Shown: positions 1 to 64,000 of the stretch, piece after piece | Numbering within the stretch: position 1 is the stretch's first letter | How the letters are laid out: each line of letters opens with the position of its first letter | Made by a program: the position numbers and the translations under genes | NCBI RefSeq assembly: GCF_001677475.2 | Contig: NZ_CP015229.1 | Length of the DNA: 64,000 nt | Source of the DNA: Escherichia coli | GTDB taxonomy: Bacteria > Pseudomonadota > Gammaproteobacteria > Enterobacterales > Enterobacteriaceae | Reading direction: 5' to 3' (one strand) | Notes under the pieces: model-generated | What the model was told of the DNA's origin: nothing | The model's database searches: none | Seen by the model: the letters and a program-made list of their open reading frames with translations, nothing else

Positions 1-703
1 TCCCGGCCTCGATCTCATCATCCTGCTGTTGGCAGATCATGAAATGAACGCGTTCAGGATCGATATCGCCCAGCGTTTCACGGAATGCGGCAACCTGGTT
101 GTTTTCACAGCCCAGACCAATCACCAGCACTGCGCCTGCGTTCGGGTGGCGCACCATGTTTTGCAGCATGGTGCGGGTATTAATATGATCGTCGCCCAGC
201 TGTGAGCAGCCGTAGGTGTGGCTGAAGAGGAACACGCCATCGGTACCTTCGGCGTTGTTGGTCTCTTTCAGGAAACGATTTTGGATCTGCCGCGCGATGC
301 CGTTGACACAGCCCACGGTTGGCAGGATCCACAGCTCATTACGCACCCCGACATCGCCGTTAGCGCGACGATAGATCTGCACTTCACGATCTGCCGCTTG
401 CGCAGGCAGATCCTGAAAATCAGGTTGATAGCGATACTGATCCAGATCGCTCAGATTCGTGCGCGTATTGTGGGCGTGAACGTGTTCCCCCGCCGCAATA
501 TCCGCCAATGCATAACCAATCGGCAGGCCATATTTGATGACGTTGGCCCCTTTTGCGATATCCGTTAACGCAAATTTATGTCCACGAGCAACATCCTGGC
601 GCAGCGTAACAGTCTGGTTATCGACACTGACTTCTGTGCCTTCCGCCAAATCTGCTAAAGCGACCGCGACGTTATCCAGCGCATGGATCTTGATGTATTG
701 CAT
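1..703 (-). CDS. uxaA: Altronate dehydratase UxaA, N-terminal 234 codons (gene runs off window start)
   Basis: Reverse translation from 703 reads MQYIKIHALDNVAVALADLAE..., matching UxaA; lies immediately downstream of uxaC as in the uxaCA operon. Confidence 0.9.
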   Translation of the reverse strand, partial: MQYIKIHALDNVAVALADLAEGTEVSVDNQTVTLRQDVARGHKFALTDIAKGANVIKYGLPIGYALADIAAGEHVHAHNTRTNLSDLDQYRYQPDFQDLPAQAADREVQIYRRANGDVGVRNELWILPTVGCVNGIARQIQNRFLKETNNAEGTDGVFLFSHTYGCSQLGDDHINTRTMLQNMVRHPNAGAVLVIGLGCENNQVAAFRETLGDIDPERVHFMICQQQDDEIEAG

Positions 704-717
704 ATCAACCCCAGACC

Positions 718-2232
<1,515 letters not shown>

Positions 2233-2340
2233 TCAATAAACGTAGTTAAAAAAATTACTCTCAAAGTGGTAAATCTCGCTGCAGGCCGCGCCAGTACTGG
2301 CCTCGCTGTCGTCAGGTAATGTCCCTACAAATATTCGCAC

Positions 2341-2362
2341 ATTTGTGATGGCTCTCACCTTT
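2341..2362. promoter_or_regulatory. Candidate CRP site (TGTGA-N6-TCACC) in the divergent uxaCA/exuT control region
   Basis: tgtgatggctctcacc matches the CRP half-site consensus with correct 6 bp spacing; hexuronate genes are known to be catabolite controlled. Confidence 0.5.
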
Positions 2363-2363
2363 T

Positions 2364-2383
2364 AAAGTTGTATGACAAGTTAT
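2364..2383. promoter_or_regulatory. Candidate ExuR/UxuR-type operator (imperfect inverted repeat aaagttgtatgacaagttat)
   Basis: Near-palindromic; a highly similar motif recurs at 9343..9362 just upstream of exuR. Confidence 0.45.
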
Positions 2384-2612
2384 CTTTCTGCCGTCGCAAA
2401 TCATAAGTCGACGGAATGCAAATTGCCGATTCATTCATTTGTTAGATGAATCGGGTTAACCGGTACGGAAGCCGAATTAGCACGAAACTTTCATGGCAAC
2501 GTTCGGGGCGTGCCGGTTTTTTTTCGGTTACCCGGTCGTAACTAACATCTTCAGCCTCTGGCGGGATGATTGCCGCGCTTCCTGCGGATATAACAAAACG
2601 ATGAGGTTTTAC

Positions 2613-3911
2613 ATGCGTAAAATTAAAGGGTTACGTTGGTATATGATCGCACTGGTGACGCTCGGCACCGTGCTTGGTTACCTGACGCGTAACACTGTGG
2701 CGGCAGCTGCGCCAACTCTGATGGAAGAGTTAAACATCTCCACCCAACAGTATTCCTATATCATCGCAGCGTATTCTGCTGCTTATACGGTCATGCAACC
2801 GGTAGCGGGCTATGTACTGGATGTGCTGGGTACGAAAATCGGTTATGCAATGTTTGCTGTACTGTGGGCCGTGTTCTGTGGTGCAACCGCGCTGGCAGGT
2901 AGCTGGGGCGGCTTGGCTGTTGCTCGTGGTGCGGTCGGTGCCGCGGAAGCAGCGATGATCCCGGCGGGTCTGAAAGCCAGCTCCGAATGGTTCCCGGCGA
3001 AAGAGCGTTCCATCGCAGTAGGCTACTTTAACGTAGGTTCTTCGATTGGTGCGATGATTGCGCCGCCGCTGGTGGTATGGGCAATCGTGATGCACAGCTG
3101 GCAGATGGCATTTATCATCTCCGGTGCATTGAGCTTTATCTGGGCGATGGCATGGCTGATTTTCTATAAACATCCGCGCGACCAGAAGCATCTGACCGAT
3201 GAAGAACGCGACTATATTATTAATGGTCAGGAAGCCCAGCACCAGGTGAGTACGGCGAAGAAAATGTCCGTTGGTCAGATCCTGCGTAACCGTCAGTTCT
3301 GGGGTATCGCGCTGCCGCGTTTCCTGGCTGAACCGGCGTGGGGGACTTTCAACGCGTGGATCCCGCTGTTCATGTTTAAAGTTTACGGCTTTAACCTGAA
3401 AGAGATCGCGATGTTCGCCTGGATGCCGATGCTGTTTGCTGACCTCGGTTGTATCCTCGGTGGTTACCTGCCGCCGCTGTTCCAGCGTTGGTTTGGCGTA
3501 AACCTGATCGTCTCTCGTAAGATGGTCGTAACGCTGGGTGCGGTGCTGATGATTGGCCCAGGTATGATCGGTCTGTTCACCAACCCATATGTAGCGATTA
3601 TGCTGCTGTGTATTGGTGGTTTTGCTCACCAGGCACTGTCTGGCGCACTGATTACGCTCTCTTCTGACGTGTTCGGTCGTAATGAAGTCGCAACGGCAAA
3701 CGGTCTGACCGGGATGTCCGCATGGCTGGCAAGTACGCTGTTTGCGCTGGTTGTTGGTGCTCTGGCTGACACCATCGGCTTCAGCCCGCTGTTCGCAGTG
3801 CTGGCAGTGTTCGACCTGTTAGGCGCGCTGGTTATCTGGACGGTATTGCAGAACAAACCGGCGATTGAGGTGGCGCAGGAAACACATAACGATCCCGCCC
3901 CGCAACATTAA
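2613..3911 (+). CDS. exuT: Hexuronate transporter (MFS), 432 aa
   Basis: ORF 2493..3911; start at MRKIKGLRWYMIALVTLG (ATG 2613); multi-span membrane protein matching ExuT. Confidence 0.92.
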   Translation: MRKIKGLRWYMIALVTLGTVLGYLTRNTVAAAAPTLMEELNISTQQYSYIIAAYSAAYTVMQPVAGYVLDVLGTKIGYAMFAVLWAVFCGATALAGSWGGLAVARGAVGAAEAAMIPAGLKASSEWFPAKERSIAVGYFNVGSSIGAMIAPPLVVWAIVMHSWQMAFIISGALSFIWAMAWLIFYKHPRDQKHLTDEERDYIINGQEAQHQVSTAKKMSVGQILRNRQFWGIALPRFLAEPAWGTFNAWIPLFMFKVYGFNLKEIAMFAWMPMLFADLGCILGGYLPPLFQRWFGVNLIVSRKMVVTLGAVLMIGPGMIGLFTNPYVAIMLLCIGGFAHQALSGALITLSSDVFGRNEVATANGLTGMSAWLASTLFALVVGALADTIGFSPLFAVLAVFDLLGALVIWTVLQNKPAIEVAQETHNDPAPQH

Positions 3912-3934
3912 CGCTTAGCGTGAGTTTTAATGTC

Positions 3935-3965
3935 GAAGCCGCCTGTTCAGGCGGCTTCGTTGTTT
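3935..3965 (+). terminator. Intrinsic terminator after exuT (GC hairpin gaagccgcc/ggcggcttc then T-rich tract)
   Basis: Perfect 9 bp stem with 6 nt loop followed by gttgttt. Confidence 0.7.
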
Positions 3966-3988
3966 ATGCGTTTGCCCGGCCTATAGGG

Positions 3989-5074
3989 TTAATTGATGGT
4001 TGGTAGAGATGGAGTAAAAATTACCGATAGTTTCCCCATGTAATACCCGGCCTGTTTATCCATCACGCTAAATTTATCGACCGCCAGGGTTAATGGCGTC
4101 GGCACACACATGACAGCGTAACGAATTCCTGGCAGCACAACCGGACGAACGCGCTTCAGGTTGATGCTGTTCCAGACCATATTTTCATTGTTGCGAACAT
4201 CAATTTGCCCGCCCGTTTCCGGGTTATACATTTTTACCCGATAATCAATGCGTTCTGAGGCATCTGTCGATGTTCCTCCCTGACGATAGATCGAGAAGTC
4301 GCCATCTCTTCGTCCGGCAGCCGGGCGACCTTCATCTTTAAGCTGGATTTCATAACTGATAGCGTTGCCGTTAAAACCATCGTACAGGCACATATCCAGC
4401 GTGGTCAGATCCTGAGCATAGTTACTGCCATTGACGCTCCCCGTCGGGTGTAGATCCAACTGTACCCGTGGCGTGGCGTGGGCAAACTCAGGAAAGAAGA
4501 TATCGATATGGTTGGGATCGAGCGTATTAAGCGTGATATCCGCAACATAATCTGTTCCAGGAGTGGAAAAACGTAATTTAGCAGAACCTTCCCAGACGCC
4601 GCCGATTGGTAATTTTTTCATTTCGGCTTGTTCAAGATACAGGGTTACCGGCTTTGCAGTGGCAAGATGTTGAACATTATCATTACCCTTGCAGTAATAG
4701 CCATTACCATCAGTCAAATTCAGTTGCTTGCTCCATCCCTTGCATGGCCCTTCATCCCAGACTTCTGCGTTCATATAGCCCGTCAGTTTCACAGGCCAAC
4801 GCATACCGCTGCGCTTTTCAGTCAAGTAAATCTGCACTTTTGTCGTGTTTCCAGATGATGTGCAGGTCTGCTGCATATCAGAGAAGTTGCACTGATACCA
4901 TGCCCATGTAGTGTTGTAGTTGTACGCCGGTGGGGCTTCTTTGTTCCAGAAATAGTAATTCGCCCTCCCCGTCGCCAAATCGTAAGTTACATCCGCCGTA
5001 ACATTTTGGGCTGCCTGAACACCCGCAACCGAGCCCCAAAAGCAAAATAGTATGGCAATCAATCGCTTTCTCAT
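3989..5074 (-). CDS. Fimbrial tip/minor adhesin, class 5 (CfaE/CooD-like), 361 aa with signal peptide
   Basis: Size and motifs (KLPIGGVW, DLHPTG, DMCLYDGF, GYYMGKLSVIFTPS) resemble CfaE/CooD as recalled; last gene of a chaperone-pilin-usher-adhesin operon. Confidence 0.8.
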   Translation of the reverse strand: MRKRLIAILFCFWGSVAGVQAAQNVTADVTYDLATGRANYYFWNKEAPPAYNYNTTWAWYQCNFSDMQQTCTSSGNTTKVQIYLTEKRSGMRWPVKLTGYMNAEVWDEGPCKGWSKQLNLTDGNGYYCKGNDNVQHLATAKPVTLYLEQAEMKKLPIGGVWEGSAKLRFSTPGTDYVADITLNTLDPNHIDIFFPEFAHATPRVQLDLHPTGSVNGSNYAQDLTTLDMCLYDGFNGNAISYEIQLKDEGRPAAGRRDGDFSIYRQGGTSTDASERIDYRVKMYNPETGGQIDVRNNENMVWNSINLKRVRPVVLPGIRYAVMCVPTPLTLAVDKFSVMDKQAGYYMGKLSVIFTPSLPTIN

Positions 5075-7755
5075 GGTGCAACCTCCCTTTGCGCCGTTTG
5101 CACACTTTCGCGTAATTTAGGCTGTTTTAACTGCGCCTGAACCTGAATCGACTCTGGCAATTGCGAATAACTCACGACGCTACAAGTCACATCGCCGCTG
5201 TAACGAATGCTGGCGCGTTTCTTCACAACAGTCAGCGGACATTTAAGGAATTCGTGTCCGGAAAGCAGATACAGTTCTTTATCATTGCCGCTAATTTCCA
5301 GCGTAAATCCGCCATCTTCAGCCACCAATAACATGGTGCTGTTCAGACCAATCAGCGGGAATTTCTCTACTGATGCTGGCAATAACAAGCGACCAATATA
5401 GTTGTAGTTAAAGCTGGCAGTGACTTCGCGATAACGTAACTTACCGGGCAGCAACATTAATTCCCGGTTTCCCGCGCCATTGATAATATTGGTTGTTCCC
5501 TGCTGATTGCCCTGGTTGCTGTCCCTGACGTCAACAAAGCCCGACTGGAATCCAGCATAGGGGAACAACACACTGTCACTTTGACCAAGTTGCAGAGTTC
5601 TGCTGCCCGCAACCCGAGCTTCGAATTGCAGATCCTGGCTCTCTTCATCCTGTTCAGTAAATCCTTTTACATCGACTAATACAGCGCCGAGCAGATCATC
5701 TGTTCCACTGGCTCCCAGATTAATTCCGTAACGACTCACCGCCAGTGTGGAACTGTAAGTCCCTGTAAAGGCAGAAAGATGATCATGGTTCTTGCGATCG
5801 TAACTGTCTGATACGGTTCCGTTGAGATTACCGTACTGCCCTTCCCAACGACCATTAACCGCACTGTTTATGGTATCGGTGTTCAGGCCACCGACGGTTA
5901 CGCCAAGTTCTTTATGGCTGAATGAATCATTATAAAAGGTATGCGATAACTGCCATGAAGTTTGGTCGCCATCCTGATCGCTATAGCGATAGTCAGTCGA
6001 AACATTGGTTGAGTGACTGTTATTATTGCTGTCCATCGTTGGTGTATCAGATAACGAAAACGATAAGTACAATCCGTTGTCGTCGTTATCTCCGCCGTTG
6101 TCGTTACGATGGAAAACCCCGACAGAAGTGCTCAAAATCCAGTCACGCATTATAAAAGCGCGAGACGCGCTAAGCTGTACGGTTTCAGAAATACTTTGCG
6201 CAGAAGTCTGGCGAAGATAGTTATTTTCAAAACTCTGCTGTTTGTCCCAGCGTAAGCTGTCGTCGGTGTTATTTTGCGTGCGGGTATAACCCAGCATCAG
6301 GTTCCAGCCGATAAGATTCTGTGAAATCGTAGCGGATATGCTTTCATAACAGCTTAAGGCGTTGTAGCTATCTCTGCTGTCGGTTGTACAAGCATCTCCG
6401 TCGGAGTTGGTACGATAAAAGCCCAGCGTCGGCCATCCCGAATTACTCCAGTTAACCTGCTGCATATCACCTTTGCCGCCATCGTCATTGCGGAACAGGC
6501 TGGCACCTATGGCAAGATTCCCCGCCCCGCCTAAATCCGCCGTCCAGTTATTACCTAACTCGAAAGCATTCACATCATCGGCATTCGCCAGCCCTGCGTA
6601 GAGCTCATATTGTGGATGTAACGGCAGGCGAAAACCCAGTTGATAAGCTGAACTTTCGTCATCGGCAGCCTGGGAGGTGGTTTTACCGGCCTGTAAGAAC
6701 CACTGCGCATTTCCGTCCGTCAGCCCCCCTGTTTTGGTAAAAGGGACAAGTTCAGTGCGGGTGAGTTGGTTGTTCTCATAAACTTTTAACGCCACGCTGT
6801 AGCTGCCTGGCGGAAAGGAACCAGTATCAATAAATTGCGAACCACTATTGAGATAAAACGATCCCAGAAGTTGTTCATTACGATAAGCGTCAACACGAGA
6901 ATTGCGCGAAAGCAGGACCATTACTGGCGTTCCTTGCTGACTCTGCGCCTGGTTTAAATAACTGAGTGTTGACCCGATACGCATTCCATCGATTGCACCG
7001 AGTGGCAGAAAGTTAAAAGTAAAATTCCCGCCTTGTGCATTAAATAGCGTGCGGTTGTCCATTCGCCCCGCCTGCACATAATAACGACGTAAAAAATCAT
7101 AACGATAATAGAGATCGCTGACATCAGCATTATTATCGCTGACATCTTCTGCCTCATAGCCATTGAAATTCCAGTGCCCGCCAATATAACTATTCTCTGT
7201 GACACCCAGCGCACCATTGCCCTGAATGGAGAACGATTGGTAATCATCCTGCACCAGCACGTTAATATCCTGCTGATGAATAAATGCATTAATCGCGTTT
7301 CTGTCTGGATTTAAATATAGCGATTTTGAATTTAACGAGGAACTCCATTGGGGATTCAGAAAGAGGGTGGCGGAACTCTCTTCATCATTAAAAATAATGT
7401 CAACAGAATCGGTATTGAGAAAGCCACATCCTGAATCGGTCTGCGCAAAACCACAAGCCAGTTCACCATGACGCACCAGTGGTTGTGCCAGTCTCGCTTT
7501 TACGGCTTGAGTGATTTTTTGGTCTTTGGTATCCAGCTCCAGCTTATTATATAAACTTGCTGAATCCAGAAATGTTACGGCATCAAGATTAACCATTGCA
7601 TAATATTTACCGAGACTTTTCCCGGCATAATAGACTTCAATATACTCCTGCTGTCCCTGTGCAATAACCTCAAACCCAGCGGGAATTTTAGTTAATGCTG
7701 CCTTTGCCGGGCTGAGACTCGCCAGGATCAAAAGAGCCAGTAATTTTTTATCCAT
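5071..7755 (-). CDS. Fimbrial outer-membrane usher (CooC/CfaC-like), about 894 aa
   Basis: ORF 5071..7809 (912 aa); start preferred at MDKKLLALLILASLSPAKA (signal peptide, ATG at 7755, RBS agggt); large beta-barrel-type protein between pilin and adhesin genes. Confidence 0.85.
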   Translation of the reverse strand: MDKKLLALLILASLSPAKAALTKIPAGFEVIAQGQQEYIEVYYAGKSLGKYYAMVNLDAVTFLDSASLYNKLELDTKDQKITQAVKARLAQPLVRHGELACGFAQTDSGCGFLNTDSVDIIFNDEESSATLFLNPQWSSSLNSKSLYLNPDRNAINAFIHQQDINVLVQDDYQSFSIQGNGALGVTENSYIGGHWNFNGYEAEDVSDNNADVSDLYYRYDFLRRYYVQAGRMDNRTLFNAQGGNFTFNFLPLGAIDGMRIGSTLSYLNQAQSQQGTPVMVLLSRNSRVDAYRNEQLLGSFYLNSGSQFIDTGSFPPGSYSVALKVYENNQLTRTELVPFTKTGGLTDGNAQWFLQAGKTTSQAADDESSAYQLGFRLPLHPQYELYAGLANADDVNAFELGNNWTADLGGAGNLAIGASLFRNDDGGKGDMQQVNWSNSGWPTLGFYRTNSDGDACTTDSRDSYNALSCYESISATISQNLIGWNLMLGYTRTQNNTDDSLRWDKQQSFENNYLRQTSAQSISETVQLSASRAFIMRDWILSTSVGVFHRNDNGGDNDDNGLYLSFSLSDTPTMDSNNNSHSTNVSTDYRYSDQDGDQTSWQLSHTFYNDSFSHKELGVTVGGLNTDTINSAVNGRWEGQYGNLNGTVSDSYDRKNHDHLSAFTGTYSSTLAVSRYGINLGASGTDDLLGAVLVDVKGFTEQDEESQDLQFEARVAGSRTLQLGQSDSVLFPYAGFQSGFVDVRDSNQGNQQGTTNIINGAGNRELMLLPGKLRYREVTASFNYNYIGRLLLPASVEKFPLIGLNSTMLLVAEDGGFTLEISGNDKELYLLSGHEFLKCPLTVVKKRASIRYSGDVTCSVVSYSQLPESIQVQAQLKQPKLRESVQTAQREVAP

Positions 7756-7780
7756 GGCAACCCTGTAATCCATAACAACG

Positions 7781-7820
7781 ACTAAAATAGTTAAAATAAG
7801 GGAGGACAAGCCCCCCCTTT
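7781..7820 (-). terminator. Intra-operon hairpin (GGGGGG/CCUCCC stem, U-rich tail) between the pilin and usher genes; possible attenuator
   Basis: Minus-strand transcript ggggggg-cttgtc-ctccctt followed by auuuuaacuauuuu; position matches pilin/usher attenuators seen in other chaperone-usher operons. Confidence 0.4.
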
Positions 7821-7846
7821 ATTACGTATTAATTCTGTTATCCGGA

Positions 7847-8347
7847 TTAGATATCCTGGGACAGATAGATGCTTACCACACCACGGTAAATACCGGTTTC
7901 CAGTACACCTTTGGTGGTCTGAGCAAACATCAGGTTTTTAGCCAAAGAACCGTTGGTTAAAGCATCGGAAGCAAAAATTTTGGTTGCTTCGAAAGTGGTA
8001 GCGGCATCAGACTTGATTTCAGTACCACCCCAGGTCACAGTCAGCGGAACAGTTTTGCTGCCGTCCAGGTTATGAACCAGTTGCGCAGGGGAAACCAACT
8101 GCATTTTAATGTCTTTAGTAACATCGTTAGACCAAATTTTAGTCATCAACTGATAAGATTGCAGACCCTGACCCGGCAGATATTGCATTTCAACTGCTTT
8201 CGGCAGTGCGCTGTTATCGGTTTGCGTCATATCCAGGGCGGCATCAACGTTAGCTGTTACAGTAATATCTTTTTGTACTGCTAACGCGGAGCCTGCTACA
8301 GAGAATAACGCTGCTACCAGAAGAGATTTTGCAAATGCCTTTTTCAT
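7847..8347 (-). CDS. Major fimbrial subunit, class 5 (CooA/CfaB-like pilin), 166 aa with signal peptide
   Basis: ITVTANVDAALDMTQTDNSALP and C-terminal YRGVVSIYLSQ resemble CooA ISVTASVDPTVDLLQSDGSALP ... YQGLVSIIL as recalled. Confidence 0.85.
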   Translation of the reverse strand: MKKAFAKSLLVAALFSVAGSALAVQKDITVTANVDAALDMTQTDNSALPKAVEMQYLPGQGLQSYQLMTKIWSNDVTKDIKMQLVSPAQLVHNLDGSKTVPLTVTWGGTEIKSDAATTFEATKIFASDALTNGSLAKNLMFAQTTKGVLETGIYRGVVSIYLSQDI

Positions 8348-8376
8348 TACTATTCCTTCGTTTATGACAATGATAA

Positions 8377-9093
8377 TTAATGGATCGCCAGCTCAAACTC
8401 GCCATTATCCTTAGTGATCCAGTTATTATATTTGACAACGATCTTGTCGTAGCCAGATATGCTTTCAAGATTTATTTCCTGACCAGGGAAGATATTTTTA
8501 TTTACGGTCTGCATCTTACAATTATCTTTGCTATTATTTTTGCAATAAGCGATCGTTAAAAGTTTTAAACGTTGATTCCCTGCATTAAATAATTTTTTGG
8601 CAGGATTTACTTCTAACTTAGCAATAGGTTGTTGGGGTGGAACACTAACAACAATCCCCCAAATCAAGTTAACTGTTAACTGCATAGAGAGATCTTTTTT
8701 ATCTGTGGCAACGTCATCAATACTGGGAACTGCTTCAAATTTAACGCGGTAATTTTTCTCTTTTTGCTCTGGTTCCATTGCGACAAAGCGCACGGTTTTG
8801 CTGCTACCGGCTGGTAAGGCGAATTTGGGTGGCATAACGACCAGATGATTTGCATCACCGGATTTAATCTCAACTTCATTTTCCTGAGGCGTCGATGGAT
8901 TATCTATACGGAATACTGTCGCCTTGATATACTGAACTTCATTACTTTTAGATATTACACGAACGTTGCCTTCACCCTGACTATTAATAGAAACAGCCAT
9001 AGGATAAACAGTCATATTTGACTGTGCAAAAAAAGGAGCGAACACGAATAAAAGCGGCGTAAGCCGTGATAAGAGTTTAATTTTCGCCACCAT
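8377..9093 (-). CDS. Periplasmic fimbrial chaperone, class 5 (CooB/CfaA-like), 238 aa
   Basis: IYPMAVS, KSNEVQYIKATV and YRVKFEAV resemble CooB IYPISKD, KSKEIQYIKIYT and YRVYFEAV as recalled; first gene of the operon. Confidence 0.85.
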   Translation of the reverse strand: MVAKIKLLSRLTPLLFVFAPFFAQSNMTVYPMAVSINSQGEGNVRVISKSNEVQYIKATVFRIDNPSTPQENEVEIKSGDANHLVVMPPKFALPAGSSKTVRFVAMEPEQKEKNYRVKFEAVPSIDDVATDKKDLSMQLTVNLIWGIVVSVPPQQPIAKLEVNPAKKLFNAGNQRLKLLTIAYCKNNSKDNCKMQTVNKNIFPGQEINLESISGYDKIVVKYNNWITKDNGEFELAIH

Positions 9094-9342
9094 ATAGAAT
9101 TGATCTTACAAAATTGTTTCAAAAAAGTTAGTGCATTAGAAATGTAGATTTATTGTAAGTCAATATAAAAAATCATTTTTAGTTAATATTAATTTAAAAA
9201 GCGAAAAATTAAGTTACTGAAACATAGTAATTTTCACAATAGCGACGCTTAATTTTTAGGAATTTATAAATATTCACAATGTTAATTAAATACATTATTT
9301 CAATCACCATATTTATATATGAACAATGGCATACCCATAAAT
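9094..9342 (-). promoter_or_regulatory. Strongly AT-rich leader/promoter region of the fimbrial operon
   Basis: About 250 bp of very low GC with A/T tracts immediately upstream of the chaperone start; exact promoter elements not assigned. Confidence 0.4.
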
Positions 9343-9362
9343 AAAGTGGTATGATAACTTTG
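9343..9362. promoter_or_regulatory. Candidate ExuR operator upstream of exuR (aaagtggtatgataactttg)
   Basis: Matches the 2364..2383 motif at about 16 of 20 positions; sits 27 bp upstream of the exuR start. Confidence 0.45.
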
Positions 9363-9388
9363 TCCGCATTCCATTCCGGGAGACGCAT

Positions 9389-10165
9389 ATGGAAATCTCT
9401 GAACCACGCCGTTTGTACCAACAACTTGCTGCTGACCTGAAAGAGCGCATTGAGCAGGGCGTCTATCTGGTGGGTGATAAACTGCCCGCCGAACGTTTTA
9501 TTGCCGATGAAAAAAACGTCAGCCGAACGGTAGTTCGTGAAGCCATCATCATGCTGGAAGTTGAAGGCTATGTGGAGGTGCGTAAAGGTTCAGGTATTCA
9601 CGTGGTTTCCAACCAGCCGCGCCATCAGCAGGCGGCTGACGATAATATGGAATTTGCCAATTACGGCCCGTTTGAACTGTTACAGGCTCGCCAGCTTATC
9701 GAGAGCAATATTGCCGAGTTTGCCGCAACCCAGGTGACCAAGCAGGACATCATGAAATTGATGGCCATCCAGGAGCAGGCTCGCGGCGAACAATGCTTCC
9801 GCGATTCCGAGTGGGATTTGCAGTTCCACATTCAGGTAGCCCTGGCGACGCAGAACTCCGCCCTGGCGGCTATCGTTGAAAAAATGTGGACCCAACGTAG
9901 CCATAACCCGTACTGGAAAAAACTACACGAACACATTGATGCCCGTACTGTCGATAACTGGTGCGATGACCACGATCAGATCCTCAAGGCGTTAATTCGC
10001 AAAGATCCTCATGCTGCTAAGCTGGCAATGTGGCAGCATCTGGAAAACACCAAAATCATGTTATTTAACGAAACCAGCGACGATTTCGAGTTCAATGCCG
10101 ACCGCTATCTGTTCGCAGAAAACCCGGTAGTGCATCTCGATACGGCCACCAGCGGCAGCAAATGA
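9389..10165 (+). CDS. exuR: Hexuronate regulon repressor ExuR (GntR/FadR family), 258 aa
   Basis: [37 protein letters not shown]...; length matches ExuR. Confidence 0.93.
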
Positions 10166-10177
10166 AATTTCCATCCG

Positions 10178-10205
10178 ACAGGCGCTGCAATGCGCCTGTT
10201 TGCTT
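10178..10205 (+). terminator. Intrinsic terminator after exuR
   Basis: acaggcgctgcaatgcgcctgt hairpin followed by ttgctt. Confidence 0.6.
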
Positions 10206-10509
10206 CGTCGGTAAGCGAAAAGTATAAAGTGTCAGCCTGTGTAAATCCTCTCGCCACCCTCCCCTGTAATCAGCAAAATCAGACTCCACGGACATGTAAT
10301 TTTGATAACGAACAACGTTGACCTTTGTTACAATTAGATTCAATTTGAATTTATGCTTTTGAATGCTTTCTTATCTCACGATTTAACAGGGAATAGTTCA
10401 GGCTGTGTTGATGTATCAAACCCGCAAAACATACCAAAACAGCAATAACATTGCGGTAGTGCATCTTTTAAAACCAGCGTGGCGTTAACCGATTCACCAG
10501 GAATAATGA

Positions 10510-11172
10510 ATGGAACTTTTGACCCAATTGCTGCAAGCCCTGTGGGCGCAGGATTTTGAAACCCTGGCCAATCCGTCGATGATTGGCATGTTGTATTTTG
10601 TCTTGTTTGTAATTTTGTTCCTTGAAAACGGCTTGCTTCCGGCGGCCTTTTTACCGGGTGACAGTTTACTGGTGTTGGTCGGCGTATTGATTGCGAAAGG
10701 CGCGATGGGCTACCCTCAAACGATTCTGCTGCTGACTGTTGCCGCCAGCCTCGGTTGCTGGGTCAGCTATATTCAGGGGCGATGGCTGGGCAATACCCGC
10801 ACCGTACAAAACTGGCTATCTCATTTACCCGCGCATTATCATCAACGCGCACACCATCTTTTTCATAAACACGGTTTATCGGCGCTGTTAATTGGTCGCT
10901 TTATTGCATTTGTCAGAACACTGCTGCCGACGATTGCCGGATTATCAGGGCTGAATAACGCGCGCTTTCAGTTCTTCAACTGGATGAGCGGTCTGCTGTG
11001 GGTATTGATCCTGACAACTCTGGGTTACATGCTCGGCAAAACGCCGGTATTTTTAAAGTACGAGGACCAGCTGATGTCATGCCTGATGCTGCTCCCGGTG
11101 GTGCTGCTGGTGTTTGGCCTGGCAGGTTCTCTGGTCGTGTTATGGAAAAAGAAATATGGAAATCGGGGGTAA
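10510..11172 (+). CDS. yqjA: DedA-family inner membrane protein YqjA, 220 aa
   Basis: [33 protein letters not shown]...; DedA-like hydrophobic profile. Confidence 0.9.
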
Positions 11173-11175
11173 GGG

Positions 11176-11559
11176 ATGCAAAAACCTCGCATGTCGCTTC
11201 GTCAGCTAGCCTGGTCCGGCGCTGTTTTACTTCTGGTCGGCACACTGTTGCTGGCCTGGTCCGCGGTTCGCCAGCAAGAGTCTACGCTGGCGATTCGTGC
11301 CGTTCATCAAGGCACAACGATGCCAGACGGTTTTTCAATCTGGCATCACCTTGACGCTCACGGCATTCCTTTCAAAAGTATCACCCCCAAAAATGACACT
11401 CTGTTAATTACCTTTGACTCCAGCGACCAGAGTGCCGCCGCAAAAGCGGTCCTCGACAGAACATTGCCCCATGGCTACATCATTGCACAGCAGGACAATA
11501 ATAGTCAGGCTATGCAGTGGCTGACCCGGTTGCGGGATAACTCTCATCGCTTCGGATAA
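11176..11559 (+). CDS. mzrA: Modulator of EnvZ/OmpR MzrA, 127 aa
   Basis: [34 protein letters not shown]... Confidence 0.9.
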
Positions 11560-11705
11560 CTTCCTGTTATCCGAAACATATCACTGACTTTGGTGATTTC
11601 ACCGTAACTGTCTATGATTAATGAGGCGGTGGTTAACACTACCGCTTCGTTGTCTGGACAATCGTTCCTTTGTAATAGGTCCGAATCACAATGGAAGGTT
11701 CAAGA

Positions 11706-12074
11706 ATGAAATACCGCATCGCTTTAGCTGTTTCTCTTTTTGCTCTTAGTGCCGGTAGTTATGCCACTACCCTGTGTCAGGAAAAGGAGCAAAATATCCT
11801 TAAGGAGATCAGCTATGCCGAAAAACACCAAAACCAGAATCGTATTGACGGTCTGAATAAAGCCCTGAGTGAAGTCCGGGCCAACTGTTCAGATAGCCAG
11901 CTGCGTGCCGATCATCAGAAGAAAATCGCAAAGCAGAAAGATGAGGTGGCGGAACGCCAGCAAGATTTAGCCGAGGCGAAGCAAAAAGGCGATGCCGATA
12001 AGATTGCCAAACGCGAACGGAAACTGGCAGAAGTGCAGGAAGAGCTGAAAAAGCTGGAAGCGCGCGACTACTAA
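11706..12074 (+). CDS. yqjC: Periplasmic DUF1090 protein YqjC, 122 aa
   Basis: ORF 11691..12074; start at MKYRIALAVSLFALSAGSYA (signal peptide); charged coiled-coil-like C-terminus. Confidence 0.88.
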   Translation: MKYRIALAVSLFALSAGSYATTLCQEKEQNILKEISYAEKHQNQNRIDGLNKALSEVRANCSDSQLRADHQKKIAKQKDEVAERQQDLAEAKQKGDADKIAKRERKLAEVQEELKKLEARDY

Positions 12075-12111
12075 CTCACAATAGTCACTACTTACTCACC
12101 TGGAGAAAACT

Positions 12112-12417
12112 ATGTCGAAAGAACACACTACGGAACATCTGCGTGCTGAGTTGAAATCCCTTTCCGATACGCTGGAAGAGGTGCTTAGCTCATCTGGCGA
12201 GAAGTCGAAAGAAGAGTTGAGTAAGATTCGTAGCAAAGCGGAGCAGGCACTGAAACAGAGCCGTTATCGCCTGGGTGAAACCGGTGATGCCATTGCTAAA
12301 CAAACCCGTGTCGCGGCGGCGCGTGCCGATGAGTATGTGCGTGAAAACCCGTGGACGGGCGTGGGCATTGGCGCTGCAATCGGTGTAGTGCTCGGCGTTC
12401 TGCTGTCGCGTCGTTAA
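12112..12417 (+). CDS. yqjD: Ribosome-associated tail-anchored membrane protein YqjD (ElaB family), 101 aa
   Basis: MSKEHTTEHLRAELKSLSDTLEEVL... with C-terminal transmembrane segment. Confidence 0.9.
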   Translation: MSKEHTTEHLRAELKSLSDTLEEVLSSSGEKSKEELSKIRSKAEQALKQSRYRLGETGDAIAKQTRVAAARADEYVRENPWTGVGIGAAIGVVLGVLLSRR

Positions 12418-12419
12418 TT

Positions 12420-12824
12420 ATGGCGGACACTCATCACGCGCAAGGGCCCGGTAAAAGCGTTCTGGGCATCGGGCAGCGAATTGTTTCCATCATGGTTGAA
12501 ATGGTGGAAACACGTCTGCGGCTGGCGGTGGTGGAGCTGGAAGAGGAAAAAGCTAATCTCTTTCAACTTTTACTGATGCTGGGCCTGACGATGCTTTTCG
12601 CTGCATTTGGTCTTATGAGCCTGATGGTGCTAATTATTTGGGCGGTTGATCCGCAATATCGCCTGAATGCGATGATTGCCACCACCGTGGTGTTGCTGCT
12701 ACTGGCACTGATTGGCGGTATCTGGACGTTACGTAAATCGCGTAAATCCACCTTGCTGCGCCATACACGCCATGAGCTGGCAAACGATCGGCAGCTGCTC
12801 GAGGAGGAGTCCCGTGAGCAGTAA
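12420..12824 (+). CDS. yqjE: Inner membrane protein YqjE, 134 aa
   Basis: Start at MADTHHAQGPGKSVLG (ATG 12420) within ORF 12351..12824; two hydrophobic segments. Confidence 0.85.
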   Translation: MADTHHAQGPGKSVLGIGQRIVSIMVEMVETRLRLAVVELEEEKANLFQLLLMLGLTMLFAAFGLMSLMVLIIWAVDPQYRLNAMIATTVVLLLLALIGGIWTLRKSRKSTLLRHTRHELANDRQLLEEESREQ

Positions 12825-13113
12825 AGTCGAACGTGAACGACGTAAGGCGCAACTGCTTAGCCAGATCCAGCAACAACGGCTGGATCTTTCCGCCAGTCGT
12901 CGTGAATGGCTGGAGGCAACAGGCGCTTACGATCGTCGCTGGAATATGCTGCTAAGTCTGCGCTCCTGGGCGCTGGTTGGCAGTAGCGTGATGGCGATCT
13001 GGACGATTCGCCATCCTAATATGCTGGTCCGCTGGGCCAGACGCGGTTTTGGCGTATGGAGCGCCTGGCGTCTGGTTAAAACGACCCTCAAGCAGCAACA
13101 ACTTCGCGGTTAA
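12814..13113 (+). CDS. yqjK: Small protein YqjK, 99 aa (GTG start)
   Basis: VSSKVERERRKAQLLSQIQQQRLDLS...; overlaps the yqjE 3' end by 11 nt. Confidence 0.8.
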   Translation: MSSKVERERRKAQLLSQIQQQRLDLSASRREWLEATGAYDRRWNMLLSLRSWALVGSSVMAIWTIRHPNMLVRWARRGFGVWSAWRLVKTTLKQQQLRG

Positions 13114-13298
13114 CTTCCCTCTGGCCGGAGCCATTCCGGCCTTATCCCTCAAATTTTTTGAAGATTTTTGACAGTTTTCCTTGCTAACAATCATGTTTCA
13201 CCACGTTTATGATTCTCTCCATCGACAGCAACGACGCTAATACCGCGCCCTTGCACAAAAAAACAATCAGCAGCCTGAGTGGCGCAGTGGAGAGTATG

Positions 13299-13691
13299 AT
13301 GAAAAAATTAGAAGATGTTGGTGTACTGGTAGCGCGCATTTTAATGCCGATTCTGTTTATTACCGCAGGCTGGGGAAAAATTACTGGCTACGCGGGTACC
13401 CAACAATATATGGAAGCGATGGGCGTCCCGGGTTTTATGCTGCCGCTGGTGATTCTGCTTGAGTTTGGTGGTGGTCTGGCAATCCTGTTCGGTTTCCTGA
13501 CTCGCACCACAGCCCTGTTTACTGCGGGCTTTACGCTGCTGACGGCATTTTTATTTCACAGCAACTTTGCTGAAGGCGTCAACTCGCTGATGTTCATGAA
13601 AAACCTGACAATTTCTGGCGGATTCCTGCTGCTGGCAATTACCGGTCCGGGCGCGTATAGCATCGACCGCCTGCTGAATAAAAAGTGGTAA
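13299..13691 (+). CDS. yqjF: DoxX-family inner membrane protein YqjF, about 130 aa
   Basis: ORF 13209..13691; start chosen at MKKLEDVGVLVARILMPILFITAGW after a GGAG RBS; exact start uncertain. Confidence 0.8.
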   Translation: MKKLEDVGVLVARILMPILFITAGWGKITGYAGTQQYMEAMGVPGFMLPLVILLEFGGGLAILFGFLTRTTALFTAGFTLLTAFLFHSNFAEGVNSLMFMKNLTISGGFLLLAITGPGAYSIDRLLNKKW

Positions 13692-13717
13692 GCACGCGCT
13701 ATACTTAACGATAAAAA

Positions 13718-13742
13718 ACGAGGAGGAAGCTCCTCGTTTTTG
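13718..13742 (+). terminator. Intrinsic terminator after yqjF
   Basis: acgaggag-gaag-ctcctcgt hairpin followed by ttttt. Confidence 0.7.
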
Positions 13743-13760
13743 CTATTGGAGGAGAGAAAA

Positions 13761-14747
13761 ATGGGTCAACTGATTGACGGCGTCTGGCATGACACCTGGT
13801 ACGATACCAAATCTACCGGCGGTAAATTTCAACGTTCAGCTTCCGCATTTCGTAACTGGCTCACTGCCGATGGCGCTCCTGGCCCCACTGGCACAGGCGG
13901 TTTTATCGCTGAGAAAGATCGTTATCATCTCTATGTTTCACTCGCCTGCCCGTGGGCACACCGCACGCTGATCATGCGTAAACTCAAAGGACTGGAACCG
14001 TTTATTTCCGTTTCCGTAGTGAACCCGCTGATGCTGGAAAACGGCTGGACCTTTGATGACAGTTTTCCGGGAGCAACCGGAGACACGCTCTATCAACATG
14101 AATTTTTGTATCAGCTTTATCTCCACGCCGATCCACACTACAGCGGACGAGTTACTGTTCCCGTGCTGTGGGACAAAAAGAACCACACCATCGTCAGCAA
14201 CGAATCAGCAGAAATCATCCGCATGTTCAATACCGCGTTTGATGCGCTGGGCGCGAAAGCGGGTGATTACTACCCTCCAGCCCTGCAAACAAAAATTGAC
14301 GAACTTAACGGCTGGATTTATGACGCCGTTAACAACGGCGTGTATAAAGCTGGTTTTGCCACCAGCCAGGAAGCTTACGACGAGGCGGTGGCGAAAGTGT
14401 TTGAATCGCTGGCGCGACTGGAGCAGATTTTAGGCCAGCATCGTTACCTGACCGGCAATCAGCTAACCGAAGCCGATATTCGCCTGTGGACTACGCTGGT
14501 CCGTTTTGATCCAGTGTATGTGACCCACTTCAAGTGTGATAAGCACCGCATCAGCGATTACCTGAATCTGTATGGCTTCCTGCGCGATATCTACCAGATG
14601 CCGGGAATTGCCGAAACAGTCAATTTCGATCATATCCGTAATCATTACTTCCGCAGCCATAAGACCATCAACCCTACGGGGATTATTTCAATTGGTCCGT
14701 GGCAGGATCTCGATGAACCGCATGGACGAGATGTTCGCTTCGGTTAA
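13761..14747 (+). CDS. yqjG: Glutathionyl-hydroquinone reductase YqjG (Xi-class GST), 328 aa
   Basis: ORF 13740..14747; start at MGQLIDGVWHDTWYDTKSTGGKFQR; CPWAHR active-site motif present. Confidence 0.92.
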   Translation: MGQLIDGVWHDTWYDTKSTGGKFQRSASAFRNWLTADGAPGPTGTGGFIAEKDRYHLYVSLACPWAHRTLIMRKLKGLEPFISVSVVNPLMLENGWTFDDSFPGATGDTLYQHEFLYQLYLHADPHYSGRVTVPVLWDKKNHTIVSNESAEIIRMFNTAFDALGAKAGDYYPPALQTKIDELNGWIYDAVNNGVYKAGFATSQEAYDEAVAKVFESLARLEQILGQHRYLTGNQLTEADIRLWTTLVRFDPVYVTHFKCDKHRISDYLNLYGFLRDIYQMPGIAETVNFDHIRNHYFRSHKTINPTGIISIGPWQDLDEPHGRDVRFG

Positions 14748-14750
14748 AAA

Positions 14751-14778
14751 AGGCACCTTACGAGGTGCCTCTGATTAT
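14751..14778 (+). terminator. Intrinsic terminator after yqjG
   Basis: Perfect 8 bp stem aggcacct/aggtgcct with tacg loop, then T-rich tract. Confidence 0.55.
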
Positions 14779-14794
14779 TAGCTAAGTGCATGTT

Positions 14795-14889
14795 GGATGC
14801 GGCGTGAACGCCTTATTCAACCCACAAAACTTTTTATATTCAATATGTTGCAAGGACAGCGTAAGCCAGATAAGCGTAGTGCATCTGGC
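14795..14889. repeat. REP-like palindromic units
   Basis: gatgcggcgtgaacgccttattcaa and gccagataagcgtagtgcatctggc resemble E. coli REP consensus. Confidence 0.55.
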
Positions 14890-15030
14890 AATTTTGCACT
14901 TGTCATCAGTTTTAGCGCGCCTTCAAAGCACCTTATTAATTCATTGAACGAATATTTACTGCCATTTCATTCACGTCTATTCTTAATTTGCTGCTTTAAA
15001 AACAAGTGATTGAGCAAAATTGAGGCGAAA

Positions 15031-15396
15031 ATGGACTGGTATCTGAAAGTACTAAAAAATTATGTCGGTTTCCGGGGTCGTGCGCGGCGCAAAGAGTACT
15101 GGATGTTTATTCTGGTCAACATCATCTTCACGTTCGTGCTGGGGCTACTGGATAAAATGTTAGGCTGGCAACGCGCAGGTGGCGAAGGCATCCTGACGAC
15201 AATCTACGGTATTCTGGTGTTTTTACCGTGGTGGGCGGTTCAGTTCCGCCGCCTGCACGACACCGACCGCTCGGCGTGGTGGGCACTGCTATTCTTAATC
15301 CCGTTTATCGGCTGGCTTATTATCATCGTCTTTAACTGCCAGGCGGGTACGCCAGGCGAAAACCGCTTTGGACCAGATCCAAAACTGGAACCTTAA
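15031..15396 (+). CDS. yhaH: DUF805 inner membrane protein YhaH, 121 aa
   Basis: MDWYLKVLKNYVGFRGRARRKEYWMF... Confidence 0.88.
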   Translation: MDWYLKVLKNYVGFRGRARRKEYWMFILVNIIFTFVLGLLDKMLGWQRAGGEGILTTIYGILVFLPWWAVQFRRLHDTDRSAWWALLFLIPFIGWLIIIVFNCQAGTPGENRFGPDPKLEP

Positions 15397-15409
15397 AACA
15401 AATCTGCTC

Positions 15410-15437
15410 GCCGGATGTCTGACTCATCCGGCTTTTA
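15410..15437 (+). terminator. Intrinsic terminator after yhaH
   Basis: gccggatg...catccggc hairpin followed by tttt. Confidence 0.75.
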
Positions 15438-15637
15438 TCATTATGTTGATGAATGAATAATTTACTAATGTTTATTTAAAATATTTCAATGTCGTTATAT
15501 AAATTACCTATAAAAAATAACCATGTATTTATCTTAAATATCAAAACCTTTATAACATCCGAAAAAGAAAGATACGAATAGCATTTACACAATACCCGGA
15601 ATAGACTTTCGTCACTTTTAATTAAAGGGATGTTTTT

Positions 15638-15994
15638 ATGCAGTGGTATTTATCCGTATTAAAAAATTATGTTGGTTTCTCTGGTCGCGCACGTCGTAAA
15701 GAGTACTGGATGTTTACTCTGATTAACGCCATCGTCGGCGCTATTATCAATGTCATTCAATTGATTTTAGGTTTAGAGTTTCCATTCCTTTCTCTCATTT
15801 ACCTGGCAGCAACAATCATTCCGATCATTGCTCTGTGCGTTCGTCGTCTGCACGATACTGACCGTTCAGGTGCGTGGGCGCTTCTCTATCTGGTACCGAT
15901 CATTGGCTGGTTAGTTCTGTTTGTATTTGCCTGTTTAGAAGGCAATTCTGGCAGCAATCGTTACGGAAACGATCCGAAGTTTGGTTCAAATTAA
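15638..15994 (+). CDS. yhaI: DUF805 inner membrane protein YhaI, 118 aa (paralog of yhaH)
   Basis: MQWYLSVLKNYVGFSGRARRKEYWMF...; same fold signature as YhaH but in an AT-rich context. Confidence 0.88.
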   Translation: MQWYLSVLKNYVGFSGRARRKEYWMFTLINAIVGAIINVIQLILGLEFPFLSLIYLAATIIPIIALCVRRLHDTDRSGAWALLYLVPIIGWLVLFVFACLEGNSGSNRYGNDPKFGSN

Positions 15995-16004
15995 TCTTAG
16001 AATT

Positions 16005-16027
16005 GGGGCGATATTTCGCCCCTTTTT
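16005..16027. terminator. Bidirectional intrinsic terminator between yhaI and yhaJ
   Basis: ggggcgatatttcgcccc hairpin flanked by A/T runs. Confidence 0.75.
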
Positions 16028-16044
16028 ATTAACAATAACAAATA

Positions 16045-16941
16045 TTATTTTCCGCTAAAAAGTTTGGGAATTTCCCGCAGACACCAGGATTTCGCTTCCC
16101 CCATACTGTCACGACGCCAGGCCATAATAATATCGATCTCGCTGGTCGATTCCGGGCTGACGACACGCAACCGCCCTTCCGCAATATCTTTTTCGACCAT
16201 CGGATACGGCATCGTCGCCACGCCAAGCCCCGCCAGTAATGCCTGACGTTTATCTTCAATCGTGCTCACCGTTAAGCGCGGCTGTTTGTCCAGCAGCTGT
16301 ACGGTCAACACCGGGCGCTCACGCGCGGTATCCGCTACCGCAATTCCACGATATTTCACGCGCGTCACTTCAGATAACGGTTCCGGCTCCTGATGAATCG
16401 GGTGATCAGGCGCGGCAACGTAGACGTTCATTAAGGTATAGAGCTTTCGCGAGTTGATCTCCGACGAGGAACGAAAATGCATATCCGGCGCGATAACGAT
16501 ATCCGCCCGCCCCTGCTCCAGTCGTTCCCACGCCCCCGCCAGCACTTCGGTGATGATTGCCAGTTGGGTATTGGCTTTTGCCGCCAGTTTGTCAATTAAC
16601 GGGAAAAAGGCAGGTGTCGGTACCAGCGCTTCGGTCACAATGGTGAGATGCGTTTCCCAACCGCGTGCGAGAGCTTCCGCATCGGTAGTCAGTTTATCTG
16701 CGGCTTCCAGCAAAACGCGCCCTCGCTCCAGCAACATCCTCCCGACATTGGTGAATTTGGTGCGATGGCCCGAGCGGTCAAACAGCACCACATCCAGCTC
16801 TTCTTCCAGTTTTTGCATGGTGTAGCTAAGTGCTGAAGGCACGCGTCCCAGCTCATCCGCCGCCGCCGCAAAACTGCCCCGGCGATCGATCGCATCCATA
16901 ACCCGTAGTGCTTCCAGCGTTAATGCCCTTTCTTTGGCCAT
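16045..16941 (-). CDS. yhaJ: LysR-family transcriptional regulator YhaJ, 298 aa
   Basis: MAKERALTLEALRVMDAIDRRGSFAAAADELGRVPSALSYTMQKLEEEL (HTH); divergent from yhaK. Confidence 0.9.
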   Translation of the reverse strand: MAKERALTLEALRVMDAIDRRGSFAAAADELGRVPSALSYTMQKLEEELDVVLFDRSGHRTKFTNVGRMLLERGRVLLEAADKLTTDAEALARGWETHLTIVTEALVPTPAFFPLIDKLAAKANTQLAIITEVLAGAWERLEQGRADIVIAPDMHFRSSSEINSRKLYTLMNVYVAAPDHPIHQEPEPLSEVTRVKYRGIAVADTARERPVLTVQLLDKQPRLTVSTIEDKRQALLAGLGVATMPYPMVEKDIAEGRLRVVSPESTSEIDIIMAWRRDSMGEAKSWCLREIPKLFSGK

Positions 16942-17045
16942 TTCGTTCTCATTCAGGAAATTTGAACATACCGGGCAGAATATCTGGCTAACAATGTAGC
17001 GTCCAGCCCCTTACCATAAAAGGAAGTAAAGAGAGGTCAAGAATT

Positions 17046-17747
17046 ATGATTACTACCCGAACTGCCAGGCAGTGTGGACAAGCAGACTACGGATGGTTGC
17101 AGGCCCGGTATACTTTTTCCTTTGGACACTACTTCGACCCGAAATTGTTAGGCTATGCCTCCCTGCGCGTGCTTAACCAGGAAGTGCTGGCCCCAAGTGC
17201 CGCCTTTCAGCCGCGAACCTATCCCAAAGTCGATATTTTAAATGTGATTCTGGATGGAGAAGCTGAGTATCGCGACAGCGAAGGCAATCATGTTCAGGCC
17301 TGCGCTGGTGAGGTGTTGCTGCTCTCTACCCAGCCGGGTGTCAGCTATAGCGAACACAATCTCAGCAAAGACAAACCGTTAACGCGAATGCAGCTTTGGC
17401 TGGATGCCTGCCCGCAGCGAGAGAATCCGCTGATTCGAAAGCTGGCGCTTAATATGGACAAGCAGCAATTAATCGCCTCGCCAGAGGGTGCGATGGGAAG
17501 CCTGCAATTGCGCCAGCAAGTATGGCTGCATCATATTGTGCTCGACAAAGGCGAAAGTGCGAATTTCCAGTTGCATGGACCACGCGCGTATTTGCAATCG
17601 ATTCACGGGAAATTTCATGCACTTACGCATCATGAAGAGAAAGCGGCGCTGACCTGCGGTGATGGGGCGTTTATTCGTGACGAGGCTAACATTACGCTGG
17701 TTGCCGATTCCCCACTGCGCGCTTTGCTGATAGATTTGCCTGTCTAG
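17046..17747 (+). CDS. yhaK: Pirin-like bicupin protein YhaK, 233 aa
   Basis: MITTRTARQCGQADYGWLQARYTFSFGHYFDPKLLGYASLRVLNQ... Confidence 0.9.
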   Translation: MITTRTARQCGQADYGWLQARYTFSFGHYFDPKLLGYASLRVLNQEVLAPSAAFQPRTYPKVDILNVILDGEAEYRDSEGNHVQACAGEVLLLSTQPGVSYSEHNLSKDKPLTRMQLWLDACPQRENPLIRKLALNMDKQQLIASPEGAMGSLQLRQQVWLHHIVLDKGESANFQLHGPRAYLQSIHGKFHALTHHEEKAALTCGDGAFIRDEANITLVADSPLRALLIDLPV

Positions 17748-17769
17748 TTGTTTTTACAGGGAGATGATG

Positions 17770-17934
17770 ATGAGTAAAAAATCGGCCAAAAAGCGTCAGC
17801 CAGTGAAGCCCGTGGTGGCGAAAGAACCTGCTCGCACCGCCAATAATTTTGGCTATGAAGAGATGTTGAGCGAGCTGGAAGCCATCGTCGCGGATGCTGA
17901 AACGCGTTTAGCCGAGGATGAAGCTACCGCGTAA
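17770..17934 (+). CDS. yhaL: Small protein YhaL, 54 aa
   Basis: MSKKSAKKRQPVKPVVAKEPARTANNFGYEEMLSELEAIVADAETRLAEDEATA; below the ORF-track size cut-off, found by manual reading. Confidence 0.7.
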   Translation: MSKKSAKKRQPVKPVVAKEPARTANNFGYEEMLSELEAIVADAETRLAEDEATA

Positions 17935-17939
17935 AGACA

Positions 17940-18060
<121 letters not shown>

Positions 18061-18066
18061 TGGCGT

Positions 18067-19377
18067 TTATCTGGCCTTGCTCGCCATAATCTCGATAATC
18101 TGCCGATCCGTTTGCTGCATCGAATGGCTTGCTAACGCACACAGGTTGGCAATCGACTGCTCAACATCATGCGCCACAATCCCTTCATTGCCGGTCACGG
18201 CGGTATCATCCAGCGCCATTAACACCGCTTTCCACGCAGCCGAAGCACTGGTCGAAACCTTCATCGCGCAGCTGTTCGACGCTCCATCGCAAATCATGCC
18301 GCTGACATCGCCGATCATACTGCTGATCGCCATCGAGATGGTTTCATAACGCCCATCCACCAGCCATGCCATCCCGGCGGCGGCCCCCATTGCTGCGGTC
18401 GTTGCGGCACACAGCGCAGACAAACGCGGTAACTGGTTATGGATGTAAATCGCGCTCAAATGCGAAAGCATCAGCGCACGCGCCAACCTTTCATTATCGG
18501 CCCCGAAGTGTTCTGCTACCACCACCACGGGCATTGTTGCGGTGATCCCCTGGTTACCCGAGCCGGAGTTACTCATTGCCGGAAGCGTAGCGCCGCCCAT
18601 ACGCGCATCGGATGCCGCGCTGGTACGAATCACAATGGATGAAGAGAGATCTTTCGCCAGCAAACCGCGCGCGCACTGTTTTTCCAGCGTCGCACCAATA
18701 TGCAGCCCCCAGTTACCACTCAAACCTTCCTGCGATAACGCGCAATTTAGCTTCGCGGAATCGAGAATAAAGCGGATCGCCGCAAACGGGACTTCATTGA
18801 CGAACTTCAGGATCTCAGCCAGCGTCGTTCTGGAAAGCACCGATAGCGGAGACTCTTGCTCGCCCTCTGCCACACACGCCTGCTGGGTAAACACCACACC
18901 ATTGTGCGTCTCAATATGCACAATGTTGGTATGCCCGCCGACGATTGTGACACACGCCCACTTCTCACCGTTCCAGACTTTGGCGCGTGAGAAGAGGATT
19001 TCATCGCAAGGTTCCTGGATCTTAACTGAGACTTTCCCCGCCGCCAGCAGTGCTTTGGCATCGGCAATTGCCTGCGCTGTTGCGTCTTTCAGCACTTCCA
19101 GCCCGGCGTTAGCATTTCCACCTAACGCCCCCAGCGCCGCCGCAATCGGCAGCCCCACCATTCCCGTGCCGGGAACGGTGACGCCCAGACCGTTCTTCAT
19201 CAGATTTGGCGAAACCCAGGCTTCTACACGTTCAACCGGACCTTCCAGTTCTGCCGCAGCAACCGCCGCCGCCAGCGCCAGTGAAATCGGTTCAGTACAT
19301 CCCAGCGCCGGTTTTACTTCCTCCTGAACGGCGAGGATGTAACGCTGCCATAACGGATTTAAAGTCGAATCAAACAT
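18067..19377 (-). CDS. cyuA: L-cysteine desulfidase CyuA (YhaM), 436 aa
   Basis: [42 protein letters not shown]...; UPF0597 serine-dehydratase-like. Confidence 0.9.
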
Positions 19378-19404
19378 ATTAAAAACCTTAAAATTTCAGG
19401 TAAA

Positions 19405-20736
19405 TCAAGAAAATGCCAGGAACGGAGAAACACAAAGCAACAAACCAGTGACGATAATCAGGTACAAAGACATCCCTTTGTATTTGTGCAATGCCGGTAC
19501 TTTGTAAACCAGCCACGCCGGGATCAGGCACCCTACCATGCCGAAAATCGGGCTACAGATAGAGGTGAAGCTCAACACCGGTGCGTTCAGTACGATGGCG
19601 CTCCAGGCCAGCAAAATGGCGAAAATCATGATGCCGCGCTGAACAAGATTTTCGTTAATCTTCTCGGCAGGCATCTTGCGACGCAGGATGTTCATTACGA
19701 TCCCTTGCGTTGCTTCGCGAAAGCCTAAATAGACGCCAAAGAATGCAGTCATGACAGCAAAGATATTGAGAATGACGCTGACCACTTTCACCCACGCTGC
19801 GCCGTCACCGCTAATAAACTGTGCGGCAATCGCCAGCGCGGAAATATTCTGCTCGTAGGCTTTTACCGCTTCGTCATGTCCCATCGCCAGCGTGAACGAC
19901 ACGGCGTAGAAAAAGACGGTGACAAACAAAATGCCAAACGCGATATTCATTGCCCGCAATGCTTTATGCCGCGCCACTTCAATCGATTTTTCCCGCGAGC
20001 GATAAGAGATCACCATCGGGCTTAACGTCTGGATAAACAGAATCGACGTCAGGGTAAACGGCAGCGTAATAATGGCGTTTTTCACCAGCAGCCCCAGCGG
20101 CGGTAGCGAACCGACGTTATACAGATGCCACATTCCCACCATCGACACGCCCAGCGCCGCGACCACCAGCAGCTTGGTCAGCACCATGCCGGTCGAAATT
20201 TTGAATAACAATTTCTCGCCGCGTGAAGAGATCGCCACCAGAATGCAAATCAGTACCAGGCCATAAAAGGGACTGTCTGACAGCAACCCTTCCGTCACGC
20301 CGAAGGTATGCAGGTAGGAAGCACTATCGTTGGTAATGGCGGTGGAATAGACGAACATCCAAATCACCAGCATTACGAAATAGAGTGCACCTAACAGGAT
20401 GCCCCAGTTTTTACCTAAATAACCGCTGATGACGCTCGGGTAATCTTTACATTCTGGTGATTCTGCCAGCGTATTAATAAACAATCGCTGAAACAGATAC
20501 ATTGCCGGGTAACCAATCACCGATGAGAGCAAAAATACCCATAATCCCATCAAACCGACCTGCACCGGGAGAAAAACAATCCCCGCGCCAATCGCCATCC
20601 CGATACTCATAATCACCCAGCCGGTGTCAGTACTGTCGAATTTGATCGCTTCTCGCCACTCGCTCTCACTCATTCCAGCACGACCCGCCGGGGTCGAAGC
20701 GTCTGCAATGACGCCTTTATTCGATGCAATTTCCAT
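19405..20736 (-). CDS. cyuP: Cysteine/serine transporter CyuP (YhaO), 443 aa
   Basis: Multi-span membrane protein MEIASNKGVIADASTPAGRAGMSESEWREAIKFDSTDTGW...; upstream of cyuA in the same orientation. Confidence 0.9.
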   Translation of the reverse strand: MEIASNKGVIADASTPAGRAGMSESEWREAIKFDSTDTGWVIMSIGMAIGAGIVFLPVQVGLMGLWVFLLSSVIGYPAMYLFQRLFINTLAESPECKDYPSVISGYLGKNWGILLGALYFVMLVIWMFVYSTAITNDSASYLHTFGVTEGLLSDSPFYGLVLICILVAISSRGEKLLFKISTGMVLTKLLVVAALGVSMVGMWHLYNVGSLPPLGLLVKNAIITLPFTLTSILFIQTLSPMVISYRSREKSIEVARHKALRAMNIAFGILFVTVFFYAVSFTLAMGHDEAVKAYEQNISALAIAAQFISGDGAAWVKVVSVILNIFAVMTAFFGVYLGFREATQGIVMNILRRKMPAEKINENLVQRGIMIFAILLAWSAIVLNAPVLSFTSICSPIFGMVGCLIPAWLVYKVPALHKYKGMSLYLIIVTGLLLCVSPFLAFS

Positions 20737-20960
20737 AATTTCTCGCTCAATATTTTGTAGGGCTTATTATTTTTTTCCGAGCCGCATCAAGGCGATATGC
20801 GGTCTACGTTTTTGCAGGCGAGTTATTAGAATAAAGAAATGATACGCGCGAGGTCAGAGAAAATCTTCACAATCAAGACTTTGAAATAACGGAGATGGAT
20901 AAGAATTTTCTACTAAATTAATCGCAAGAGAATATTCATTCTCTATTTGCGGCAGATCAC

Positions 20961-20986
20961 AAAAAAAAGGTGCACATTTGTGCACC
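20961..20986 (-). terminator. Intrinsic terminator of the tdc operon (after tdcG)
   Basis: Minus-strand hairpin ggtgcacaaatgtgcacc followed by an 8 nt U-run. Confidence 0.8.
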
Positions 20987-21010
20987 CAAGGATGAAAGCT
21001 GACAGCAATG

Positions 21011-22375
21011 TCAGCCGCAGACCACTTTAATGGCCAGTCCTCCGCGTGATGTTTCGCGGTATTTATCGTTCATATCTTTGCCGGTTTCATACATCGTCTC
21101 GATCACTTTATCGAGTGAAACACGCGGTGCCGAGGTGCGGCGCATCGCCATCCGCGCGGCGTTTACTGCTTTCACGGCATTAATGGCATTACGTTCAATG
21201 CACGGGATTTGTACCTGTCCAGCAACCGGATCGCAGGTCAGCCCAAGGTTATGCTCCATCGCGATTTCCGCCGCATTGCATACCTGCGCCGGACTGCCGC
21301 CCAGTAGTTCAGTTAACCCTGCCGCCGCCATTGAACAGGCCACGCCAATCTCCCCCTGACAGCCGACCTCCGCGCCAGAGATGGAGGCGTTCATTTTATA
21401 CAGCGCGCCAATAGCCCCGGCTGCAAGAAAATAGCGGGCAATTGACCGCTCGTTTACCGGGCGACGGAACTTATCGTAATAAGCCAGCACTGCCGGAATA
21501 ATGCCGCACGCACCGTTAGTCGGTGCCGTTACCACACGCCCGCCAGCTGCGTTTTCTTCACTAACCGCCAGCGCGTACATATTGATCCAGTCGATGACAT
21601 TCATCGGATCGTTAGAGATGTTATCGCTGGAAACCAGCTGACGACGCAGCGCTACGGCACGACGCGGCACATTGAGCGGACCAGGCAGCACGCCTTCAGT
21701 GTTCATCCCGCGTTCAATACCGTCATGCATCACTTGCCAGATACGGGCAAACCCTGCGTCAATTTCCGCTTTGCTGCGCAGCGCCAGCTCGTTGTGCATC
21801 ATCAGGCCAGATATAGACAGGCCGTTGTAATCACACATTTTCAGCAGTTCACCTGCTGAGTGGAAATCGTAAGGTACGGACGTTTCGACATCGTGCGACA
21901 GGCCGAAGTGTTCTTCTTCGACAATAAACCCGCCGCCGACAGAGTAATAGGTTTTACTTAATAGCGCTTCCTGTCCCTTCCAGGCAGTGATCCGCATTCC
22001 GTTCTCATGGCGAGGCAACATTTCGGGATGGAAGATAATGTTCTTTGCTACAGGAAAATCAACAATATGCGCACCAGATGCCACTGGCAGCCGCCCGCTG
22101 CGCGTTACTAACTCTATAAATGCAGGGATCTCATCAATGACAACATCCTGCGGACTGTTTCCTGCCAGTCCCATGATAATGGCGACATCCGTGGCATGGC
22201 CTTTGCCCGTCAGTGACAACGACCCGTACAGATCGACCACAATATGGCTCGTCGCGGTTAATAAGCCGCTACTTTCCAGCCGATCAATAAAACTTTTTCC
22301 GGCATTCATTGGCCCCACGGTATGCGAACTGGAGAGACCAATCCCAATTTTGAAAATATCGAATGCACTAATCAT
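21011..22375 (-). CDS. tdcG: L-serine dehydratase TdcG, 454 aa
   Basis: [39 protein letters not shown]...; Fe-S serine dehydratase family. Confidence 0.92.
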
Positions 22376-22446
22376 ATCCACACCCTCGGATTGCCGTTCA
22401 GTGAAGTGGAGCGGAACGACCTTGCGACCATCCCGCTCACGAGGCT

Positions 22447-22836
22447 TTACGCACTACGTACTGCGATGGCTTCAATTTCCAGCTTCACATCTTTCGGCAA
22501 ACGCGCGACCTGCACACAGCTCCGGGTCGGGTAGGTCGCCTGATGCTCATCGAAGAACTGCTTATAGACTTCATTGATGGTGGCAAAATCATTCAGATCG
22601 GTGATGAACACGGTCATCTTGATGATATCACCCACGCTCAGCCCGGCAGCAACCACGATCGCTTTGACGTTTTCGAGGCTTAAACGCGCCTGATCTTGCA
22701 CATCAGCCGGGATCTCACCGGTCTGTGGGCAAACCGGAATTTGCCCGGAGGTGAAGACCATGCTGCCTAAATCAACGCCCTGAACATAAGGGCCGATTGC
22801 GCCTGGGGCACGTTGCGTTTCGATAATCTTTTTCAT
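22447..22836 (-). CDS. tdcF: Enamine/imine deaminase TdcF (RidA family), 129 aa
   Basis: ORF 22447..22899; start at MKKIIETQRAPGAIGPYVQGVDLG. Confidence 0.92.
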   Translation of the reverse strand: MKKIIETQRAPGAIGPYVQGVDLGSMVFTSGQIPVCPQTGEIPADVQDQARLSLENVKAIVVAAGLSVGDIIKMTVFITDLNDFATINEVYKQFFDEHQATYPTRSCVQVARLPKDVKLEIEAIAVRSA

Positions 22837-22849
22837 ACATCCTCCGGCG

Positions 22850-25144
22850 TCAGAGCGCCTGGGTAAAGGTACGTGAAATAACATCCTGTTGCTGTTCACG
22901 GGTCAGTGCGTTGAAGCGCACGGCGTAGCCAGAGACACGGATTGTCAGGTTAGGATATTTTTCCGGGTGCTCGATGGCATCCAGCAGCATTTCCCGATTC
23001 ATTACGTTGACGTTGAGGTGTTGACCGCCTTCGACATCCGCTTCGTGGTGGAAATACCCATCCAGCAGGCCGACAAGGTTGGTTTTACGTACTGGATCTT
23101 CTTTGCCCAGCGCCGCAGGCACGATCGAGAAGGTGTACGAGATCCCGTCTTTGGCGTAGGTGAACGGCAGTTTGGCCACCGACGTCAGCGAGGCTACCGC
23201 ACCTTTGCGGTCACGACCGTGCATCGGGTTAGCGCCCGGTGCGAACGGTGTACCCGCGCGACGACCGTCTGGCGTGTTACCGGTTTTCTGGCCGTACACC
23301 ACGTTAGAAGTGATAGTCAGAATCGACTGGGTGGGGACGGCGTTGCGATAGGTTGGCAGCGCTTTAATTTTCTTCATAAAGCGTTCAACCAGGTCGCAGG
23401 CAATACTGTCTACGCGCTCGTCGTTGTTGCCGTACTGCGGATATTCGCCGTCGATTTCAAAGTCCACCGCCAGGCCGTTTTCGTCACGGATTGGTTTCAC
23501 GCGGGCATATTTGATAGCGGACAGGGAGTCTGTTGCCACCGACAGGCCCGCGATGCCGCACGCCATCGTGCGATAGACATCACGATCGTGTAGCGCCATC
23601 AGCGAAGCTTCGTAGCTGTACTTGTCGTGCATGTAGTGAATGATATTCAGCGCGCTGATGTACTGCACCGCCAGCCAGTCCATGAAGTGATCGAGACTGT
23701 CCATCACTTTGTCGTAATCCAGCACGTCGTCCATCAGCGGTGCCATTTTCGGACCGACCTGAATCTTCAGCTTCTCATCCACCCCGCCGTTAATTGCGTA
23801 CAGCAGCGTTTTCGCCAGGTTAGCGCGTGCACCAAAGAACTGCATTTGCTTACCAATCACCATTGGGCTGACGCAGCAGGCAATCGCGTAATCGTCGCTG
23901 TTGAAGTCAGTGCGCATCAGATCGTCGTTTTCATACTGCAAGGAAGAGGTGACGATCGACACCTGCGCGGCATATTTTTTGAAGGCAATCGGTAATTCTT
24001 CCGACCAAAGAATGGTCAGGTTAGGTTCCGGTGCAGGCCCCATAGTGTGCAGGGTGTGCAAATAGCGGAAGGAGTTTTTGGTCACCAGCGTACGACCGTC
24101 CAGCCCCATCCCGCCGATCACTTCCGTCGCCCAGATGGGGTCGCCGGAGAACAGCGAATCAAATTCCGGTGTACGCAGGAAGCGTACCATACGGATCTTC
24201 ATGATGAAGTGATCGATCAGTTCCTGTGCCTGCTGCTCATTGAGGACGCCAGCTTTAAAGTCGCGCTCAATGTAGATATCGAGGAACGATGCCGTGCGCC
24301 CCAGCGACATCGCGCCGCCATTTTGCGATTTCACTGCCGCCAGATAAGCGAAGTAGAGCCACTGCACCGCTTCCTGTGCATTCTGCGCCGGGCGAGAGAT
24401 ATCAAAGCCATATTTCGCCGCCATTTCCTGAATCTGCAACAGCGCATGACGATGCTCTGCCAGCTCCTCACGCAGACGGATGGTGGCTTCCAGATCCTCG
24501 CCTTTTTCCAGACGAGACTGGAGATCGGCAAATTGCAGTTCGCGTTCACGTACCAGATAACTGATGCCATACAGCGCTACGCGGCGATAGTCACCGATAA
24601 TGCGCCCACGGCCATAGCCATCTGGTAAACCGGTCAGCACGCCAGATTTACGGCAGCGCAGCATATCCGGTGAGTAAACATCAAATACACCCTGGTTATG
24701 GGTTTTACGCAGATCGGTAAACAGATATTCAAATTCACTGTCCATTTCACGGCCATAGGCGTGGAATGAACTTTTAATCATATTAATGCCACCGAACGGA
24801 TGCAGCGCACGCTTTAATGGCGCATCCGTTTGCAGGCCCACTATTTTTTCCAGCGGCTGGTTAATATATCCCGCATCATGAGCGGTAATGGTGGTAGCAA
24901 TATTAGTATCGAAATCAACCGGCGCGTGGGTTGCGTTTTCGATACGAATGCCTTCCATCACTTTTTCCCACAATTCCGTGGTGGCTGGCGTCGCTTCGGC
25001 GAGAAAAGATTCATCACCTTCATACGGTGTATAGTTATGTTGAATAAAATCGCGGACATTAATTTCGTTTTTCCAGTCCGTACCTTTAAAGCCAAGCCAT
25101 GCGTCGGCGTACAGCTTATCGCTGGTATCAATATCTACCTTCAT
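22850..25144 (-). CDS. tdcE: 2-ketobutyrate/pyruvate formate-lyase TdcE, 764 aa
   Basis: Glycyl-radical enzyme with C-terminal RVSGYAVRF motif; [21 protein letters not shown]... Confidence 0.93.
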
Positions 25145-25177
25145 GAAAAATAATCTCTCTACAATACTTCAACTAAA

Positions 25178-26386
25178 TTATGCAAATTCTGCGGGCGCGT
25201 TCACTTTGCCTAAATGAATGGCATCCAAAGCAATCATTTTTTCTTCGTTGGTTGGGATAACGGCGCAAATGACACGCGCATTTTCACTGGAAACAATTCG
25301 CTCTCCACAGGAGTTAGAGCGATTATTCATTTCTGTATCAATCTCTACGCCTAATACAGCCAAATGTTCCATGACCAGACGACGAATTAAACTTGAATTT
25401 TCTCCTATTCCGCCGGTGAATATAATTCCATCCAGGCGACGTAATGAGGCTGCGTGTCCGGCAATATGACGGGCAATTCGGTGAACAAAGGTTTTAATTG
25501 CCAGTTGCGCGCGTTCGTGACCTTCATGCCAGGCTTTTTCCAGAACACGTAAATCCGAAGAAAGACCGGAAATACCTAATAACCCCGACTCTTTATTCAC
25601 TACGCGTTCCAGGTCACCCAGGCTCTGGTTGGTTTGGCTGGCGACCCAGGACATCGCACCAAAGTCGACATCACCACTGCGGGTACCCATCATCAAGCCT
25701 TCCAGCGGCGTCATTCCCATTGAAGTGTCAACACTCTGACCGTTGCGAACTGCGCAGATTGACGCGCCATTGCCAAGATGCGCCACAACCAGGCCGGAGT
25801 CATCTTCCGCCAGATTCAGCAAAGAATGTGCGCGCTGGGAAACATAGCGGTGCGACGTGCCGTGGAAACCATAACGGCGTACACCTAACTCTTCATAATA
25901 TTTCCACGGCAGGCCGTATAAATAAGCTTCCGGAGCCATCGTCTGGTGGAAACTGGTATCAAATACCGCCACCTGAGTTACGCCAGGAAATAATTGCTGT
26001 GCCGATTCAATACCACTTAAATTGGCGTAATTATGCAGGGGTGCCAGTGGAGAAACGCGACGGATATTATCAATGACTTCATCGGTAATAATGGCAGACT
26101 CGGTAAAAATACTGCCGCCGTGAGCGATGCGGTGGCCAATTAAGGCCACACTGTCATTTAAATTCCGTTTTTCCAGTTCAAATGCAATTGCCTTCAATGC
26201 ACCTTCGTAGCTGTGGTGAGCCAGCGGTGCTGGCTCTCCCCCATTTACGGATAAGAATGCATTTTCCGAGTTAATACCGTCGGCAATACCTGACATTAAT
26301 ACTTCACAGTCGCTGGCATCGAGTACGGAAAACTTAATCGAAGACGAACCACAGTTAATAACCAAAACAACCGGAAATTCATTCAT
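25178..26386 (-). CDS. tdcD: Propionate/acetate kinase TdcD, 402 aa
   Basis: ORF 25178..26398; start at [23 protein letters not shown]. Confidence 0.92.
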
Positions 26387-26411
26387 CTCTTTTCTCATCC
26401 TGAGTTACGGA

Positions 26412-27746
<1,335 letters not shown>

Positions 27747-27764
27747 CTATCCTCAACGAATTAA

Positions 27765-28754
27765 TTAAGCGTCAACGAAACCGGTGATTTGAGAGACGCG
27801 AGAAAGATCGATATTGCCGCCGGAAATAATACTGACGGTTTTTCTGTTTTGAATATATTGGTCTAATTTACCGCTTAATAATGCAGCACATGCCAGAGCG
27901 CCTGCGCCTTCGGTGACGACTTTATTGCGCTGAATTAAGGCAATCATACTGTTTCTGATTTCGTCTTCGCTGACCAGCACGATGTCATCGACTAATTCAC
28001 GAACGATTTCGTAAGTTAAATTACCCGGGCGGGCGACATCACAACCATCCGCCAGGGTGCCGGTAGTTCGGTGCGTAGTTATTTCTCCGGAGTGGAAAGA
28101 AGCCGCCATGCCGTGAACGTTTTCTGACTGTACGCCAATAACACGAATGGTCGGGTTAATAGATTTAATTGCCACCGCAATACCAGCAATTAAACCGCCA
28201 CCACCAATTGGCACAATCACGTTATCGACATCATAGAGATCTTCCATAATTTCCAGACCAATCGTTCCCTGGCCAGCAATCACTTTCGGATCATCGTAAG
28301 GTGGGATAAAAATACGGCCTTCCATTTCGACAATTTCGCTCACTTTAGCGATAGTGTCGTTGAAGTTATCACCATGCAGAACGACTTCAGCGGAGTAGTC
28401 GCACGTTGCCGCTACTTTGGATTTTGGCGCACCTTTTGGCATCACCACTTTACCGTCGATACCCAGCATCGCGCAGGAGAGGGAAACCCCTTGCGCATGG
28501 TTGCCCGCAGAACAGGCCACCACGCCTTTGCGTTTTTCCGCATCGGTCAGTGAACTTAATTTATTAAATGCGCCACGAATTTTAAATGAACCCGTACGCT
28601 GCATATTTTCAAACTTCAGGAATATTTCACCTTTGCAACGTTCACTAAAATAGTTGGAGCGAGGCATGCCTGTTTTATAAATTCGCCCAGCCAGTCGTTG
28701 TTTCGCTTCAATAATGTCATCAATAGCAACCGGCAGATCGTATGTAATATGCAT
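27765..28754 (-). CDS. tdcB: Catabolic threonine dehydratase TdcB, 329 aa
   Basis: PLP-enzyme motif FKIRGAFNK; [29 protein letters not shown]... Confidence 0.93.
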
Positions 28755-28852
28755 TATAAAACCTCTTCGCCTGAATTAAATATGTAGGTAACCGTAACCG
28801 ACACCTGCAAAACAGACAGGTGGATTATTTATGTTTAAATAAAAACAAATAA

Positions 28853-29791
28853 CTAACCAACTTCTATTAATTGCCTTCGTCTACACCCATTATAAGATGA
28901 ATACTCTTTGGCTAATTCCACCAAAACCGATGCTGCTTTTTTAATACGATAATTTTTCGACCATACCGCGGCATATTGTGCCACAGGTAATGTTTCTTCA
29001 ACCGGAATAGTAATAAATTGATTAGAACCAAAAGGTGACGTCATATCACAAGGAATTACAGTTAAGAAATCAGCATTGAGAACAAGATTATAAATTGTCA
29101 CGACTGAGTCGGTTTTAACGATGTTTTCAATACTGATGCCATTTCTTTGTAACGTAGTAAGCAGTTCGCTGTAGTACCCCATATTAGTTTGTGGCAACAC
29201 CCACTGTTCGTTCTTCAACGACTCCAGCGTGGTGGTGCCGGTGCATGTTCGGGACTTACTGGCTACCAGTACAAACTCGGACTCAAACAGCGGCTCAACA
29301 TGTAAATCCTGAAGCTTCATTTCTGCACTTAACGTACCAATCGCAAAATCCAGTCGACCGTCGCGGATTGCCGGTAAGAACGAAGACAGTTGCGCTTCAT
29401 ACATAGAAACCTGCGCTTTCGGGAACACCTCTTTGAACTTGTTGATCATCCCTGACATAAAAGTAAAACCAATCAATGAAGGAAAACCAAATGAAACTTC
29501 CACCACCGCCTCAGAAGACATACCGCTTATCTCATTAACCATATTTTTCATTTCACGGGTAATGGATTCGGAACGGGAGAGTAACAATTGACCGGCATGT
29601 GTTAATGTTACACCGGTATTTTTCCGCACCACTAATTCCACACCAAAATAATCTTCAATATCGTTAATGATTTTACTGACGGCTGGTTGAGTTAACCCTA
29701 ATTCTTTTGCAGCCGAGCCGATAGAGCCACTTCTAATGACTTCCTGAAAGACTACCAGGTGCTGCGTTTTCGGAAGAAGAATAGTGCTCAT
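28853..29791 (-). CDS. tdcA: LysR-family activator TdcA, 312 aa
   Basis: MSTILLPKTQHLVVFQEVIRSGSIGSAAKELGLTQPAVSKIINDIEDYFG. Confidence 0.92.
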   Translation of the reverse strand: MSTILLPKTQHLVVFQEVIRSGSIGSAAKELGLTQPAVSKIINDIEDYFGVELVVRKNTGVTLTHAGQLLLSRSESITREMKNMVNEISGMSSEAVVEVSFGFPSLIGFTFMSGMINKFKEVFPKAQVSMYEAQLSSFLPAIRDGRLDFAIGTLSAEMKLQDLHVEPLFESEFVLVASKSRTCTGTTTLESLKNEQWVLPQTNMGYYSELLTTLQRNGISIENIVKTDSVVTIYNLVLNADFLTVIPCDMTSPFGSNQFITIPVEETLPVAQYAAVWSKNYRIKKAASVLVELAKEYSSYNGCRRRQLIEVG

Positions 29792-30105
29792 AACGACCTA
29801 CGTTAATTACCTCATTGACGGCATGAAGTGTATCAAAATGAAATGAACAGGATATGTGCGACCACTCACAAATTAACTTTCAATACTTTCCAGGGTATCG
29901 TTATTACAATTAAATACCTTTAAATATCAACAAGTTAAAGTATAAAAATCAGCATAAAGCCTGATTTTTGTCAAAAAAAATGACGGGGATAACCATATTT
30001 TATGGCGATAACATCATTCGTTATGTGGTTAATACAAAAAAGGGGCTGAGACCATATTTCAAGCAATTACCGGATAATTACCAGGCAAAATTTGAGTTAA
30101 ATTTA

Positions 30106-30324
30106 ATGAGCAAGTTCTCAAATTTTATTATAAATAAACCATTTTCAGCGATAAATAATGCGGCACGTCACATTTTTTCACGCTATTTGTTGGAGAACAA
30201 ACATTTATTTTATCAATATTTTAAAATTTCGAATACAGATATTGATCATCTCGAACAATTGATTAACGTCAACTTTTTCTCTTCTGACAGGACGTCATTT
30301 TGTGAATGCAATCGTTTTCCATAA
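30106..30324 (+). CDS. tdcR: Small regulator TdcR, 72 aa
   Basis: ORF 29968..30324; start at MSKFSNFIINKPFSAINNAARHIFSRYLLENKHL gives the 72 aa form; divergent from tdcA; start not certain. Confidence 0.65.
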   Translation: MSKFSNFIINKPFSAINNAARHIFSRYLLENKHLFYQYFKISNTDIDHLEQLINVNFFSSDRTSFCECNRFP

Positions 30325-30549
30325 ATTCTTCTCCCCTCACAGGCGACGAATAGCATTTTGTGTTGAGGATCACAAAACGAATAATTGCTGGTCGCTGCGA
30401 TAAGGTCAGACAAAGACAACAAGGGGAATTTTCACAGAGCTTTTGATCGGCGTAGGCCACAGAATGTTGCTTCGTTTACTGTAACGCCGGGTAAATGAGC
30501 GTTTTTTGATAGTGCGAAAGAACCCTGCGAGGAAAATAAGCATCTATTA

Positions 30550-31119
30550 TTGTTTGTCATGATGACAAGGCAGGCATCAATGAAAGGCTTCCCAATTGCA
30601 CATATTTTTCACCCTTCAATCCCGCCAATGCACGCAGTGGTTAACAATCACAATAGAAATATTGATTATTGGACGGTAAAAAGAAAGTTTGCAGAAATTG
30701 TCTCCACCAATGACGTTAATAAAATATACAGTATAAGTAATGAACTGCGGAGAGTATTATCTGCAATTACTGCATTGAATTTCTATCAAGGCGATGTTCC
30801 TTCTGTCATGATCCGAATCCAACCGGAAAATATGAGTCCATTCATCGTAAATATTTCTACAGGAGAACATGACGATTATATCATACAAACATTAGATGTA
30901 GGCACTTTTGCACCTTTTGGCGAACAATGTACTTGCTCAGCCGTCAATCAAAAAGAGCTGGAATGTATTAAGGAGACGATTTCTAAGTATTGTGCAAAAT
31001 TCACCCGAAAAGAAGCCATCTTAACCCCCTCTGCGTACTTTAATAAAACCTGCATTACTTCAGGTTGTTGGCAAATTCTCTATTTTTCACCCGATCATTT
31101 TAATAATGATTTTTATTGA
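30550..31119 (+). CDS. yhaB: Uncharacterised protein YhaB
   Basis: 189 aa ORF in an AT-rich block; start ambiguous (MFVMMTRQ vs MKGF); recognised by position and sequence. Confidence 0.7.
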   Translation: MFVMMTRQASMKGFPIAHIFHPSIPPMHAVVNNHNRNIDYWTVKRKFAEIVSTNDVNKIYSISNELRRVLSAITALNFYQGDVPSVMIRIQPENMSPFIVNISTGEHDDYIIQTLDVGTFAPFGEQCTCSAVNQKELECIKETISKYCAKFTRKEAILTPSAYFNKTCITSGCWQILYFSPDHFNNDFY

Positions 31120-31140
31120 TTATTTATAAAGGATAAAATA

Positions 31141-32328
31141 ATGTTCCCTGTTTCATCAATTGGTAATGATATTAGTAGTGATTTAGTCCGTCGAAAAATA
31201 AATGACCTTCCTGGAAGCCCCATAGAAAATAACCTCGAAGCACTAGCACCAGGTATAGAAAAACTAAAACAGACCTCTATTGAAATGGTCACTTTACTTA
31301 ACGCATTACAACCAGGTGGGAAATGTGTTATCACTGGTGATTTTCAAAAAGAATTAGCGTACTTACAGAATGTAATTCTTTATAATGACTCGTCTCTTCG
31401 TATGGATTTTTTAGGTTATAACGCCCGAATTATCCAACGATCGGACAATACCTGTGCACTTACAATTAATGAACCGTTAAAAAACCAGGAAATATCTACA
31501 GGCAATATCAATGTTAATTGTCCATTAAAATATATTTACAATGAAATCAGGAGGTTAAGCGTAATCTTTAGTTGTGGAACTGGAGATATAGTTGATCTAT
31601 CCTCTCTGGACTTACGTAATGTCGATTTAGATTATTATGATTTCACAGATAAACATATGGCTAATACTATTTTAAATCCTTTTAAATTGGATTCAACAAA
31701 TTTTACTAATGCCAACATGTTTCAGGTTAATTTTGTTAGTTCAACACAAAACGCCACAATCTCCTGGGATTATTTACTAAAAATAACACCTGTTTTAACA
31801 AGCATTAGCGATATGTATTCTGAAGAAAAAATTAAGTTTGTCGAAAGTTGTTTAAATGAGCTTGGAGATATTACCGAAGAACAATTAAAAATTATGAGAT
31901 TTGCAATTATAAAATCTATACCAAGAGCAACTCTTACAGATAAATTAGAAAATGAATTAACAAAAGAAATATATAAAAGCTCATCGAAAATCAACAATTT
32001 CTTGAACAGGATTAAATTACCAGAGATGATAGATTTCTCATCAGAAAAAATACATAATTATATCGACATAATCATTGAAGATTATGAGAACATCAAAGAA
32101 AATGCTTATCTTGTCATTCCCAAAATTAATTATACTATAGATTTAAACATAGAAGACTCTAGCTCAGAAGAGTTACTTTCAGATAATGCCATCGAGAAAG
32201 ACGAAAATTCTCCGGACAATGGTTTTGAGGTCGGGGAATATAACACATATGAAGCATATAACTCAGAGAAGCAATATTTTACCAGAGAGGACTATACGTA
32301 TGATTACGACCTTTTAAATGCAATATAG
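31141..32328 (+). CDS. yhaC: Uncharacterised protein YhaC, 395 aa
   Basis: AT-rich ORF MFPVSSIGNDISSDLVRRKINDLPG...; contains a short pentapeptide-repeat-like stretch. Confidence 0.8.
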   Translation: MFPVSSIGNDISSDLVRRKINDLPGSPIENNLEALAPGIEKLKQTSIEMVTLLNALQPGGKCVITGDFQKELAYLQNVILYNDSSLRMDFLGYNARIIQRSDNTCALTINEPLKNQEISTGNINVNCPLKYIYNEIRRLSVIFSCGTGDIVDLSSLDLRNVDLDYYDFTDKHMANTILNPFKLDSTNFTNANMFQVNFVSSTQNATISWDYLLKITPVLTSISDMYSEEKIKFVESCLNELGDITEEQLKIMRFAIIKSIPRATLTDKLENELTKEIYKSSSKINNFLNRIKLPEMIDFSSEKIHNYIDIIIEDYENIKENAYLVIPKINYTIDLNIEDSSSEELLSDNAIEKDENSPDNGFEVGEYNTYEAYNSEKQYFTREDYTYDYDLLNAI

Positions 32329-32547
32329 ACTTAATAACTTCTTACAAAGTCTATTATTAATACCGTAGATATTCATGCATCTTACCCTGTGCACCAAAAG
32401 CAAAAACTTATCGACGCGGTTTTTTACGTACATCAGGTGAAACTGACCGATAAGCCGCTTTCTTTTGGGTATAGTGTCGTGGACAGTCATTCATCTTTCT
32501 GCCCCTCCAAAAGCAAAAACCCGCCGAAGCGGGTTTTTACGTAAATC

Positions 32548-32924
<377 letters not shown>

Positions 32925-32960
32925 GGCGCGCAGTATAGAGGGTTTGCGCGCCCTTGTCAC
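32925..32960 (-). promoter_or_regulatory. rnpB promoter (-35 GTGACA, 17 bp spacer, -10 TATACT)
   Basis: Hexamers placed 7 nt upstream of the mature 5' end; the -35 overlaps the garK stop codon. Confidence 0.7.
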
Positions 32961-34102
32961 CCCGCGTTGCGCATTCCAATCGCCAGTGTCGCGGCGATAT
33001 TACGTGAAGCACGGCAGATATTGTCATAAGCCCCGCGGAATGCTTCGTCCAACGTACCAATGCTGGTCAGTACGCTGAAGACCGCATCAATGCCATGCTG
33101 ATGTACAACGCCAACATCATCGGTCAGGCTACCCGCAATGCCAATCACCGGTTTATGGTACTTCTTCGCCACGTTTGCGACGCCAATCGGTACCTTGCCG
33201 TGAATACTCTGGCTGTCAATACGCCCTTCACCGGTGATCACCAGCGTACAATCGTGAATATGTTCCTCCAGATTCAGCGCCGTAGTGACGATTTCAATAC
33301 CACTTTTCAGTTCCGCACCAAGAAACGCCATCAGCGCCGCGCCCATACCGCCCGCAGCTCCTGCGCCGGGGACATCTTTCACATCAACATGCAGCGCTTT
33401 TTTAATGACATCGGCATAGTGAGAGAGGTTATTGTCCAGCTCGACAATCATCGCTTCACTGGCTCCCTTTTGTGGGCCAAAGATGCGCGATGCGCCGTTA
33501 TCGCCCACCAGCGGATTGGTGACATCACAAGCGACACGAATGGCGCAATCTTTTAAGCGCGGATCGAGGCCGGAAATATCAATATCATTCAGAGTATTAA
33601 GGCTACCACCGCCAAAACCAATTTCATTGCCGTTGGCGTCGCATAATTTCGCCCCCAGCGCCTGTACCATGCCTGCGCCGCCATCATTTGTGGCGCTGCC
33701 GCCAATGCCGATAATAATGTTTGTCGCGCCGCTCTCCAGCGCCTGCAGGATTAACTCGCCTGTGCCGCGTGAAGTGGTCACGAGTGGATCGCGTTTTTCC
33801 GCAGGTACCAGTTCCAGCCCACTGGCCGCCGCCATTTCAATAAACGCGGTTTTGCCATCGCCGGAGATCCCCCAACTGGCATTCACTTTCTCGCCCAGCG
33901 GCCCTGTAACCCAGGCGTGACGTTCGGAACCCTGGGTGGCTGCAATCATCGCTTCCACCGTTCCTTCGCCACCGTCGGCAACCGGAACAGAAACGTACTG
34001 TGCATCAGGAAAAATTTCCCGAAATCCTTTTTCTATCGCCTGCGCAACCTCGCTGGCAGATAAACTTTCTTTATAAGAGTCTGGGGCGATTACGATTTTC
34101 AT
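32957..34102 (-). CDS. garK: Glycerate 2-kinase GarK, 381 aa
   Basis: ORF 32957..34183; start at MKIVIAPDSYKESLSASEVAQAIEKGF. Confidence 0.92.
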   Translation of the reverse strand: MKIVIAPDSYKESLSASEVAQAIEKGFREIFPDAQYVSVPVADGGEGTVEAMIAATQGSERHAWVTGPLGEKVNASWGISGDGKTAFIEMAAASGLELVPAEKRDPLVTTSRGTGELILQALESGATNIIIGIGGSATNDGGAGMVQALGAKLCDANGNEIGFGGGSLNTLNDIDISGLDPRLKDCAIRVACDVTNPLVGDNGASRIFGPQKGASEAMIVELDNNLSHYADVIKKALHVDVKDVPGAGAAGGMGAALMAFLGAELKSGIEIVTTALNLEEHIHDCTLVITGEGRIDSQSIHGKVPIGVANVAKKYHKPVIGIAGSLTDDVGVVHQHGIDAVFSVLTSIGTLDEAFRGAYDNICRASRNIAATLAIGMRNAG

Positions 34103-34198
34103 ACCTATGCCTGTTACCACATGACGCCGGAGGGCGTTTCTCTTATTCGGCCTGGATTCCAGGCCCGGATTGCAATACGCCATCCGGGCACGACGTCA

Positions 34199-35083
34199 TT
34201 AACGAGTAACTTCGACTTTCGCCAGTTTTTCGTAGTAGCACGCCAGGGCGCTATGATCTGCCGTTCCTAAACCATCTGCTCGCAGTGCCTGCATCATCTC
34301 CATAACCGCAGCTGTGAGCGGCAGTTGCGCGCCGACGCCGTGGGAAGTATCCAGCGCATTTGCCAGATCCTTAATATGCAGATCAATACGGAAGCCCGGC
34401 TTGAAGTTGCGGTCCATCACCATCGGCGCTTTGGCATCCAGCACGGTACTGCCCGCCAGTCCACCGCGAATTGCCTGATACACCAAATCCGGGTTAACGC
34501 CCGCTTTGGTTGCCAGCGTTAACGCTTCTGACATCGCGGCAATATTCAGCGCCACAATGACCTGATTCGCCAGTTTGGTAACGTTACCTGCACCAATTTC
34601 CCCGGTATGCACCACGGAACCCGCCATCGCTTTCATCAAATCATAGTATTTGTCGAAAATAGCCTTGTCGCCGCCCACCATCACTGACAGCGTACCGTCG
34701 ATGGCTTTCGGTTCACCGCCGCTCACCGGGGCGTCCAGCATATCAATGCCTTTCGCTTTCAGCGCTTCGCTTATTTCACGGCTTGCCAGCGGTGCAATAG
34801 AACTCATATCGATCAATACCGTACCTGGCTTCGCGCCTTCAATAATGCCATTCTCACCCAGCGCCACCTCTTTCACATGAGGGGAGTTTGGCAGCATGGT
34901 TATGATGACGTCGCACTGTTCAGCGATCGCTTTAGCCGTAGAAGCTGTTTCTGCACCTGCAGCAATCACGTCAGCAATAGCTTCTGGGTTACGGTCAGCA
35001 ACCACCAGCGAGTAACCTGCTTTCAGAAGGTTTTTACTCATTGGTTTACCCATAATCCCCAGGCCAATAAAACCAACTTTCAT
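34199..35083 (-). CDS. garR: Tartronate semialdehyde reductase GarR, about 294 aa
   Basis: ORF 34199..35098; start at MKVGFIGLGIMGKPMSKNL (Rossmann GxGxxG); the exact ATG among MIDMTM is uncertain. Confidence 0.9.
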   Translation of the reverse strand: MKVGFIGLGIMGKPMSKNLLKAGYSLVVADRNPEAIADVIAAGAETASTAKAIAEQCDVIITMLPNSPHVKEVALGENGIIEGAKPGTVLIDMSSIAPLASREISEALKAKGIDMLDAPVSGGEPKAIDGTLSVMVGGDKAIFDKYYDLMKAMAGSVVHTGEIGAGNVTKLANQVIVALNIAAMSEALTLATKAGVNPDLVYQAIRGGLAGSTVLDAKAPMVMDRNFKPGFRIDLHIKDLANALDTSHGVGAQLPLTAAVMEMMQALRADGLGTADHSALACYYEKLAKVEVTR

Positions 35084-35118
35084 AGTCATATCAATCATCT
35101 CTCTTGTTGCGGTGGTGG

Positions 35119-35889
35119 TTATTTTTTAAAGGTATCAGCCAGTTTCTGAGTGGCAGAGCGGAAGACGCCGAGATCGCTGCCGACAGCCACAAACGTCGCG
35201 CCCCATTCCAGATAACGACGCGCATCGGCTTCGACCGGTGCGAGGATACCGCTGGGTTTGCCGTGCGCACTGGCACGGTTAAAAATATGCTGGATTGCTT
35301 TTTGTACATCCGGGTGCGAAGCATTGCCGAGATGGCCTAATGCCGCAGCCAGATCGCTGGGGCCGACGAAGATGCCGTCTACACCTTCGATAGCGGCAAT
35401 GGCATCGACGTTATCTACGCCCTGCTGACTTTCTATCTGGACCAGAATAGTGATGTTCTTGTTCGACTGAGCGAAATAATCCGCCACGGTGCCAAACATA
35501 TTGGCGCGGTGAGAAACGGAGACGCCGCGAATGCCTTCCGGCGGGTAACGAGTTGATGCCACCGCCTGCTCTGCTTCCTCTTTTGTTTCTACAAAAGGAA
35601 TCAGGAAGTTATAGAAACCGATATCCAGAAGACGCTTAATAATTACCGGCTCGTTGGTCGGCACTCGCACTACTGGCGCGCTGGCGCTGCCTTTCAGGGC
35701 CATTAACTGCGGAATAAACGTGGAGATATCGTTTGGCGCATGTTCGCCATCCAGCACCAGCCAGTCAAACCCAGCCAAACCAAGAACTTCAGTGCTAATC
35801 GGGTTAGAGAGTGCTGACCAGCAACCAATTTGTACCTGTTTCGCAGCCAGTGCGGCTTTGAATTTATTCGGGAAAACATCGTTATTCAT
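35119..35889 (-). CDS. garL: 5-keto-4-deoxy-D-glucarate aldolase GarL, 256 aa
   Basis: [53 protein letters not shown]. Confidence 0.92.
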
Positions 35890-35904
35890 CGCTTATACCT
35901 TTGC

Positions 35905-37239
35905 TTATTTCTGCAATTCCATACGTTTAATGTCGCCAACTACGAAGAGGTAGCAGACCATCGCCATCAGCGCTGAACATCCCACGAAAACCAGTGCTGC
36001 ATTGAAGGAGTGCAATTCACTTACCAGGTAGCCAATCACCAGTGGAGTGACAATGGAGGCAACATTGCCAAAGACGTTAAAGACGCCGCCGCAGAGGCCA
36101 ACAATCTCTTTCGGCGCGGTGTCAGAAATCACCGGCCAGCCCAGAGCACCAAATCCTTTGCCAAAAAAAGCCAGCGCCATCAGCATGACCACCAGCGTGG
36201 TGTTGTTGGTGTAGTTACATAAGATGATGGTGGAAGCCAGCAACATTCCCAGCACAATCGGTAGCTTACGTGCCAGGGTCAGGGATAAACCGCGTTTGAT
36301 CAGATAATCCGAGAAGACACCTCCCAGCACGCCGCCCGCAAAACCACACAGTGCCGGAATCGAGGCGACCAGACCCACTTTCAGAATCGACATGCCTTTT
36401 TCCTGCACCAGATAAATTGGGAACCAGGTGAGGAAGAACCAGGTAATGGTGTTGATAAAATATTGCCCGAAAAATACGCCCAGCATCATGCGGTTAGAGA
36501 GCAGTTGCTTGATGTAATGCAGTTTGGGACCGCTTGCTGCCGCGCTGCCCGGCTTTTTGTGGTCCATATCGACCACCGCGCCATTTTCAGAGATAAACTT
36601 CAGCTCTTCCGCAGACATACGTGGGTGATCTGTCGGGTTATGAATCAACTTGATCCACAGCGCCGTCAGCACAAAACCAATCACCCCCATAACGGTGAAG
36701 ACGTGCTCCCAGCCCCAGGCGAAAGTCAGCCAGCCAAGCAGCGGCGAAAAGAGCGCCAGCGAGAAATATTGCGCCGAGTTAAAGATGGCGGAGGCAGTAC
36801 CACGTTCTTTTGTCGGAAACCAGGCGGCGACAATACGGGCGTTCGCCGGGAATGATGGCGCTTCCGAGAACCCCAGCATAAAGCGCATAAAGAACATGGA
36901 GATCCCTGCCCAGGCCAGCGGGAACATATCAACAAAGCCTTGCAGGAAGGTGAACAGCGACCAGAAAAAGAGGCTGTAGGTGTAAACTTTTTTCGAGCCA
37001 AACTTATCAAGCAGCCAGCCGCCGGGAATTTGCATCAGCAGGTAGGCCCAGCCAAAAGCGGAGAAGATGTAACCCATCGAAACCGCACTTAACTGCAACT
37101 CTTTTGCCACTTCGGTACCAGCAATAGACAGCGTTGCACGATCGGCGTAGTTAACGGCGGTAACAATAAAAATAATCAGTAATATTAAATAGCGGGTATG
37201 CACGCCTTTCTTTTTTACGTCAACGGTGTCCAGAATCAT
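35905..37239 (-). CDS. garP: Galactarate/glucarate MFS transporter GarP, 444 aa
   Basis: MILDTVDVKKKGVHTRYLILLIIFIVTAVNYADRATLSIAG... Confidence 0.92.
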   Translation of the reverse strand: MILDTVDVKKKGVHTRYLILLIIFIVTAVNYADRATLSIAGTEVAKELQLSAVSMGYIFSAFGWAYLLMQIPGGWLLDKFGSKKVYTYSLFFWSLFTFLQGFVDMFPLAWAGISMFFMRFMLGFSEAPSFPANARIVAAWFPTKERGTASAIFNSAQYFSLALFSPLLGWLTFAWGWEHVFTVMGVIGFVLTALWIKLIHNPTDHPRMSAEELKFISENGAVVDMDHKKPGSAAASGPKLHYIKQLLSNRMMLGVFFGQYFINTITWFFLTWFPIYLVQEKGMSILKVGLVASIPALCGFAGGVLGGVFSDYLIKRGLSLTLARKLPIVLGMLLASTIILCNYTNNTTLVVMLMALAFFGKGFGALGWPVISDTAPKEIVGLCGGVFNVFGNVASIVTPLVIGYLVSELHSFNAALVFVGCSALMAMVCYLFVVGDIKRMELQK

Positions 37240-37613
37240 TTTATTTACCTCGGGTACTTATGCTGATTTTTATTATTATGGGGAAGGTGTTATTTATGAG
37301 TTTTATTTATGCCGTTACGACAATGAACTCGGGAATTAGTATAAGCAGCGGGAGAATAATAATCATTGTGCAAATGCTAATTTAATCAGTACTATTTAAA
37401 TATTATTTTGAGCATATGCACATAAGGTTGCGCGCTAAAGCACAGATTTGCGCTTTACCTTACCGGGCGGCACTGCAATCCCTGAAATGATTGACATTGA
37501 TCACATTTCTGCGTTTAAACTCCTGACATTCTTATTTCACCCAATGAAGTCATTTATTTTTAAATGAGACCAGGTCCTCATTTTAATAACCCCTGGCTGG
37601 AGAATATTGCACA

Positions 37614-39185
37614 ATGGCCAACATCGAAATCAGACAAGAAACGCCAACTGCGTTTTATATAAAAGTTCACGACACAGATAATGTGGCAATTATTGTTAAT
37701 GATAATGGCCTGAAAGCAGGAACGCGTTTTCCGGATGGGCTGGAATTAATTGAACATATTCCCCAGGGGCATAAAGTCGCATTGCTGGACATTCCGGCTA
37801 ATGGTGAAATTATTCGTTATGGCGAAGTGATTGGTTACGCCGTGCGCGCAATCCCACGCGGAAGCTGGATCGACGAATCAATGGTTGTACTACCGGAAGC
37901 GCCGCCGTTACACACGCTGCCACTGGCAACCAAAGTCCCGGAACCCTTACCGCCGCTGGAAGGATACACCTTTGAGGGCTATCGCAATGCCGATGGCAGC
38001 GTGGGCACTAAAAACCTGCTCGGCATCACCACCAGCGTCCACTGTGTAGCAGGCGTGGTGGACTATGTAGTAAAAATCATTGAACGCGATCTGCTACCGA
38101 AATACCCGAACATCGATGGCGTGGTGGGGCTGAATCATTTGTACGGCTGTGGCGTGGCGATTAACGCACCGGCGGCAGTTGTGCCTATTCGTACCATCCA
38201 CAATATTTCGCTGAACCCTAACTTTGGCGGCGAAGTAATGGTGATTGGTCTGGGTTGTGAAAAGTTGCAGCCTGAGCGCCTGCTGACTGGAACGGATGAT
38301 GTGCAAGCTATTCCAGTAGAAAGCGCCAGCATTGTCAGTTTGCAGGATGAAAAGCATGTCGGCTTTCAGTCCATGGTTGAGGATATTTTGCAGGTCGCCG
38401 AACGCCATTTGCACAAACTGAATCAACGGCAGCGAGAAACCTGTCCGGCTTCAGAACTGGTTGTCGGCATGCAGTGCGGTGGCAGCGATGCGTTTTCTGG
38501 CGTAACGGCAAACCCGGCGGTTGGGTATGCGTCTGATCTACTGGTGCGCTGCGGCGCAACGGTGATGTTTTCAGAAGTCACGGAAGTGCGTGACGCGATC
38601 CATCTGCTGACACCACGCGCAGTGAACGAAGAGGTCGGCAAACGGCTGCTGGAGGAGATGGAGTGGTACGATAACTATCTCAATATGGGAAAAACCGACC
38701 GCAGCGCCAACCCTTCGCCGGGCAACAAGAAAGGCGGTCTGGCAAATGTGGTGGAGAAAGCGCTCGGCTCCATTGCTAAATCGGGTAAAAGCGCAATTGT
38801 TGAAGTGCTGTCGCCTGGTCAACGCCCGACTAAACGCGGATTAATTTACGCCGCGACGCCAGCCAGCGATTTTGTCTGTGGCACGCAACAGGTGGCTTCG
38901 GGTATCACCGTGCAAGTGTTTACGACCGGTCGCGGTACGCCGTACGGCCTGATGGCGGTACCCGTCATTAAAATGGCAACCCGCACCGAGCTGGCGAACC
39001 GCTGGTTTGATTTAATGGATATTAATGCGGGCACCATCGCTACCGGCGAAGAAACTATTGAAGAGGTGGGCTGGAAGTTGTTCCACTTTATTCTCGACGT
39101 CGCCAGCGGGAAGAAGAAAACCTTCTCAGATCAATGGGGACTGCATAACCAGCTGGCGGTGTTTAACCCAGCACCGGTGACCTGA
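37614..39185 (+). CDS. garD: Galactarate dehydratase GarD, 523 aa
   Basis: [39 protein letters not shown]...; divergent from garPLRK. Confidence 0.92.
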
Positions 39186-39210
39186 TTTCTTTTGGAACTT
39201 TCCTCGCAAA

Positions 39211-39237
39211 ACATGGCCTTAGTGCCATGTTTTTATT
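39211..39237 (+). terminator. Intrinsic terminator after garD
   Basis: acatggc-cttagt-gccatgt hairpin followed by ttttatt. Confidence 0.65.
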
Positions 39238-39333
39238 GTTTAAAGTCCCCACGTCCATTAATAATGCATTTGCATTACCTTAGTTCAAGCTTATAATTTG
39301 AGCAGAAAACAGGCTGTAAAAGGACAGTGAATC

Positions 39334-39669
39334 ATGCCCGCTAATGCTCGCTCTCACGCTGTACTGACCACTGAATCAAAGGTCACGATACGCGGACAAA
39401 CAACTATCCCCGCGCCAGTGCGTGAGGCCTTAAAACTGAAGCCAGGCCAGGACAGCATTCATTACGAAATTCTGCCTGGTGGGCAAGTATTTATGTGCCG
39501 ACTGGGAGATGAACAGGAGGATCATACTATGAATGCATTTTTGCGTTTTCTGGATGCAGATATCCAGAACAACCCGCAAAAAACTCGTCCATTCAACATT
39601 CAACAAGGAAAGAAACTTGTCGCTGGCATGGACGTCAACATTGATGATGAGATTGGCGACGACGAATAA
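39334..39669 (+). CDS. prlF: Type II antitoxin PrlF (SohA), 111 aa
   Basis: MPANARSHAVLTTESKVTIRGQTTIPAPVREALKLKPGQ (AbrB/SpoVT-type DNA-binding N-terminus), acidic C-terminus. Confidence 0.9.
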   Translation: MPANARSHAVLTTESKVTIRGQTTIPAPVREALKLKPGQDSIHYEILPGGQVFMCRLGDEQEDHTMNAFLRFLDADIQNNPQKTRPFNIQQGKKLVAGMDVNIDDEIGDDE

Positions 39670-40133
39670 TGGATTTTCCACAAAGGGTTAATGGTTGGGC
39701 GCTATATGCTCATCCCTGTTTTCAGGAAACCTACGACGCTTTAGTTGCCGAAGTCGAGACATTAAAGGGAAAAGATCCTGAAAATTATCAGAGAAAAGCC
39801 GCCACAAAGTTATTGGCGGTAGTCCATAAAGTGATTGAGGAGCATATCACGGTCAATCCATCATCACCGGCATTCCGTCATGGCAAGTCGTTAGGCTCTG
39901 GGAAAAATAAAGACTGGTCACGGGTAAAATTTGGTGCTGGTCGTTATCGTCTCTTCTTTCGTTATAGTGAAAAAGAGAAAGTCATCATTCTGGGATGGAT
40001 GAACGATGAAAACACTCTGCGCACCTACGGTAAAAAAACAGATGCCTATACCGTATTCAGCAAAATGTTAAAAAGAGGACATCCTCCTGCCGACTGGGAA
40101 ACCCTCACCCGAGAGACAGAAGAAACCCATTGA
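39669..40133 (+). CDS. yhaV: Type II toxin YhaV (ribonuclease), 154 aa
   Basis: MDFPQRVNGWALYAHPCFQETYDALVAEVE...; start overlaps the prlF stop (ATGA). Confidence 0.9.
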   Translation: MDFPQRVNGWALYAHPCFQETYDALVAEVETLKGKDPENYQRKAATKLLAVVHKVIEEHITVNPSSPAFRHGKSLGSGKNKDWSRVKFGAGRYRLFFRYSEKEKVIILGWMNDENTLRTYGKKTDAYTVFSKMLKRGHPPADWETLTRETEETH

Positions 40134-40187
40134 TGGTGTTCACAATGCCCGCCGAACGCATTCGTGTTGACCAGCGGGCACCCTTTC

Positions 40188-40997
40188 TCACTCCCCGACC
40201 AGAATCACTTCAACCCCAGCCTTTCGCAGGCCTTCCAGACTATCCGCAGGAATGCCTTCATCAACAATGATCATGTCGATACGTTGAGTATCAATGATCT
40301 TATGTAAACTGGAACGATTGAACTTACTGGAATCGGTGACCACGATGATCCGTTCCGCAACTTCGCACATCCGACGGTTTAAACGGGCTTCATCTTCATT
40401 ATGCGTGCTGACACCGCGCTCCAGATCAATCGCATCTACGCCAAGAAACAGCATATCGAAGTGGTAATTTTGCAGCGATTGTTCAGCCTGATCGCCGTAA
40501 AAAGATTGCGACTGACGGCGCAAATGCCCGCCGGTCATCAGCAGCTCAACGCCTTCCGCTTCCAGCAACGCATTAGCCACGTTCATACCGTTGGTCATCG
40601 CAATTACGTCAGTGTGCTTGCGCATCAGACGAGCAATCTCAAAAGTGGTGGTCCCGGAATCGAGGATCACCCGATGACCTGGCTGAATCAACTCAACGGC
40701 AGCTTTCGCAACGCTGCGTTTCATCGCGGTGTTCAGCGCGCTTTTATCTTCCACTGATGGCTCGACTGACGGCGTCGTGCTATCGCAGATCAACGCGCCG
40801 CCATAGGCACGCACAGCGATCCCCTGCTTTTCCAGAAACGCCAGATCGTTGCGGATCGTCACAGTAGATACGCCATACAATGCCGACAGATCGTTAACCT
40901 GCACACTCCCTTGCTGTCGCAGACGCTGAATGATCTGTTCTCGTCGCTCGCTGGTGCCTGTCATTCGCTTCTCACCTGAAGCGTCGGTATTACTCAT
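40188..40997 (-). CDS. agaR: DeoR-family repressor AgaR, 269 aa
   Basis: [52 protein letters not shown]. Confidence 0.92.
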
Positions 40998-41016
40998 AGT
41001 AAGTCCTTTCGTAAAA

Positions 41017-41214
41017 CTTTCGTTTCATTTCGTTTTGCCTATTAACGCCTTTCTATTAAGCAAATGCAAGCCCACCTTACCCATTGGCGCAAGCTACTCT
41101 CGTTTCAGTGGCTTTCATTATGTTTCTTTTGTGAATCAGATCAGAAAACCATTATCTTTCGTTTTATTTTTATCTCACCATGACGCAGTATCAATTGAAA
41201 CAAAACGAAAGATC
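41017..41214. promoter_or_regulatory. Cluster of AgaR-operator-like motifs (TTTCGTTT repeats) in the agaR/kbaZ divergent region
   Basis: ctttcgtttcatttcgttttgcc (41017..41039), ctttcgttttatttttatc (41156..41174), inverted ttgaaacaaaacgaaagatc (41195..41214); fits the published AgaR site pattern as recalled. Confidence 0.55.
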
Positions 41215-41245
41215 AATATCGCAGTAATCTGAACTGGAGAGGAAA

Positions 41246-42526
41246 GTGAAACATCTGACAGAAATGGTGAGACAGCACAAAGAGGGTAAAACAAATGGGA
41301 TTTATGCCGTTTGTTCCGCACATCCGCTGGTGCTGGAAGCTGCAATCCGCTACGCCAGTGCAAACCAAACGCCGTTACTGATTGAAGCAACCTCCAATCA
41401 GGTGGACCAGTTCGGCGGTTATACCGGAATGACGCCCGCCGATTTTCGCGGCTTTGTTTGTCAGCTCGCCGACTCGTTGAATTTCCCACAGGATGCGTTG
41501 ATTCTGGGTGGCGACCATCTGGGTCCAAACCGCTGGCAAAATCTGCCTGCCGCTCAGGCAATGGCCAATGCCGATGATTTGATTAAAAGCTACGTGGCGG
41601 CAGGATTCAAAAAAATCCACCTTGATTGCAGCATGTCCTGTCAGGACGATCCAATTCCCTTAACTGATGACATCGTGGCTGAACGCGCCGCCCGTCTGGC
41701 GAAAGTGGCGGAAGAAACCTGTCGCGAACACTTTGGCGAAGCCGATCTGGAGTATGTCATTGGTACCGAAGTGCCGGTACCTGGCGGCGCGCATGAAACC
41801 TTAAGCGAGCTGGCGGTCACCACGCCGGATGCCGCCCGCGCCACGCTGGAAGCCCATCGTCACGCCTTTGAAAAGCAAGGTTTGAATGCCATCTGGCCAC
41901 GCATCATTGCCCTGGTGGTGCAACCCGGCGTCGAATTCGATCACACCAACGTTATTGATTATCAGCCCGCCAAAGCGAGCGCCTTAAGCCAGATGGTCGA
42001 AAACTACGAAACGCTGATTTTCGAAGCGCACTCTACCGATTATCAAACGCCGCAATCGCTGCGCCAGCTGGTGATTGACCACTTTGCCATTCTGAAAGTT
42101 GGCCCGGCGCTGACCTTCGCCCTGCGTGAAGCTCTGTTCTCTCTGGCAGCGATTGAAGAAGAACTGGTGCCAGCAAAAGCCTGTTCTGGTCTGCGTCAGG
42201 TGCTGGAAAACGTGATGCTCGACCGCCCGGAATACTGGCAAAGCCACTACCACGGTGACGGCAACGCGCGTCGTCTGGCGCGTGGTTATAGCTACTCGGA
42301 TCGCGTGCGCTATTACTGGCCGGACAGCCAGATTGATGACGCTTTCGCTCATCTGGTTCGTAATCTGGCGGATTCACCAATTCCGCTACCGCTCATCAGC
42401 CAGTATTTGCCGCTGCAATACGTGAAAGTTCGCTCCGGCGAGCTGCAGCCAACACCACGGGAACTCATTATCAACCATATTCAGGACATCCTGGCGCAGT
42501 ACCACACAGCCTGTGAAGGCCAATAA
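41246..42526 (+). CDS. kbaZ: Tagatose-bisphosphate aldolase subunit KbaZ (AgaZ), 426 aa, GTG start
   Basis: [61 protein letters not shown]. Confidence 0.92.
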
Positions 42527-42548
42527 GCAAAATAAAGAGGAACACGCT

Positions 42549-43022
42549 ATGCCAAATATTGTTTTAAGCCGGATTGATGAGCGTTTGATTCACGGTCAGG
42601 TCGGCGTTCAGTGGGTCGGATTTGCGGGGGCAAATCTGGTGCTGGTAGCCAACGATGAGGTTGCCGAAGATCCGGTACAACAAAACCTGATGGAAATGGT
42701 ACTGGCAGAAGGGATCGCCGTACGTTTCTGGACGCTGCAAAAAGTTATCGACAACATTCATCGCGCCGCCGATCGACAGAAAATCCTGCTGGTTTGTAAA
42801 ACACCTGCCGATTTCCTGACGCTGGTGAAAGGTGGCGTTCCGGTGAATCGCATTAACGTTGGCAATATGCACTACGCCAATGGCAAGCAACAAATCGCCA
42901 AAACGGTTTCTGTGGATGCGGGTGATATCGCAGCATTTAACGACCTGAAAGCCGCTGGGGTGGAATGCTTCGTTCAGGGCGTCCCGACAGAGCCTGCTGT
43001 GGACCTCTTTAAATTACTTTGA
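42549..43022 (+). CDS. agaV: N-acetylgalactosamine PTS IIB component AgaV, 157 aa
   Basis: ORF 42513..43022; start at MPNIVLSRIDERLIHGQVGVQW (mannose-family IIB). Confidence 0.9.
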   Translation: MPNIVLSRIDERLIHGQVGVQWVGFAGANLVLVANDEVAEDPVQQNLMEMVLAEGIAVRFWTLQKVIDNIHRAADRQKILLVCKTPADFLTLVKGGVPVNRINVGNMHYANGKQQIAKTVSVDAGDIAAFNDLKAAGVECFVQGVPTEPAVDLFKLL

Positions 43023-43032
43023 GGGATTCATC

Positions 43033-43812
43033 ATGGAAATCAGTCTGTTGCAGGCATTCGCGTTGGGCATTATCGCCTTTATCGCTGGCCTGGATATGTT
43101 TAACGGCCTAACCCATATGCACCGCCCGGTGGTCCTCGGCCCGTTGGTCGGGCTGGTACTTGGCGATCTGCATACCGGTATTTTAACCGGCGGTACGCTG
43201 GAACTGGTGTGGATGGGGCTGGCCCCGCTGGCAGGCGCACAGCCGCCTAACGTGATTATCGGTACTATCGTCGGCACGGCGTTTGCCATTACTACCGGCG
43301 TGAAACCCGATGTCGCGGTCGGTGTCGCCGTACCTTTCGCTGTCGCAGTACAGATGGGGATTACCTTCCTGTTCTCGGTGATGTCTGGCGTAATGTCCCG
43401 CTGCGACCGGATGGCGGAGAACGCCGATACACGCGGCATTGAACGCGTGAACTATCTGGCACTGCTGGCACTCGGCACTTTCTATTTTCTCTGCGCTTTC
43501 CTGCCTATCTACTTCGGCGCAGAACATGCCAAAACCATCATTGATGTCCTACCGCAACGATTAATCGACGGCCTCGGCGTCGCGGGCGGCATCATGCCAG
43601 CAATCGGTTTTGCCGTACTGCTGAAAATCATGATGAAAAACGTCTACATCCCCTACTTCATCCTGGGCTTTGTTGCCGCAGCCTGGCTCAAGTTACCGGT
43701 GCTGGCTATTGCTGCCGCCGCGCTGGCGATGGCGCTGATCGACCTGCTGCGTAAATCTCCTGAACCGACTCAACCTGCGGCACAGAAAGAGGAATTTGAA
43801 GATGGCATCTAA
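43033..43812 (+). CDS. agaW: N-acetylgalactosamine PTS IIC component AgaW, full length 259 aa
   Basis: MEISLLQAFALGIIAFIAGLDMFNG...; intact here, truncated in K-12 as recalled. Confidence 0.88.
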   Translation: MEISLLQAFALGIIAFIAGLDMFNGLTHMHRPVVLGPLVGLVLGDLHTGILTGGTLELVWMGLAPLAGAQPPNVIIGTIVGTAFAITTGVKPDVAVGVAVPFAVAVQMGITFLFSVMSGVMSRCDRMAENADTRGIERVNYLALLALGTFYFLCAFLPIYFGAEHAKTIIDVLPQRLIDGLGVAGGIMPAIGFAVLLKIMMKNVYIPYFILGFVAAAWLKLPVLAIAAAALAMALIDLLRKSPEPTQPAAQKEEFEDGI

Positions 43813-44680
43813 TCAAACCACCCTGCCGAACGTCAGTGAAAACGAAGAAACACTGCTGACAGGCGTCAATGAAAACGTGTATGAAGATCAGAGCATTGGC
43901 GCAGAGCTGACGAAAAAAGATATCAACCGCGTCGCCTGGCGTTCCATGCTGTTACAAGCGTCTTTTAACTACGAGCGTATGCAGGCTTCCGGCTGGTTGT
44001 ACGGTCTGCTGCCTGCTCTGAAAAAGATCCACACTAATAAACGCGACCTGGCGCGCGCCATGAAGGGGCATATGGGTTTCTTCAATACCCATCCGTTTCT
44101 GGTGACGTTTGTTATCGGCATTATCCTTGCGATGGAGCGTTCTAAGCAGGACGTTAACAGTATTCAGAGCACCAAAATTGCCGTCGGTGCGCCGCTCGGC
44201 GGGATTGGCGATGCGATGTTCTGGCTAACGCTACTGCCGATTTGTGGCGGGATAGGCGCAAGCCTCGCGCTACAAGGCTCTATTCTTGGCGCAGTCGTCT
44301 TTATTGTGCTGTTCAACGTGGTACACCTGGGGCTGCGTTTTGGTCTGGCGCATTATGCTTACCGCATGGGCGTGGCGGCGATTCCACTCATTAAAGCGAA
44401 TACCAAAAAAGTCGGCCATGCTGCGTCAATCGTTGGGATGACGGTAATCGGCGCGCTGGTGGCAACCTATGTTCGTTTAAGCACCACGCTGGAAATCACC
44501 GCTGGCGACGCAGTGGTTAAGTTACAGGCTGATGTTATCGACAAACTGATGCCTGCCTTCTTACCGCTGGTCTACACCCTGACCATGTTCTGGCTGGTAC
44601 GCCGCGGCTGGAGTCCGCTGCGCCTGATTGCAGTTACCGTGGTACTCGGCATCGTCGGTAAATTCTGTCATTTCCTTTAA
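43796..44680 (+). CDS. agaE: N-acetylgalactosamine PTS IID component AgaE, 294 aa
   Basis: Mannose-family IID profile; MKMASNQTTLPNVSENEETLLTGVNENVYEDQSIGAELTKKDINRVAWRS. Confidence 0.85.
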   Translation: MKMASNQTTLPNVSENEETLLTGVNENVYEDQSIGAELTKKDINRVAWRSMLLQASFNYERMQASGWLYGLLPALKKIHTNKRDLARAMKGHMGFFNTHPFLVTFVIGIILAMERSKQDVNSIQSTKIAVGAPLGGIGDAMFWLTLLPICGGIGASLALQGSILGAVVFIVLFNVVHLGLRFGLAHYAYRMGVAAIPLIKANTKKVGHAASIVGMTVIGALVATYVRLSTTLEITAGDAVVKLQADVIDKLMPAFLPLVYTLTMFWLVRRGWSPLRLIAVTVVLGIVGKFCHFL

Positions 44681-44697
44681 ATACAATGAGGTATTAG

Positions 44698-45132
44698 ATG
44701 TTAAGTATTATTTTGACAGGGCATGGCGGATTTGCCAGCGGCATGGAAAAAGCAATGAAGCAAATCCTCGGCGAGCAATCGCAGTTTATCGCCATCGATT
44801 TTCCGGAAACCTCAAGCACCGCGCTGCTTACATCGCAGCTTGAAGAGGCCATCGCCCAACTGGATTGTGAAGACGGCATTGTTTTTCTGACGGATTTGCT
44901 GGGCGGCACGCCGTTTCGCGTAGCTTCAACGCTGGCGATGCAAAAACCGGGCTGTGAAGTGATCACCGGCACCAATTTGCAACTGCTACTGGAGATGGTG
45001 CTGGAGCGCGAAGGGTTAAGCGGTGAAGAGTTCCGTGTGCAGGCGCTTGAGTGTGGACACCGTGGGCTGACCAGTCTGGTAGATGAGTTAGGCCGCTGCC
45101 ATGAAGAATGTCCGGTCGAGGAAGGAATATGA
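44698..45132 (+). CDS. agaF: N-acetylgalactosamine PTS IIA component AgaF, 144 aa
   Basis: MLSIILTGHGGFASGMEKAMKQILGEQ (mannose-family IIA). Confidence 0.85.
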   Translation: MLSIILTGHGGFASGMEKAMKQILGEQSQFIAIDFPETSSTALLTSQLEEAIAQLDCEDGIVFLTDLLGGTPFRVASTLAMQKPGCEVITGTNLQLLLEMVLEREGLSGEEFRVQALECGHRGLTSLVDELGRCHEECPVEEGI

Positions 45133-46262
45133 CACCCGTTTTGCGCGCCAGAAGGCTGCTGACTGAAGAGGGATGGCTCGATGACCATCAGTTGCGTATT
45201 GCTGACGGTGTAATCGCAGCAATCGAACCGATTCCAGTGGGCGTGACTGAACGCGATGCGGAACTGCTCTGCCCCGCTTACATCGACACCCATGTACACG
45301 GTGGTGCGGGCGTTGATGTAATGGATGACGCGCCGGATGTGCTCGACAAGCTGGCAATGCACAAAGCACGCGAAGGTGTCGGCAGTTGGTTACCGACCAC
45401 CGTAACCGCGCCGCTTAATACCATTCATGCGGCGCTGGAACGTATTGCTCAACGTTGCCAACGCGGCGGACCTGGTGCGCAAGTGCTGGGGAGTTATCTC
45501 GAAGGACCGTACTTCACGCCGCAGAATAAAGGTGCGCATCCGCCGGAGCTGTTCCGCGAGCTGGAAATTGCCGAGCTGGATCAATTGATTGCCGTTTCTC
45601 AGCACACCTTGCGCGTGGTGGCGCTGGCACCGGAAAAAGAAGGGGCATTGCAGGCCATCCGCCATCTTAAACAGCAAAACGTACGGGTGATGCTGGGGCA
45701 TAGCGCGGCGACCTGGCAACAAACCCGTGCCGCGTTTGACGCTGGTGCCGACGGCCTGGTGCATTGCTATAACGGGATGACAGGTTTACATCACCGCGAA
45801 CCGGGAATGGTTGGCGCGGGATTAACGGACAAGCGCGCCTGGCTGGAACTGATAGCCGATGGTCATCATGTGCATCCGGCGGCGATGTCGCTGTGTTGTT
45901 GCTGTGCGAAAGAGAGAATCGTGCTCATCACCGACGCGATGCAGGCAGCAGGGATGCCGGATGGTCGCTATACGTTATGTGGTGAAGAAGTGCAGATGCA
46001 CGGTGGCGTTGTCCGTACCGCGTCCGGTGGGCTGGCGGGCAGTACGCTGTCTGTCGATGCGGCAGTGCGCAACATGGTCGAGTTGACGGGCGTAACGCCT
46101 GCGGAAGCCATCCATATGGCGTCGCTGCATCCGGCGCGTATGCTGGGTGTTGATGATGTTCTGGGATCGCTTAAACCGGGCAAACGCGCCAGCGTCGTTG
46201 CGCTGGATAGCGGGCTGCATGTGCAACAAATCTGGATTCAGGGTCAATTAGCTTCGTTTTGA
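45129..46262 (+). CDS. agaA: N-acetylgalactosamine-6-phosphate deacetylase AgaA, 377 aa, full length
   Basis: ORF 45108..46262; start at MTPVLRARRLLTEEGWLDDHQLRIADG; NagA-like metal-binding HVHGG motif. Confidence 0.88.
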   Translation: MTPVLRARRLLTEEGWLDDHQLRIADGVIAAIEPIPVGVTERDAELLCPAYIDTHVHGGAGVDVMDDAPDVLDKLAMHKAREGVGSWLPTTVTAPLNTIHAALERIAQRCQRGGPGAQVLGSYLEGPYFTPQNKGAHPPELFRELEIAELDQLIAVSQHTLRVVALAPEKEGALQAIRHLKQQNVRVMLGHSAATWQQTRAAFDAGADGLVHCYNGMTGLHHREPGMVGAGLTDKRAWLELIADGHHVHPAAMSLCCCCAKERIVLITDAMQAAGMPDGRYTLCGEEVQMHGGVVRTASGGLAGSTLSVDAAVRNMVELTGVTPAEAIHMASLHPARMLGVDDVLGSLKPGKRASVVALDSGLHVQQIWIQGQLASF

Positions 46263-46339
46263 TGGTTTGCTCCTTTATTGGGCCTTCACTTCCCCCGTAA
46301 GGCCTTTCTTTTTCTTTCGTTGTGCTCTGTGCAGGGTAT

Positions 46340-46391
46340 CGGATGCGACGCTGACACATCTTCTTTGACCTACGGTACGCCGCATCCGGCA
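46340..46391. repeat. REP-like palindromic unit in the agaA/agaS intergenic region
   Basis: cggatgcgacgctg ... gtacgccgcatccgg inverted repeat. Confidence 0.5.
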
Positions 46392-46460
46392 ATCGGTGAA
46401 CATAGCGACGTCATCACGCAATCCTTTAATCTTCCCTTGTCTTTTCTTTCAACGATCACA

Positions 46461-46558
46461 AATTTCGTTTTATTTCCTTTTCCTCCATTGATCTTTCAGT
46501 TTCTTTTCTATAGATTTTGATCAACGAAATGTATCACCAAGTGAAACGAAACGAAAGG
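46461..46558. promoter_or_regulatory. AgaR-operator-like motifs upstream of agaS
   Basis: aatttcgttttatttccttttcc and inverted gtgaaacgaaacgaaagg. Confidence 0.5.
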
Positions 46559-46611
46559 TAAGCGAAAGCGACAACGCCCGACGTCAAGTTCATCAGACTA
46601 AGGATTGAGTT

Positions 46612-47766
46612 ATGCCAGAAAATTACACCCCTGCTGCTGCCGCAACCGGTACATGGACTGAAGAAGAGATCCGCCATCAGCCTCGCGCATGGATCCGTTC
46701 ACTCACCAACATCGACGCGCTACGTTCCGCGCTCAATAACTTCCTTGAACCGTTACTGCGCAAAGAGAATCTGCGGGTAATCCTGACCGGAGCCGGAACC
46801 TCGGCATTTATCGGTGACATCATCGCGCCGTGGCTCGCCAGCCATACCGGTAAAAACTTCAGCGCCGTACCGACCACCGATCTGGTCACCAATCCGATGG
46901 ACTACCTGAATCCAGCTCATCCACTGCTGTTGATCTCCTTCGGTCGATCCGGCAACAGCCCGGAAAGCGTCGCCGCCGTGGAACTGGCAAATCAATTTGT
47001 ACCCGAGTGCTATCACCTGCCGATCACCTGCAACGAAGCGGGCGCTCTTTACCAAAACGCGATCAACAGCGACAACGCGTTTGCCCTACTGATGCCCGCA
47101 GAAACGCACGATCGCGGCTTTGCGATGACCAGCAGCATTACCACCATGATGGCCAGCTGCCTCGCGGTTTTCGCACCTGAAACGATCAACAGCCAGAGCT
47201 TCCGCGACGTGGCGGATCGTTGCCAGGCGATCCTAACCTCACTGGGCGATTTCAGCGAAGGTGTGTTTGGTTACGCACCGTGGAAACGGATCGTTTATCT
47301 CGGCAGCGGTGGCTTACAGGGCGCAGCACGCGAGTCGGCGCTGAAAGTACTGGAACTGACGGCGGGTAAACTGGCGGCCTTTTATGATTCCCCGACCGGA
47401 TTCCGTCATGGACCAAAATCGCTGGTCGATAACGAAACGCTGGTGGTGGTATTTGTCTCCAGCCACCCTTACACCCGTCAGTATGATCTTGATCTGCTGG
47501 CTGAACTTCGCCGCGATAACCAGGCGATGCGCGTAATCGCTATCGCCGCGGAAAGCAACGACGTTATTACCGCCGGTCCACATATCATCCTGCCGCCGTC
47601 CCGTCACTTTATCGACGTTGAGCAGGCATTTTGCTTCCTGATGTACGCCCAGACGTTTGCACTGATGCAATCGCTGCACATGGGCAATACGCCGGATACC
47701 CCATCAGCCAGCGGCACCGTTAACCGCGTGGTGCAAGGCGTAATCATTCATCCGTGGCAGGCATAA
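46612..47766 (+). CDS. agaS: Galactosamine-6-phosphate deaminase/isomerase AgaS (SIS domains), 384 aa
   Basis: MPENYTPAAAATGTWTEEEIRHQPRAWIRSL... Confidence 0.92.
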   Translation: MPENYTPAAAATGTWTEEEIRHQPRAWIRSLTNIDALRSALNNFLEPLLRKENLRVILTGAGTSAFIGDIIAPWLASHTGKNFSAVPTTDLVTNPMDYLNPAHPLLLISFGRSGNSPESVAAVELANQFVPECYHLPITCNEAGALYQNAINSDNAFALLMPAETHDRGFAMTSSITTMMASCLAVFAPETINSQSFRDVADRCQAILTSLGDFSEGVFGYAPWKRIVYLGSGGLQGAARESALKVLELTAGKLAAFYDSPTGFRHGPKSLVDNETLVVVFVSSHPYTRQYDLDLLAELRRDNQAMRVIAIAAESNDVITAGPHIILPPSRHFIDVEQAFCFLMYAQTFALMQSLHMGNTPDTPSASGTVNRVVQGVIIHPWQA

Positions 47767-48639
<873 letters not shown>

Positions 48640-48805
48640 TCATTAGTTTTTTATGATTTATCCCAATGTACTTCCCGATTAATATCGGGGAGTGCCTTAA
48701 TGGAAAAGGAGATGACTAAACCTTAATAAATACATCAGTACAATATCGCAACAATAATATATTTAAAAAAATTATATTATTCAACTTTATGGTGAGGATT
48801 ACACA

Positions 48806-49282
48806 ATGAGCAGTCCAAATATTCTCTTAACCCGTATTGATAACCGTCTGGTTCATGGCCAGGTTGGCGTGACCTGGACATCCACCATCGGTGCAAATCT
48901 GCTGGTAGTCGTGGATGATGTTGTCGCTAACGATGATATTCAACAGAAATTAATGGGTATTACCGCGGAAACCTACGGCTTTGGCATTCGTTTCTTTACT
49001 ATCGAAAAAACCATTAACGTCATCGGCAAAGCTGCACCACACCAGAAGATCTTCCTGATTTGCCGTACGCCACAAACGGTACGTAAATTGGTAGAAGGTG
49101 GCATTGACCTGAAAGATGTCAACGTCGGCAATATGCATTTCTCGGAAGGGAAAAAGCAAATCAGCAGTAAAGTTTATGTCGATGACCAGGATCTCACGGA
49201 CTTACGTTTTATTAAACAACGTGGTGTGAATGTTTTCATTCAGGACGTCCCTGGCGATCAAAAAGAACAAATCCCTGACTAA
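48806..49282 (+). CDS. agaB: Galactosamine PTS IIB component AgaB, 158 aa
   Basis: MSSPNILLTRIDNRLVHGQVGVTW. Confidence 0.9.
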   Translation: MSSPNILLTRIDNRLVHGQVGVTWTSTIGANLLVVVDDVVANDDIQQKLMGITAETYGFGIRFFTIEKTINVIGKAAPHQKIFLICRTPQTVRKLVEGGIDLKDVNVGNMHFSEGKKQISSKVYVDDQDLTDLRFIKQRGVNVFIQDVPGDQKEQIPD

Positions 49283-49320
49283 ATCTAAAATCACCTTAAT
49301 ATTAGTTTGAGGTAATAAAA

Positions 49321-50124
49321 ATGCATGAAATAACCCTACTTCAGGGATTATCCCTGGCGGCGTTAGTTTTCGTTCTGGGGATTGATTTTTGGCTGGAAGC
49401 CTTATTTTTATTCCGCCCGATAATCGTTTGTACCCTAACTGGCGCTATTCTCGGTGATATTCAGACTGGCTTAATTACCGGTGGTCTGACAGAGTTGGCT
49501 TTCGCCGGATTAACCCCTGCAGGTGGTGTTCAGCCGCCCAACCCGATTATGGCGGGTCTGATGACCACCGTCATTGCATGGTCTACGGGCGTTGATGCCA
49601 AAACAGCAATTGGTCTTGGCCTGCCGTTTAGTTTGTTAATGCAGTACGTCATTCTGTTCTTCTATTCCGCTTTCTCATTATTTATGACCAAAGCCGATAA
49701 ATGCGCGAAAGAGGCGGATACGGCAGCGTTTTCCCGGCTTAACTGGACAACGATGCTCATCGTCGCTTCAGCGTATGCGGTGATTGCTTTCCTCTGTACT
49801 TACCTGGCACAAGGGGCGATGCAGGCGCTGGTGAAAGCGATGCCCGCCTGGTTGACCCACGGCTTTGAAGTGGCTGGCGGTATTCTGCCTGCCGTTGGTT
49901 TTGGCTTGCTGCTGCGCGTAATGTTCAAAGCGCAATATATCCCTTACCTGATCGCCGGTTTCCTGTTTGTTTGCTACATCCAGGTCAGCAACCTGTTGCC
50001 GGTTGCCGTACTGGGTGCAGGCTTTGCGGTGTATGAGTTTTTCAATGCGAAATCCCGGCAGCAAGCGCAACCGCAGCCCGTTGCCAGTAAAAATGAAGAA
50101 GAGGACTACAGCAATGGGATCTGA
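49321..50124 (+). CDS. agaC: Galactosamine PTS IIC component AgaC, 267 aa
   Basis: MHEITLLQGLSLAALVFVLGIDFWLEALFLFRPII... Confidence 0.9.
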   Translation: MHEITLLQGLSLAALVFVLGIDFWLEALFLFRPIIVCTLTGAILGDIQTGLITGGLTELAFAGLTPAGGVQPPNPIMAGLMTTVIAWSTGVDAKTAIGLGLPFSLLMQYVILFFYSAFSLFMTKADKCAKEADTAAFSRLNWTTMLIVASAYAVIAFLCTYLAQGAMQALVKAMPAWLTHGFEVAGGILPAVGFGLLLRVMFKAQYIPYLIAGFLFVCYIQVSNLLPVAVLGAGFAVYEFFNAKSRQQAQPQPVASKNEEEDYSNGI

Positions 50125-50905
50125 AATCAGTAAAAAAGATATCACCCGTCTGGGCTTTCGTTCGTCGCTGCTGCAAGCGAGCTTTAACTACGAAAGGATG
50201 CAGGCGGGCGGTTTTACCTGGGCGATGTTGCCGATCCTGAAAAAGATTTATAAGGATGACAAACCGGGCCTAAGCGCGGCGATGAAAGATAACCTCGAAT
50301 TTATTAATACCCACCCAAATCTCGTCGGATTCCTGATGGGGTTATTAATTTCGATGGAAGAAAAAGGAGAAAACCGCGACACCATTAAAGGCCTCAAAGT
50401 GGCACTGTTTGGCCCAATCGCCGGGATTGGCGATGCGATTTTCTGGTTTACTTTGTTGCCGATTATGGCGGGAATTTGCTCATCATTTGCCAGCCAGGGA
50501 AACCTGCTGGGGCCGATTCTATTTTTCGCCGTTTACCTGCTTATCTTTTTCCTGCGCGTCGGCTGGACCCACGTCGGTTATTCAGTCGGCGTGAAGGCGA
50601 TCGATAAAGTGCGAGAGAACTCGCAGATGATTGCCCGTTCGGCAACCATCCTCGGGATCACGGTAATCGGCGGGCTGATCGCTTCGTATGTGCATATTAA
50701 CGTGGTGACATCGTTTGCCATCGACAGTACCCACAGCGTCGCGCTGCAGCAGGATTTCTTCGATAAAGTCTTCCCGAACATTTTACCGATGGCCTACACC
50801 CTGCTGATGTATTACTTCCTGCGGGTGAAAAAAGCGCATCCGGTGCTGTTAATCGGCGTGACGTTTGTGCTCTCTATTGTTTGTTCCGCATTCGGCATTT
50901 TGTAA
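50114..50905 (+). CDS. agaD: Galactosamine PTS IID component AgaD, 263 aa
   Basis: ORF 49967..50905; start at MGSEISKKDITRLGFRSSLLQASFNYERMQ (ATG 50114, overlaps the agaC 3' end). Confidence 0.9.
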   Translation: MGSEISKKDITRLGFRSSLLQASFNYERMQAGGFTWAMLPILKKIYKDDKPGLSAAMKDNLEFINTHPNLVGFLMGLLISMEEKGENRDTIKGLKVALFGPIAGIGDAIFWFTLLPIMAGICSSFASQGNLLGPILFFAVYLLIFFLRVGWTHVGYSVGVKAIDKVRENSQMIARSATILGITVIGGLIASYVHINVVTSFAIDSTHSVALQQDFFDKVFPNILPMAYTLLMYYFLRVKKAHPVLLIGVTFVLSIVCSAFGIL

Positions 50906-51673
50906 ATGGAACGAGGCACTGCTTCTGGCGGTGCCTCTTTACTTAAGGAATTTCATCCTGTGCAAACCCTTCAGCAAGTTGAAAACTATACGGCGTTAAG
51001 TGAACGTGCCAGCGAATATTTATTGGCCGTGATCCGTAGCAAACCGGATGCCGTGATTTGCCTGGCGACCGGAGCCACGCCATTACTGACGTATCATTAT
51101 CTGGTAGAAAAAATCCACCAGCAGCAGGTTGATGTCAGCCAACTAACCTTCGTCAAGCTCGACGAATGGGTGGATCTGCCATTAACTATGCCTGGCACCT
51201 GCGAAACTTTCCTGCAACAGCATATCGTGCAGCCGCTGGGGCTACGTGAAGACCAGCTCATCAGCTTTCGCTCCGAAGAGATAAATGAGACAGAGTGCGA
51301 ACGGGTAACGAACCTGATTGCGCGCAAAGGCGGTCTGGATTTATGCGTTCTCGGATTGGGGAAAAACGGTCATCTTGGGCTGAACGAACCGGGAGAAAAC
51401 CTGCAACCGACCTGCCATATCAGTCAACTTGATGCCAGAACACAGCAACATGAGATGTTAAAAACCGCGGGCCGTCCCGTGACTCGTGGGATCACCTTAG
51501 GCCTGAAGGATATTCTCAATGCCCGCGAAGTTTTGTTACTGGTGACTGGCGAAGGAAAGCAGGATGCGACAGAACGTTTTCTCACGGCTAAAGTCTCCAC
51601 CGCTATCCCGGCTTCGTTTTTATGGCTGCATAACTATTTCACATGCATGATTGATGAGATGTGTCGTCGTTAA
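50906..51673 (+). CDS. agaI: Putative galactosamine-6-phosphate deaminase/isomerase AgaI (NagB-like), 255 aa
   Basis: ATG directly follows the agaD stop; MERGTASGGASLLKEFHPVQTLQQVENYTALSERASEYLLAV. Confidence 0.88.
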   Translation: MERGTASGGASLLKEFHPVQTLQQVENYTALSERASEYLLAVIRSKPDAVICLATGATPLLTYHYLVEKIHQQQVDVSQLTFVKLDEWVDLPLTMPGTCETFLQQHIVQPLGLREDQLISFRSEEINETECERVTNLIARKGGLDLCVLGLGKNGHLGLNEPGENLQPTCHISQLDARTQQHEMLKTAGRPVTRGITLGLKDILNAREVLLLVTGEGKQDATERFLTAKVSTAIPASFLWLHNYFTCMIDEMCRR

Positions 51674-51675
51674 CT

Positions 51676-51719
51676 CGCCTGCTACAGGCGTTGCAACGCT
51701 ATTCCTGCTGCGACGCCTG
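51676..51719. terminator. Inverted repeat between convergent agaI and rsmI (possible bidirectional terminator)
   Basis: acaggcgt ... acgcctgt 8 bp arms with a long loop; weak as a classic terminator. Confidence 0.3.
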
Positions 51720-51722
51720 TAA

Positions 51723-52586
51723 TCACTCTCCCTGCTGCTCCAGTGCATACTTATACAGCGCATTTTTCTTCACGCCGTGAATTTCTGCGGCCAGCGCCGC
51801 CGCTTTTTTCAGCGGCAGTTCTGCCTGTAGCAGCGCCAGCGTGCGCAGGGCATCGGCGGGTAAGTCTTCTTCCTGTGCTTTATGGCCTTCGACAATCAGT
51901 ACCATTTCGCCTTTGCGACGGTTTTCATCTTCTTTGACCCACGCCAGCAGCTCGCCAACGGGCGCGCCGTGAATGGTTTCCCAGGTTTTGGTCAGCTCAC
52001 GCGCCAGAACGACGTAGCGGGATTCGCCTAATACCGCAACGATATCTTCCAGGCTATCTAACAGACGGTGGGTAGATTCATAAAAAATCAGCGTGCGCGG
52101 CTCCGCTTCAATGGCTTTTAGCGCATCACGGCGGCCTTTTGATTTGGCAGGTAAAAAGCCTTCATAACAAAAACGATCGGATGGTAAACCCGCGGCGCTT
52201 AACGCAGTGATAGCAGCACACGGCCCGGGTAGCGGCACCACGAGAATCCCCGCTTCACGGCAGGTACGCACCAGATGGTAGCCAGGATCGTTAATTAGCG
52301 GCGTTCCGGCATCGGAAACCAGCGCAATGTTTTGCCCCTCTTGCAGCTTCGCCAGCAGCGTTTCGGCTTTTTGTTGTTCGTTATGGTCGTGCAGCGCAAA
52401 CAACCGAGCATTAATCCCAAAATGTTGCAGCAATAAACCGGTGTGACGCGTATCCTCGGCGGCAATCAGATCAACGGCCTGTAATACCTCCAACGCACGC
52501 TGGGTGATATCCGCCAGATTGCCGATTGGCGTCGGTACAATGTAAAGCTGGCCCTGAGAATTATCCGCCGATTGGTGTTGTTTCAT
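51723..52586 (-). CDS. rsmI: 16S rRNA C1402 2'-O-methyltransferase RsmI, 287 aa
   Basis: [48 protein letters not shown]. Confidence 0.92.
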
Positions 52587-52650
52587 TGTGTCGTCCGTAT
52601 TGCCGATTTAATATTGAGCATTGCGTAAAAAAAATATCACTGGATACATT

Positions 52651-54687
52651 ATGGTACCCTCAACATTTTCTCGTTTGAAAGCCGCGCGTTGTCTGCCTGT
52701 TGTTCTGGCAGCCCTGATTTTCGCCGGTTGTGGCACCCATACTCCCGATCAGTCCACTGCTTATATGCAGGGCACGGCGCAGGCTGATTCTGCCTTTTAC
52801 CTGCAACAGATGCAGCAAAGTTCTGATGATACCAGGATCAACTGGCAATTACTCGCCATTCGTGCACTGGTGAAAGAAGGTAAAACCGGACAGGCGATGG
52901 AGTTGTTTAACCAACTACCGCAAGAACTGAACGATTCTCAGCGTCGCGAGAAAACACTGCTGGCGGCAGAGATTAAACTGGCGCAGAAAGATTTTGCTGG
53001 CGCGCAAAACTTGCTGGCGAAAATCACACCTGCAGATTTAGAACAAAACCAGCAAGCGCGTTACTGGCAGGCAAAAATCGATGCCAGCCAGGGGCGTCCT
53101 TCCATTGATTTACTGCGCGCGTTAATTGCTCAGGAACCGCTGCTCGGCGCGAAAGAAAAGCAGCAGAATATTGACGCCACCTGGCAGGCGCTCTCCTCCA
53201 TGACTCAGGAACAGGCGAATACGCTGGTGATCAATGCCGACGAAAATATTCTGCAAGGCTGGCTGGATCTGCAGCGCATCTGGTTTGATAACCGTAACGA
53301 TCCCGACATGATGAAAGCCGGGATCGCCGACTGGCAGAAACGTTATCCGAACAACCCGGGCGCGAAAATGCTGCCAACGCAGTTGGTTAACGTAAAAGCG
53401 TTTAAACCCGCATCGACCAACAAAATCGCCCTGCTGTTGCCACTGAATGGCCAGGCAGCGGTATTTGGTCGCACTATTCAGCAAGGCTTTGAAGCGGCGA
53501 AAAATATCGGCACTCAGCCAGTGGCGGCTCAGGTAGCTGCCGCACCTGCCGCAGACGTAGCAGAACAACCTCAGCCGCAAACCGTGGATGGCGTTGCCAG
53601 CCCGGCACAAGCCTCGGTTAGCGATCTGACCGGTGAACAACCTGCGGCCCAGCCGGTGCCTGTAAGCGCCCCGGCGACAAGCACCGCAGCAGTAAGCGCA
53701 CCCGCAAATCCATCTGCAGAACTGAAAATCTACGATACCTCATCACAACCACTTAGTCAGATCTTAAGCCAGGTTCAGCAGGATGGCGCGAGTATTGTGG
53801 TCGGTCCGTTGCTGAAAAATAACGTTGAAGAGTTGCTGAAGAGCAACACCCCGCTGAACGTGCTGGCACTGAACCAGCCGGAGAATATCGAAAACCGCGT
53901 CAATATTTGTTACTTCGCGCTTTCACCTGAAGACGAAGCGCGCGATGCAGCGCGTCATATTCGTGACCAGGGTAAACAAGCGCCGCTGGTGCTGATCCCA
54001 CGCAGTTCATTGGGCGATCGCGTAGCCAATGCGTTTGCGCAAGAGTGGCAGAAACTGGGCGGCGGCACCGTTCTGCAACAAAAATTTGGTTCCACCAGCG
54101 AATTACGCGCGGGTGTTAACGGCGGTTCTGGTATTGCTTTAACGGGTAGCCCGATTACTCCCAGAGCGGCAACCGACTCCGGCATGACGACCAACAATCC
54201 AACGCTGCAAACCACGCCAACCGATGACCAGTTCACCAATAATGGCGGTCGTGTCGATGCGGTCTACATTGTGGCAACGCCGGGTGAAATCGCTTTTATC
54301 AAACCGATGATCGCCATGCGTAACGGTAGCCAGAGCGGTGCAACGCTGTACGCCAGCTCCCGCAGTGCGCAAGGGACCGCTGGCCCGGATTTCCGACTGG
54401 AGATGGAAGGTTTGCAGTACAGCGAAATCCCGATGCTGGCAGGCGGTAATCTGCCCTTAATGCAGCAGGCGCTCAGCGCGGTGAACAACGATTATTCGCT
54501 GGCTCGCATGTATGCGATGGGCGTTGATGCCTGGTCGTTGGCAAATCATTTCTCACAAATGCGCCAGGTTCAGGGTTTTGAAATCAACGGTAATACCGGA
54601 AGCCTGACGGCAAACCCGGATTGCGTGATTAACAGGAAGTTATCATGGCTACAGTACCAACAAGGTCAGGTAGTCCCCGCCAGTTAA
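52651..54687 (+). CDS. lpoA: Penicillin-binding protein 1A activator lipoprotein LpoA, 678 aa
   Basis: ORF 52621..54687; start at [28 protein letters not shown] (lipobox). Confidence 0.92.
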
Positions 54688-55040
54688 CCACCAAACAGAC
54701 CGGCGATGCGTGGGAAGCACAAGCGCGTCGCTGGCTGGAAGGCAAAGGACTGCGGTTTATCGCCGCTAACGTGAACGAGCGTGGCGGCGAGATCGATCTG
54801 ATAATGCGTGAAGGCCGGACCACCGTTTTTGTCGAGGTGCGTTACCGCCGCTCTGCGCTTTATGGCGGCGCGGCAGCCAGTGTGACCCGCAGCAAACAAC
54901 ACAAATTATTACAGACTGCCCGCTTGTGGCTCGCGCGTCATAATGGGAGTTTTGATACTGTGGATTGCCGGTTCGATGTGGTAGCCTTCACCGGGAATGA
55001 GGTTGAGTGGATTAAGGATGCCTTTAATGACCACTCATAA
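54645..55040 (+). CDS. yraN: UPF0102 protein YraN, 131 aa
   Basis: [38 protein letters not shown]...; overlaps the lpoA 3' end by 43 nt. Confidence 0.9.
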
Positions 55041-55059
55041 TTAAGGTTTAAGGATTAGC

Positions 55060-55650
55060 GTGCAAGAAAGAATTAAAGCTTGCTTCACTGAAAGCATTCA
55101 AACTCAAATTGCGGCGGCAGAGGCGCTTCCGGATGCCATCTCCCGTGCAGCCATGACGCTGGTTCAGTCTCTGCTCAATGGCAACAAAATCCTCTGTTGT
55201 GGTAATGGAACTTCCGCTGCCAATGCACAGCATTTTGCTGCCAGCATGATCAACCGTTTCGAAACGGAGCGGCCCAGCTTACCTGCCATTGCACTAAATA
55301 CTGATAATGTTGTCTTAACGGCGATTGCCAACGATCGCTTACATGATGAAGTGTATGCAAAACAGGTGCGGGCGCTGGGTCATGCGGGAGATGTATTGTT
55401 AGCCATTTCCACCCGTGGCAACAGCCGCGATATCGTAAAAGCAGTAGAAGCTGCCGTTACGCGTGATATGACCATTGTGGCATTAACTGGCTATGACGGC
55501 GGTGAACTTGCAGGTTTGTTAGGGCCACAGGATGTGGAGATCCGCATTCCTTCGCATCGTAGCGCTCGCATTCAGGAAATGCATATGCTGACGGTAAATT
55601 GCCTGTGCGATCTGATCGATAACACGCTTTTCCCTCACCAGGATGATTAA
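55060..55650 (+). CDS. diaA: DnaA initiator-associating protein DiaA (SIS domain), 196 aa, GTG start
   Basis: [50 protein letters not shown]. Confidence 0.92.
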
Positions 55651-55659
55651 GGAGAATAC

Positions 55660-56235
55660 ATGAAGGCATTATCGCCAATCGCAGTCCTTATTTCCGCGCT
55701 GCTGTTGCAAGGTTGTGTTGCCGCTGCCGTAGTGGGTACTGCTGCTGTGGGTACCAAAGCCGCAACTGACCCACGCAGTGTCGGCACCCAGGTGGACGAT
55801 GGTACCCTGGAAGTGCGCGTGAACAGCGCATTGTCGAAAGACGAACAGATTAAGAAAGAAGCACGCATTAATGTAACGGCCTATCAGGGCAAAGTGCTGC
55901 TGGTTGGGCAGTCACCAAACGCTGAACTTTCGGCTCGCGCTAAACAGATTGCTATGGGCGTAGACGGTGCCAACGAAGTGTATAACGAGATTCGCCAGGG
56001 GCAGCCGATTGGTCTGGGCGAAGCGTCTAACGATACGTGGATCACCACCAAAGTGCGTTCGCAGCTCTTAACCAGCGACCTGGTGAAATCGTCCAACGTG
56101 AAAGTGACTACCGAAAACGGCGAAGTGTTCCTGATGGGACTGGTGACTGAACGTGAAGCGAAAGCGGCGGCAGATATTGCCAGCCGGGTGAGCGGCGTGA
56201 AGCGGGTGACCACGGCGTTTACGTTTATTAAATAG
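55660..56235 (+). CDS. dolP: Outer-membrane lipoprotein DolP (YraP), dual BON domains, 191 aa
   Basis: MKALSPIAVLISALLLQGCVAAAVVG (lipobox). Confidence 0.92.
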   Translation: MKALSPIAVLISALLLQGCVAAAVVGTAAVGTKAATDPRSVGTQVDDGTLEVRVNSALSKDEQIKKEARINVTAYQGKVLLVGQSPNAELSARAKQIAMGVDGANEVYNEIRQGQPIGLGEASNDTWITTKVRSQLLTSDLVKSSNVKVTTENGEVFLMGLVTEREAKAAADIASRVSGVKRVTTAFTFIK

Positions 56236-56244
56236 CAGCCCCTT

Positions 56245-56338
56245 GTAATGCCTGATGCGACGCTTGCCGCGTCTTATCAGGCCTACAACGACGCAAACCG
56301 TAGGTCGGATAAGGCGTTTACGCCGCATCCGACATGTT
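56245..56338. repeat. REP pair (BIME)
   Basis: gcctgatgcgacgcttgccgcgtcttatcaggcctac and cgtaggtcggataaggcgtttacgccgcatccgaca. Confidence 0.8.
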
Positions 56339-57379
56339 TCAGGCCAACAGCGCCAGCCCGCCGACAATCACACCAGACACTGCCACCATCGCCCCTGTCA
56401 GCCATAAGGCTTTCGTCGGGAACGCTTTGCGCAGCATAATCAGTGACGGCAAACTCACGGCCGGGAGCGTCATCAACAATGCCAGCGCCGGAGCGGTTCC
56501 CATGCCTGCCAGCATCATCGTTTGTACAATTGGAATTTCTGCCGCCGTGGGAATGACAAACAAGCACCCTGCTACCGCCATCGCCACCACCCACATCAGG
56601 CTGTTATCGACAGCACCATCGGCATGGGGGAATAACCAGACGCGAGCGGCACCCAACACCAGTACTGCAAGGATATAAACCGGGATCGTACTCCAGAAAA
56701 GCGTCCATAGCGCCCTGCCCCAGCGGATAAAAAATCCGCCCTGCACTTCTGGCATGTCAATTTCGACCGGAGCCTGCGTTTGCGGTGTTTCACGCACCCA
56801 TTTTTGCACCAGCGTCGCAATCAGCAACACCATCACCAACCCCGCCACCAGACGAATCGCCGCCAAGCCCCAGCCGAGGACAAACCCCATAAACACCAGC
56901 GTCGCCGGGTTTAACAACGGATTCCCCATCCAGAATGCCAGCGCACCGCCCATCGATACCTGTTGGCGACGCATTCCCGCCGCGACCGGAGCCGCACAGC
57001 AGGTACACATCATACCCGGCAGCGAAAACAGCGTTCCCAGCAGCGTGCCGCGAAAGCGCGATTGCCCAAGCGTACGCAGCAACCAGTCACGCGGGATCAG
57101 CACCTGAATCAACGAACCGAGGATCACCCCCAGCACCGCCGCTTTCCATACCGCGAGGAAATAGATCATCGCGTAATCCAACGCCGCCTGCCACGGATTA
57201 GCATCCGCCTGCGCAAGGATAGATTTACCGATACTGTGGGTTTCGGCAGCAGTAAACGCTTTGCCGTAGTAAGGTTGCCATTTCACATACCAGAGACCAG
57301 CAATGACAACGAGAAAGAAAAGCGCGGGTTTCCACCACTGAATGGGCGTTGCCGCCTGAGATGAAGACTGACCAGTCAT
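56339..57379 (-). CDS. yraQ: Putative permease YraQ (UPF0718), 346 aa
   Basis: Polytopic membrane protein MTGQSSSQAATPIQWWKPALFFLVVIAGLWYV... Confidence 0.9.
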   Translation of the reverse strand: MTGQSSSQAATPIQWWKPALFFLVVIAGLWYVKWQPYYGKAFTAAETHSIGKSILAQADANPWQAALDYAMIYFLAVWKAAVLGVILGSLIQVLIPRDWLLRTLGQSRFRGTLLGTLFSLPGMMCTCCAAPVAAGMRRQQVSMGGALAFWMGNPLLNPATLVFMGFVLGWGLAAIRLVAGLVMVLLIATLVQKWVRETPQTQAPVEIDMPEVQGGFFIRWGRALWTLFWSTIPVYILAVLVLGAARVWLFPHADGAVDNSLMWVVAMAVAGCLFVIPTAAEIPIVQTMMLAGMGTAPALALLMTLPAVSLPSLIMLRKAFPTKALWLTGAMVAVSGVIVGGLALLA

Positions 57380-57451
57380 AGCATTCCCCAGGAATAAGTT
57401 ATGATAATTGAGCGCGTGAATATTACGCTCACTATCAATTCTTGGGAATAA

Positions 57452-58097
<646 letters not shown>

Positions 58098-58124
58098 TTA
58101 CAGAATTGTCTGCCTTGCGCTCCC

Positions 58125-58176
<52 letters not shown>

Positions 58177-58177
58177 A

Positions 58178-58712
<535 letters not shown>

Positions 58713-58733
<21 letters not shown>

Positions 58734-59156
58734 GTTACGTAGCCAGATCATTTTTTTACCAAAGCCCAGCGTGTTGTCGGTGAATTTGATTTCATCGAGC
58801 CGGATTTCCCACACCGGGGCCGACAGCATTCTGGCAACCGGAAAGCGACGGTTGTACGCCTTGCGTGCGAGGTCGCTTTCCTCACCTTCCAGTCTGCGGA
58901 TCTCGCCTTTAAATTGCACGCCGCGAATTAACGCTACCGTTTTCGGCTGACCGTTTACCGTTCCGGCAACTGCCGCCTGCGGCCCACTCATCTGCGCGTG
59001 GCGCGTTTTTTCTTCCGTCAAAATGTAGAAGGCAACTTTCTGCGCATCAAAAAGATAAAAGGCATTGGCGCACCACAATTCCCCTTCCTGCTGCACACAC
59101 CAGGAGACAACATGTTGTTTTGCCAGCCAACGGCTGATGGCGGTGAGTGTTTCCAT
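58713..59156 (-). CDS. yhbP: UPF0306 protein YhbP, 147 aa
   Basis: [36 protein letters not shown]...; 3' end overlaps yhbO convergently by 21 nt. Confidence 0.9.
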
Positions 59157-59206
59157 AGCGGTTCTCTTTTATACTGTGGGCCTGACCTTAACATGCGACG
59201 CAGACG

Positions 59207-59509
59207 ATGACACCCTGGTTTCTTTACTTGATCCGTACCGCCGATAATAAGCTTTATACCGGGATCACCACAGATGTCGAACGCCGCTATCAGCAGCACC
59301 AAAGCGGCAAAGGGGCGAAAGCACTGCGCGGGAAAGGAGAACTAACGCTGGCGTTTTCCGCGCCAGTGGGCGATCGTTCGCTGGCGTTACGGGCAGAATA
59401 TCGCGTTAAGCAACTGACCAAACGGCAAAAAGAACGTCTGGTAGCGGAAGGCGCAGGGTTTGCAGAACTGTTGAGCAGCCTACAAACCCCAAAGATTAAA
59501 AGCGATTGA
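59207..59509 (+). CDS. yhbQ: GIY-YIG domain protein YhbQ, 100 aa
   Basis: [31 protein letters not shown] (GIY-YIG motif). Confidence 0.9.
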
Positions 59510-59999
59510 AGTGCTCGTGATACTCAACCAGACCGGTTACGCCGTTCAGCGCGTCATCCGCTAAACGATGTACCTGGAAGGCGCTTTCAGTGCCCGGCCA
59601 GCGGCAACGCAGATCGTGATGCGCCGCCAGCTCAAAGCCGAAACGACTGTACAGCGCCGGATCGCCCAGCGTCACCACTGCGGCATAGCCGAACTCATTA
59701 AGCGAATCGAGTCCTTCATAGACCAGTTGGCGTGCCAGCCCCTGTCCACGGTATTTTTCATCAACCGCCAACGGTGCCATGCCGACCCATTGCAGGTCTT
59801 CGCCCTGCACATCAACCGGACTAAATGCCACATAGCCAATGACCTGACCTTCGTCATCTGTCGCCACCAGCCCCAGCGTCAGAAAGCCATCTTCACGCAG
59901 ATCGTGAACCAGCTTCGCTTCCGCATCGCTTTCGAATGAACGACGCAGCAGGGCATCAATACCCGGCGCATCAATGGGAATTTCTACTCGAATTAGCAT
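59496..59999 (-). CDS. yhbS: GNAT-family acetyltransferase YhbS, 167 aa
   Basis: [36 protein letters not shown]...; acetyl-CoA motif [10 protein letters not shown]. Confidence 0.9.
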
Positions 60000-60517
60000 G
60001 GTTCACCTACCGATGTCTGTTTGGTTTCAGGCGCGGTTTTCATTCCCGCCTCAACAAAATCCGCCAGTTGCAGCAGCATCATGCGTAAGGCTTTCGGCAT
60101 TTGCTCCAGTTCAATGGCGTCCATCAGGTTTTTCACATACAGCCCCAGCTCCGTATCGCCTTCAATCACCAGCCGACGCTGGAAGAAGAGCGTATCCGGA
60201 TCTTGTTTACGCGCCGCAATCATCAGCAGATCGCTGGCGTCGGCACTAAAACTCACATCAGCTTGCGCGTTCTGGCTAACGACCAGTTTGCCATTCACCA
60301 CCGAGGTAAACCATTGCAGGTCAATATCACGCACATGAATACTTAACCAGCGGCCTTCAAGAAACTCCAGCTCGCCATCATCCAGCGCCTGACGGAATTG
60401 CCAGCTTAAGACCTGCTCAAGAACCTGGCGTTTTAGCGCAAATGGCGTCAGTTTTACCGGTACACTCAACAGAGATGGCCCCAAATGCACAATACGGGAA
60501 CGCAGTTTATCCAACAC
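59993..60517 (-). CDS. ubiT: SCP2-domain protein UbiT (YhbT), about 174 aa
   Basis: ORF 59993..60541 begins at a TTG; preferred start is the GTG giving MLDKLRSRIVHLGPSLLSVPVKL; start uncertain. Confidence 0.82.
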   Translation of the reverse strand: MLDKLRSRIVHLGPSLLSVPVKLTPFALKRQVLEQVLSWQFRQALDDGELEFLEGRWLSIHVRDIDLQWFTSVVNGKLVVSQNAQADVSFSADASDLLMIAARKQDPDTLFFQRRLVIEGDTELGLYVKNLMDAIELEQMPKALRMMLLQLADFVEAGMKTAPETKQTSVGEPC

Positions 60518-60725
60518 GAGTTTTACTCCCTGTTTCAACAATCATCCTATTTTGCCATATCAGAAAAATAACATAGCGGTATAAATCAACAATTCCATAT
60601 GAAATTGCTGCTACCACCAATACAACTTTAACTGCCTTAAATCAAAAATTGTCGCAGCAAGGTTAACTAAAATCCCAGTTCGTTAACATTTTTGCGTTTT
60701 GATAGCGCAACCTTCAGGAAAAATT

Positions 60726-61721
60726 ATGGAGCTGCTCTGCCCTGCCGGAAATCTCCCGGCGCTTAAGGCGGCCATCGAAAACGGCGCAGATGCTGTTTAT
60801 ATCGGGCTAAAAGATGATACCAATGCCCGTCACTTCGCCGGCCTTAACTTTACCGAGAAAAAATTGCAGGAAGCGGTGAGTTTTGTCCATCAACATCGCC
60901 GCAAACTTCACATCGCGATTAACACTTTTGCGCATCCGGACGGTTACGCCCGTTGGCAGCGCGCCGTGGATATGGCGGCGCAGCTGGGTGCCGACGCGCT
61001 GATCCTCGCCGACCTCGCCATGCTGGAGTACGCCGCCGAGCGTTACCCGCATATTGAGCGTCATGTGTCAGTGCAGGCTTCGGCGACCAATGAAGAGGCG
61101 ATTAACTTTTATCATCGCCATTTTGATGTTGCCCGCGTGGTGCTGCCGCGCGTGTTGTCGATTCATCAGGTGAAACAGCTGGCACGGGTCACACCTGTAC
61201 CACTGGAAGTCTTTGCTTTTGGCAGCCTGTGCATTATGTCGGAAGGCCGTTGCTATCTGTCGTCGTATCTGACAGGTGAGTCGCCCAACACCGTGGGTGC
61301 GTGTTCTCCGGCCCGTTTCGTGCGCTGGCAGCAAACGCCGCAGGGGCTGGAATCTCGCCTGAACGAAGTACTGATCGACCGTTATCAGGATGGCGAAAAC
61401 GCAGGTTATCCGACGCTGTGTAAAGGGCGTTATCTGGTGGACGGCGAGCGCTATCACGCGCTGGAAGAACCCACCAGTCTCAATACCCTGGAACTGCTGC
61501 CGGAGTTAATGGCAGCGAATATTGCTTCGGTGAAAATTGAAGGCCGCCAGCGTAGCCCGGCGTATGTCAGCCAGGTGGCGAAAGTCTGGCGTCAGGCTAT
61601 CGACCGTTGTAAGGCCGATCCGCAAAACTTCATACCGCAAAGCGCGTGGATGGAGACGCTCGGGTCGATGTCCGAAGGCACGCAGACCACCCTTGGCGCG
61701 TATCACCGTAAATGGCAGTGA
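60726..61721 (+). CDS. ubiU: U32-peptidase-family protein UbiU (YhbU), 331 aa
   Basis: ORF 60699..61721; start at MELLCPAGNLPALKAAIENGADAVYIGL. Confidence 0.9.
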   Translation: MELLCPAGNLPALKAAIENGADAVYIGLKDDTNARHFAGLNFTEKKLQEAVSFVHQHRRKLHIAINTFAHPDGYARWQRAVDMAAQLGADALILADLAMLEYAAERYPHIERHVSVQASATNEEAINFYHRHFDVARVVLPRVLSIHQVKQLARVTPVPLEVFAFGSLCIMSEGRCYLSSYLTGESPNTVGACSPARFVRWQQTPQGLESRLNEVLIDRYQDGENAGYPTLCKGRYLVDGERYHALEEPTSLNTLELLPELMAANIASVKIEGRQRSPAYVSQVAKVWRQAIDRCKADPQNFIPQSAWMETLGSMSEGTQTTLGAYHRKWQ

Positions 61722-61729
61722 GAAAAGCA

Positions 61730-62608
61730 ATGAAATATTCCTTAGGGCCAGTGCTGTGGTACTGGCCAAAAGAGACGCTGGAAGAATTTTATCAGCAGGC
61801 CGCCGCCAGCAGCGCCGACGTGATTTATCTTGGTGAAGCGGTATGCAGCAAGCGCCGGGCAACCAAAGTTGGCGACTGGCTGGAGATGGCAAAATCACTC
61901 GCCGGAAGTGGTAAGCAGATTGTGCTCTCCACGCTGGCGCTGGTGCAGGCATCCTCTGAACTGGGCGAACTGAAACGCTATGTTGAGAACGGTGAGTTTC
62001 TGATTGAAGCCAGCGATCTCGGCGTGGTGAATATGTGCGCTGAACGCAAACTGCCGTTCGTCGCCGGGCACGCGCTGAACTGCTACAACGCGGTGACACT
62101 GAAAATATTGCTCAAACAGGGCATGATGCGCTGGTGTATGCCGGTGGAGCTTTCCCGCGACTGGTTGGTGAATCTGCTTAATCAGTGCGATGAGCTGGGC
62201 ATTCGCAACCAGTTTGAAGTGGAAGTCCTGAGCTACGGTCATCTGCCGCTGGCCTACTCCGCCCGCTGCTTTACCGCGCGTTCGGAAGACCGCCCGAAAG
62301 ATGAGTGTGAAACCTGCTGCATTAAGTATCCGAACGGGCGCAACGTGCTGTCGCAGGAAAACCAACAAGTGTTTGTACTCAATGGCATTCAGACCATGAG
62401 CGGCTACGTTTACAACCTCGGTAACGAGCTGGCATCCATGCAGGGATTGGTTGATGTGGTCCGCCTGTCACCGCAGGGTACTGACACTTTCGCGATGCTC
62501 GACGCCTTCCGCGCTAATGAAAATGGCGCGGCACCACTGCCGTTGACGGTAAACAGCGATTGTAACGGCTACTGGCGGCGGCTGGCCGGGCTGGAGCTGC
62601 AAGCGTAA
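61730..62608 (+). CDS. ubiV: U32-peptidase-family protein UbiV (YhbV), 292 aa
   Basis: ORF 61712..62608; start at MKYSLGPVLWYWPKETLEEFYQQAAASSADVIYLGEAVC. Confidence 0.9.
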   Translation: MKYSLGPVLWYWPKETLEEFYQQAAASSADVIYLGEAVCSKRRATKVGDWLEMAKSLAGSGKQIVLSTLALVQASSELGELKRYVENGEFLIEASDLGVVNMCAERKLPFVAGHALNCYNAVTLKILLKQGMMRWCMPVELSRDWLVNLLNQCDELGIRNQFEVEVLSYGHLPLAYSARCFTARSEDRPKDECETCCIKYPNGRNVLSQENQQVFVLNGIQTMSGYVYNLGNELASMQGLVDVVRLSPQGTDTFAMLDAFRANENGAAPLPLTVNSDCNGYWRRLAGLELQA

Positions 62609-62688
62609 GTAAATAGCTCACTTTGTTAACAACTTTAACTACTCTTTAATGCAGTATTAAAGATTAATCGGTAACAAAGTGAGCTGTT

Positions 62689-63696
62689 ATGACTGATAAA
62701 ACCATTCCGTTTTCGCTACTCGATCTGGCCCCTATTCCCGAAGGTTCTTCAGCGCGAGAAGCGTTCTCCCACTCTCTCGACCTCGCCCGTCTGGCTGAAA
62801 AGCGCGGCTATCATCGCTACTGGCTGGCTGAACACCACAATATGACCGGTATTGCCAGTGCTGCAACATCAGTATTGATTGGCTATCTGGCGGCGAATAC
62901 CACTACGCTGCATCTGGGGTCCGGCGGCGTGATGTTACCAAACCACTCACCGTTGGTGATCGCCGAACAGTTCGGCACGCTCAATACGCTCTATCCGGGG
63001 CGAATCGATTTGGGGCTGGGCCGTGCTCCGGGTAGTGACCAGCGAACCATGATGGCTCTACGTCGTCATATGAGCGGCGATATTGATAATTTCCCCCGCG
63101 ATGTCGCGGAGCTGGTGGACTGGTTTGACGCCCGCGATCCCAATCCGCATGTGCGCCCGGTACCGGGCTATGGCGAGAAAATCCCCGTGTGGTTGTTAGG
63201 CTCCAGCCTTTACAGCGCGCAACTTGCGGCGCAGCTTGGTCTGCCGTTTGCGTTTGCCTCACACTTCGCGCCGGATATGTTGTTCCAGGCGCTGCATCTT
63301 TATCGCAGCAACTTCAAACCGTCGGCACGGCTGGAAAAACCGTATGCGATGGTGTGCATCAATATTATCGCCGCCGACAGCAACCGCGACGCTGAATTTC
63401 TCTTTACCTCAATGCAGCAAGCCTTTGTGAAGCTGCGCCGTGGCGAAACCGGGCAACTACCGCCGCCGATTCAAAATATGGATCAGTTCTGGTCACCGTC
63501 CGAGCAGTATGGCGTGCAGCAGGCGCTGAGTATGTCGCTGGTGGGTGATAAAGCGAAAGTGCGTCATGGCTTGCAGTCGATCCTGCGCGAAACCGACGCC
63601 GATGAGATTATGGTTAACGGGCAGATTTTCGATCACCAGGCACGCCTGCATTCGTTTGAACTGGCGATGGATGTTAAGGAAGAGTTGTTGGGATAG
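62689..63696 (+). CDS. yhbW: Luciferase-like monooxygenase family protein YhbW, 335 aa
   Basis: [51 protein letters not shown]. Confidence 0.9.
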
Positions 63697-63699
63697 TGT

Positions 63700-63812
63700 G
63701 TCTTAACGCGGGAAGCCTTATCCGAGATGGCAACGCTGTCCTACGTAGGCCTGATAAGCGAAGCGCATCAGGCATTGTGTAGGCAGCAGAAATGTCGGAT
63801 AAGGCACCGCTG
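63700..63812. repeat. REP/BIME cluster
   Basis: gccttatccgagatggcaacgctgtcctacgtaggcctgataagcgaagcgcatcaggc and a further tcggataaggcaccgc unit. Confidence 0.75.
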
Positions 63813-63813
63813 A

Positions 63814-64000
63814 TTACTGATACACCGGCAGCAAATTAAAGCTCGATAAGATATGGACCAGTGCGTTGCCAACGCCAAATACCAGAATCAGCATAATCAT
63901 CGGCTTGCCGCCCCAGACGCGGAATTTCGGGCTACCAAAGCGTTTACGCGATGCGCGGGCCAACAGCGCCGGAACAATTGCCGCCCAGATGGTAGCCGCT
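63814..64000 (-). CDS. mtr: Tryptophan-specific permease Mtr, C-terminal 62 codons (gene continues beyond window end)
   Basis: Reverse translation ends ...[40 protein letters not shown] with stop at 63814..63816. Confidence 0.88.

Follow-up and report, generated by a model that had tools for sequence, protein, structure and literature searches.

A uxaC-like operator upstream of exuR in Escherichia coli strains with a fimbrial operon between exuT and exuR

The window (the whole stretch of 64,000 nucleotides of Escherichia coli DNA that was analysed) carries uxaC (encoding glucuronate isomerase; 718..2130, minus strand; Pfam UxaC E=5e-216), exuT (encoding a hexuronate transporter of the MFS family; 2613..3911, plus strand; Pfam MFS_1) and exuR (encoding a repressor of the GntR/FCD family; 9389..10165, plus strand; Pfam GntR 1e-22, FCD 7e-21). 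The start of uxaC was mapped via the K-12 annotation and an alignment, and the start and stop of exuT via the K-12 annotation. A terminator hairpin follows exuT (3934..3959, plus strand; 11 pairs and then TTGTTTAT in a terminator scan), and within it, at 3957, the homology to K-12 ends. The uxaC-containing operon is classically repressed by ExuR. Compared with the hexuronate regulon of K-12 (uxaCA, exuT, exuR, uxaB, uxuAB and uxuR), the window has the same genes in the same positions relative to uxaC, exuT and exuR. That exuR, exuT and uxaCA belong to this regulon, and that exuR is induced by glucuronate and by deletion of uxuR, was reported before (PMC10016265).

Between exuT and exuR we found four co-oriented genes on the minus strand, running from 9093 down to 3989 in the architecture of the class 5 (alpha) fimbriae: a gene for a fimbrial periplasmic chaperone (8377..9093; Pfam PapD_N 9e-8, homologues annotated as chaperone), one for a CS1-type major fimbrial subunit (7847..8347; Pfam Fimbrial_CS1 8e-23, PDB CfaB chains 2e-22 and better), one for a TcfC/CooC-type usher (5071..7809; Pfam Usher_TcfC 3e-60, TcfC E-set 2e-19) and one for a tip adhesin of the CfaE/CblD family (3989..5074; Pfam CblD E=1e-100, PDB CfaE chains E=7e-29). 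The usher coordinates are those of the open reading frame as listed; its E. coli homologues have an annotated length of 2685 nt, so translation probably begins at a point downstream of the TTG. Judged by its predicted products, the block is a four-gene CS1/CFA-I-type chaperone-usher fimbrial operon, published as eafABCD or "CS1-like". In E. coli W, eafABCD was placed "between exuT and exuR" (PMC3032704), and a CS1-like operon was described in SE11 (ECSE_3375-3378) and also in HS, E24377A and 536 (PMC2608844); the operons of W and SE11 share locus, four genes, gene order and orientation with that of the window. In the literature the eaf or CS1-like operon is uncharacterised. The window has a clear gene for a CfaE/CblD-type tip adhesin; for strain W, Archer et al. 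reported no such gene (PMC3032704). The eaf allele of the window is divergent: none of 1918 complete E. coli genomes with eaf exceeds 88.6% nucleotide identity to it, and strain E69 has 95.7%. The combination of chaperone, major subunit, usher and tip adhesin is shared with the class 5 (alpha) fimbriae CFA/I (CfaABCE) and CS1 (CooBACD) of ETEC; the adhesin matches CfaE and the major subunit matches CfaB and the CooA of CS1. Unlike CFA/I and CS1 of ETEC, however, the operon in the window lies on the chromosome at a fixed housekeeping locus and is frequent among commensals. Between the fimbrial operon and exuT or exuR there is no open reading frame of at least 80 aa, and thus no gene for a Rns/CfaD-type activator lies directly beside the operon. 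The divergent control region of the fimbrial operon and exuR (9094..9342, no strand assigned) is AT-rich (21% GC) and highly variable among haplotypes, with a pairwise identity of 0.47-1.0 (mean 0.73) over 9094-9325.

The block as a whole (3958..9342, no strand assigned) measures 5385 bp, is absent from K-12 and takes the place of 31 bp of K-12 sequence. In a BLAST comparison, the homology to K-12 resumed exactly at 9343. The preliminary description had located the insertion between the exuT terminator, put at about 3960, and the exuR operator, and had made its reading depend on recovery of the K-12 sequence on both sides; the terminator lies close to that figure, and the K-12 sequence was recovered on both sides. 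The GC content of the insertion is 44%, versus 50-53% in the flanks. Of 5426 complete E. coli genomes, 1902-1921 (~35%) carry the insert at this site, and it is missing from all 76 loci of non-carrier species (E. albertii, Escherichia sp. E1V33 and 74 loci of other genera). The outgroups lack the fimbrial block, and therefore the block is an insertion. A fimbrial cluster in this position is thus a known and common E. coli insertion, the location of which was published in 2008-2011. Hallmarks of a mobile element were not found: the segment holds just the four fimbrial genes, and the target-site duplication suggested earlier as something to look for was not detectable, direct repeats at the junctions of five haplotypes being non-significant (p 0.17-0.93). 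The 8-mer TTTGTCCG, which stands at both junctions in E69 (p 0.17), is absent or imperfect elsewhere and was rejected as a target-site duplication. The one inverted repeat of note is formed by the exuR and uxaC operators and not by the ends of the insert. A different Escherichia species as the source of the DNA was ruled out, with the tdc region 99.9% and the yqj-yha region 98.6% identical to E. coli.

The two motifs to which the preliminary description drew attention were confirmed at their positions. The left one, aaagttgtatgacaagttat (2364-2383, no strand assigned), lies in the divergent uxaC/exuT region, i.e. at a promoter position of the hexuronate regulon, and K-12 carries the identical site. 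Its inverted-repeat core TTGT-ATG-ACAA is a perfect match to T.GT-N(2-3)-AC.A, and in an alignment of uxaC/exuT intergenic regions it was near-invariant across 74 species. The uxaC/exuT control region as a whole is almost the same as in K-12. It also contains a uxaC-proximal ExuR-type operator (2182-2201), 100% invariant in 74 species, which together with a downstream extension of 7 nt (2175..2201, minus strand) forms the left arm of a 27-nt inverted repeat with 9343-9369. The right motif, aaagtggtatgataactttg (9343-9362), is separated by 26 nt from the exuR ATG at 9389. The description of the pair as bracketing the insertion did not hold for the left motif, which lies upstream of exuT, 1.6 kb from the left junction and with the whole of exuT in between. 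Both operators are found in insert-free genomes, and they are therefore neither product nor target of the insertion.

The two 20-mers agree at 15/20 positions; no other non-self match on the two strands of the window is as close. A binomial estimate puts the chance expectation at ~0.5 matches of this quality in 128 kb, and 14/20 is attained by three further 20-mers, so the similarity of the 20-mers alone is weak evidence. We therefore turn to a position weight matrix (PWM) and to conservation. The PWM is small; it was trained on six sites that precede other hexuronate genes of K-12 (uxuA twice, uxuR, uxaB twice and uxaC, the last thus being included), chosen with a consensus. Among the 18-mers of the 64 kb, the site at 2364 scored 12.4 bits (rank 8) and that at 9343 scored 13.8-14.0 bits (rank 4), and at the threshold set by the 2364 site 8 sites were found versus 2.0 +/- 1.3 expected. 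Matches at 26841 (inside the tdcC coding sequence), 8121 (inside the major-subunit gene) and 9111 (in the low-complexity A/T-rich leader) were discounted. The left site shares with the ExuR/UxuR operators of K-12 the T.GT-N-AC.A palindromic core of the GntR/FadR type, and the right site has this core with one departure (see below). A search of full-text literature for the ExuR site sequences returned no matches, and the biosensor and proteome papers print no operator sequences; a scan of 1-12000 with Rfam found no known RNA element. With the PWM ranks and the phylogenetic footprints, the sites upstream of exuT and exuR appear to be ordinary, conserved ExuR-type operators at the native control positions of these genes, as had been proposed.

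The operator upstream of exuR is not the ancestral one. At the position homologous to 9343, the 17-mer AAAGTGGTATAACAAAT was invariant in 77/77 insert-free sequences (76 species loci and K-12) while its flanks vary, but in all insert-bearing genomes examined this family-wide 17-mer is replaced by AAAGTGGTATGATAACTT; K-12 itself has AAAGTGGTATAACAAATA. The two forms of the exuR leader exclude one another, and each E. coli genome with the locus has one of them (1921 + 3501 = 5422), so that the exuR control region of E. coli exists in two sharply distinct forms, each internally conserved. Among 10 divergent insert-bearing haplotypes, 9343-9360 was the longest invariant run (18/18 positions fixed). 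In the core of the right site, TGGT-ATG-ATAA, a conserved C is replaced by T, and in the frame of an 18-bp palindrome its right core reads GATA, not ACCA or AACA. Read as a 19-bp palindrome, the site has perfect outer arms (AAAGT/ACTTT), as in the uxaC operator.

The resemblance to the uxaC operator is extensive. The variant exuR site is 18/20 identical to the uxaC-proximal operator, and with its extension (9343..9369, plus strand) it is 24/27 identical to the reverse complement of 2175-2201, i.e. an inverted near-copy; the local alignment score of 39 was reached by 0/5000 shuffles. The two arms are 89% complementary and form the top inverted repeat in the region. SE11 has the same uxaC/exuR repeat, over 32 nt, and K-12 is without it. 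The exuR operator in insert-bearing strains is thus a uxaC-like version, fixed in the genomes examined. A further reading, less likely than not, is that the native promoter was displaced and that a 27-32 nt uxaC-type operator/promoter module fronts exuR in all insert-bearing lineages examined. This module may derive from gene conversion between the operators, which lie ~7.1 kb apart. Other origins were tried and rejected: the insert-type leader has ~65% identity to all sampled genera, about equally distant, such that no donor genus was identifiable; the uxaC extensions of other genera were no closer to the variant operator than that of E. coli; and a recombination tract in the flanking coding sequences was not seen, K-12 and SE11 showing an ordinary divergence of ~1% that extends to the stop codon of exuT and the ATG of exuR.

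The K-12 segment of 31 bp for which the insert was exchanged holds the predicted exuR promoter hexamers TTTTCA-16-TAAACT, assigned as the exuR promoter by Shimada et al. (2014) in an RpoD genomic SELEX screen (PMC3946193). The -10 of K-12 exuR might be TAAACT, in line with that assignment, or else TATAAC or TATAGT. In the window, the promoter scan predicted a replacement promoter (9326..9355, plus strand; a consensus match), consisting of an insert-derived -35-like ATGGCA (9326-9331), a spacer of 18 nt and an extended -10 TGgTATGAT of which the hexamer (9350-9355) lies within the operator. Matches of the promoter scan in the AT-rich region are no more frequent than expected from shuffles; TGGCAT at 9327-9332 is invariant in the 10 haplotypes.

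Taken as a whole, these data are best explained, at a probability of about 0.8, by resident exu operators, a fimbrial insertion of Escherichia age, and a uxaC-type exuR operator with a rebuilt promoter. The two motifs would be resident operators of the exu regulon, one in the uxaCA/exuT control region and the other upstream of exuR, where it would provide autoregulation of the repressor; both would be older than the 5.4-kb block and without mechanistic link to it. The insertion would have arisen within Escherichia, in the interval that separates the exuT terminator from the exuR operator, at the cost of the 31 bp with the predicted K-12 promoter. The uxaC-type site would probably still be bound by ExuR, and exuR would now be transcribed from the insert-derived -35-like TGGCA together with the operator-overlapping extended -10. 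Hexuronate control of uxaCA and exuT would be unchanged, and autoregulation of exuR kept in kind, possibly altered in strength. The earlier statement that the autoregulatory site was preserved thus stands as far as an operator is present, but this operator is non-ancestral and uxaC-like, and the promoter segment upstream of it was replaced.

It is very unlikely that the ancestral exuR site and promoter survived the insertion untouched, with exuR regulated as in K-12. The window shares the left half of the site (AAAGTGGTAT) with K-12, the ATG follows at 28 nt versus 29 nt, and the ExuR protein of the insert-bearing SE11 is identical to that of K-12. However, the right half and the following leader depart from the invariant ancestral 17-mer and differ at ~1/3 of the positions from the conserved sequence, a reference consisting of an invariant operator and a leader that E. 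coli shares unchanged with several Citrobacter species, and the upstream hexamers are gone. The opposite alternative, a site that lost its operator function and was kept for the -10 TATGAT, such that exuR is constitutive or differently dosed in ~35% of E. coli, we consider unlikely. With TATGAT in place of TATAAC, a -10 hexamer regains its conserved final T and keeps the upstream TG, the right-half core departs from ACCA/AACA, the PWM score is 3.6 bits below that of the ancestral exuR site, and the native promoter segment is displaced. Against this, the variant is almost the uxaC-proximal operator, which is itself invariant, its PWM rank in the window is fourth, ahead of the exuT operator, and the conserved run extends past the -10 over all of the 18-nt palindrome, outer arm ACTT included.

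A further alternative is that the operator at 9343 is shared by back-to-back promoters, which would place the fimbrial operon under ExuR/hexuronate control. A -35 predicted on the minus strand (9323-9318) is ~20 bp away from the site, and there is a precedent in the NanR SELEX target in the nanC/fimB spacer, beside a regulatory gene of type 1 fimbriae (PMC5934670, Shimada et al.). This likeness, a site for a sugar-acid regulator of the GntR family in a spacer near a fimbrial regulatory gene, is an analogy only. Since the minus-strand promoter match is at chance level (2 found versus 2.5 expected in 21%-GC DNA), the region between operator and chaperone gene is poorly conserved and the sole other ExuR-like match in the leader (9111) is low-complexity A/T, a shared operator is decidedly unlikely. 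That the right motif is a functionless chance resemblance in AT-rich DNA is effectively refuted: its 15/20 identity to the left motif is of the order expected by chance in the window and similar PWM scores occur inside coding regions, for instance in tdcC at 26841, but the motif stands at the exact position of a family-wide invariant element, is the longest invariant run among divergent haplotypes and matches the uxaC operator far above chance.

The preliminary description had also raised possible transcriptional interference with exuR. Since the fimbrial operon is transcribed divergently from exuR, a collision of polymerases is not expected there; the convergent pair is formed by the fimbrial operon and exuT. 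The components described here were already known, and the operator swap is a modest, testable addition. If this swap changes the dosage or autoregulation of ExuR, the hexuronate repressor would be set at another level in ~35% of E. coli than in K-12 and O157, and a possible further consequence would be a coupling of the adjacent fimbriae to hexuronate sensing. A difference in exuR expression linked to strain would, if true, also matter for ExuR-based biosensors that are moved between strains. ExuR reportedly influences virulence and colonisation in EHEC and Citrobacter (so Jimenez et al. 2020 are said to have described), and phenotypes that respond to galacturonate would therefore be affected by any systematic difference between strains in how exuR is expressed.

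Many non-O157 STEC, O104:H4 and commensal B1 strains are among the carriers of the insert.

The preliminary description placed two ExuR-like motifs around a fimbrial insertion, and both were found at exactly the positions claimed: aaagttgtatgacaagttat lies between uxaC and exuT (2364-2383), and aaagtggtatgataactttg (9343-9362) stops 26 nt short of the exuR start codon (ATG, 9389). The two have 15 of 20 positions in common, the best non-self match within the window, with about 0.5 such matches expected by chance (binomial estimate) and three other 20-mers reaching 14/20. This mutual likeness is near chance level, so that other evidence is needed to show that the motifs are real. We built a small, symmetrised position weight matrix (PWM) from six sites in the promoters of other K-12 hexuronate genes, excluding the two tested sites; the training sites were the best matches to AAATTGGTATACCAATTT, which we take to be the ExuR/UxuR palindrome consensus. 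Across all 64 kb this PWM placed the site at 9343 4th and the one at 2364 8th, with 8 sites at or above that threshold against 2.0 +/- 1.3 expected, and a uxaC-proximal site at 2184 was also among the high scorers. The top score of the window, 16.2 bits for AAAGTGGTTAGCCAGATA (26841-26858), falls within tdcC coding DNA and was treated as a chance match.

Footprinting started from one genome per species containing ExuR, a scan that returned 80 loci. Among 74 aligned uxaC/exuT intergenic regions, there is hardly any variation at 2364-2383 and none at 2182-2201, the block next to uxaC (100% invariant). Upstream of exuR, the exact sequence AAAGTGGTATAACAAAT occurs in all 76 insert-free species loci and in K-12, 26-32 nt from the ATG and between variable flanks. 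Judged by this conservation, both sites are regulatory elements at native control positions of the exu regulon, and the motifs appear to fall in the known ExuR/UxuR operator class. Both a CRP-site-like sequence at 2217-2236 (TTTTCGTGAGTTAGATCAAT) and a TTTGTG block near the exuT operator (2342-2347) are likewise invariant or nearly so across the 74 species. The genes exuT, uxaCA and exuR are members of the regulon and are induced by glucuronate (PMC10016265).

The gene identities assumed around the motifs agree with the annotation of uxaC (718-2130, minus strand), exuT (2613-3911, plus strand, start mapped from the 432-aa K-12 annotation), exuR (9389-10165, plus strand) and four fimbrial genes, all on the minus strand. 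The latter encode a CfaE/CblD-type adhesin (3989-5074; Pfam CblD 1e-100, PDB match to CfaE), a TcfC/CooC-type usher (5071-7809; Pfam Usher_TcfC 3e-60), a CS1-type major subunit (7847-8347; Pfam Fimbrial_CS1 8e-23, pilin matching CfaB in the PDB) and a chaperone (8377-9093; Pfam PapD_N 9e-8), and by these domain matches are a class-5 (alpha) chaperone-usher operon. The mechanical exuT ORF begins at 2493 (472 aa) versus the K-12 annotated start at 2613, and the usher ORF, which begins at a TTG, exceeds the length given in E. coli annotations by 54 nt on its upstream side.

The insert (3958-9342) is the already described eaf (eafABCD) or 'CS1-like' operon at its known locus (Archer et al., PMC3032704; Oshima et al. 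2008, PMC2608844), which was reported as ECSE_3375-3378 in SE11, E24377A, HS, 536 and others and as absent from MG1655, Sakai, CFT073 and UTI89 (Oshima et al. 2008, PMC2608844). It was present at the same site in 1902 of 5426 complete E. coli genomes, with at least 80% of the 7.5-kb query covered. Among species representatives, only three Escherichia loci carried it; E. albertii, Escherichia sp. E1V33 and 74 loci of other genera (including Citrobacter, Klebsiella, Enterobacter, Kluyvera and Kosakonia) lacked it, with exuT next to exuR. The ancestral state is therefore the one without the insert, which makes 'insertion' the correct word. The GC content is 44% for the segment versus 50-53% for its flanks, and 21% for the 249 bp adjoining exuR. 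The finding as first written was thus already known. It reads ordinary, previously described features correctly, apart from three overstatements: that the motifs bracket the insertion, that the exuR autoregulatory site is preserved and that transcription of exuR may suffer interference.

The K-12 sequence could indeed be recovered on both sides of the insert. BLAST homology to K-12 stops at 3957, inside the exuT terminator hairpin (3934-3959), and restarts where the operator begins, at 9343, so that 5385 bp of the window correspond to 31 bp in K-12 (TTTCATCACTGCGAGTAGAGCTAAACTCGCA). At the left junction, part of the replaced 31 bp survives in some insert-bearing E. coli (GTAGAGAAAAAACCG versus GTAGAGCTAAACTCG in K-12), which puts the point of insertion immediately before the operator. 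Five haplotypes showed no detectable direct repeat or target-site duplication (p 0.17-0.93), and the insert contains no mobility gene. The replaced 31 bp include the hexamers TTTTCA-16-TAAACT (positions checked), assigned to the constitutive exuR promoter in a genomic SELEX screen with RpoD (Shimada et al. 2014, PMC3946193).

The change extends into the operator itself. In every insert-bearing sequence examined base by base (11 haplotypes: the window, E69, MOD1-EC7003, SCPM-O-B-8794, 2020CK-00188, SE11 and five further E. coli) AAAGTGGTATGATAACTT replaces the family-wide AAAGTGGTATAACAAAT, and the insert-type leader up to the ATG is only about 65-70% identical to that of K-12, a leader that several Citrobacter species share unchanged with E. 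coli. By BLAST counts each of the 5422 E. coli genomes with the locus has one leader haplotype or the other, never both: the window type in 1921, the K-12 type in 3501. Divergence is confined to non-coding DNA. Between K-12 and SE11 only about 1% of positions differ as far as the exuT stop on one side and the exuR ATG on the other, and the two strains have the same ExuR protein. Among 10 insert haplotypes, pairwise identity in the AT-rich region ranges from 47 to 100%, and the longest stretch free of variation coincides exactly with the 18-nt operator; TGGCAT at the -35 position does not vary either. A promoter scan gave ATGGCA-18-TATGAT with an upstream TG and the -10 inside the operator, a consensus match only. 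The exuR site is thus preserved only in the sense that a putative operator of the same type is still present; the ancestral AAAGTGGTATAACAAAT and the predicted promoter have been replaced.

The variant operator resembles the uxaC-proximal one. Positions 9343-9369 (AAAGTGGTATGATAACTTTGTCCGCAT) match the reverse complement of 2175-2201 (AAATTGGTGTGATAACTTTGTCAGCAT) at 24/27, the top inverted repeat within 2100-9420, with an alignment score reached by 0/5000 shuffles; in SE11 the match extends over 32 nt. No such similarity to the uxaC operator was found upstream of K-12 exuR (p 0.88, no repeat reported). Operators of the regulon usually agree at 12-15 of 20 positions, and the variant exuR/uxaC pair at 18/20 (hand counts), with a further 6/7 in the downstream extension TC(A/C)GCAT, which is semi-conserved beside the uxaC operator in other genera. 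By these comparisons the variant is more than the ancestral site with mutations. The remaining leader (TCCATTCCGGGAGACGCAT) is exuR-like, 14/19 to K-12 (hand alignment), so that the leader as a whole appears to be a chimera in which a uxaC-type operator module is fused to the ribosome-binding region of exuR.

The module may have arisen by gene conversion between operators, have a past in some donor outside the sample, or have been selected once the native promoter was lost; among the genera sampled, none stands out as donor of the leader or module. The uxaC operator, invariant in 74 species, lies in front of an operon repressed by ExuR, and on these grounds we infer that ExuR still binds the variant. 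Autoregulation of exuR would then be retained in kind, with a strength and basal promoter activity that may differ from K-12. We found no mention of this insert-linked swap of the exuR operator to a uxaC-type module in the accessible literature; it is a small but clean, testable case of regulatory rewiring at an insertion junction.

As to interference at exuR, the fimbrial operon and exuR are divergent and polymerase collision is not expected; any effect on exuR would require crowding of promoters or silencing of the 21%-GC region. The fimbrial operon is convergent with exuT instead. On the minus strand of 3934-3995 the only hairpin after the adhesin stop is the exuT terminator read backwards, followed on the fimbrial strand by GACATTAAAAC, without a T-run. 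Fimbrial transcripts may read through antisense into exuT, a geometry where interference could arise.

The fimbrial allele of the window (3912-9388) is rare, with at most 88.6% identity to any of 1918 eaf-bearing complete E. coli genomes, in a backbone 98.6-99.9% identical to E. coli. Its nearest relative is that of strain E69 (CP089930, 95.7%). Chaperone, major subunit and usher are 99-100% identical between the two, and the tip adhesins (3989-5074 versus 2605-3687 of L006, the E69 locus) share 81% amino-acid identity; divergence confined to the adhesin suggests that its allele was replaced or is under diversifying selection. In some E. coli strains IS1 and IS2 copies interrupt the operon (BLAST matches H2, CUVM53, and H97, ML775), which shows it to be in decay in part of the lineages. 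In E. coli HH45 (locus L089, NZ_CP116411.1, 924-3000) exuT and exuR are separated by about 2 kb of C/A-rich low-complexity sequence without annotated fimbrial genes, which stops exactly at AAAGTGG of the variant operator and may reflect either faulty assembly or decay of an insert. Beyond exuR, BLAST matches to related loci are interrupted between about 15391 and 16045 of the window, and 10200-22000 has a median of 22 matching places per E. coli genome and so includes a dispersed repeat.

Follow-up and report, generated by a model that had tools for sequence, protein, structure and literature searches.

A mosaic allele of the predicted class 5 fimbrial operon between exuT and exuR of Escherichia coli

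The colonisation factors CFA/I, CS1, CS2, CS4, CS14, CS17 and CS19 of enterotoxigenic Escherichia coli (ETEC) are plasmid-borne (CS2 excepted), flanked by IS elements and activated by Rns/CfaD. [quoted passage not shown] Later papers attribute the 'CS1-like' type to Wurpel 2013, and the operon serves as a fimbrial typing marker, whose reported link to infection of the lower rather than the upper urinary tract is a correlation only (PMC8249706). In STEC, usher and major-subunit transcripts have been detected and were higher in HUS-associated isolates, again as a correlation only (PMC6033998). In the literature searched we found no experiment that demonstrates pili, haemagglutination or a receptor for the exuT-exuR operon.

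Here we analysed a 64-kb stretch of E. coli DNA (the window) in which four co-directional minus-strand genes had been predicted between exuT and exuR. All four open reading frames were present at the predicted positions, intact and without internal stops, and each product carries a signal-peptide-like N-terminus (coordinates in the table). Their lengths equal those assigned by PGAP to the homologous genes of other E. coli genomes or differ by a few residues, near-identical contigs show the same genomic context around the operon, and the exact sequences of all four proteins are already in NCBI, correctly named. The gene order is chaperone, major pilin, usher and minor pilin/tip adhesin, as expected for class 5. 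Judged by its sequence, the operon is a chromosomal member of the class 5 (alpha-clade) alternate chaperone-usher systems with the cooBACD/cfaABCE arrangement.

With high confidence we assign it, as an intact allele, to the chromosomal 'CS1-like'/Eaf (eafABCD) fimbrial operon of E. coli, a class 5 pilus system. It shares with that operon the four genes, their order, the site between exuT and exuR that defines Eaf, and the PGAP product names. The 'CS1-like' copies of ATCC 8739 and IAI1, with the same products at the identical site, resemble the present copy at the protein level (usher 90-91%, pilin 89-93% and chaperone 82-96% identical). The ATCC 8739 operon is collinear with ours as an ortholog, with 85.3% DNA identity over the whole segment and with 91% and 93% identity in the usher and pilin proteins, inside the span of 71-100% published for carriers (PMC2608844).

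Features of the exuT-exuR interval in the window
Feature	Coordinates	Strand	Evidence or remark
exuT intrinsic terminator hairpin	3934..3959	+	operon-specific DNA starts directly after; K-12 homology ends at 3957
Minor pilin/tip adhesin, CfaE/CblD family, 361 aa	3989..5074	-	PDB, AF2/Foldseek, Pfam
Predicted N-terminal receptor-binding (adhesin) domain, ~residues 22-200	4475..5011	-	hypervariable; module exchanged between alleles
Outer-membrane usher, TcfC/CfaC type, 894 aa	5071..7755	-	NCBIfam, Pfam, tblastn
G+C-rich hairpin followed by T-run, between pilin stop and usher start	7798..7819	-	terminator-like scan
Major pilin, 166 aa, signal peptide residues 1-23	7847..8347	-	PDB, Pfam, NCBIfam
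Periplasmic chaperone, CfaA/CooB type, first operon gene, 238 aa	8377..9093	-	PDB, NCBIfam, Pfam
Operon-specific upstream region, 20.9% G+C, presumed promoter/regulatory region	9094..9342	-	composition
Right junction, K-12 homology resumes	9343..9388	+	just upstream of exuR -10 element and start codon

The predicted family assignments were borne out. All four products found their best matches among class 5 proteins (NCBIfam, Pfam, phmmer against the PDB, tblastn) rather than in the gamma/pi clade, the comparison brought no hidden frameshift to light, and the best solved structures were CfaA, CfaB and CfaE. The chaperone, which has a PapD_N domain in Pfam, matched CfaA (4ncd, E 2.1e-36), followed by 4y2o and 6k73, while the classical chaperones SfaE and EcpB reached merely 1e-4 to 1e-7, placing it with the CfaA/CooB type. 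The pilin matched CfaB (1.7e-22), the CS17 major subunit (2e-14) and CooA (2.6e-10). Its alignment with CfaB begins at query residue 24, which corresponds to CfaB mature residue 1, and the mature N-terminus VQKDITVTANVD is the presumed donor strand; an identical protein has Fimbrial_CS1 (PF04449) on record, as befits the CS1/CFA/I pilin family. The usher carries TcfC (PF16967) and Usher_TcfC (PF17271), which makes it a CfaC/TcfC-type usher and not one of the FimD/PapC gamma/pi type; tblastn aligned 95-96% of its length with CfaC, CsdC and CsuC of ETEC plasmids at 29-30% identity, and its sequence matched none of the solved structures. For the adhesin, which has a CfaE_2nd domain, phmmer aligned residues 61-360 with CfaE (2hb0, E 6.6e-29). 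Its AF2 model (pLDDT 86.7) overlays CfaE: the top Foldseek matches were all CfaE, over the full length (E 8e-25, TM 0.72-0.75), whereas FimH, PapG and LpfD stayed below TM 0.3, identifying it as a two-domain CfaE-like protein with an adhesin and a pilin domain.

Outside E. coli, the Tcf fimbria of Salmonella Typhi (tcfABCD) is likewise a chromosomal alpha-clade system, and supplies the best NCBIfam models for chaperone, usher and adhesin. However, it lies at a different locus, and all matches to the TcfA-D equivalogs fall below their cutoffs: TcfA for the chaperone (2.5e-40, 138 bits against a cutoff of 500), TcfB as the second match of the pilin (99 against 384), TcfC as the sole match of the usher (2.8e-165, 552 against 1428) and TcfD for the adhesin (108 against 589), with TcfD being ~29-36% identical to the present adhesin. 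The best NCBIfam match of the pilin is CblA of the Burkholderia cenocepacia cable pilus (cblBACD), whose adhesin belongs to the same CfaE/CblD family; this match is also below the equivalog cutoff (1e-36, 126 bits against 225), and comes from another organism and another locus. The nearest relatives beyond the genus are chromosomal alpha-fimbrial operons of Klebsiella oxytoca/michiganensis, Kluyvera, Citrobacter and Buttiauxella, which share the order of the four genes and likewise have a hairpin separating pilin and usher, but differ in chromosomal site (by lysA/lysR-like genes in Klebsiella) and have adhesins only 40-46% identical to ours.

The operon occupies the exuT-exuR interval in ~1,900 of 5,426 complete E. 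coli genomes (~35%), and a K-12-like empty junction is found in 3,503 (~65%). Every one of the 1,921 matching places in E. coli lies on the chromosome, in agreement with the original prediction, and none on a plasmid; one apparent plasmid copy was a mislabelled chromosome fragment. The locus had been put forward as possibly new, a claim to be given up if most E. coli genomes carried it. They do not, but the operon is common enough for the novelty to be gone. The locus has been published under both names (PMC2608844, PMC3032704), and its proteins are in NCBI by name. The operon, its site and its class are thus already known.

Alleles of the operon are under purifying selection, with dN/dS of 0.05-0.10 and dS of 0.46-1.47, as compared with 0.14-0.16 in exuT and yqjA. 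Such values across alleles with dS above 0.5 indicate that the proteins have long been under selection, which, together with the intactness of all four reading frames here and the STEC transcripts (PMC6033998), argues against a cryptic, decaying remnant whose intact-looking genes are never expressed and have no function in the present strain. Several observations would nevertheless suit a remnant. Copies elsewhere are frequently broken, by a chaperone nonsense mutation in O121:H19 (codon 8), by IS1 or IS2 insertions (in 8 of the best 30 matches) and by truncation of the adhesin in Shigella, so the operon is dispensable in places, and 65% of strains do without it altogether. The AT-rich upstream region is typical of silenced fimbrial operons, and within it no promoter stood out above chance: the single sigma-70-like match (9323-9294) is weak, and such matches are no commoner there than in shuffled sequence. 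On balance, we consider a remnant unlikely.

The boundaries of the operon and its distribution bear on its age. The operon is bounded by exuT (432 aa; true start 2613, end 3911) and exuR (9389-10165; NCBIfam ExuR equivalog, 562 bits against a cutoff of 396). Alignment with K-12 shows 5,385 bp of operon-specific DNA (3958-9342) in place of 31 bp, and a promoter-like match (ATGGCA-18-TATGAT, 9326-9355) spans the right junction. An insertion of about 5.4 kb into a core locus had been proposed (at 3960-9388); size and limits were close, but the recent acquisition that such wording suggests did not hold, since the same site is occupied in Escherichia albertii and in a cryptic Escherichia clade (Escherichia sp. 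E4742), and the alleles (dS 0.5-1.5) far predate the E. coli backbone. As predicted, the operon has no flanking mobility genes, with no IS, integrase, tRNA or flanking direct repeat found at the junctions or in the segment, and no linked AraC-type regulator was found among the neighbouring genes annotated at homologous loci.

A class 5 operon that had moved horizontally into exuT-exuR in recent times, with an ETEC plasmid or a different genus as possible sources, would account for the G+C content of the operon (44.4% against 50.3% in the surroundings, and 38.5% in the chaperone gene) and for its absence from the majority of E. coli. It would also fit the Klebsiella ortholog at an unrelated locus, which indicates that the operon changed sites sometime in enterobacterial history. 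Such an island is, however, very unlikely given the clean junctions, the exclusively chromosomal copies, the occupied site in other Escherichia, the age of the alleles and the merely 29-30% identity to ETEC plasmid ushers. Recent acquisition is largely refuted, and the data are compatible with a gain long ago, at the base of the genus Escherichia. The presence or absence of the operon and its allelic variation form an old polymorphism that spans the genus. That it is a true functional equivalent of CFA/I (cfaABCE) or CS1 (cooBACD), marking the strain as diarrhoeagenic, is scarcely credible: gene order, protein families and the two-domain CfaE adhesin fold are shared, but the proteins are only ~25-30% identical, the operon is chromosomal with junctions free of IS, has no known Rns/CfaD dependence, resides in commensal and laboratory strains (SE11, HS, IAI1, ATCC 8739, W), lies in a 64-kb window where annotated homologous regions show no Rns/CfaD-like regulator or toxin genes, and encodes an adhesin in which the residue aligned with the CfaE arginine discussed below varies among alleles.

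The present copy is a minority allele, with DNA identity of at most 88.6% to every copy in the 5,426 complete RefSeq genomes. It matches the operon of strain E69 almost exactly throughout except at ~4500-5100, and that of strain 2020CK-00188 at 100% over 4200-4800. In this chimera, an operon of the E69 type carries an adhesin domain of the 2020CK-00188 type. More generally, divergence among the alleles is very high and their sequences are mosaic, with the receptor-binding domain moving between them as a module. Within this domain, DNA identity to other alleles drops to 49-76%, and clustering at 90% gives at least 17 sequence types. The adhesin dN is 0.31-0.44 over codons 41-160 against 0.015-0.095 over codons 201-360, and the whole protein is 71-85% identical to most alleles and 97% to one.

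The variability extends to a position of interest for binding. An arginine of CfaE and CooD, R181 (R181/R182 of CfaE), is essential for adhesion by CFA/I and CS1. R168 of the present adhesin aligns with it, but across a four-residue gap. This position is R in three of ten Escherichia alleles, ours included, and H or Q in the rest, and it is absent from the conserved columns of a 60-sequence alignment. Because the aligned residue is H or Q in most alleles, the mode of binding may differ.

A more novel reading, to which we give somewhat less than even probability, is that the locus is a long-lived trans-species Escherichia polymorphism under balancing or diversifying selection. Homologous recombination would move the receptor-binding domain as a cassette from one operon backbone to another, giving lineages different host or tissue receptor specificities and dragging exuT and exuR along. 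Under a trans-species polymorphism, the present locus would be a clear example, with an operon of the E69 type and an adhesin domain of the 2020CK type on a B1-like backbone. The searched literature yielded no paper on such a population structure, nor on a receptor for the pilus.

A class 5 pilus known from its genes is widespread, in roughly one in three E. coli genomes, in commensals and pathogens alike, with a highly variable receptor-binding domain that is exchanged between strains. With operon, position and class published and the four proteins already named correctly by automatic annotation, the operon carries little weight as a discovery. Knowing which receptors the adhesin variants bind, and what switches the operon on, would help to explain gut colonisation and host range, and would clarify the correlations with lower rather than upper urinary tract infection (PMC8249706) and with higher expression in HUS-associated STEC (PMC6033998).

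The analysis itself shows gene content, homology, fold, intactness and distribution, together with purifying selection and mosaicism; from homology with CFA/I we infer how the pilus would be expressed, assembled, regulated and used in adhesion. In the periplasm, donor-strand complementation would let the chaperone capture both major pilin and tip adhesin, and the chaperone-adhesin complex would prime the usher. Major pilin subunits would then be added by donor-strand exchange through the N-terminal VQKDITVTANVD strand, yielding a filament tipped by a single two-domain CfaE-like adhesin. The upstream region, at 21% G+C, is probably silenced by H-NS in laboratory conditions, and no obvious Shine-Dalgarno sequence was seen at the chaperone start. 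The usher reading frame can be extended to a TTG at 7809; the ATG at 7755, as chosen in the original prediction, gives the 894-residue product annotated elsewhere. The usher stop and the adhesin start overlap by 4 bp (ATGA), which may couple translation of the two genes. The hairpin between pilin and usher is proposed to be a partial terminator or attenuator that sets the pilin:usher ratio, and probably cuts read-through, leading to an excess of pilin. Its position is kept in all eight Escherichia alleles examined, with variable loops, and the orthologous Klebsiella operon has a hairpin of different sequence at the same place.

The ORF listing recovered four co-directional minus-strand genes between exuT and exuR, at exactly the positions of the original prediction. 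No hidden frameshift was found, all four reading frames being full length without internal stops; each product begins with a signal-peptide-like segment, and a 4-bp overlap joins the usher stop to the adhesin start. The flanks carry uxaC, exuT (432 aa, true start 2613) and exuR, whose product scores 562 bits with the NCBIfam ExuR equivalog (cutoff 396).

Coordinates of the fimbrial genes and other features in the window
Feature	Position	Strand	Remarks
chaperone	8377-9093	minus	238 aa; ORF listing
major pilin	7847-8347	minus	166 aa; ORF listing
usher	5071-7755	minus	894 aa; ORF listing; ORF extendable to TTG at 7809
tip adhesin	3989-5074	minus	361 aa; ORF listing
G+C-rich hairpin then T-run, pilin stop to usher start	7819-7798	minus	terminator-like scan
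rnpB (RNase P RNA)	32548-32924	minus	Rfam, 319.7 bits; sole Rfam match in the window
prlF-yhaV toxin-antitoxin pair, downstream of garD	~39300-40100	plus	homology with comparison sequence L015

The proposed classification as class 5 (alpha-clade) fimbriae is upheld, because all four products belong to families of that type. Among the sequences of solved structures, the best match of the chaperone was CfaA (2.1e-36), the pilin matched CfaB (1.7e-22), CS17 and CooA, and the adhesin matched the CFA/I tip adhesin CfaE (6.6e-29, residues 61-360); the usher had no match by sequence in this set. The best NCBIfam models were the TcfA chaperone, TcfC usher, TcfD adhesin and CblA pilin (TcfB second), all scoring under their equivalog cutoffs, and the precomputed Pfam domains of identical proteins were PapD_N; Fimbrial_CS1; TcfC and Usher_TcfC; and CfaE_2nd. 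The usher is distant from its counterparts on ETEC plasmids, with 29-30% identity to CfaC, CsdC (CS19) and CsuC (CS14). The adhesin was modelled with AlphaFold2 from a 60-sequence alignment (mean pLDDT 86.7, pTM 0.78), and the best PDB matches of the model were all CfaE chains, aligned along its whole length (E 8e-25, TM 0.72-0.75, 26% identity). Placement in the gamma or pi clades is ruled out, as the usher had no FimD/PapC-type NCBIfam match and the adhesin model reached TM < 0.3 with FimH, PapG and LpfD, and likewise with CupB6. The mature pilin N-terminus is VQKDITVTANVD, and its alignment begins at residue 1 of mature CfaB; in CFA/I the N-terminal segment of the pilin is the donor strand. 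By homology with CFA/I, the chaperone would stabilise subunits through donor-strand complementation, a chaperone-adhesin complex would start assembly at the usher, and donor-strand exchange would polymerise the major pilin into a filament with one adhesin at its tip; the N-terminal domain of this adhesin would bind a host receptor.

Comparison of the exuT-exuR interval across Escherichia genomes, as the original prediction had proposed, showed that the operon is an old, genus-wide presence/absence polymorphism. The operon was matched in 1,918 of 5,426 complete E. coli genomes, always chromosomal and at the exuT-exuR site, and an uninterrupted K-12-type junction was found in 3,503 of the same genomes; occupied (~35%) and empty (~65%) sites together make up almost the whole collection. 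Matches covered at least 80% of the operon length, at 82-88.6% identity, in 481 of the 1,918; in nearly all the others the match runs from the usher on (79% of the query at 88% identity), their adhesin gene having diverged beyond the reach of megablast. The age and genus-wide extent of the polymorphism are indicated by an E. albertii assembly and Escherichia sp. E4742, both of which have a copy at the identical position between the same neighbours. The nearest relatives outside Escherichia, in Klebsiella, differ in having an adhesin only 40-46% identical and a locus unrelated to exuT-exuR. An usher peptide scan of genome contigs returned only 4 loci, although its exact patterns give it little bearing on absence in other species.

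Two PLSDB records hold a ~91% identical operon copy. A plasmid-borne operon was rejected, since the record examined, NZ_MG591698.1 (353,691 bp, typed as non-mobilizable), carries uxaA-uxaC-exuT, the operon and exuR-yqjA-mzrA-yqjCDEK, and is apparently a piece of chromosome that was deposited under a plasmid label. The 5,741-bp contig SFGN01000125.1 ("MAG: Lachnospiraceae bacterium") contains this Escherichia operon (usher 90%, DNA 83% versus the window), and its label is almost certainly a binning error.

Relative to K-12 MG1655, aligned homology stops at 3957, right after the exuT terminator hairpin, and restarts at 9343, shortly before the exuR -10 element; 5,385 bp in the window thus replace 31 bp in K-12. 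The insertion originally described therefore stands as a difference from K-12, but not as a recent event in a single lineage, given the site shared with E. albertii and E4742. The G+C content of the operon segment is 44.4%, versus 50.3% for the window, and is 20.9% in the 249 bp upstream of the chaperone gene. A mobile-element signature was ruled out, since IS elements, an integrase, a tRNA and terminal direct repeats are all lacking from the segment. A promoter-like exuR site (ATGGCA-18-TATGAT, with TG; 9326-9355, plus strand) spans the right junction, its -35 lying within operon-specific DNA and its -10 within DNA shared with K-12. Because of this split, the exuR promoter may differ between strains with and without the operon.

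The locus is not new: the fimbrial type has been described, is already annotated and is common in E. coli. The suggestion of novelty is thus refuted by published CS1-like reports and correctly named NCBI entries, as well as by the occupancy of ~35%. A "CS1-like fimbrial operon" (ECSE_3375-3378) was reported in the commensal SE11 by Oshima et al. 2008, conserved in E24377A, HS, ATCC 8739, 536 and SMS-3-5 with 71-100% protein identity (PMC2608844). The E. coli W genome paper (Archer et al. 2011) locates eafABCD in the exuT-exuR interval and describes the eaf cluster as having no tip-adhesin gene (PMC3032704). In this operon type the product of gene four is, by solved-structure and model matches, a CfaE-family two-domain adhesin, so low sequence similarity seems to lie behind that statement. 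Later papers count CS1-like among the chaperone-usher types of Wurpel et al. 2013, whose own text does not name it in words, and it is a PCR typing marker (PMC8249706); CS1-like usher and major-subunit transcripts were higher in HUS-associated STEC (PMC6033998), and eafABCD appears in a list of adhesin operons (PMC11394720). The literature searched contained genome, typing and transcriptome mentions only, with no functional work on the pili, receptor or regulation of eafABCD/CS1-like fimbriae. All four window proteins are present in NCBI as exact sequences (e.g. ANO91020-ANO91022), under the names "CfaE/CblD family pilus tip adhesin", "TcfC E-set like domain-containing protein", "CS1 type fimbrial major subunit" and "fimbria/pilus periplasmic chaperone". 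In the assembly collection, 76 indexed blocks contain the exact adhesin sequence, and two same-context contigs match the window at 99.97-100% over 9 kb.

Between strains, the ExuT and ExuR proteins are 99-100% identical; identities within the operon are 71-97% for the adhesin, 90-91% for the usher, 89-93% for the pilin and 82-96% for the chaperone, and usher alleles other than that of the window are 94-100% identical among themselves. By the Nei-Gojobori method with 10-11 alleles, dS was 0.46-1.47 for pilin, usher and adhesin, versus 0.16 for exuT and 0.14 for yqjA, and dN/dS of the operon genes was 0.05-0.10. The operon proteins have therefore been kept by purifying selection for far longer than the surrounding backbone has diverged. 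A first chaperone dN/dS of 0.36 was dropped as an artefact of the O121:H19 allele, in which codon 8 is a nonsense codon. Raised synonymous divergence extends into the 3' half of exuT and into exuR (88-95% DNA identity; 88-97% to other E. coli across 2800-3911 and 9389-10200), with an exuR dS of 0.39 versus 0.14-0.16 for yqjA and whole exuT; these flanking core genes are apparently carried along by hitch-hiking with the diverged fimbrial alleles.

A 150-bp sliding comparison showed that the window copy is a chimera. It matches E. coli E69 at 97-100% over ~3750-4500 and 5100-9750, falling to 52-87% over 4500-5100. Strain 2020CK-00188 is 100% identical to it over 4200-4800, but only 75-91% across most of the usher, and in the uxaC-exuT backbone (1650-2700) IAI1 matches at 99-100%. 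The simplest explanation is homologous recombination through the conserved flanks, and also within the conserved pilin domain and usher. At 7200-7600 (usher codons ~61-180), the window and E69 share only 75-81% DNA identity with all other alleles, with dS > 2.5 and dN 0.08-0.15, well above the rest of the gene, which suggests that this N-terminal part is a separate, older or foreign recombination tract.

Of what remains, the adhesin domain is of most interest, as its alleles may form a modular, trans-species structure. Divergence is greatest in the N-terminal receptor-binding domain, where codons 41-160 have dN 0.31-0.44 and omega 0.2-0.3, versus dN 0.015-0.095 in the pilin domain, and Escherichia adhesins form at least 17 clusters at 90% clustering. 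The residue aligned with CfaE R181/R182 is arginine in the window, O121 and 2020CK-00188 and histidine or glutamine in other alleles, and the arginine is not conserved in the 60-sequence family alignment. Because it varies, a CfaE-type binding pocket may not be general.

The position of the hairpin between pilin and usher is conserved across the eight Escherichia alleles examined, its loop being variable, and the Klebsiella operon has a hairpin of unrelated sequence at the equivalent place. Partial terminators have been proposed to provide pilin excess in other fimbrial operons; by analogy, we infer a putative partial terminator that would keep pilin in excess over usher and adhesin. Upstream of the operon, sigma-70-like matches were at the level of shuffled sequence (11 sites versus 11.0), so that no promoter can be named. 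A pap-like Dam/Lrp phase switch is unsupported, as the single upstream GATC (9102) does not fit methylation switching, and no invertible-element recombinase was found near the operon. A 19-nt imperfect inverted repeat lies at 9195-9213 / 9248-9266. The AT-rich composition upstream would fit H-NS silencing, which is common for cryptic E. coli fimbriae (Wurpel et al. 2013).

Decay of the operon recurs in some lineages. In O121:H19 FWSEC0006, with its early nonsense codon in the chaperone gene (6988-7704 of L004, the locus from this strain), the PGAP product is a 212-aa protein from a downstream Met; as it lacks the signal peptide, the operon is probably non-functional in that STEC lineage. Many occupied E. 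coli loci (such as matches H3, H17, H21-H24, H26 and H47) are disrupted by IS1, IS2 or ISVsa5, as is the case in 8 of the 30 best operon matches, and truncated adhesin, usher or chaperone genes occur in Shigella boydii, S. sonnei and S. flexneri.

Positions 19000-64000 carry ordinary E. coli core genes (cyuPA, the tdc operon, yhaBC, gar genes, the aga cluster, and lpoA to mtr). The top identity of stretches from this region to complete RefSeq E. coli genomes was 98.2-98.5%, suggesting poor coverage of the host lineage by complete genomes. The aga cluster (agaVWEF-nagA-agaS-kbaY-agaBCDI) looks complete, and agaI is directly followed by rsmI at ~50900-51800 (homology with comparison sequence L021, 7907-9587). 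In K-12 this position is that of the yraHIJK fimbrial operon, which is thus absent at this place in the window. Both rnpB and the prlF-yhaV pair are ordinary.

Follow-up and report, generated by a model that had tools for sequence, protein, structure and literature searches.

The window, as the whole 64-kb stretch of DNA analysed is named here, carries on its minus strand four fimbrial genes in the order chaperone, CS1-type major pilin, TcfC/CooC-type usher and CfaE/CblD-type tip protein, as identified by Pfam, PGAP and tblastn. On the basis of these protein families the locus, extending from 9093 to 3989, is assigned to the alpha-class (class 5, alternate) chaperone-usher operons of the CFA/I, CS1, Cbl and Tcf type. 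Its features are the following:

8377..9093, minus strand: periplasmic chaperone gene, first of the operon (eafA/CfaA/CooB-like); Pfam PapD_N, E 9e-8
7847..8347, minus strand: major pilin gene (CS1-type fimbrial major subunit); Pfam Fimbrial_CS1, E 8e-23, and PGAP annotation of the orthologue
7756..7846, minus strand: pilin-to-usher spacer of 91 nt, defined by the ORF coordinates
5071..7755, minus strand: usher gene (TcfC/CooC/CfaC-like), 894 aa from ATG 7755; Usher_TcfC, E 3e-60, and TcfC, E 2e-19
3989..5074, minus strand: tip adhesin/pilus initiator gene (CfaE/CblD family); Pfam CblD, E 1e-100, and PGAP
3934..3959, no strand assigned: strong palindromic hairpin shared by the distal end of the operon and exuT, which converges on it; dG -20.4

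In E. coli the orthologue of the chaperone gene carries the annotation fimbria/pilus periplasmic chaperone. The usher has tblastn matches to cblC, cfaC, csdC and csuC, and its Pfam match to CooC_C is weak and under the cut-off. The pilin gene terminates with TAA (7849-7847). The chaperone and pilin genes are separated by 29 nt and the tip adhesin gene overlaps the usher stop by 4 nt; the 91-nt spacer between the pilin and usher genes is the sole sizeable intergenic gap of the operon.

The operon is chromosomal and is flanked by exuT (2493-3911, plus strand) and exuR (9389-10165, plus strand). The same operon is found in the same place in about 1,900 of the 5,426 complete E. coli genomes (~35%), and the orthologous E. 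coli loci, which have the same flanking genes, are 87-93% identical in DNA sequence to the window around the hairpin described below. The E. coli W genome paper (Archer et al. 2011, PMC3032704) gave it the name eafABCD; later work (PMC6033998) refers to it as “CS1-like” and credits that name to Wurpel et al. 2013 (PMC3559732). The eafABCD cluster was stated to be without a tip-adhesin gene (PMC3032704), which contrasts with the strong CblD match of the fourth gene (3989-5074) and with the PGAP annotation of its orthologue as a CfaE/CblD tip adhesin. By its sequence, the window originates from a divergent, non-typical Escherichia lineage. Its exuR is 90-96% identical to that of E. coli, and the nearest match of its pilin-to-usher spacer is found in strain E69 (CP089930.1), the same over 150 nt with the exception of one G in a G-run.

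The 295 nt upstream of the chaperone gene (9094-9388) are very AT-rich, with a GC content of 33% in the segment 9000-9499 compared to ~50% in its flanks, and hold one promoter-like match on the minus strand (9323-9294) with an extended -10 TG. No Rns/CfaD-type, CblRST or two-component regulator gene was found linked to the operon, unlike in the ETEC and cbl systems. At its distal end the operon has no terminator of its own and shares the exuT terminator palindrome (3934-3959). The U-tract of this palindrome is present solely on the plus (exuT) side; the minus strand continues ACAUUAAAAC, which has no U-tract.

Hairpin in the Pilin-to-Usher Spacer

The preliminary description of this DNA had placed a GC-rich stem followed by a U-rich stretch between the pilin stop codon (7847) and the usher initiation codon, at 7781-7820. 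Folding with RNAfold and a terminator scan locate both elements there, at the coordinates originally given:

7798..7819, minus strand: terminator-like hairpin; 5' arm 7819-7812 (AAGGGGGG), loop 7811-7806 (GCUUGU), 3' arm 7805-7798 (CCUCCCUU)
7785..7797, minus strand: U-rich tail AUUUUAACUAUUUU, directly 3' of the stem

The hairpin is real, and its structure and position are directly established. The RNA transcribed from the minus strand reads ...UAAUAAAGGGGGGGCUUGUCCUCCCUUAUUUUAACUAUUUUAG... around the hairpin and ...GAUAUCUAA UCCGGAUAACAGAAUUAAUACGUAAUAAAGGGGGGGCUUGUCCUCCCUUAUUUUAACUAUUUUAGUCGUUGUUAUGGAUUACAGGGUUGCC AUG GAU AAA AAA... up to the usher start. RNAfold predicts for 7819-7798 a stable stem of 8 bp, AAGGGGGG/CCUCCCUU, in which 7819-7812 pair with 7805-7798 (five G-C, one G.U and two A-U pairs) and which is closed by a 6-nt loop; its dG is -12.1 kcal/mol alone and -13.1 kcal/mol with short flanks. 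The separate terminator scan calls the same hairpin as a variant with 9 pairs and a 4-nt loop. The structure begins 27 nt past the pilin TAA, on the same strand, and ends 42 nt short of the usher ATG at 7755. The tail, AUUUUAAC, has an interrupted U-tract with 4 U in its first 8 nt; when the count starts after the last G-C pair, taking the two terminal A-U pairs as part of the tail (UUAUUUUA), there are 6 U in 8 nt. The G homopolymer that spans the 5' arm and the loop (7819-7811) counts 7 G in the window against 6 G in E69 (CP089930.1), whose spacer is otherwise identical; this difference changes the loop size only and leaves the stem unaffected, and other alleles also have indels in this run.

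Dinucleotide-preserving shuffles did not set the sequence apart. The z-score was -0.38 for the 71-nt stretch that the preliminary description had put forward for folding, -1.5 to -1.9 for the hairpin's own sequence and -0.5 for the 91-nt spacer, none of them significant. Such shuffles are uninformative for the window's own sequence because they retain its GG and CC dinucleotides. The window was also scanned on both strands (128 kb) with thresholds equal to the hairpin's own values, namely a single stem with dG <= -12, at least 4 U in 8 nt and at least 6 U in 10 nt. Twelve sites pass, and about ten of them, the exuT and exuR terminators among these, directly follow the end of an ORF; the implied chance of ~0.01 per 91-nt spacer is a guide only, the thresholds having been chosen post hoc. 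The element does not correspond to a REP-like repeat or a mobile element, as its 22-mer occurs once in the window even with three mismatches permitted, nor to a known non-coding RNA, the Rfam matches being below threshold (MicX, 18.8 bits against 75; sraA, 21.2 against 56).

Variation among Escherichia Alleles

A stable hairpin is kept in the 11 Escherichia alleles compared. Its dG ranges from -11.8 to -17.8 in the eight that were folded, and in the other three the hairpin was read from the sequence or alignment. The UUUU run that follows the stem is invariant in all 11 while neighbouring positions vary. Substitutions and indels concentrate in the loop, which appears as CUUGU, GUAGU, CUAGU, CAAGU or CUGGU, and in the G-run. 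Changes in the stem are solely of the G.U to A-U or G-C to G.U type, in either direction; at position 7814, for instance, the window has G (G.U pair) and many E. coli alleles have A (A-U pair). Covariation within Escherichia is weak, the observed score being reached by 100 of 500 shuffles. A scan of genome contigs for more divergent orthologues returned just four loci, of Escherichia type.

Three sequences that carry the junction deserve separate mention. In E. coli A10 (NZ_CP195143.1) an IS5 element (296-1503) sits precisely within the hairpin loop, at the equivalent of window positions ~7810-7807. Its target is the CTAG carried by many E. coli alleles, which is duplicated on both sides of the element (…AAAGGGGGGCTAG|GGAAGGTGCG…GCACCTTCC|CTAGCCCTCCTTTATTTT). 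The insertion puts 1.2 kb between the two arms of the hairpin, and the usher and adhesin genes have probably lost their link to the promoter of the operon. In E. coli O158:H23 (NZ_CP076709.1) an intact spacer and hairpin precede an usher gene that is annotated as a pseudogene with an internal stop codon. The Escherichia eaf pilin-usher junction is also borne by SFGN01000125.1, a 5.7-kb contig of a metagenome-assembled genome labelled as Lachnospiraceae; it is the same as the FDAARGOS_1284 allele over the ~150 nt compared and is most likely a binning contaminant.

Initiation Codon of the Usher Gene

The usher ORF can be extended to a TTG codon at 7809-7807, inside the hairpin. The start at ATG 7755, preferred over this longer version in the preliminary description, is upheld by the comparison of alleles: the TTG lies in the loop, every other lineage has TAG (an in-frame stop codon), AAG, TGG or GTC in its place, and the near-identical strain E69 alone retains it. 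PGAP begins the E. coli usher orthologue at the ATG equivalent to 7755, yielding 894 aa. An AGGG/AGGA motif is found 6-9 nt upstream of this ATG, and the predicted product starts with MDKKLLALLILASLSPAKA, a sequence resembling a signal peptide.

The alleles also share a further in-frame ATG, at 7773, that was absent from the preliminary description. The start at 7755 appears more likely, because ATG 7773 is not preceded by a Shine-Dalgarno sequence, because the 15 nt that separate the two ATGs include 5 variable ones, spread over all codon positions, and because PGAP chose the equivalent of 7755. The first 51 nt from ATG 7755 (7755-7705), the putative signal-peptide region, are near-invariant in the 11 alleles, with one synonymous T/C difference in one of them, while the 18 nt just before this ATG are variable and the locus as a whole is about 10% divergent. 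This invariance suggests a constraint at the nucleotide level, for example on translation initiation or RNA structure. The choice between the two ATGs does not affect the main conclusion, since both are downstream of the hairpin.

Homologous Alpha-Class Operons

A tblastn search of plasmids with the usher N-terminus supplied twelve homologous operons (usher identity 31-43%), which were compared together with that of the window. The 13 operons include those of CS1, CS4, CS14, CS19, cbl, Pantoea, Serratia and Rahnella. Under a loose criterion (RNALfold, any imperfect hairpin of at most 45 nt with dG <= -12) the enrichment in the spacers of the 13 operons was just 1.8-fold; imperfect hairpins of this kind are frequent in the operon coding sequence (32 in 5.3 kb). 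This criterion was replaced by one of uninterrupted stems of at least 6 bp with a loop of 3-8 nt and dG <= -12, applied to the sense strand. Such a compact hairpin is present in the pilin-to-usher spacer of 10 of the 13 operons (892 nt in total), compared to 17 in the other 53.9 kb, a 35-fold enrichment. When at least 4 U are required in the next 8 nt there are 9 in the spacers and 1 elsewhere, which corresponds to an enrichment of about 540-fold.

The stems found at this junction are unrelated in sequence. The hairpins of Pantoea deleyi (GACGGGAC/GUCCCGUC followed by U7), B. ambifaria cblA-cblC (GAGCGCGCC/GGCGCGCUC followed by UGUUUUU), CS1 cooA-cooC (CAGAGCAGC/GCUGCUCUG followed by UUUCUGUUUG) and Serratia (with a U5 tail) are textbook terminators. 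Tails are modest in CS4, CS14 and Pantoea JZ29. The CS19 junction has a hairpin without a U-rich tail, the Salmonella tcf junction has only an imperfect hairpin and no U-tract, and two plasmid operons with spacers of 38-42 nt have no junction hairpin. Because of the missing U-rich tails in tcf and CS19 and the missing hairpins in the two plasmid operons, the constant of the family, as far as these sequences indicate, is the hairpin rather than a complete terminator. The placement had been described at the outset as typical of chaperone-usher operons, and the occupation of the same spacer across the alpha-class set bears this out. The spacer enrichment in 13 operons, with stems of unrelated sequence, indicates that a terminator-like hairpin after the major pilin gene is a positional rule of the alpha-class family, of which the hairpin of the window is one instance.

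Function of the Hairpin

The hairpin and its tail very probably act as a conventional terminator within the operon, or as a stabiliser of the mRNA end, and keep pilin in excess of usher. The reading that we favour, with a probability of about 0.6, is that the operon contains an internal element of the intrinsic (Rho-independent) terminator type, made up of hairpin 7819-7798 and its tail. Intrinsic terminators lie shortly after a stop codon and have a GC-rich stem of about 5-14 bp, a loop of 3-8 nt and, immediately behind the stem, a U-rich tract of some 7-9 nt. The 8-bp stem, the 6-nt loop and the position of the element agree with this and its U-tract is borderline, so that by sequence it mostly qualifies. 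The location 3' of the major pilin gene (7847-8347) and 5' of the usher gene (5071-7755) is that expected of a stoichiometry attenuator. Transcription would start upstream of the chaperone gene and a fraction of the RNA polymerases would end transcription at this element, leaving a short chaperone-pilin mRNA whose 3'-terminal stem may also shield it from 3'-to-5' exonucleases. The remaining polymerases would read through into the usher and adhesin genes, and the outcome would be more mRNA for chaperone and pilin than for usher and adhesin. We infer from the sequence both that termination takes place and that it is partial, and propose on the same ground that it sets the protein ratio. Such a ratio would match the demand for chaperone and pilin in large amounts (about 1000 pilins per fimbria) and for usher and tip adhesin at approximately one copy per fimbria.

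Published work provides a frame for this proposal. In fimbrial gene clusters an excess of subunit over biogenesis proteins is maintained by rho-independent stem-loops located 3' of the subunit gene, and the chaperone-first order of tcf was considered unusual, implying that this operon has its own way to ensure enough subunit (PMC3373541). A CFA/I fimbria has about 1000 CfaB per CfaE (PMC4309564). The RNA-seq paper that mentions the CS1-like fimbrial type gives between-group fold changes only (PMC6033998). A consensus scan, which weak or non-sigma-70 promoters may escape, found no sigma-70 match in the spacer (7756-7846), which makes an internal usher promoter less likely. With no promoter-like site between the hairpin and the usher gene, usher synthesis would depend on read-through. 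As the U-tract is interrupted, termination could be weak or even negligible.

The hairpin could instead serve mainly as a 3'-end stabiliser or processing boundary of the mRNA, with little termination and the ratio set through decay; this alternative is just as conventional, but we regard it as improbable as the primary role. After endonuclease cleavage of the polycistronic RNA, or during its decay from the 3' end, the stem would block 3'-to-5' exonucleases, and the chaperone-pilin segment would outlive the usher-adhesin segment, with the same outcome in stoichiometry as termination. Baga et al. reportedly described in 1988 mRNA processing with differential stability for papBA, and Tomich and Mohr are said to have reported in 2004 control of the cbl operon transcript through processing with differential stability. 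The same phenomenon is documented for the sfa and daa fimbrial operons, as cited in PMC12388093. The conservation of the hairpin across a family in which U-rich tails are weak or absent (tcf, CS19) or modest (CS4, CS14, Pantoea JZ29) also speaks for a stabiliser. A pure stabiliser would, however, not need the UUUU that is invariant behind the stem in the 11 alleles in spite of its variable neighbours, and at least 4 U in the next 8 nt are found in 9 of the 10 family hairpins compared to 1 of 17 comparable stems elsewhere. Still less probable is that the inverted repeat has no function and combines, by chance, a G-run with a C-rich run in an AT-rich spacer, an explanation to which we give very little weight. 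Composition-preserving shuffles do fold about equally well and imperfect hairpins of like energy are frequent in coding sequence; chance would nevertheless have to account for the 35-fold to about 540-fold enrichment of compact hairpins of unrelated sequence at the same junction of homologous operons, for a stable fold that survives indels and substitutions in 11 alleles, and for the rarity of comparable sites in the window and their clustering at gene ends.

The whole 91-nt spacer might instead form one long three-tier hairpin that has the hairpin 7819-7798 as its inner part and tip and that acts mainly on translation: the usher ribosome-binding site would be hidden in the read-through RNA and opened only by ribosomes finishing the pilin gene. 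The arms of its outer helix are tentative:

7834..7862, minus strand: tentative 5' arm of the outer helix, with the last pilin codons, the stop codon and 13 nt beyond
7750..7781, minus strand: tentative 3' arm of the outer helix, holding ATG 7773, the Shine-Dalgarno-like GGG 7763-7761 and the usher start 7755-7753

In the 118 nt from 7862 to 7745 the minimum free energy is -32.9 kcal/mol (z -1.9), compared to -36.4 (z -4.0) in an E. coli allele, and the outer pairing joins 7852-7834 to 7781-7760 and 7862-7855 to 7757-7750. RNAalifold recovers the outer helices, in which 97% of cells are paired against 42-61% when the partners are slid, and all variable positions but two keep pairing. The pair map takes in the GGG 7763-7761 and the G of the AUG, and the mean pairing probability of the usher ribosome-binding region is 0.59. 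The alleles are about 90% identical, however, so that pairing is largely inherited. Covariation is not significant, as seen in the 100 of 500 shuffles that match its score, and a single pair, located in the middle helix, is changed on both sides. The Shine-Dalgarno pairing is weak, with two G.U pairs, no similar long-range pairing is found in other alpha-class operons, and the conserved U run is left unexplained. We therefore hold it quite improbable that masking is the main role of the spacer. Masking of the ribosome-binding site could coexist with termination, and a combined arrangement can be tentatively drawn, although the odds are against it: the terminator hairpin would be the tip of a predicted spacer-wide structure of ~110 nt in which the end and stop codon of the pilin gene pair with the Shine-Dalgarno and AUG region of the usher gene. 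Two limits would then act on usher output: partial termination, and a masked ribosome-binding site that is freed only by ribosomes completing the pilin gene.

For the annotation of the locus, the intra-operon terminator-type element accounts for the sole long spacer of the operon, and the usher start is set at 7755. The proposed element predicts that the chaperone-pilin and usher-adhesin segments would behave as separate expression units when this poorly studied locus is analysed or engineered.

Comparison with Known Systems

No description of the eaf-locus hairpin was found among the papers accessible, and a literature search for hairpins of cfaB/cfaC or cooA/cooC gave nothing usable. The eaf hairpin is an expected instance of a long-known device, and the count of 10 in 13 operons, with its 35-fold to about 540-fold enrichment, quantifies a rule that is usually given only verbally. 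All examined alleles of the eafABCD operon of E. coli, the orthologous locus, have both the hairpin and the U run.

The exuT and exuR terminators of the window likewise consist of a GC-rich stem, a short loop and a U-rich stretch just past the stop codon. Compared to them, the spacer hairpin has a weaker stem (-12 versus -16 to -20 kcal/mol) and an interrupted U-tract. It is located between co-transcribed genes, whereas canonical terminators stand at the operon end, and this fits leaky termination.

The closest relatives by position and function are the pilin-usher junction hairpins of CS1, CS4, CS14, CS19 and cbl. The ETEC class 5 operons (CS1 cooA-cooC, CS4 csaB-csaC, CS14, CS19) and Burkholderia cblA-cblC have the same gene order and protein families, and their 60-90 nt spacers hold a compact hairpin with a dG of -14 to -22, usually with a U-rich tail. 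The window differs from them by the unrelated sequence of its stem, by an usher that is 31-43% identical and by a locus that is chromosomal and flanked by exuT and exuR. The U-tracts of cbl, CS1, Pantoea and Serratia are stronger than the one at the window's junction.

In the pap, fim and K99 operons the chaperone gene lies downstream of the subunit hairpin. Classical chaperone-usher operons are generally stated to follow the same logic, with a rho-independent-type stem-loop after the major subunit gene (PMC3373541). Unlike in those operons, the chaperone gene of the window is upstream of the hairpin, so that chaperone and pilin would be boosted together; in alpha-class operons the hairpin sets the chaperone on the high-expression side.

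Follow-up and report, generated by a model that had tools for sequence, protein, structure and literature searches.

How is a chaperone-usher fimbrial operon expressed when the DNA in front of it is extremely rich in A and T and no activator gene lies close by? The question is raised by the 295 bp between a fimbrial chaperone gene and exuR in the 64-kb stretch of Escherichia DNA analysed here (the window), which the original prediction described as the leader of an operon that looks silenced or orphan-regulated, with no Rns-type activator gene nearby. The reading that we favour, with a probability of about 0.65, is that this is a composite divergent region in which the native exuR promoter is joined to the leader of an island, and that the fimbrial operon is functional, expressed at a low or conditional level, bound by H-NS and controlled by chromosomal regulators that are not of the Rns type.

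Anatomy of the divergent intergenic region

The region is the exact gap between the chaperone open reading frame (8377-9093, minus strand) and exuR (9389-10165, plus strand). Its main features are given below.

9094-9388, divergent: the whole gap separating the chaperone gene from exuR; 295 bp, 24.7% G+C
9094-9342, minus strand: leader of the fimbrial operon with its promoter region, AT-rich and part of the island; 249 bp, absent from the empty sites of K-12 and H10407
9326-9355, plus strand: candidate exuR promoter, ATGGCA-18-TATGAT with an upstream TG; a prediction, with the ATGCCA block invariant
9343-9361, plus strand: ExuR operator, the 19-mer AAAGTGGTATGATAACTTT; from K-12 homology, a repeat at uxaC and invariance in 10 alleles
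9389-10165, plus strand: exuR, GntR-family hexuronate repressor; 258 aa, 562 bits against a cutoff of 396

The AT-richness of the region is real and well beyond chance. The G+C content is 24.7% in the gap compared with 50.3% for the whole window, and only 0.11% of all 295-bp windows in the 64 kb are equally AT-rich, with the minimum (22.4%) found in the one beginning at 9067. The gap contains eight runs of A or T, each 4-6 nt in length, and TpA steps were observed to be enriched threefold (0.137 against 0.047 across the window). The low-G+C tract as a whole covers about 1.1 kb, from ~8250 to ~9340; it extends into the chaperone gene, with roughly 34-42% G+C from ~8250 onwards. The A/T tracts of the gap show no AA/TT excess at a spacing of 10-11 bp, where 84% of shuffles gave at least the same power; AA/TT periodicity is a proxy for curvature and not a full curvature model, and by this proxy intrinsic curvature of the leader is not supported.

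The description of the region as a fimbrial leader of about 300 bp that is full of A/T tracts was found to hold for its composition and for the eight tracts but not for its right-hand 46 bp (9343-9388), which are core exuR DNA. What the earlier reading overlooked is the divergent arrangement, in which exuR draws on the same promoter region, and the presence of an ExuR operator in it. Positions 9343-9361 are homologous to the sequence upstream of K-12 exuR and hold a near-palindromic site of the AAAGTGGTAT-GATAACTTT type, which is the form of the operator in the ExuR regulon. A second copy with two mismatches was found at the start of uxaC (2183-2201; 0.01 matches expected by chance) and a related AAAGTTGTATGACAAGTT is located upstream of exuT. 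From these matches we read AAAGTGGTATGATAACTTT as an ExuR operator that would be autoregulatory for exuR, and the 46 bp around it as the native core promoter and 5' UTR of exuR, that is, hexuronate-regulon DNA common to K-12. The predicted exuR promoter would have its -35 element in island DNA, and its extended -10 element (TGnTATGAT) overlaps the operator.

Several other kinds of control element were considered for the region and rejected. A cis-regulatory RNA, a leader peptide or an sRNA was discarded since the Rfam search of the region gave no match at E <= 1, the small open reading frames overlapping it have only 21-71 codons with none judged to be a credible gene, and the 5' UTR of the operon was predicted to form no stable RNA structure (z = -1.1). 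A phase switch of the Pap type, governed by Dam and Lrp, was set aside on reading the sequence by eye, as there is a single GATC (9101-9104) rather than two about 100 bp apart. The inverted repeats in the region are short and imperfect (at most 19 nt, 72-92% complementary) and do not suggest an invertible element.

The fimbrial operon and its island

The genes of the operon and the left flank of the island are as follows. The Tcf and Cbl E-values come from NCBIfam models and the Cfa E-values, for chaperone, pilin and adhesin, from PDB chains.

8377-9093, minus strand: periplasmic chaperone, 238 aa, TcfA/CfaA-like (TcfA 2.5e-40; CfaA 9.4e-33)
7847-8347, minus strand: major pilin, 166 aa, CblA/TcfB/CfaB-like (CblA 1e-36; CfaB 1.7e-22)
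5071-7755, minus strand: outer-membrane usher, 894 aa from the RefSeq-equivalent start, TcfC-like (TcfC 2.7e-165)
3989-5074, minus strand: tip adhesin, 361 aa, CfaE/TcfD-like (TcfD 6e-31; CfaE 6.6e-29)
3934-3959, plus strand: exuT terminator hairpin, left edge of the K-12 homology in the K-12 spacer alignment
2613-3911, plus strand: exuT, hexuronate transporter, left flank of the island; start set by the length of the RefSeq homologue

All four fimbrial genes lie on the minus strand in the order chaperone, major pilin, usher and tip adhesin. By this gene order and the homology of its components, the operon is an alpha-clade (class-5-like) chaperone-usher fimbrial operon, and CS1 CooA in the PDB was matched as well (2.6e-10). 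The best NCBIfam models for the four proteins are TcfA, CblA together with TcfB, TcfC and TcfD, which belong to the Tcf fimbriae of Salmonella Typhi (tcfABCD) and the cable pili of Burkholderia (cblBACD with cblS/T/R), and the proteins score at least as well on these models as on the CFA/I chains. However, every score is below the equivalog cutoff and the four proteins are therefore not orthologues of Tcf or Cbl.

Judged by its site, gene order, DNA homology and RefSeq names, the operon is the one already known as the CS1-like or eafABCD alpha-type fimbriae. The name "CS1-like fimbriae" is used for ECSE_3375-3378 in E. coli SE11 (PMC2608844), and eafABCD, the E. coli alpha-type fimbria of E. 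coli W, was placed between exuT and exuR (PMC3032704). The term "CS1-like" follows the nomenclature of Wurpel 2013. The E. coli W cluster was said to be without a tip adhesin (PMC3032704), whereas the fourth gene in the window clearly matches CfaE/TcfD.

The island is about 5.4 kb long (~3966-9342) and carries no mobility genes. In the alignment with the K-12 spacer, homology ends just past the exuT terminator and restarts at AAAGTGGTAT, position 9343 of the window, and exuT and exuR are adjacent in the empty sites of K-12 and the ETEC strain H10407. The operon was found at the exuT-exuR site in 1902 of 5426 complete E. coli genomes (~35%) with 83-89% identity, and its leader in 1921 of them. 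In every Escherichia lineage examined, the island occupies one and the same site. Relatives of the operon outside Escherichia occupy unrelated sites, such as gyrA-rcsC in Yokenella, and those in Enterobacterales have leaders of 30-34% G+C in loci of 49-55% G+C with no linked regulator.

Known CS1-like/Eaf alleles of E. coli share the site, the four genes, their order and a homologous leader with the window, and differ from it in DNA identity (83-89% across the island, 68-92% in the leader). Compared with typical E. coli alleles, that of the window is divergent and belongs to a non-typical Escherichia lineage. It shares 99% identity with "E. coli" E69 (CP089930.1) from the usher to exuR but only 85% in the tip adhesin, which represents a different allele. 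Variation within the island is greatest in the tip adhesin gene, with 70-96% nucleotide identity between alleles, a pattern typical of a surface adhesin in use. The region is ordinary, and the locus represents one more allele of an accessory fimbrial island that is already known.

None of the four genes is disrupted, either in the window or in the three E. coli alleles with which it was compared, and the ratio dN/dS is 0.05-0.11 at dS values of 0.13-2.2. Usher and pilin transcripts of "Cs1-like fimbriae" have been detected in non-O157 STEC, at higher levels in HUS-associated strains (PMC6033998). The intact genes, the purifying selection and the transcripts seen for its homologue in STEC show that the operon is not in decay, and the term cryptic, taken to mean non-functional, does not apply to it. 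No regulatory study of the operon was found in searchable papers, either on eaf or CS1-like regulation or on tcfA together with H-NS.

Candidate promoters, conserved footprints and probable H-NS binding in the island leader

Our alignment of the leader, in the sense of the operon, comprises ten alleles, namely the window, seven E. coli/Escherichia chromosomes and two further contigs. The candidate elements to which it points are listed below.

9135-9163, minus strand: candidate operon promoter P1, TTGACT-17-TCTAAT; predicted start ~9128, proposed from the conservation pattern only
9211-9239, minus strand: alternative candidate promoter P2, TTGTGA-17-TAACTT; prediction only
9256-9263, minus strand: ATTCCTAA, which reads TTAGGAAT on the plus strand; a footprint unchanged in all ten alleles, with the same sequence as the RcsB half-site (TTAGGAA) in the flhDC box
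9215-9222, minus strand: invariant footprint TTTCAGTA, 41 bp downstream of ATTCCTAA

Invariant positions make up 34% of the island leader compared with 91% of the core exuR part. The invariant runs are ATGCCA (9332-9327), the two footprints (9263-9256 and 9222-9215), TTGAC (9163-9159) and TAAT (9138-9135), and a copy of ATTGTGAA was observed to precede each footprint, at 9280 and 9240. A first BLAST comparison (90-94% identity) had given the impression of an unusually conserved leader. This was rejected, as by region the leader is no better conserved than the chaperone gene and only short blocks are invariant; its divergence amounts to ~0.2-0.7 of the synonymous divergence of that adjoining gene.

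At P1, TTGAC and TAAT are invariant in the ten alleles and the 17-bp spacer between them varies freely. Conserved hexamers with a variable spacer make up a candidate promoter signature, and a start at ~9128 would give a 5' UTR of ~35 nt. The -10 element of P1 (TCTAAT) is without the near-universal A at position 2, and that of P2 keeps T1, A2 and T6 in all alleles. In a sigma-70 PWM scan, P1 scored 8.6 against 8.4 +/- 1.6 for shuffles and no hit exceeded the shuffles. Calling a sigma-70 promoter by PWM alone was therefore abandoned, since the best hits are no better than those in shuffles of AT-rich DNA. Because there is no convincing sigma-70 score and the -10 element of P1 is defective, the operon promoter may possibly be activator-dependent.

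Two other assignments for these elements were rejected. Sigma-E-like promoters such as rpoE P2 and rpoH P3 have the form GAACTT-N16-TCTAAC/TCTGAT, which P1 resembles when it is read as TTGACTT-N16-TCTAAT. The sigma-E -35 element GGAACTT requires the core GAAC (PMC3326320), which is absent in all ten alleles (TTGACTT, with one TTGACAT). Both ATTGTGAA repeats contain a TGTGA half of the kind recognized by CRP but, by eye, their partners match TCACA at only 1-2 of five positions.

As for H-NS, a G+C content of 24.7% is within the range normally bound by this protein, and repression of the leader by H-NS is plausible on its composition. The region has the marks of xenogeneic DNA, being AT-rich (lowest 0.11%) and part of an island that is found in 35% of the genomes and missing from the empty sites of K-12 and H10407. 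Two matches to the Lang H-NS motif were found in it and, like the ~1.1 kb low-G+C tract and the threefold TpA enrichment, they agree with H-NS binding. An H-NS ChIP-seq study of ETEC H10407 has reportedly been published, but the exuT-exuR site of that strain is empty. The general behaviour of AT-rich, acquired fimbrial promoters fits H-NS binding (PMC5554520). For an AT-rich, horizontally acquired control region of alpha-type fimbriae, we infer that H-NS repression with low expression in the laboratory would be the reasonable default.

A useful comparison is provided by the cryptic, H-NS-repressed chaperone-usher operons of K-12 (yad, yeh, yfc, yra, sfm, ybg and ycb), which are said to have been described by Korea et al. 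in 2010. They resemble the present operon in being chromosomal, intact and functional, with an AT-rich leader, little laboratory expression and no dedicated linked activator. They differ from it in their clades (gamma and pi) and in forming part of the K-12 genome, whereas here an alpha-clade accessory island is involved for which H-NS dependence is putative.

In the composite reading that we prefer, the left 249 bp (9094-9342) would be the end of the ~5.4 kb island and would carry the operon promoter or promoters together with a few conserved footprints of regulators. H-NS would bind the very AT-rich leader and the 5' end of the chaperone gene, most likely leading to low and conditional expression of the kind seen for most E. 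coli chaperone-usher operons. Relief from H-NS would then come from regulators encoded by the core genome and not from those of the Rns/CfaD/AggR type.

Candidate regulators and alternative accounts

A more specific proposal is that RcsB, alone or with an auxiliary LuxR-type partner, activates the operon at ATTCCTAA and counteracts H-NS there. In the crystal structure of the flhDC box, RcsB makes contact with the half-site TTAGGAA (PMC5829831), and in the RcsAB box consensus the RcsB side is the half that reads "TCcta" (PMC4325325). In the leader, TTAGGAA/TTCCTAA occurs as a single half-site that is invariant in the ten alleles, and the 8-mer around it is kept even in an allele with only 54% leader identity. 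The homologues in Burkholderia and Schauerella are linked to an RcsB-like response regulator, presumably the CblR-type regulator of cable pili, and their leaders match the RcsAB box at 12 of 14 positions (P < 0.003) and 11 of 14 positions (P = 0.01). Control by RcsB would be what corresponds in enterobacteria to these linked regulators of the Burkholderiales. Against this, the full 14-bp box with its two half-sites, TaAGaatatTCcta, is not significant in the window (best match 10 of 14, P = 0.54), no second half-site is present, and TTCCTAA is missing from the leaders of Yokenella, Edaphovirga and Enterobacillus. Furthermore, the match was found post hoc, by setting a conserved block against remembered motifs. 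We consider activation by RcsB to be rather unlikely.

The same observations can be extended to an evolutionary scheme, which we regard as unlikely. Here the operon would be a cable-pilus/Tcf-type system whose ancestral RcsB-like regulator was replaced by the core Rcs phosphorelay, with RcsB and a partner lifting H-NS at TTAGGAAT (9256-9263). Tcf is described as closer to the Burkholderia Cbl than to other alpha-clade fimbriae, and the tcf promoter was weak under all the conditions tested (PMC5809473). Cbl has cblSTR whereas no cblSTR-like two-component genes adjoin the operon in the window, and the RcsAB-like box of the Burkholderiales leaders is here reduced to a single half-site. If such a takeover did occur, the expression of a widespread adhesin would be tied to envelope or surface sensing.

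It is also conceivable, though quite unlikely in our view, that P1 or P2 is a plain, unsilenced sigma-70 promoter with an UP-like A/T tract which gives modest constitutive expression, and that the AT-richness merely reflects the composition of the donor. The conserved TTGACT with its 17-bp spacer and an A/T-rich tract upstream would suit such a promoter, as would the purifying selection on the genes, but the -10 element of P1 is without the A at position 2, neither P1 nor P2 scores above the shuffles and 24.7% G+C is in the H-NS-bound range. The transcripts in STEC cultures are in its favour (PMC6033998), and the low activity in laboratory media of most chaperone-usher operons of E. coli and Salmonella, tcf included, is against it (PMC5809473).

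The account from which the question arose is that of a class 5 operon, silenced by H-NS, which needs an activator of the Rns/CfaD/CsvR type that is encoded far away or has been lost, so that the operon is orphaned or cryptic. It draws on the alpha clade and the CfaA/B/E homology, on the AT-rich leader, on the defective -10 element of the best promoter candidate and on the known action of CfaD and Rns against H-NS where fimbrial promoters are AT-rich (PMC5554520, PMC9820224). The claim that no AraC-type activator is encoded within 10 kb was borne out, with no AraC-family gene in the whole 64 kb, of which only ~9 kb lies to the left of the region. From uxaC to yhbW, the window follows the gene order of E. 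coli DNA annotated in RefSeq, where there is no AraC-family gene, and the two stretches in which it departs from that order code for a DUF805 protein and for agaBCDI. A tblastn search of the 64 kb with MarA and with Rns, the latter query being 100% identical to the E24377A plasmid gene, found nothing (best E = 0.61). However, rns usually resides on a different plasmid from the CS1 operon that it activates and is "unlinked to any CU system" (PMC9820224), and its absence within 10 kb therefore says little.

Rns-dependent class 5 promoters have a core like TATTTTTTTATC adjoining the -35 element and a second site 70 bp upstream (PMC2579436), and AggR sites have the form W7-TATC at 21-23 bp from the -10 element (PMC6392122). 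One candidate for an Rns core is ATTTTTTATATT (9173-9162), which abuts the TTGACT of P1 and matches at 8 of 12 positions but is without the conserved TATC. Matches of this quality (at least 67%) are fewer in the leader than in dinucleotide shuffles (8 against 15.6 +/- 4.0). Between the two start codons, W7-TATC was found only once (9363-9353), inside the ExuR operator, and a second copy (9078-9068) is located inside the chaperone gene. No W7-TATC was observed to be conserved in position across the ten alleles and none lies 21-23 bp from a -10 element. At the place where a distal Rns site ~70 bp upstream is expected (9232-9243), the sequence matches at 5 of 12 positions by eye, and no site with four mismatches or fewer was found. 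Neither the activator site by the -35 element nor the distal site of Rns/CfaD/AggR promoters is thus present in the leader.

The distribution of such regulators points the same way. DNA resembling rns, cfaD, aggR or csvR was found in 212 of the 5426 complete E. coli genomes, on plasmids only, in a search at the DNA level that reaches down to about 65-70% identity, so that a more distant AraC-family regulator would escape it. Set against the ~1900-1920 carriers of the operon, this number means that at least ~89% of the carriers are without such a regulator. In addition, H10407, the prototype strain for CfaD, does not have the operon. Strains that do carry it include 55989, SE11, W and E24377A, the last of which has Rns as well (PMC2608844). 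By profile score the closest well-studied relative is Tcf, and neither for Tcf nor for Cbl is an activator of the Rns/AraC type known. The ETEC class 5 promoters (CS1 Pcoo, CFA/I, CS17, CS19 and PCFO71), at which Rns or CfaD acts against H-NS, share the alpha clade, the gene order, an AT-rich leader and the lack of a linked activator gene with the present operon. In contrast to them, the leader here has no Rns core or TATC site by the -35 element and no partner site 70 bp upstream, and the present operon is chromosomal rather than plasmid-borne, with most of its carriers being without rns-family genes. Together with the strong purifying selection on the genes and the STEC transcripts (PMC6033998), these findings make dependence on an Rns-type activator very unlikely. 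Nothing suggests that the leader needs such a missing activator, and the view of the operon as orphaned is not supported.

A coupling to hexuronate metabolism, in which ExuR binding or divergent exuR transcription would modulate the fimbriae and tie adhesion to mucus-derived galacturonate and glucuronate, is highly improbable: despite the ExuR operator within the same intergenic region, the exuT-exuR site common to every Escherichia lineage examined and the invariant ATGCCA block at the junction, the operator is ~140-215 bp upstream of the candidate operon starts, relatives in other genera sit at unrelated sites (gyrA-rcsC in Yokenella), and one ancestral insertion followed by homologous recombination accounts for the conserved site.

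The value of the composite reading is mainly corrective and nothing in it would surprise a specialist. A search for the regulator of the operon that is centred on Rns would probably fail, and the conserved footprints and candidate promoters offer concrete targets for mutagenesis. The adhesin operon is known and widespread, and it occurs in about one in three E. coli, among them EAEC, STEC and commensal strains. Its allelic divergence (dS up to ~2), the purifying selection on its genes and its hypervariable tip adhesin suggest a fimbria that is used in nature and whose diversification is driven by the host or by the receptor.

Mosaic composition of the fimbrial island and its source lineage

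The fimbrial island between exuT and exuR is, judged by its sequence identities, a mosaic. When the window was compared with loci L001 and L007, the usher, pilin and chaperone genes together with the leader (5071-9388) were found to share 99% identity with 'E. coli' E69, whereas the tip-adhesin gene (3989-5074) has only 84.7% identity to E69 but 96.1% to E. coli 2020CK-00188. This contrast between the adhesin and the rest of the island therefore points to a recombination breakpoint close to where the usher and adhesin genes meet. Of the island genes, the adhesin was observed to vary most, with 70-96% identity between alleles, despite which its dN/dS is 0.07-0.11. According to the paper on the genome of E. 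coli W (PMC3032704), the eaf cluster lacks a tip adhesin. However, the fourth gene (3989-5074) matches CfaE at 6.6e-29 and TcfD at 6e-31, and its homologues are named 'CfaE/CblD family pilus tip adhesin' in RefSeq, so that the earlier statement looks outdated.

Across the whole window, compared with loci L001, L007 and L010, the core genes are ~93-97% identical to typical E. coli, and the nearest relative is the 4.44 Mb genome labelled E. coli E69, which in the GTDB-based collection represents a species of its own. The window probably derives from an Escherichia lineage that is divergent or cryptic. Escherichia-type copies of the island (~83-90% identity) were also noticed on the short contig SFGN01000125.1 (L009), assigned to a 'Lachnospiraceae' MAG, and on a 426-bp contig (L014) assigned to Bradyrhizobium sp. 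RP6, both unrelated taxa; these are almost certainly binning or assembly contamination of public records.

Variation in the operon and its leader

In the E. coli A5 allele (L005), the leader is 13 bp shorter through a deletion at window positions 9288-9300, upstream of the conserved ATTGTGAATATTTATAAATTCCTAA block, and the stretch aligned to 9288-9300 therefore appears dispensable. Within 9094-9128, no recognisable Shine-Dalgarno sequence precedes the chaperone start codon. AAGA alone is present, 11-14 nt upstream of the start in an A/U-rich 5'UTR, and translation initiation may be weak or dependent on ribosomal protein S1. The operon was also observed to be disrupted in strain ZH49, where an IS3 element lies inside the adhesin gene, and in 2014C-4423, where the match region has no annotated chaperone gene.

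In the cable-pilus-type leaders of Burkholderiales, RcsAB-box-like sequences were found in Burkholderia territorii (L015; TAAGAATTGTCCTA, 12/14, ~199-186 nt upstream of the chaperone start) and in Schauerella (L016; TAAAAAAAATCCTA, 11/14, ~76-63 nt upstream). RcsB-like response-regulator genes lie downstream of both operons, and it is plausible that these near-consensus sites are bound by the linked regulator.

Other putative regulatory features of the window

Two further strongly AT-rich tracts (24.7-31% G+C) are likely to be additional H-NS-type regions:

29811-32090, counterpart of the tdcR-yhaB-yhaC region of E. coli
15345-15497, spacer separating two DUF805 (yhaH/yhaI-like) genes

Furthermore, three mutually related near-palindromic sites of the AAAGTGGTAT-GATAACTTT type are presumably ExuR operators of the hexuronate regulon:

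2183-2201, uxaC promoter
2362-2385, exuT promoter
9343-9361, exuR promoter

Follow-up and report, generated by a model that had tools for sequence, protein, structure and literature searches.

Positions 12112-13113 of the window, by which we mean the whole 64,000-nucleotide stretch of Escherichia coli DNA analysed here, are the yqjD-yqjE-yqjK stretch of the E. coli yqjCDEK operon, which has already been annotated and published. We consider it likely that the three genes start where they are annotated to start (ATG 12112, ATG 12420 and GTG 12814, respectively) and that, within this operon controlled by sigma-S and CsrA, yqjE would be translated by reinitiation after yqjD, while coupling of yqjK to yqjE would be optional. 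Publications or annotation already cover the genes, their starts, the operon and its regulation, the role of YqjD in ribosome hibernation and the synteny of D, E and K, and the present analysis is thus confirmation with little discovery. Two modest additions to the known picture are (i) the conservation, across a wide range of relatives, of a yqjE start that is located next to the yqjD stop and is devoid of a Shine-Dalgarno (SD) sequence, and (ii) the dual use of the codons for the LLEE/LLED tail of YqjE as ribosome-binding site of yqjK.

All genes of the operon lie on the + strand. Its first gene, yqjC (11706-12074; DUF1090, 122 aa; PMC10746276), corresponds to the RefSeq coding sequence at 2607-2975 of strain L001 and matches Pfam PF06476 (E 4e-34). 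As read from the sequence and the list of open reading frames (ORFs), yqjD (101 aa) runs from ATG 12112 to TAA 12415-12417 and is preceded by the SD GGAG at 12102-12105, 6 nt 5' of the ATG. The spacer 'tt' (12418-12419) separates its stop from ATG 12420 of yqjE (134 aa; TAA 12822-12824), and yqjK (99 aa; GTG 12814 to TAA 13111-13113) shares its first 11 nt (12814-12824) with yqjE. The initial annotation had placed the yqjE start two bases beyond the yqjD stop at 12417, which holds base for base, and the GTG of yqjK 11 nt inside the 3' end of yqjE, which is likewise what the sequence, RefSeq and K-12 exhibit. Consistently, yqjC, yqjD, yqjE and yqjK have identical relative coordinates in the annotation of K-12 MG1655 and of two RefSeq E. 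coli genomes. The K-12 operon (b3097-b3100) shares genes, order, coordinates and junction geometry with the window. The two alleles differ at 17 of 1002 nt, with 15 of these differences located in yqjD and yqjE and all of the 15 being synonymous, and YqjK deviates by a single residue (A35T). Of 5426 complete E. coli genomes searched by megablast with 11600-13300, 5422 contain the locus, and the best identity over this 1.7-kb region is 99.4%, exceeded by none of them. That YqjD and YqjE are nevertheless 100% identical to their K-12 counterparts indicates strong purifying selection on both proteins. For wider comparison we employed 80 loci from about 20 genera of Enterobacteriaceae (81 with the window). 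The D-E-K gene order is kept in all 80, and the block is also present in four of seven distant loci; the tight gene packing is an ordinary, conserved trait of operons and not chance geometry.

The properties of the three proteins agree with what had been proposed for them from the window alone, that is, a tail-anchored protein, a two-helix membrane protein and a protein of 99 residues. YqjD matches DUF883 (PF05957; E 4e-13, 49.5 bits versus a cut-off of 25.4, residues 8-60) and the glycine-zipper transmembrane tail anchor DUF883_C (PF19029; E 1.4e-15, residues 72-101), and hydropathy yields a single, C-terminal hydrophobic segment (residues 80-100). YqjE matches PF07332, Phage_holin_3_6 (E 3.5e-21, 75.8 bits versus a cut-off of 28.4) and exhibits two hydrophobic segments (about 45-78 and 80-105), in line with a two-helix inner-membrane protein. 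YqjK matches PF13997 (E 4.5e-25, 88.3 bits versus a cut-off of 28.1, residues 14-86) and is weakly hydrophobic. Gene identities and the three start codons of the initial annotation are hence backed by public annotation and by conservation across species and, for YqjD and YqjE, by published N-terminal peptides. With regard to function, the K-12 YqjD protein, to which YqjD of the window is identical, was shown to bind ribosomes and to inhibit translation; it is C-tail-anchored and, in stationary phase, holds ribosomes at the inner membrane and keeps them silent (bioRxiv 10.1101/2024.08.16.608256). Its neighbors YqjE and YqjK are regarded as conserved small membrane proteins. Within the YqjD-ElaB-YgaM family of DUF883 hibernation factors, YqjD of the window is the archetype and differs in nothing, and yqjE-like and yqjK-like genes were reported to accompany DUF883 genes in a conserved syntenic block (bioRxiv 10.1101/2024.08.16.608256). 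Furthermore, overexpression of either YqjD or YqjE arrests growth, and an interaction between YqjE and YqjK has been predicted (PMC10746276).

The product name 'phage holin' of YqjE is a Pfam family label and nothing more: a functional phage holin is not supported by the PHROGs search, which returned no family at E <= 0.01 for YqjD, YqjE or YqjK, nor by the chromosomal neighbors yqjA, mzrA, yqjC, yqjD, yqjK and yqjF encountered in all loci. A defense-system reading of the trio is likewise unsupported, since PADLOC yields nothing except a weak resemblance of YqjD to the candidate defense protein LeoC (E 7e-5, 21 bits; YqjD residues 3-96 versus profile positions 104-201 of 207), which suggests that LeoC may contain a DUF883-like module. 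A sequence search of the PDB with YqjD gave one spurious helical match only.

The evidence for coupling resides at the yqjD/yqjE junction (TAA-tt-ATG, 12415-12422). Of the 81 loci, 54 have a gap of 2 nt between the yqjD stop and the yqjE ATG, 25 a gap of 1 nt and two a gap of -1 nt. The anti-SD energy ahead of yqjE is +1.1 kcal/mol in the window, with a median of +0.7 and a best value of -1.7 kcal/mol over the 80 loci, that is, an SD is absent from all of them; for yqjD, the corresponding energy is -6.4 kcal/mol in the window and in the median (80 loci). A representative-level search for distant YqjE relatives yielded 360 representatives at E <= 1e-3. In six distant D-E contexts with 28-56% identity, the gap ranges from -4 to +6 nt and five lack an SD before the yqjE-like gene, while the high-GC locus L090 does carry one. 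The SD-less, stop-adjacent yqjE start is thus retained in relatives with as little as about 30% protein identity. Classical translationally coupled pairs rely on termination-reinitiation at overlapping or adjacent stop and start codons. The genes considered here resemble such pairs in that (i) the stop and the next start are only a few nucleotides apart, (ii) the downstream start is SD-less at the D/E junction, and (iii) a 4-nt overlap, ATGA or GTGA, is the commonest form of the E/K junction across species. Since the SD-less yqjE start of the Enterobacteriaceae loci is always located within 2 nt of the yqjD stop, it fits termination-reinitiation coupling.

We infer that yqjE, because it has no ribosome-binding site of its own, would receive most of its ribosomes from yqjD, directly after these have terminated at the stop located 2 nt upstream, and that the output of YqjE would thereby be tied to that of YqjD. 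The yqjK gene could be initiated de novo via an SD located in the last codons of yqjE, and ribosomes translating yqjE might help by keeping this SD unfolded. The likely purpose of such an arrangement would be to co-produce partners in fixed proportions. Of the translational coupling of all three proteins advanced in the initial annotation, the step from yqjD to yqjE appears well supported, whereas the step from yqjE to yqjK is optional: the conserved overlap makes coupling possible, but yqjK possesses a strong SD and could initiate alone.

The alternative with the best prospects, which we nonetheless regard as unlikely, is that yqjE is initiated independently of yqjD translation, either without an SD on the junction UUAAUUAUG, which has little structure, or from a transcript of its own that begins within yqjD, so that the 2-nt spacing would reflect genome compaction. 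The junction is AU-rich, and the global mapping of transcription start sites cited in PMC10746276 predicts such sites upstream of both yqjE and yqjK, which would allow for independent expression. Moreover, PMC13245402 reports 124 annotated starts that are used in spite of lacking SD-like motifs. However, its TRAINSPOTTER table, in which the proxy-SD column for yqjE is empty, lists peaks at yqjD, and none at yqjE, for INRI-seq and Ribo-RET, two approaches that report de novo initiation. The missing peak could simply mean that yqjE is poorly expressed in growing cells. SD absence and stop-start adjacency are conserved jointly, both in all 81 close loci and in five of the six distant ones, which is the signature expected for reinitiation after yqjD. 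A hairpin at the D/E junction, with the UAA in its loop and the yqjE AUG in its stem, was considered as a conserved element and rejected: its z-score is -0.3, and the covariation analysis yielded 70% of cells paired and no compensatory pairs, with 491 of 500 shuffles performing as well.

At the yqjK start, all 80 intact loci retain an initiation codon in the homologous place (GTG in 46, ATG in 33 and TTG in one), and the stop of yqjE drifts relative to this fixed point, which makes the yqjE/yqjK junction -11 nt in 12 loci, -8 in 11, -4 in 44, -1 in 10 and +2 in three. The start is preceded by the SD GAGGAGGAG (12801-12809), which lies within the yqjE codons for L-E-E-E and has an anti-SD energy of -11.8 kcal/mol in the window; the median is -9.3 kcal/mol, and 65 of 80 loci reach -6 kcal/mol or lower. 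In the window, the yqjK frame is open further upstream, back to TTG 12712, and includes ATG 12772 (12772-12774), such that proteins of 133 and 113 aa, respectively, can be read from the ORF list. It appears highly improbable that either codon serves as the start in place of GTG 12814, since (i) in K-12 MG1655 and strain L001, synonymous Leu changes in yqjE place a stop between the equivalent of ATG 12772 and the GTG, making the extended open frame a feature in which the window allele differs from K-12, (ii) a stop in the yqjK frame lies within 42 nt upstream of the start in 57 of 80 loci, (iii) an upstream in-frame start is absent from 59 of 80 loci, and (iv) the SD is placed for 12814, with none ahead of 12772. 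A YqjK N-terminal peptide was not found in the accessible part of Table S1 of PMC13245402, and the supplements of the TetRP (PMC4909307) and INRI-seq (PMC9825163) studies, as far as available, hold no entries for yqjD, yqjE or yqjK. The assignment of the yqjK start is therefore based on comparative evidence, which backs the originally proposed GTG as the probable start and argues for rejecting ATG 12772 and TTG 12712.

The conserved C-terminal tail of YqjE, L-L-E-E/D-E/D, is encoded at 12795-12813 by CTG-GAG-GAx, that is, by the very nucleotides that constitute the GGAGG SD of yqjK. Judging from this arrangement of codons, the conservation of the tail at the protein level may in part reflect the ribosome-binding site of yqjK. 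An SD-like GGAG or AGGA is located at the same spot of the YqjE tail in four of five distant loci with a small third gene. The yqjK gene of Trabulsiella odontotermitis strain 01 (L027:1880-2210) lacks 62 nt at its 5' end when compared with that of a second strain of the species (L037). This deletion removes about 21 N-terminal residues of YqjK and leaves a possible product of 77 aa starting from an ATG just past the yqjE stop; the deletion could be real or an assembly error.

Least probable of all is the use of the in-frame GTG 12351 (12351-12353) as an additional or alternative yqjE start, which would result in a protein of 157 aa with its first 23 residues encoded within yqjD in another frame. 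The ORF list does give a frame open from this codon (ATG instead of GTG in K-12-type strains), an in-frame GTG or ATG is present at -69 of yqjE in 51 of 81 loci, and some automatic gene calls for yqjE are N-terminally extended (e.g., P0001, 164 aa). However, the codon consists of the third base of a Pro codon and the TG of a Trp codon (CCG, CCA or CCC followed by TGG) in the conserved NPW (Asn-Pro-Trp) motif of YqjD, and its equivalent reads GTG in 29 loci, ATG in 20 and CTG in four, depending on the Pro codon used. A 1-nt gap, as present in 25 loci, alters the frame relation, and in most of these loci a stop occurs 15-57 nt upstream of the ATG; 19 loci have no upstream in-frame yqjE start whatsoever. 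Of the three positions of the yqjD codons in this stretch, the first has a column variability of 0.21 bits, the second of 0.006 and the third of 1.16; the 1.16 bits fall on position 1 of the extension frame, as against 0.006 bits at position 2 of the yqjD codons, so that only the yqjD frame is constrained. Correspondingly, the extension peptide is 53% conserved as compared with 91% for the C-terminus of YqjD, no SD precedes 12351, and the Pfam domain of YqjE gains nothing from the extension. The yqjE ATG, in turn, is invariant in 81 of 81 loci.

Published proteomics bears on the same point. In the available part of Table S1 of PMC13245402, the YqjE N-terminal peptides MADTHHAQGPGKSVLGIGQR and ADTHHAQGPGKSVLGIGQR, with and without the initiator Met, begin at the annotated ATG (MADTHHAQ.../ADTHHAQ...), and an extended YqjE proteoform is not listed there; the same part gives MSKEHTTEHLR and SKEHTTEHLR as N-terminal peptides of YqjD, with support from Ribo-RET and INRI (rows 712-715 for both proteins). 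The initial annotation had doubted the 12351 start and pointed to ribosome profiling or N-terminal proteomics as a means to fix the yqjE start. Its doubt is borne out by the YqjE peptides at ATG 12420, by the constraint on the yqjD frame, and by the shifted or closed frame in many species: the 12351 codon arises from the coding of yqjD, the longer frame is an artefact, and the extended reading is largely refuted.

For those working with the operon, the annotated starts of yqjE and yqjK can thus be taken as right, and the two longer ORFs as by-products of the codons of neighboring genes. Since the relatives examined share a yqjE start next to the yqjD stop and without an SD, a polar or nonsense mutation in yqjD is expected to reduce YqjE as well. 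Phenotypes credited to yqjD alone, as well as plasmids carrying yqjD without yqjE or yqjK, are to be interpreted with this in mind. It is tempting to speculate, as a possibility to which we attach little confidence, that the reinitiation start of yqjE is a ratio-setting device which keeps YqjE, and via it YqjK, at a fixed fraction of YqjD, and that the three proteins form one membrane complex in which YqjE and YqjK control the tethering of ribosomes by YqjD or their release on regrowth.

In distant relatives, the third position of the block may be occupied by a rhomboid or by an unassigned ORF of ~100 aa, and one solitary YqjE-like gene occurs. Specifically, the third gene of L090:896-2258 (GC 65%) encodes a rhomboid protease in place of YqjK and is joined to its neighbor by a 4-nt overlap, and at L088:1501-2475 a YqjE-like gene has no DUF883 gene upstream, with a CsbD+DUF883_C hybrid protein encoded 320 nt downstream. 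The homologous operon of Pseudomonas aeruginosa, PA3040-PA3042, combines a gene for a DUF883 protein with a yqjE-like gene and a third, small one, all spaced by <15 bp; both stationary phase and envelope stress induce it (PMC11302039). Compared by their published description (PMC11302039), they differ from the E. coli genes in that PA3042, unlike YqjK, has no recognised domain, and in that overexpression of PA3040/PA3041, unlike that of YqjD/YqjE, does not inhibit growth.

The yqjCDEK genes have been defined as an operon with sigma-S-dependent promoters upstream of and inside yqjC, in which CsrA represses translation of yqjC and yqjD (mBio 2023, PMC10746276); the GGA of the yqjD SD constitutes CsrA binding site BS4 in K-12 (PMC10746276). 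At the other end, a GC-rich hairpin, GGCCGGA-gccat-TCCGGCC (13123-13141, + strand), starts 10 nt past the yqjK stop, with a predicted fold of -15 kcal/mol (z -1.5) and without an adjacent T-run. The consensus terminator scan detected no operon terminator after yqjK and did not report this hairpin, which is a possible operon terminator or RNA-stabilising hairpin at the 3' end of the operon. Scans of the operon and its flanks for Rfam families and repeats found nothing relevant. A promoter-like site (13184-13213) is located after the hairpin and before yqjF, the start of which is ambiguous: the ORF list has 13209-13691 (160 aa), while RefSeq and K-12 have 13299-13691 (130 aa), and a tandem ATGATG occurs at 13296-13301, near the annotated start.

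Finally, several database entries deserve caution. Seven proteins (P0002, P0003, P0007, P0014, P0034, P0039 and P0060) are metagenome or assembly gene calls that fuse YqjD with YqjE (PF05957+PF07332) or YqjE with YqjK (PF07332+PF13997). Because the genes lie in different frames, either fusion requires an indel, and since the fused calls are mostly found on short contigs, sequencing or assembly errors are likely. Moreover, a locus deposited as 'Chryseobacterium sp. 18061' (L058, CACSKA010000008.1) carries an Enterobacteriaceae-type yqjDEK whose junction sequences hardly differ from those of 'Citrobacter sp. 18056' (L065) from the same project, which suggests that this assembly is mislabelled or contaminated.
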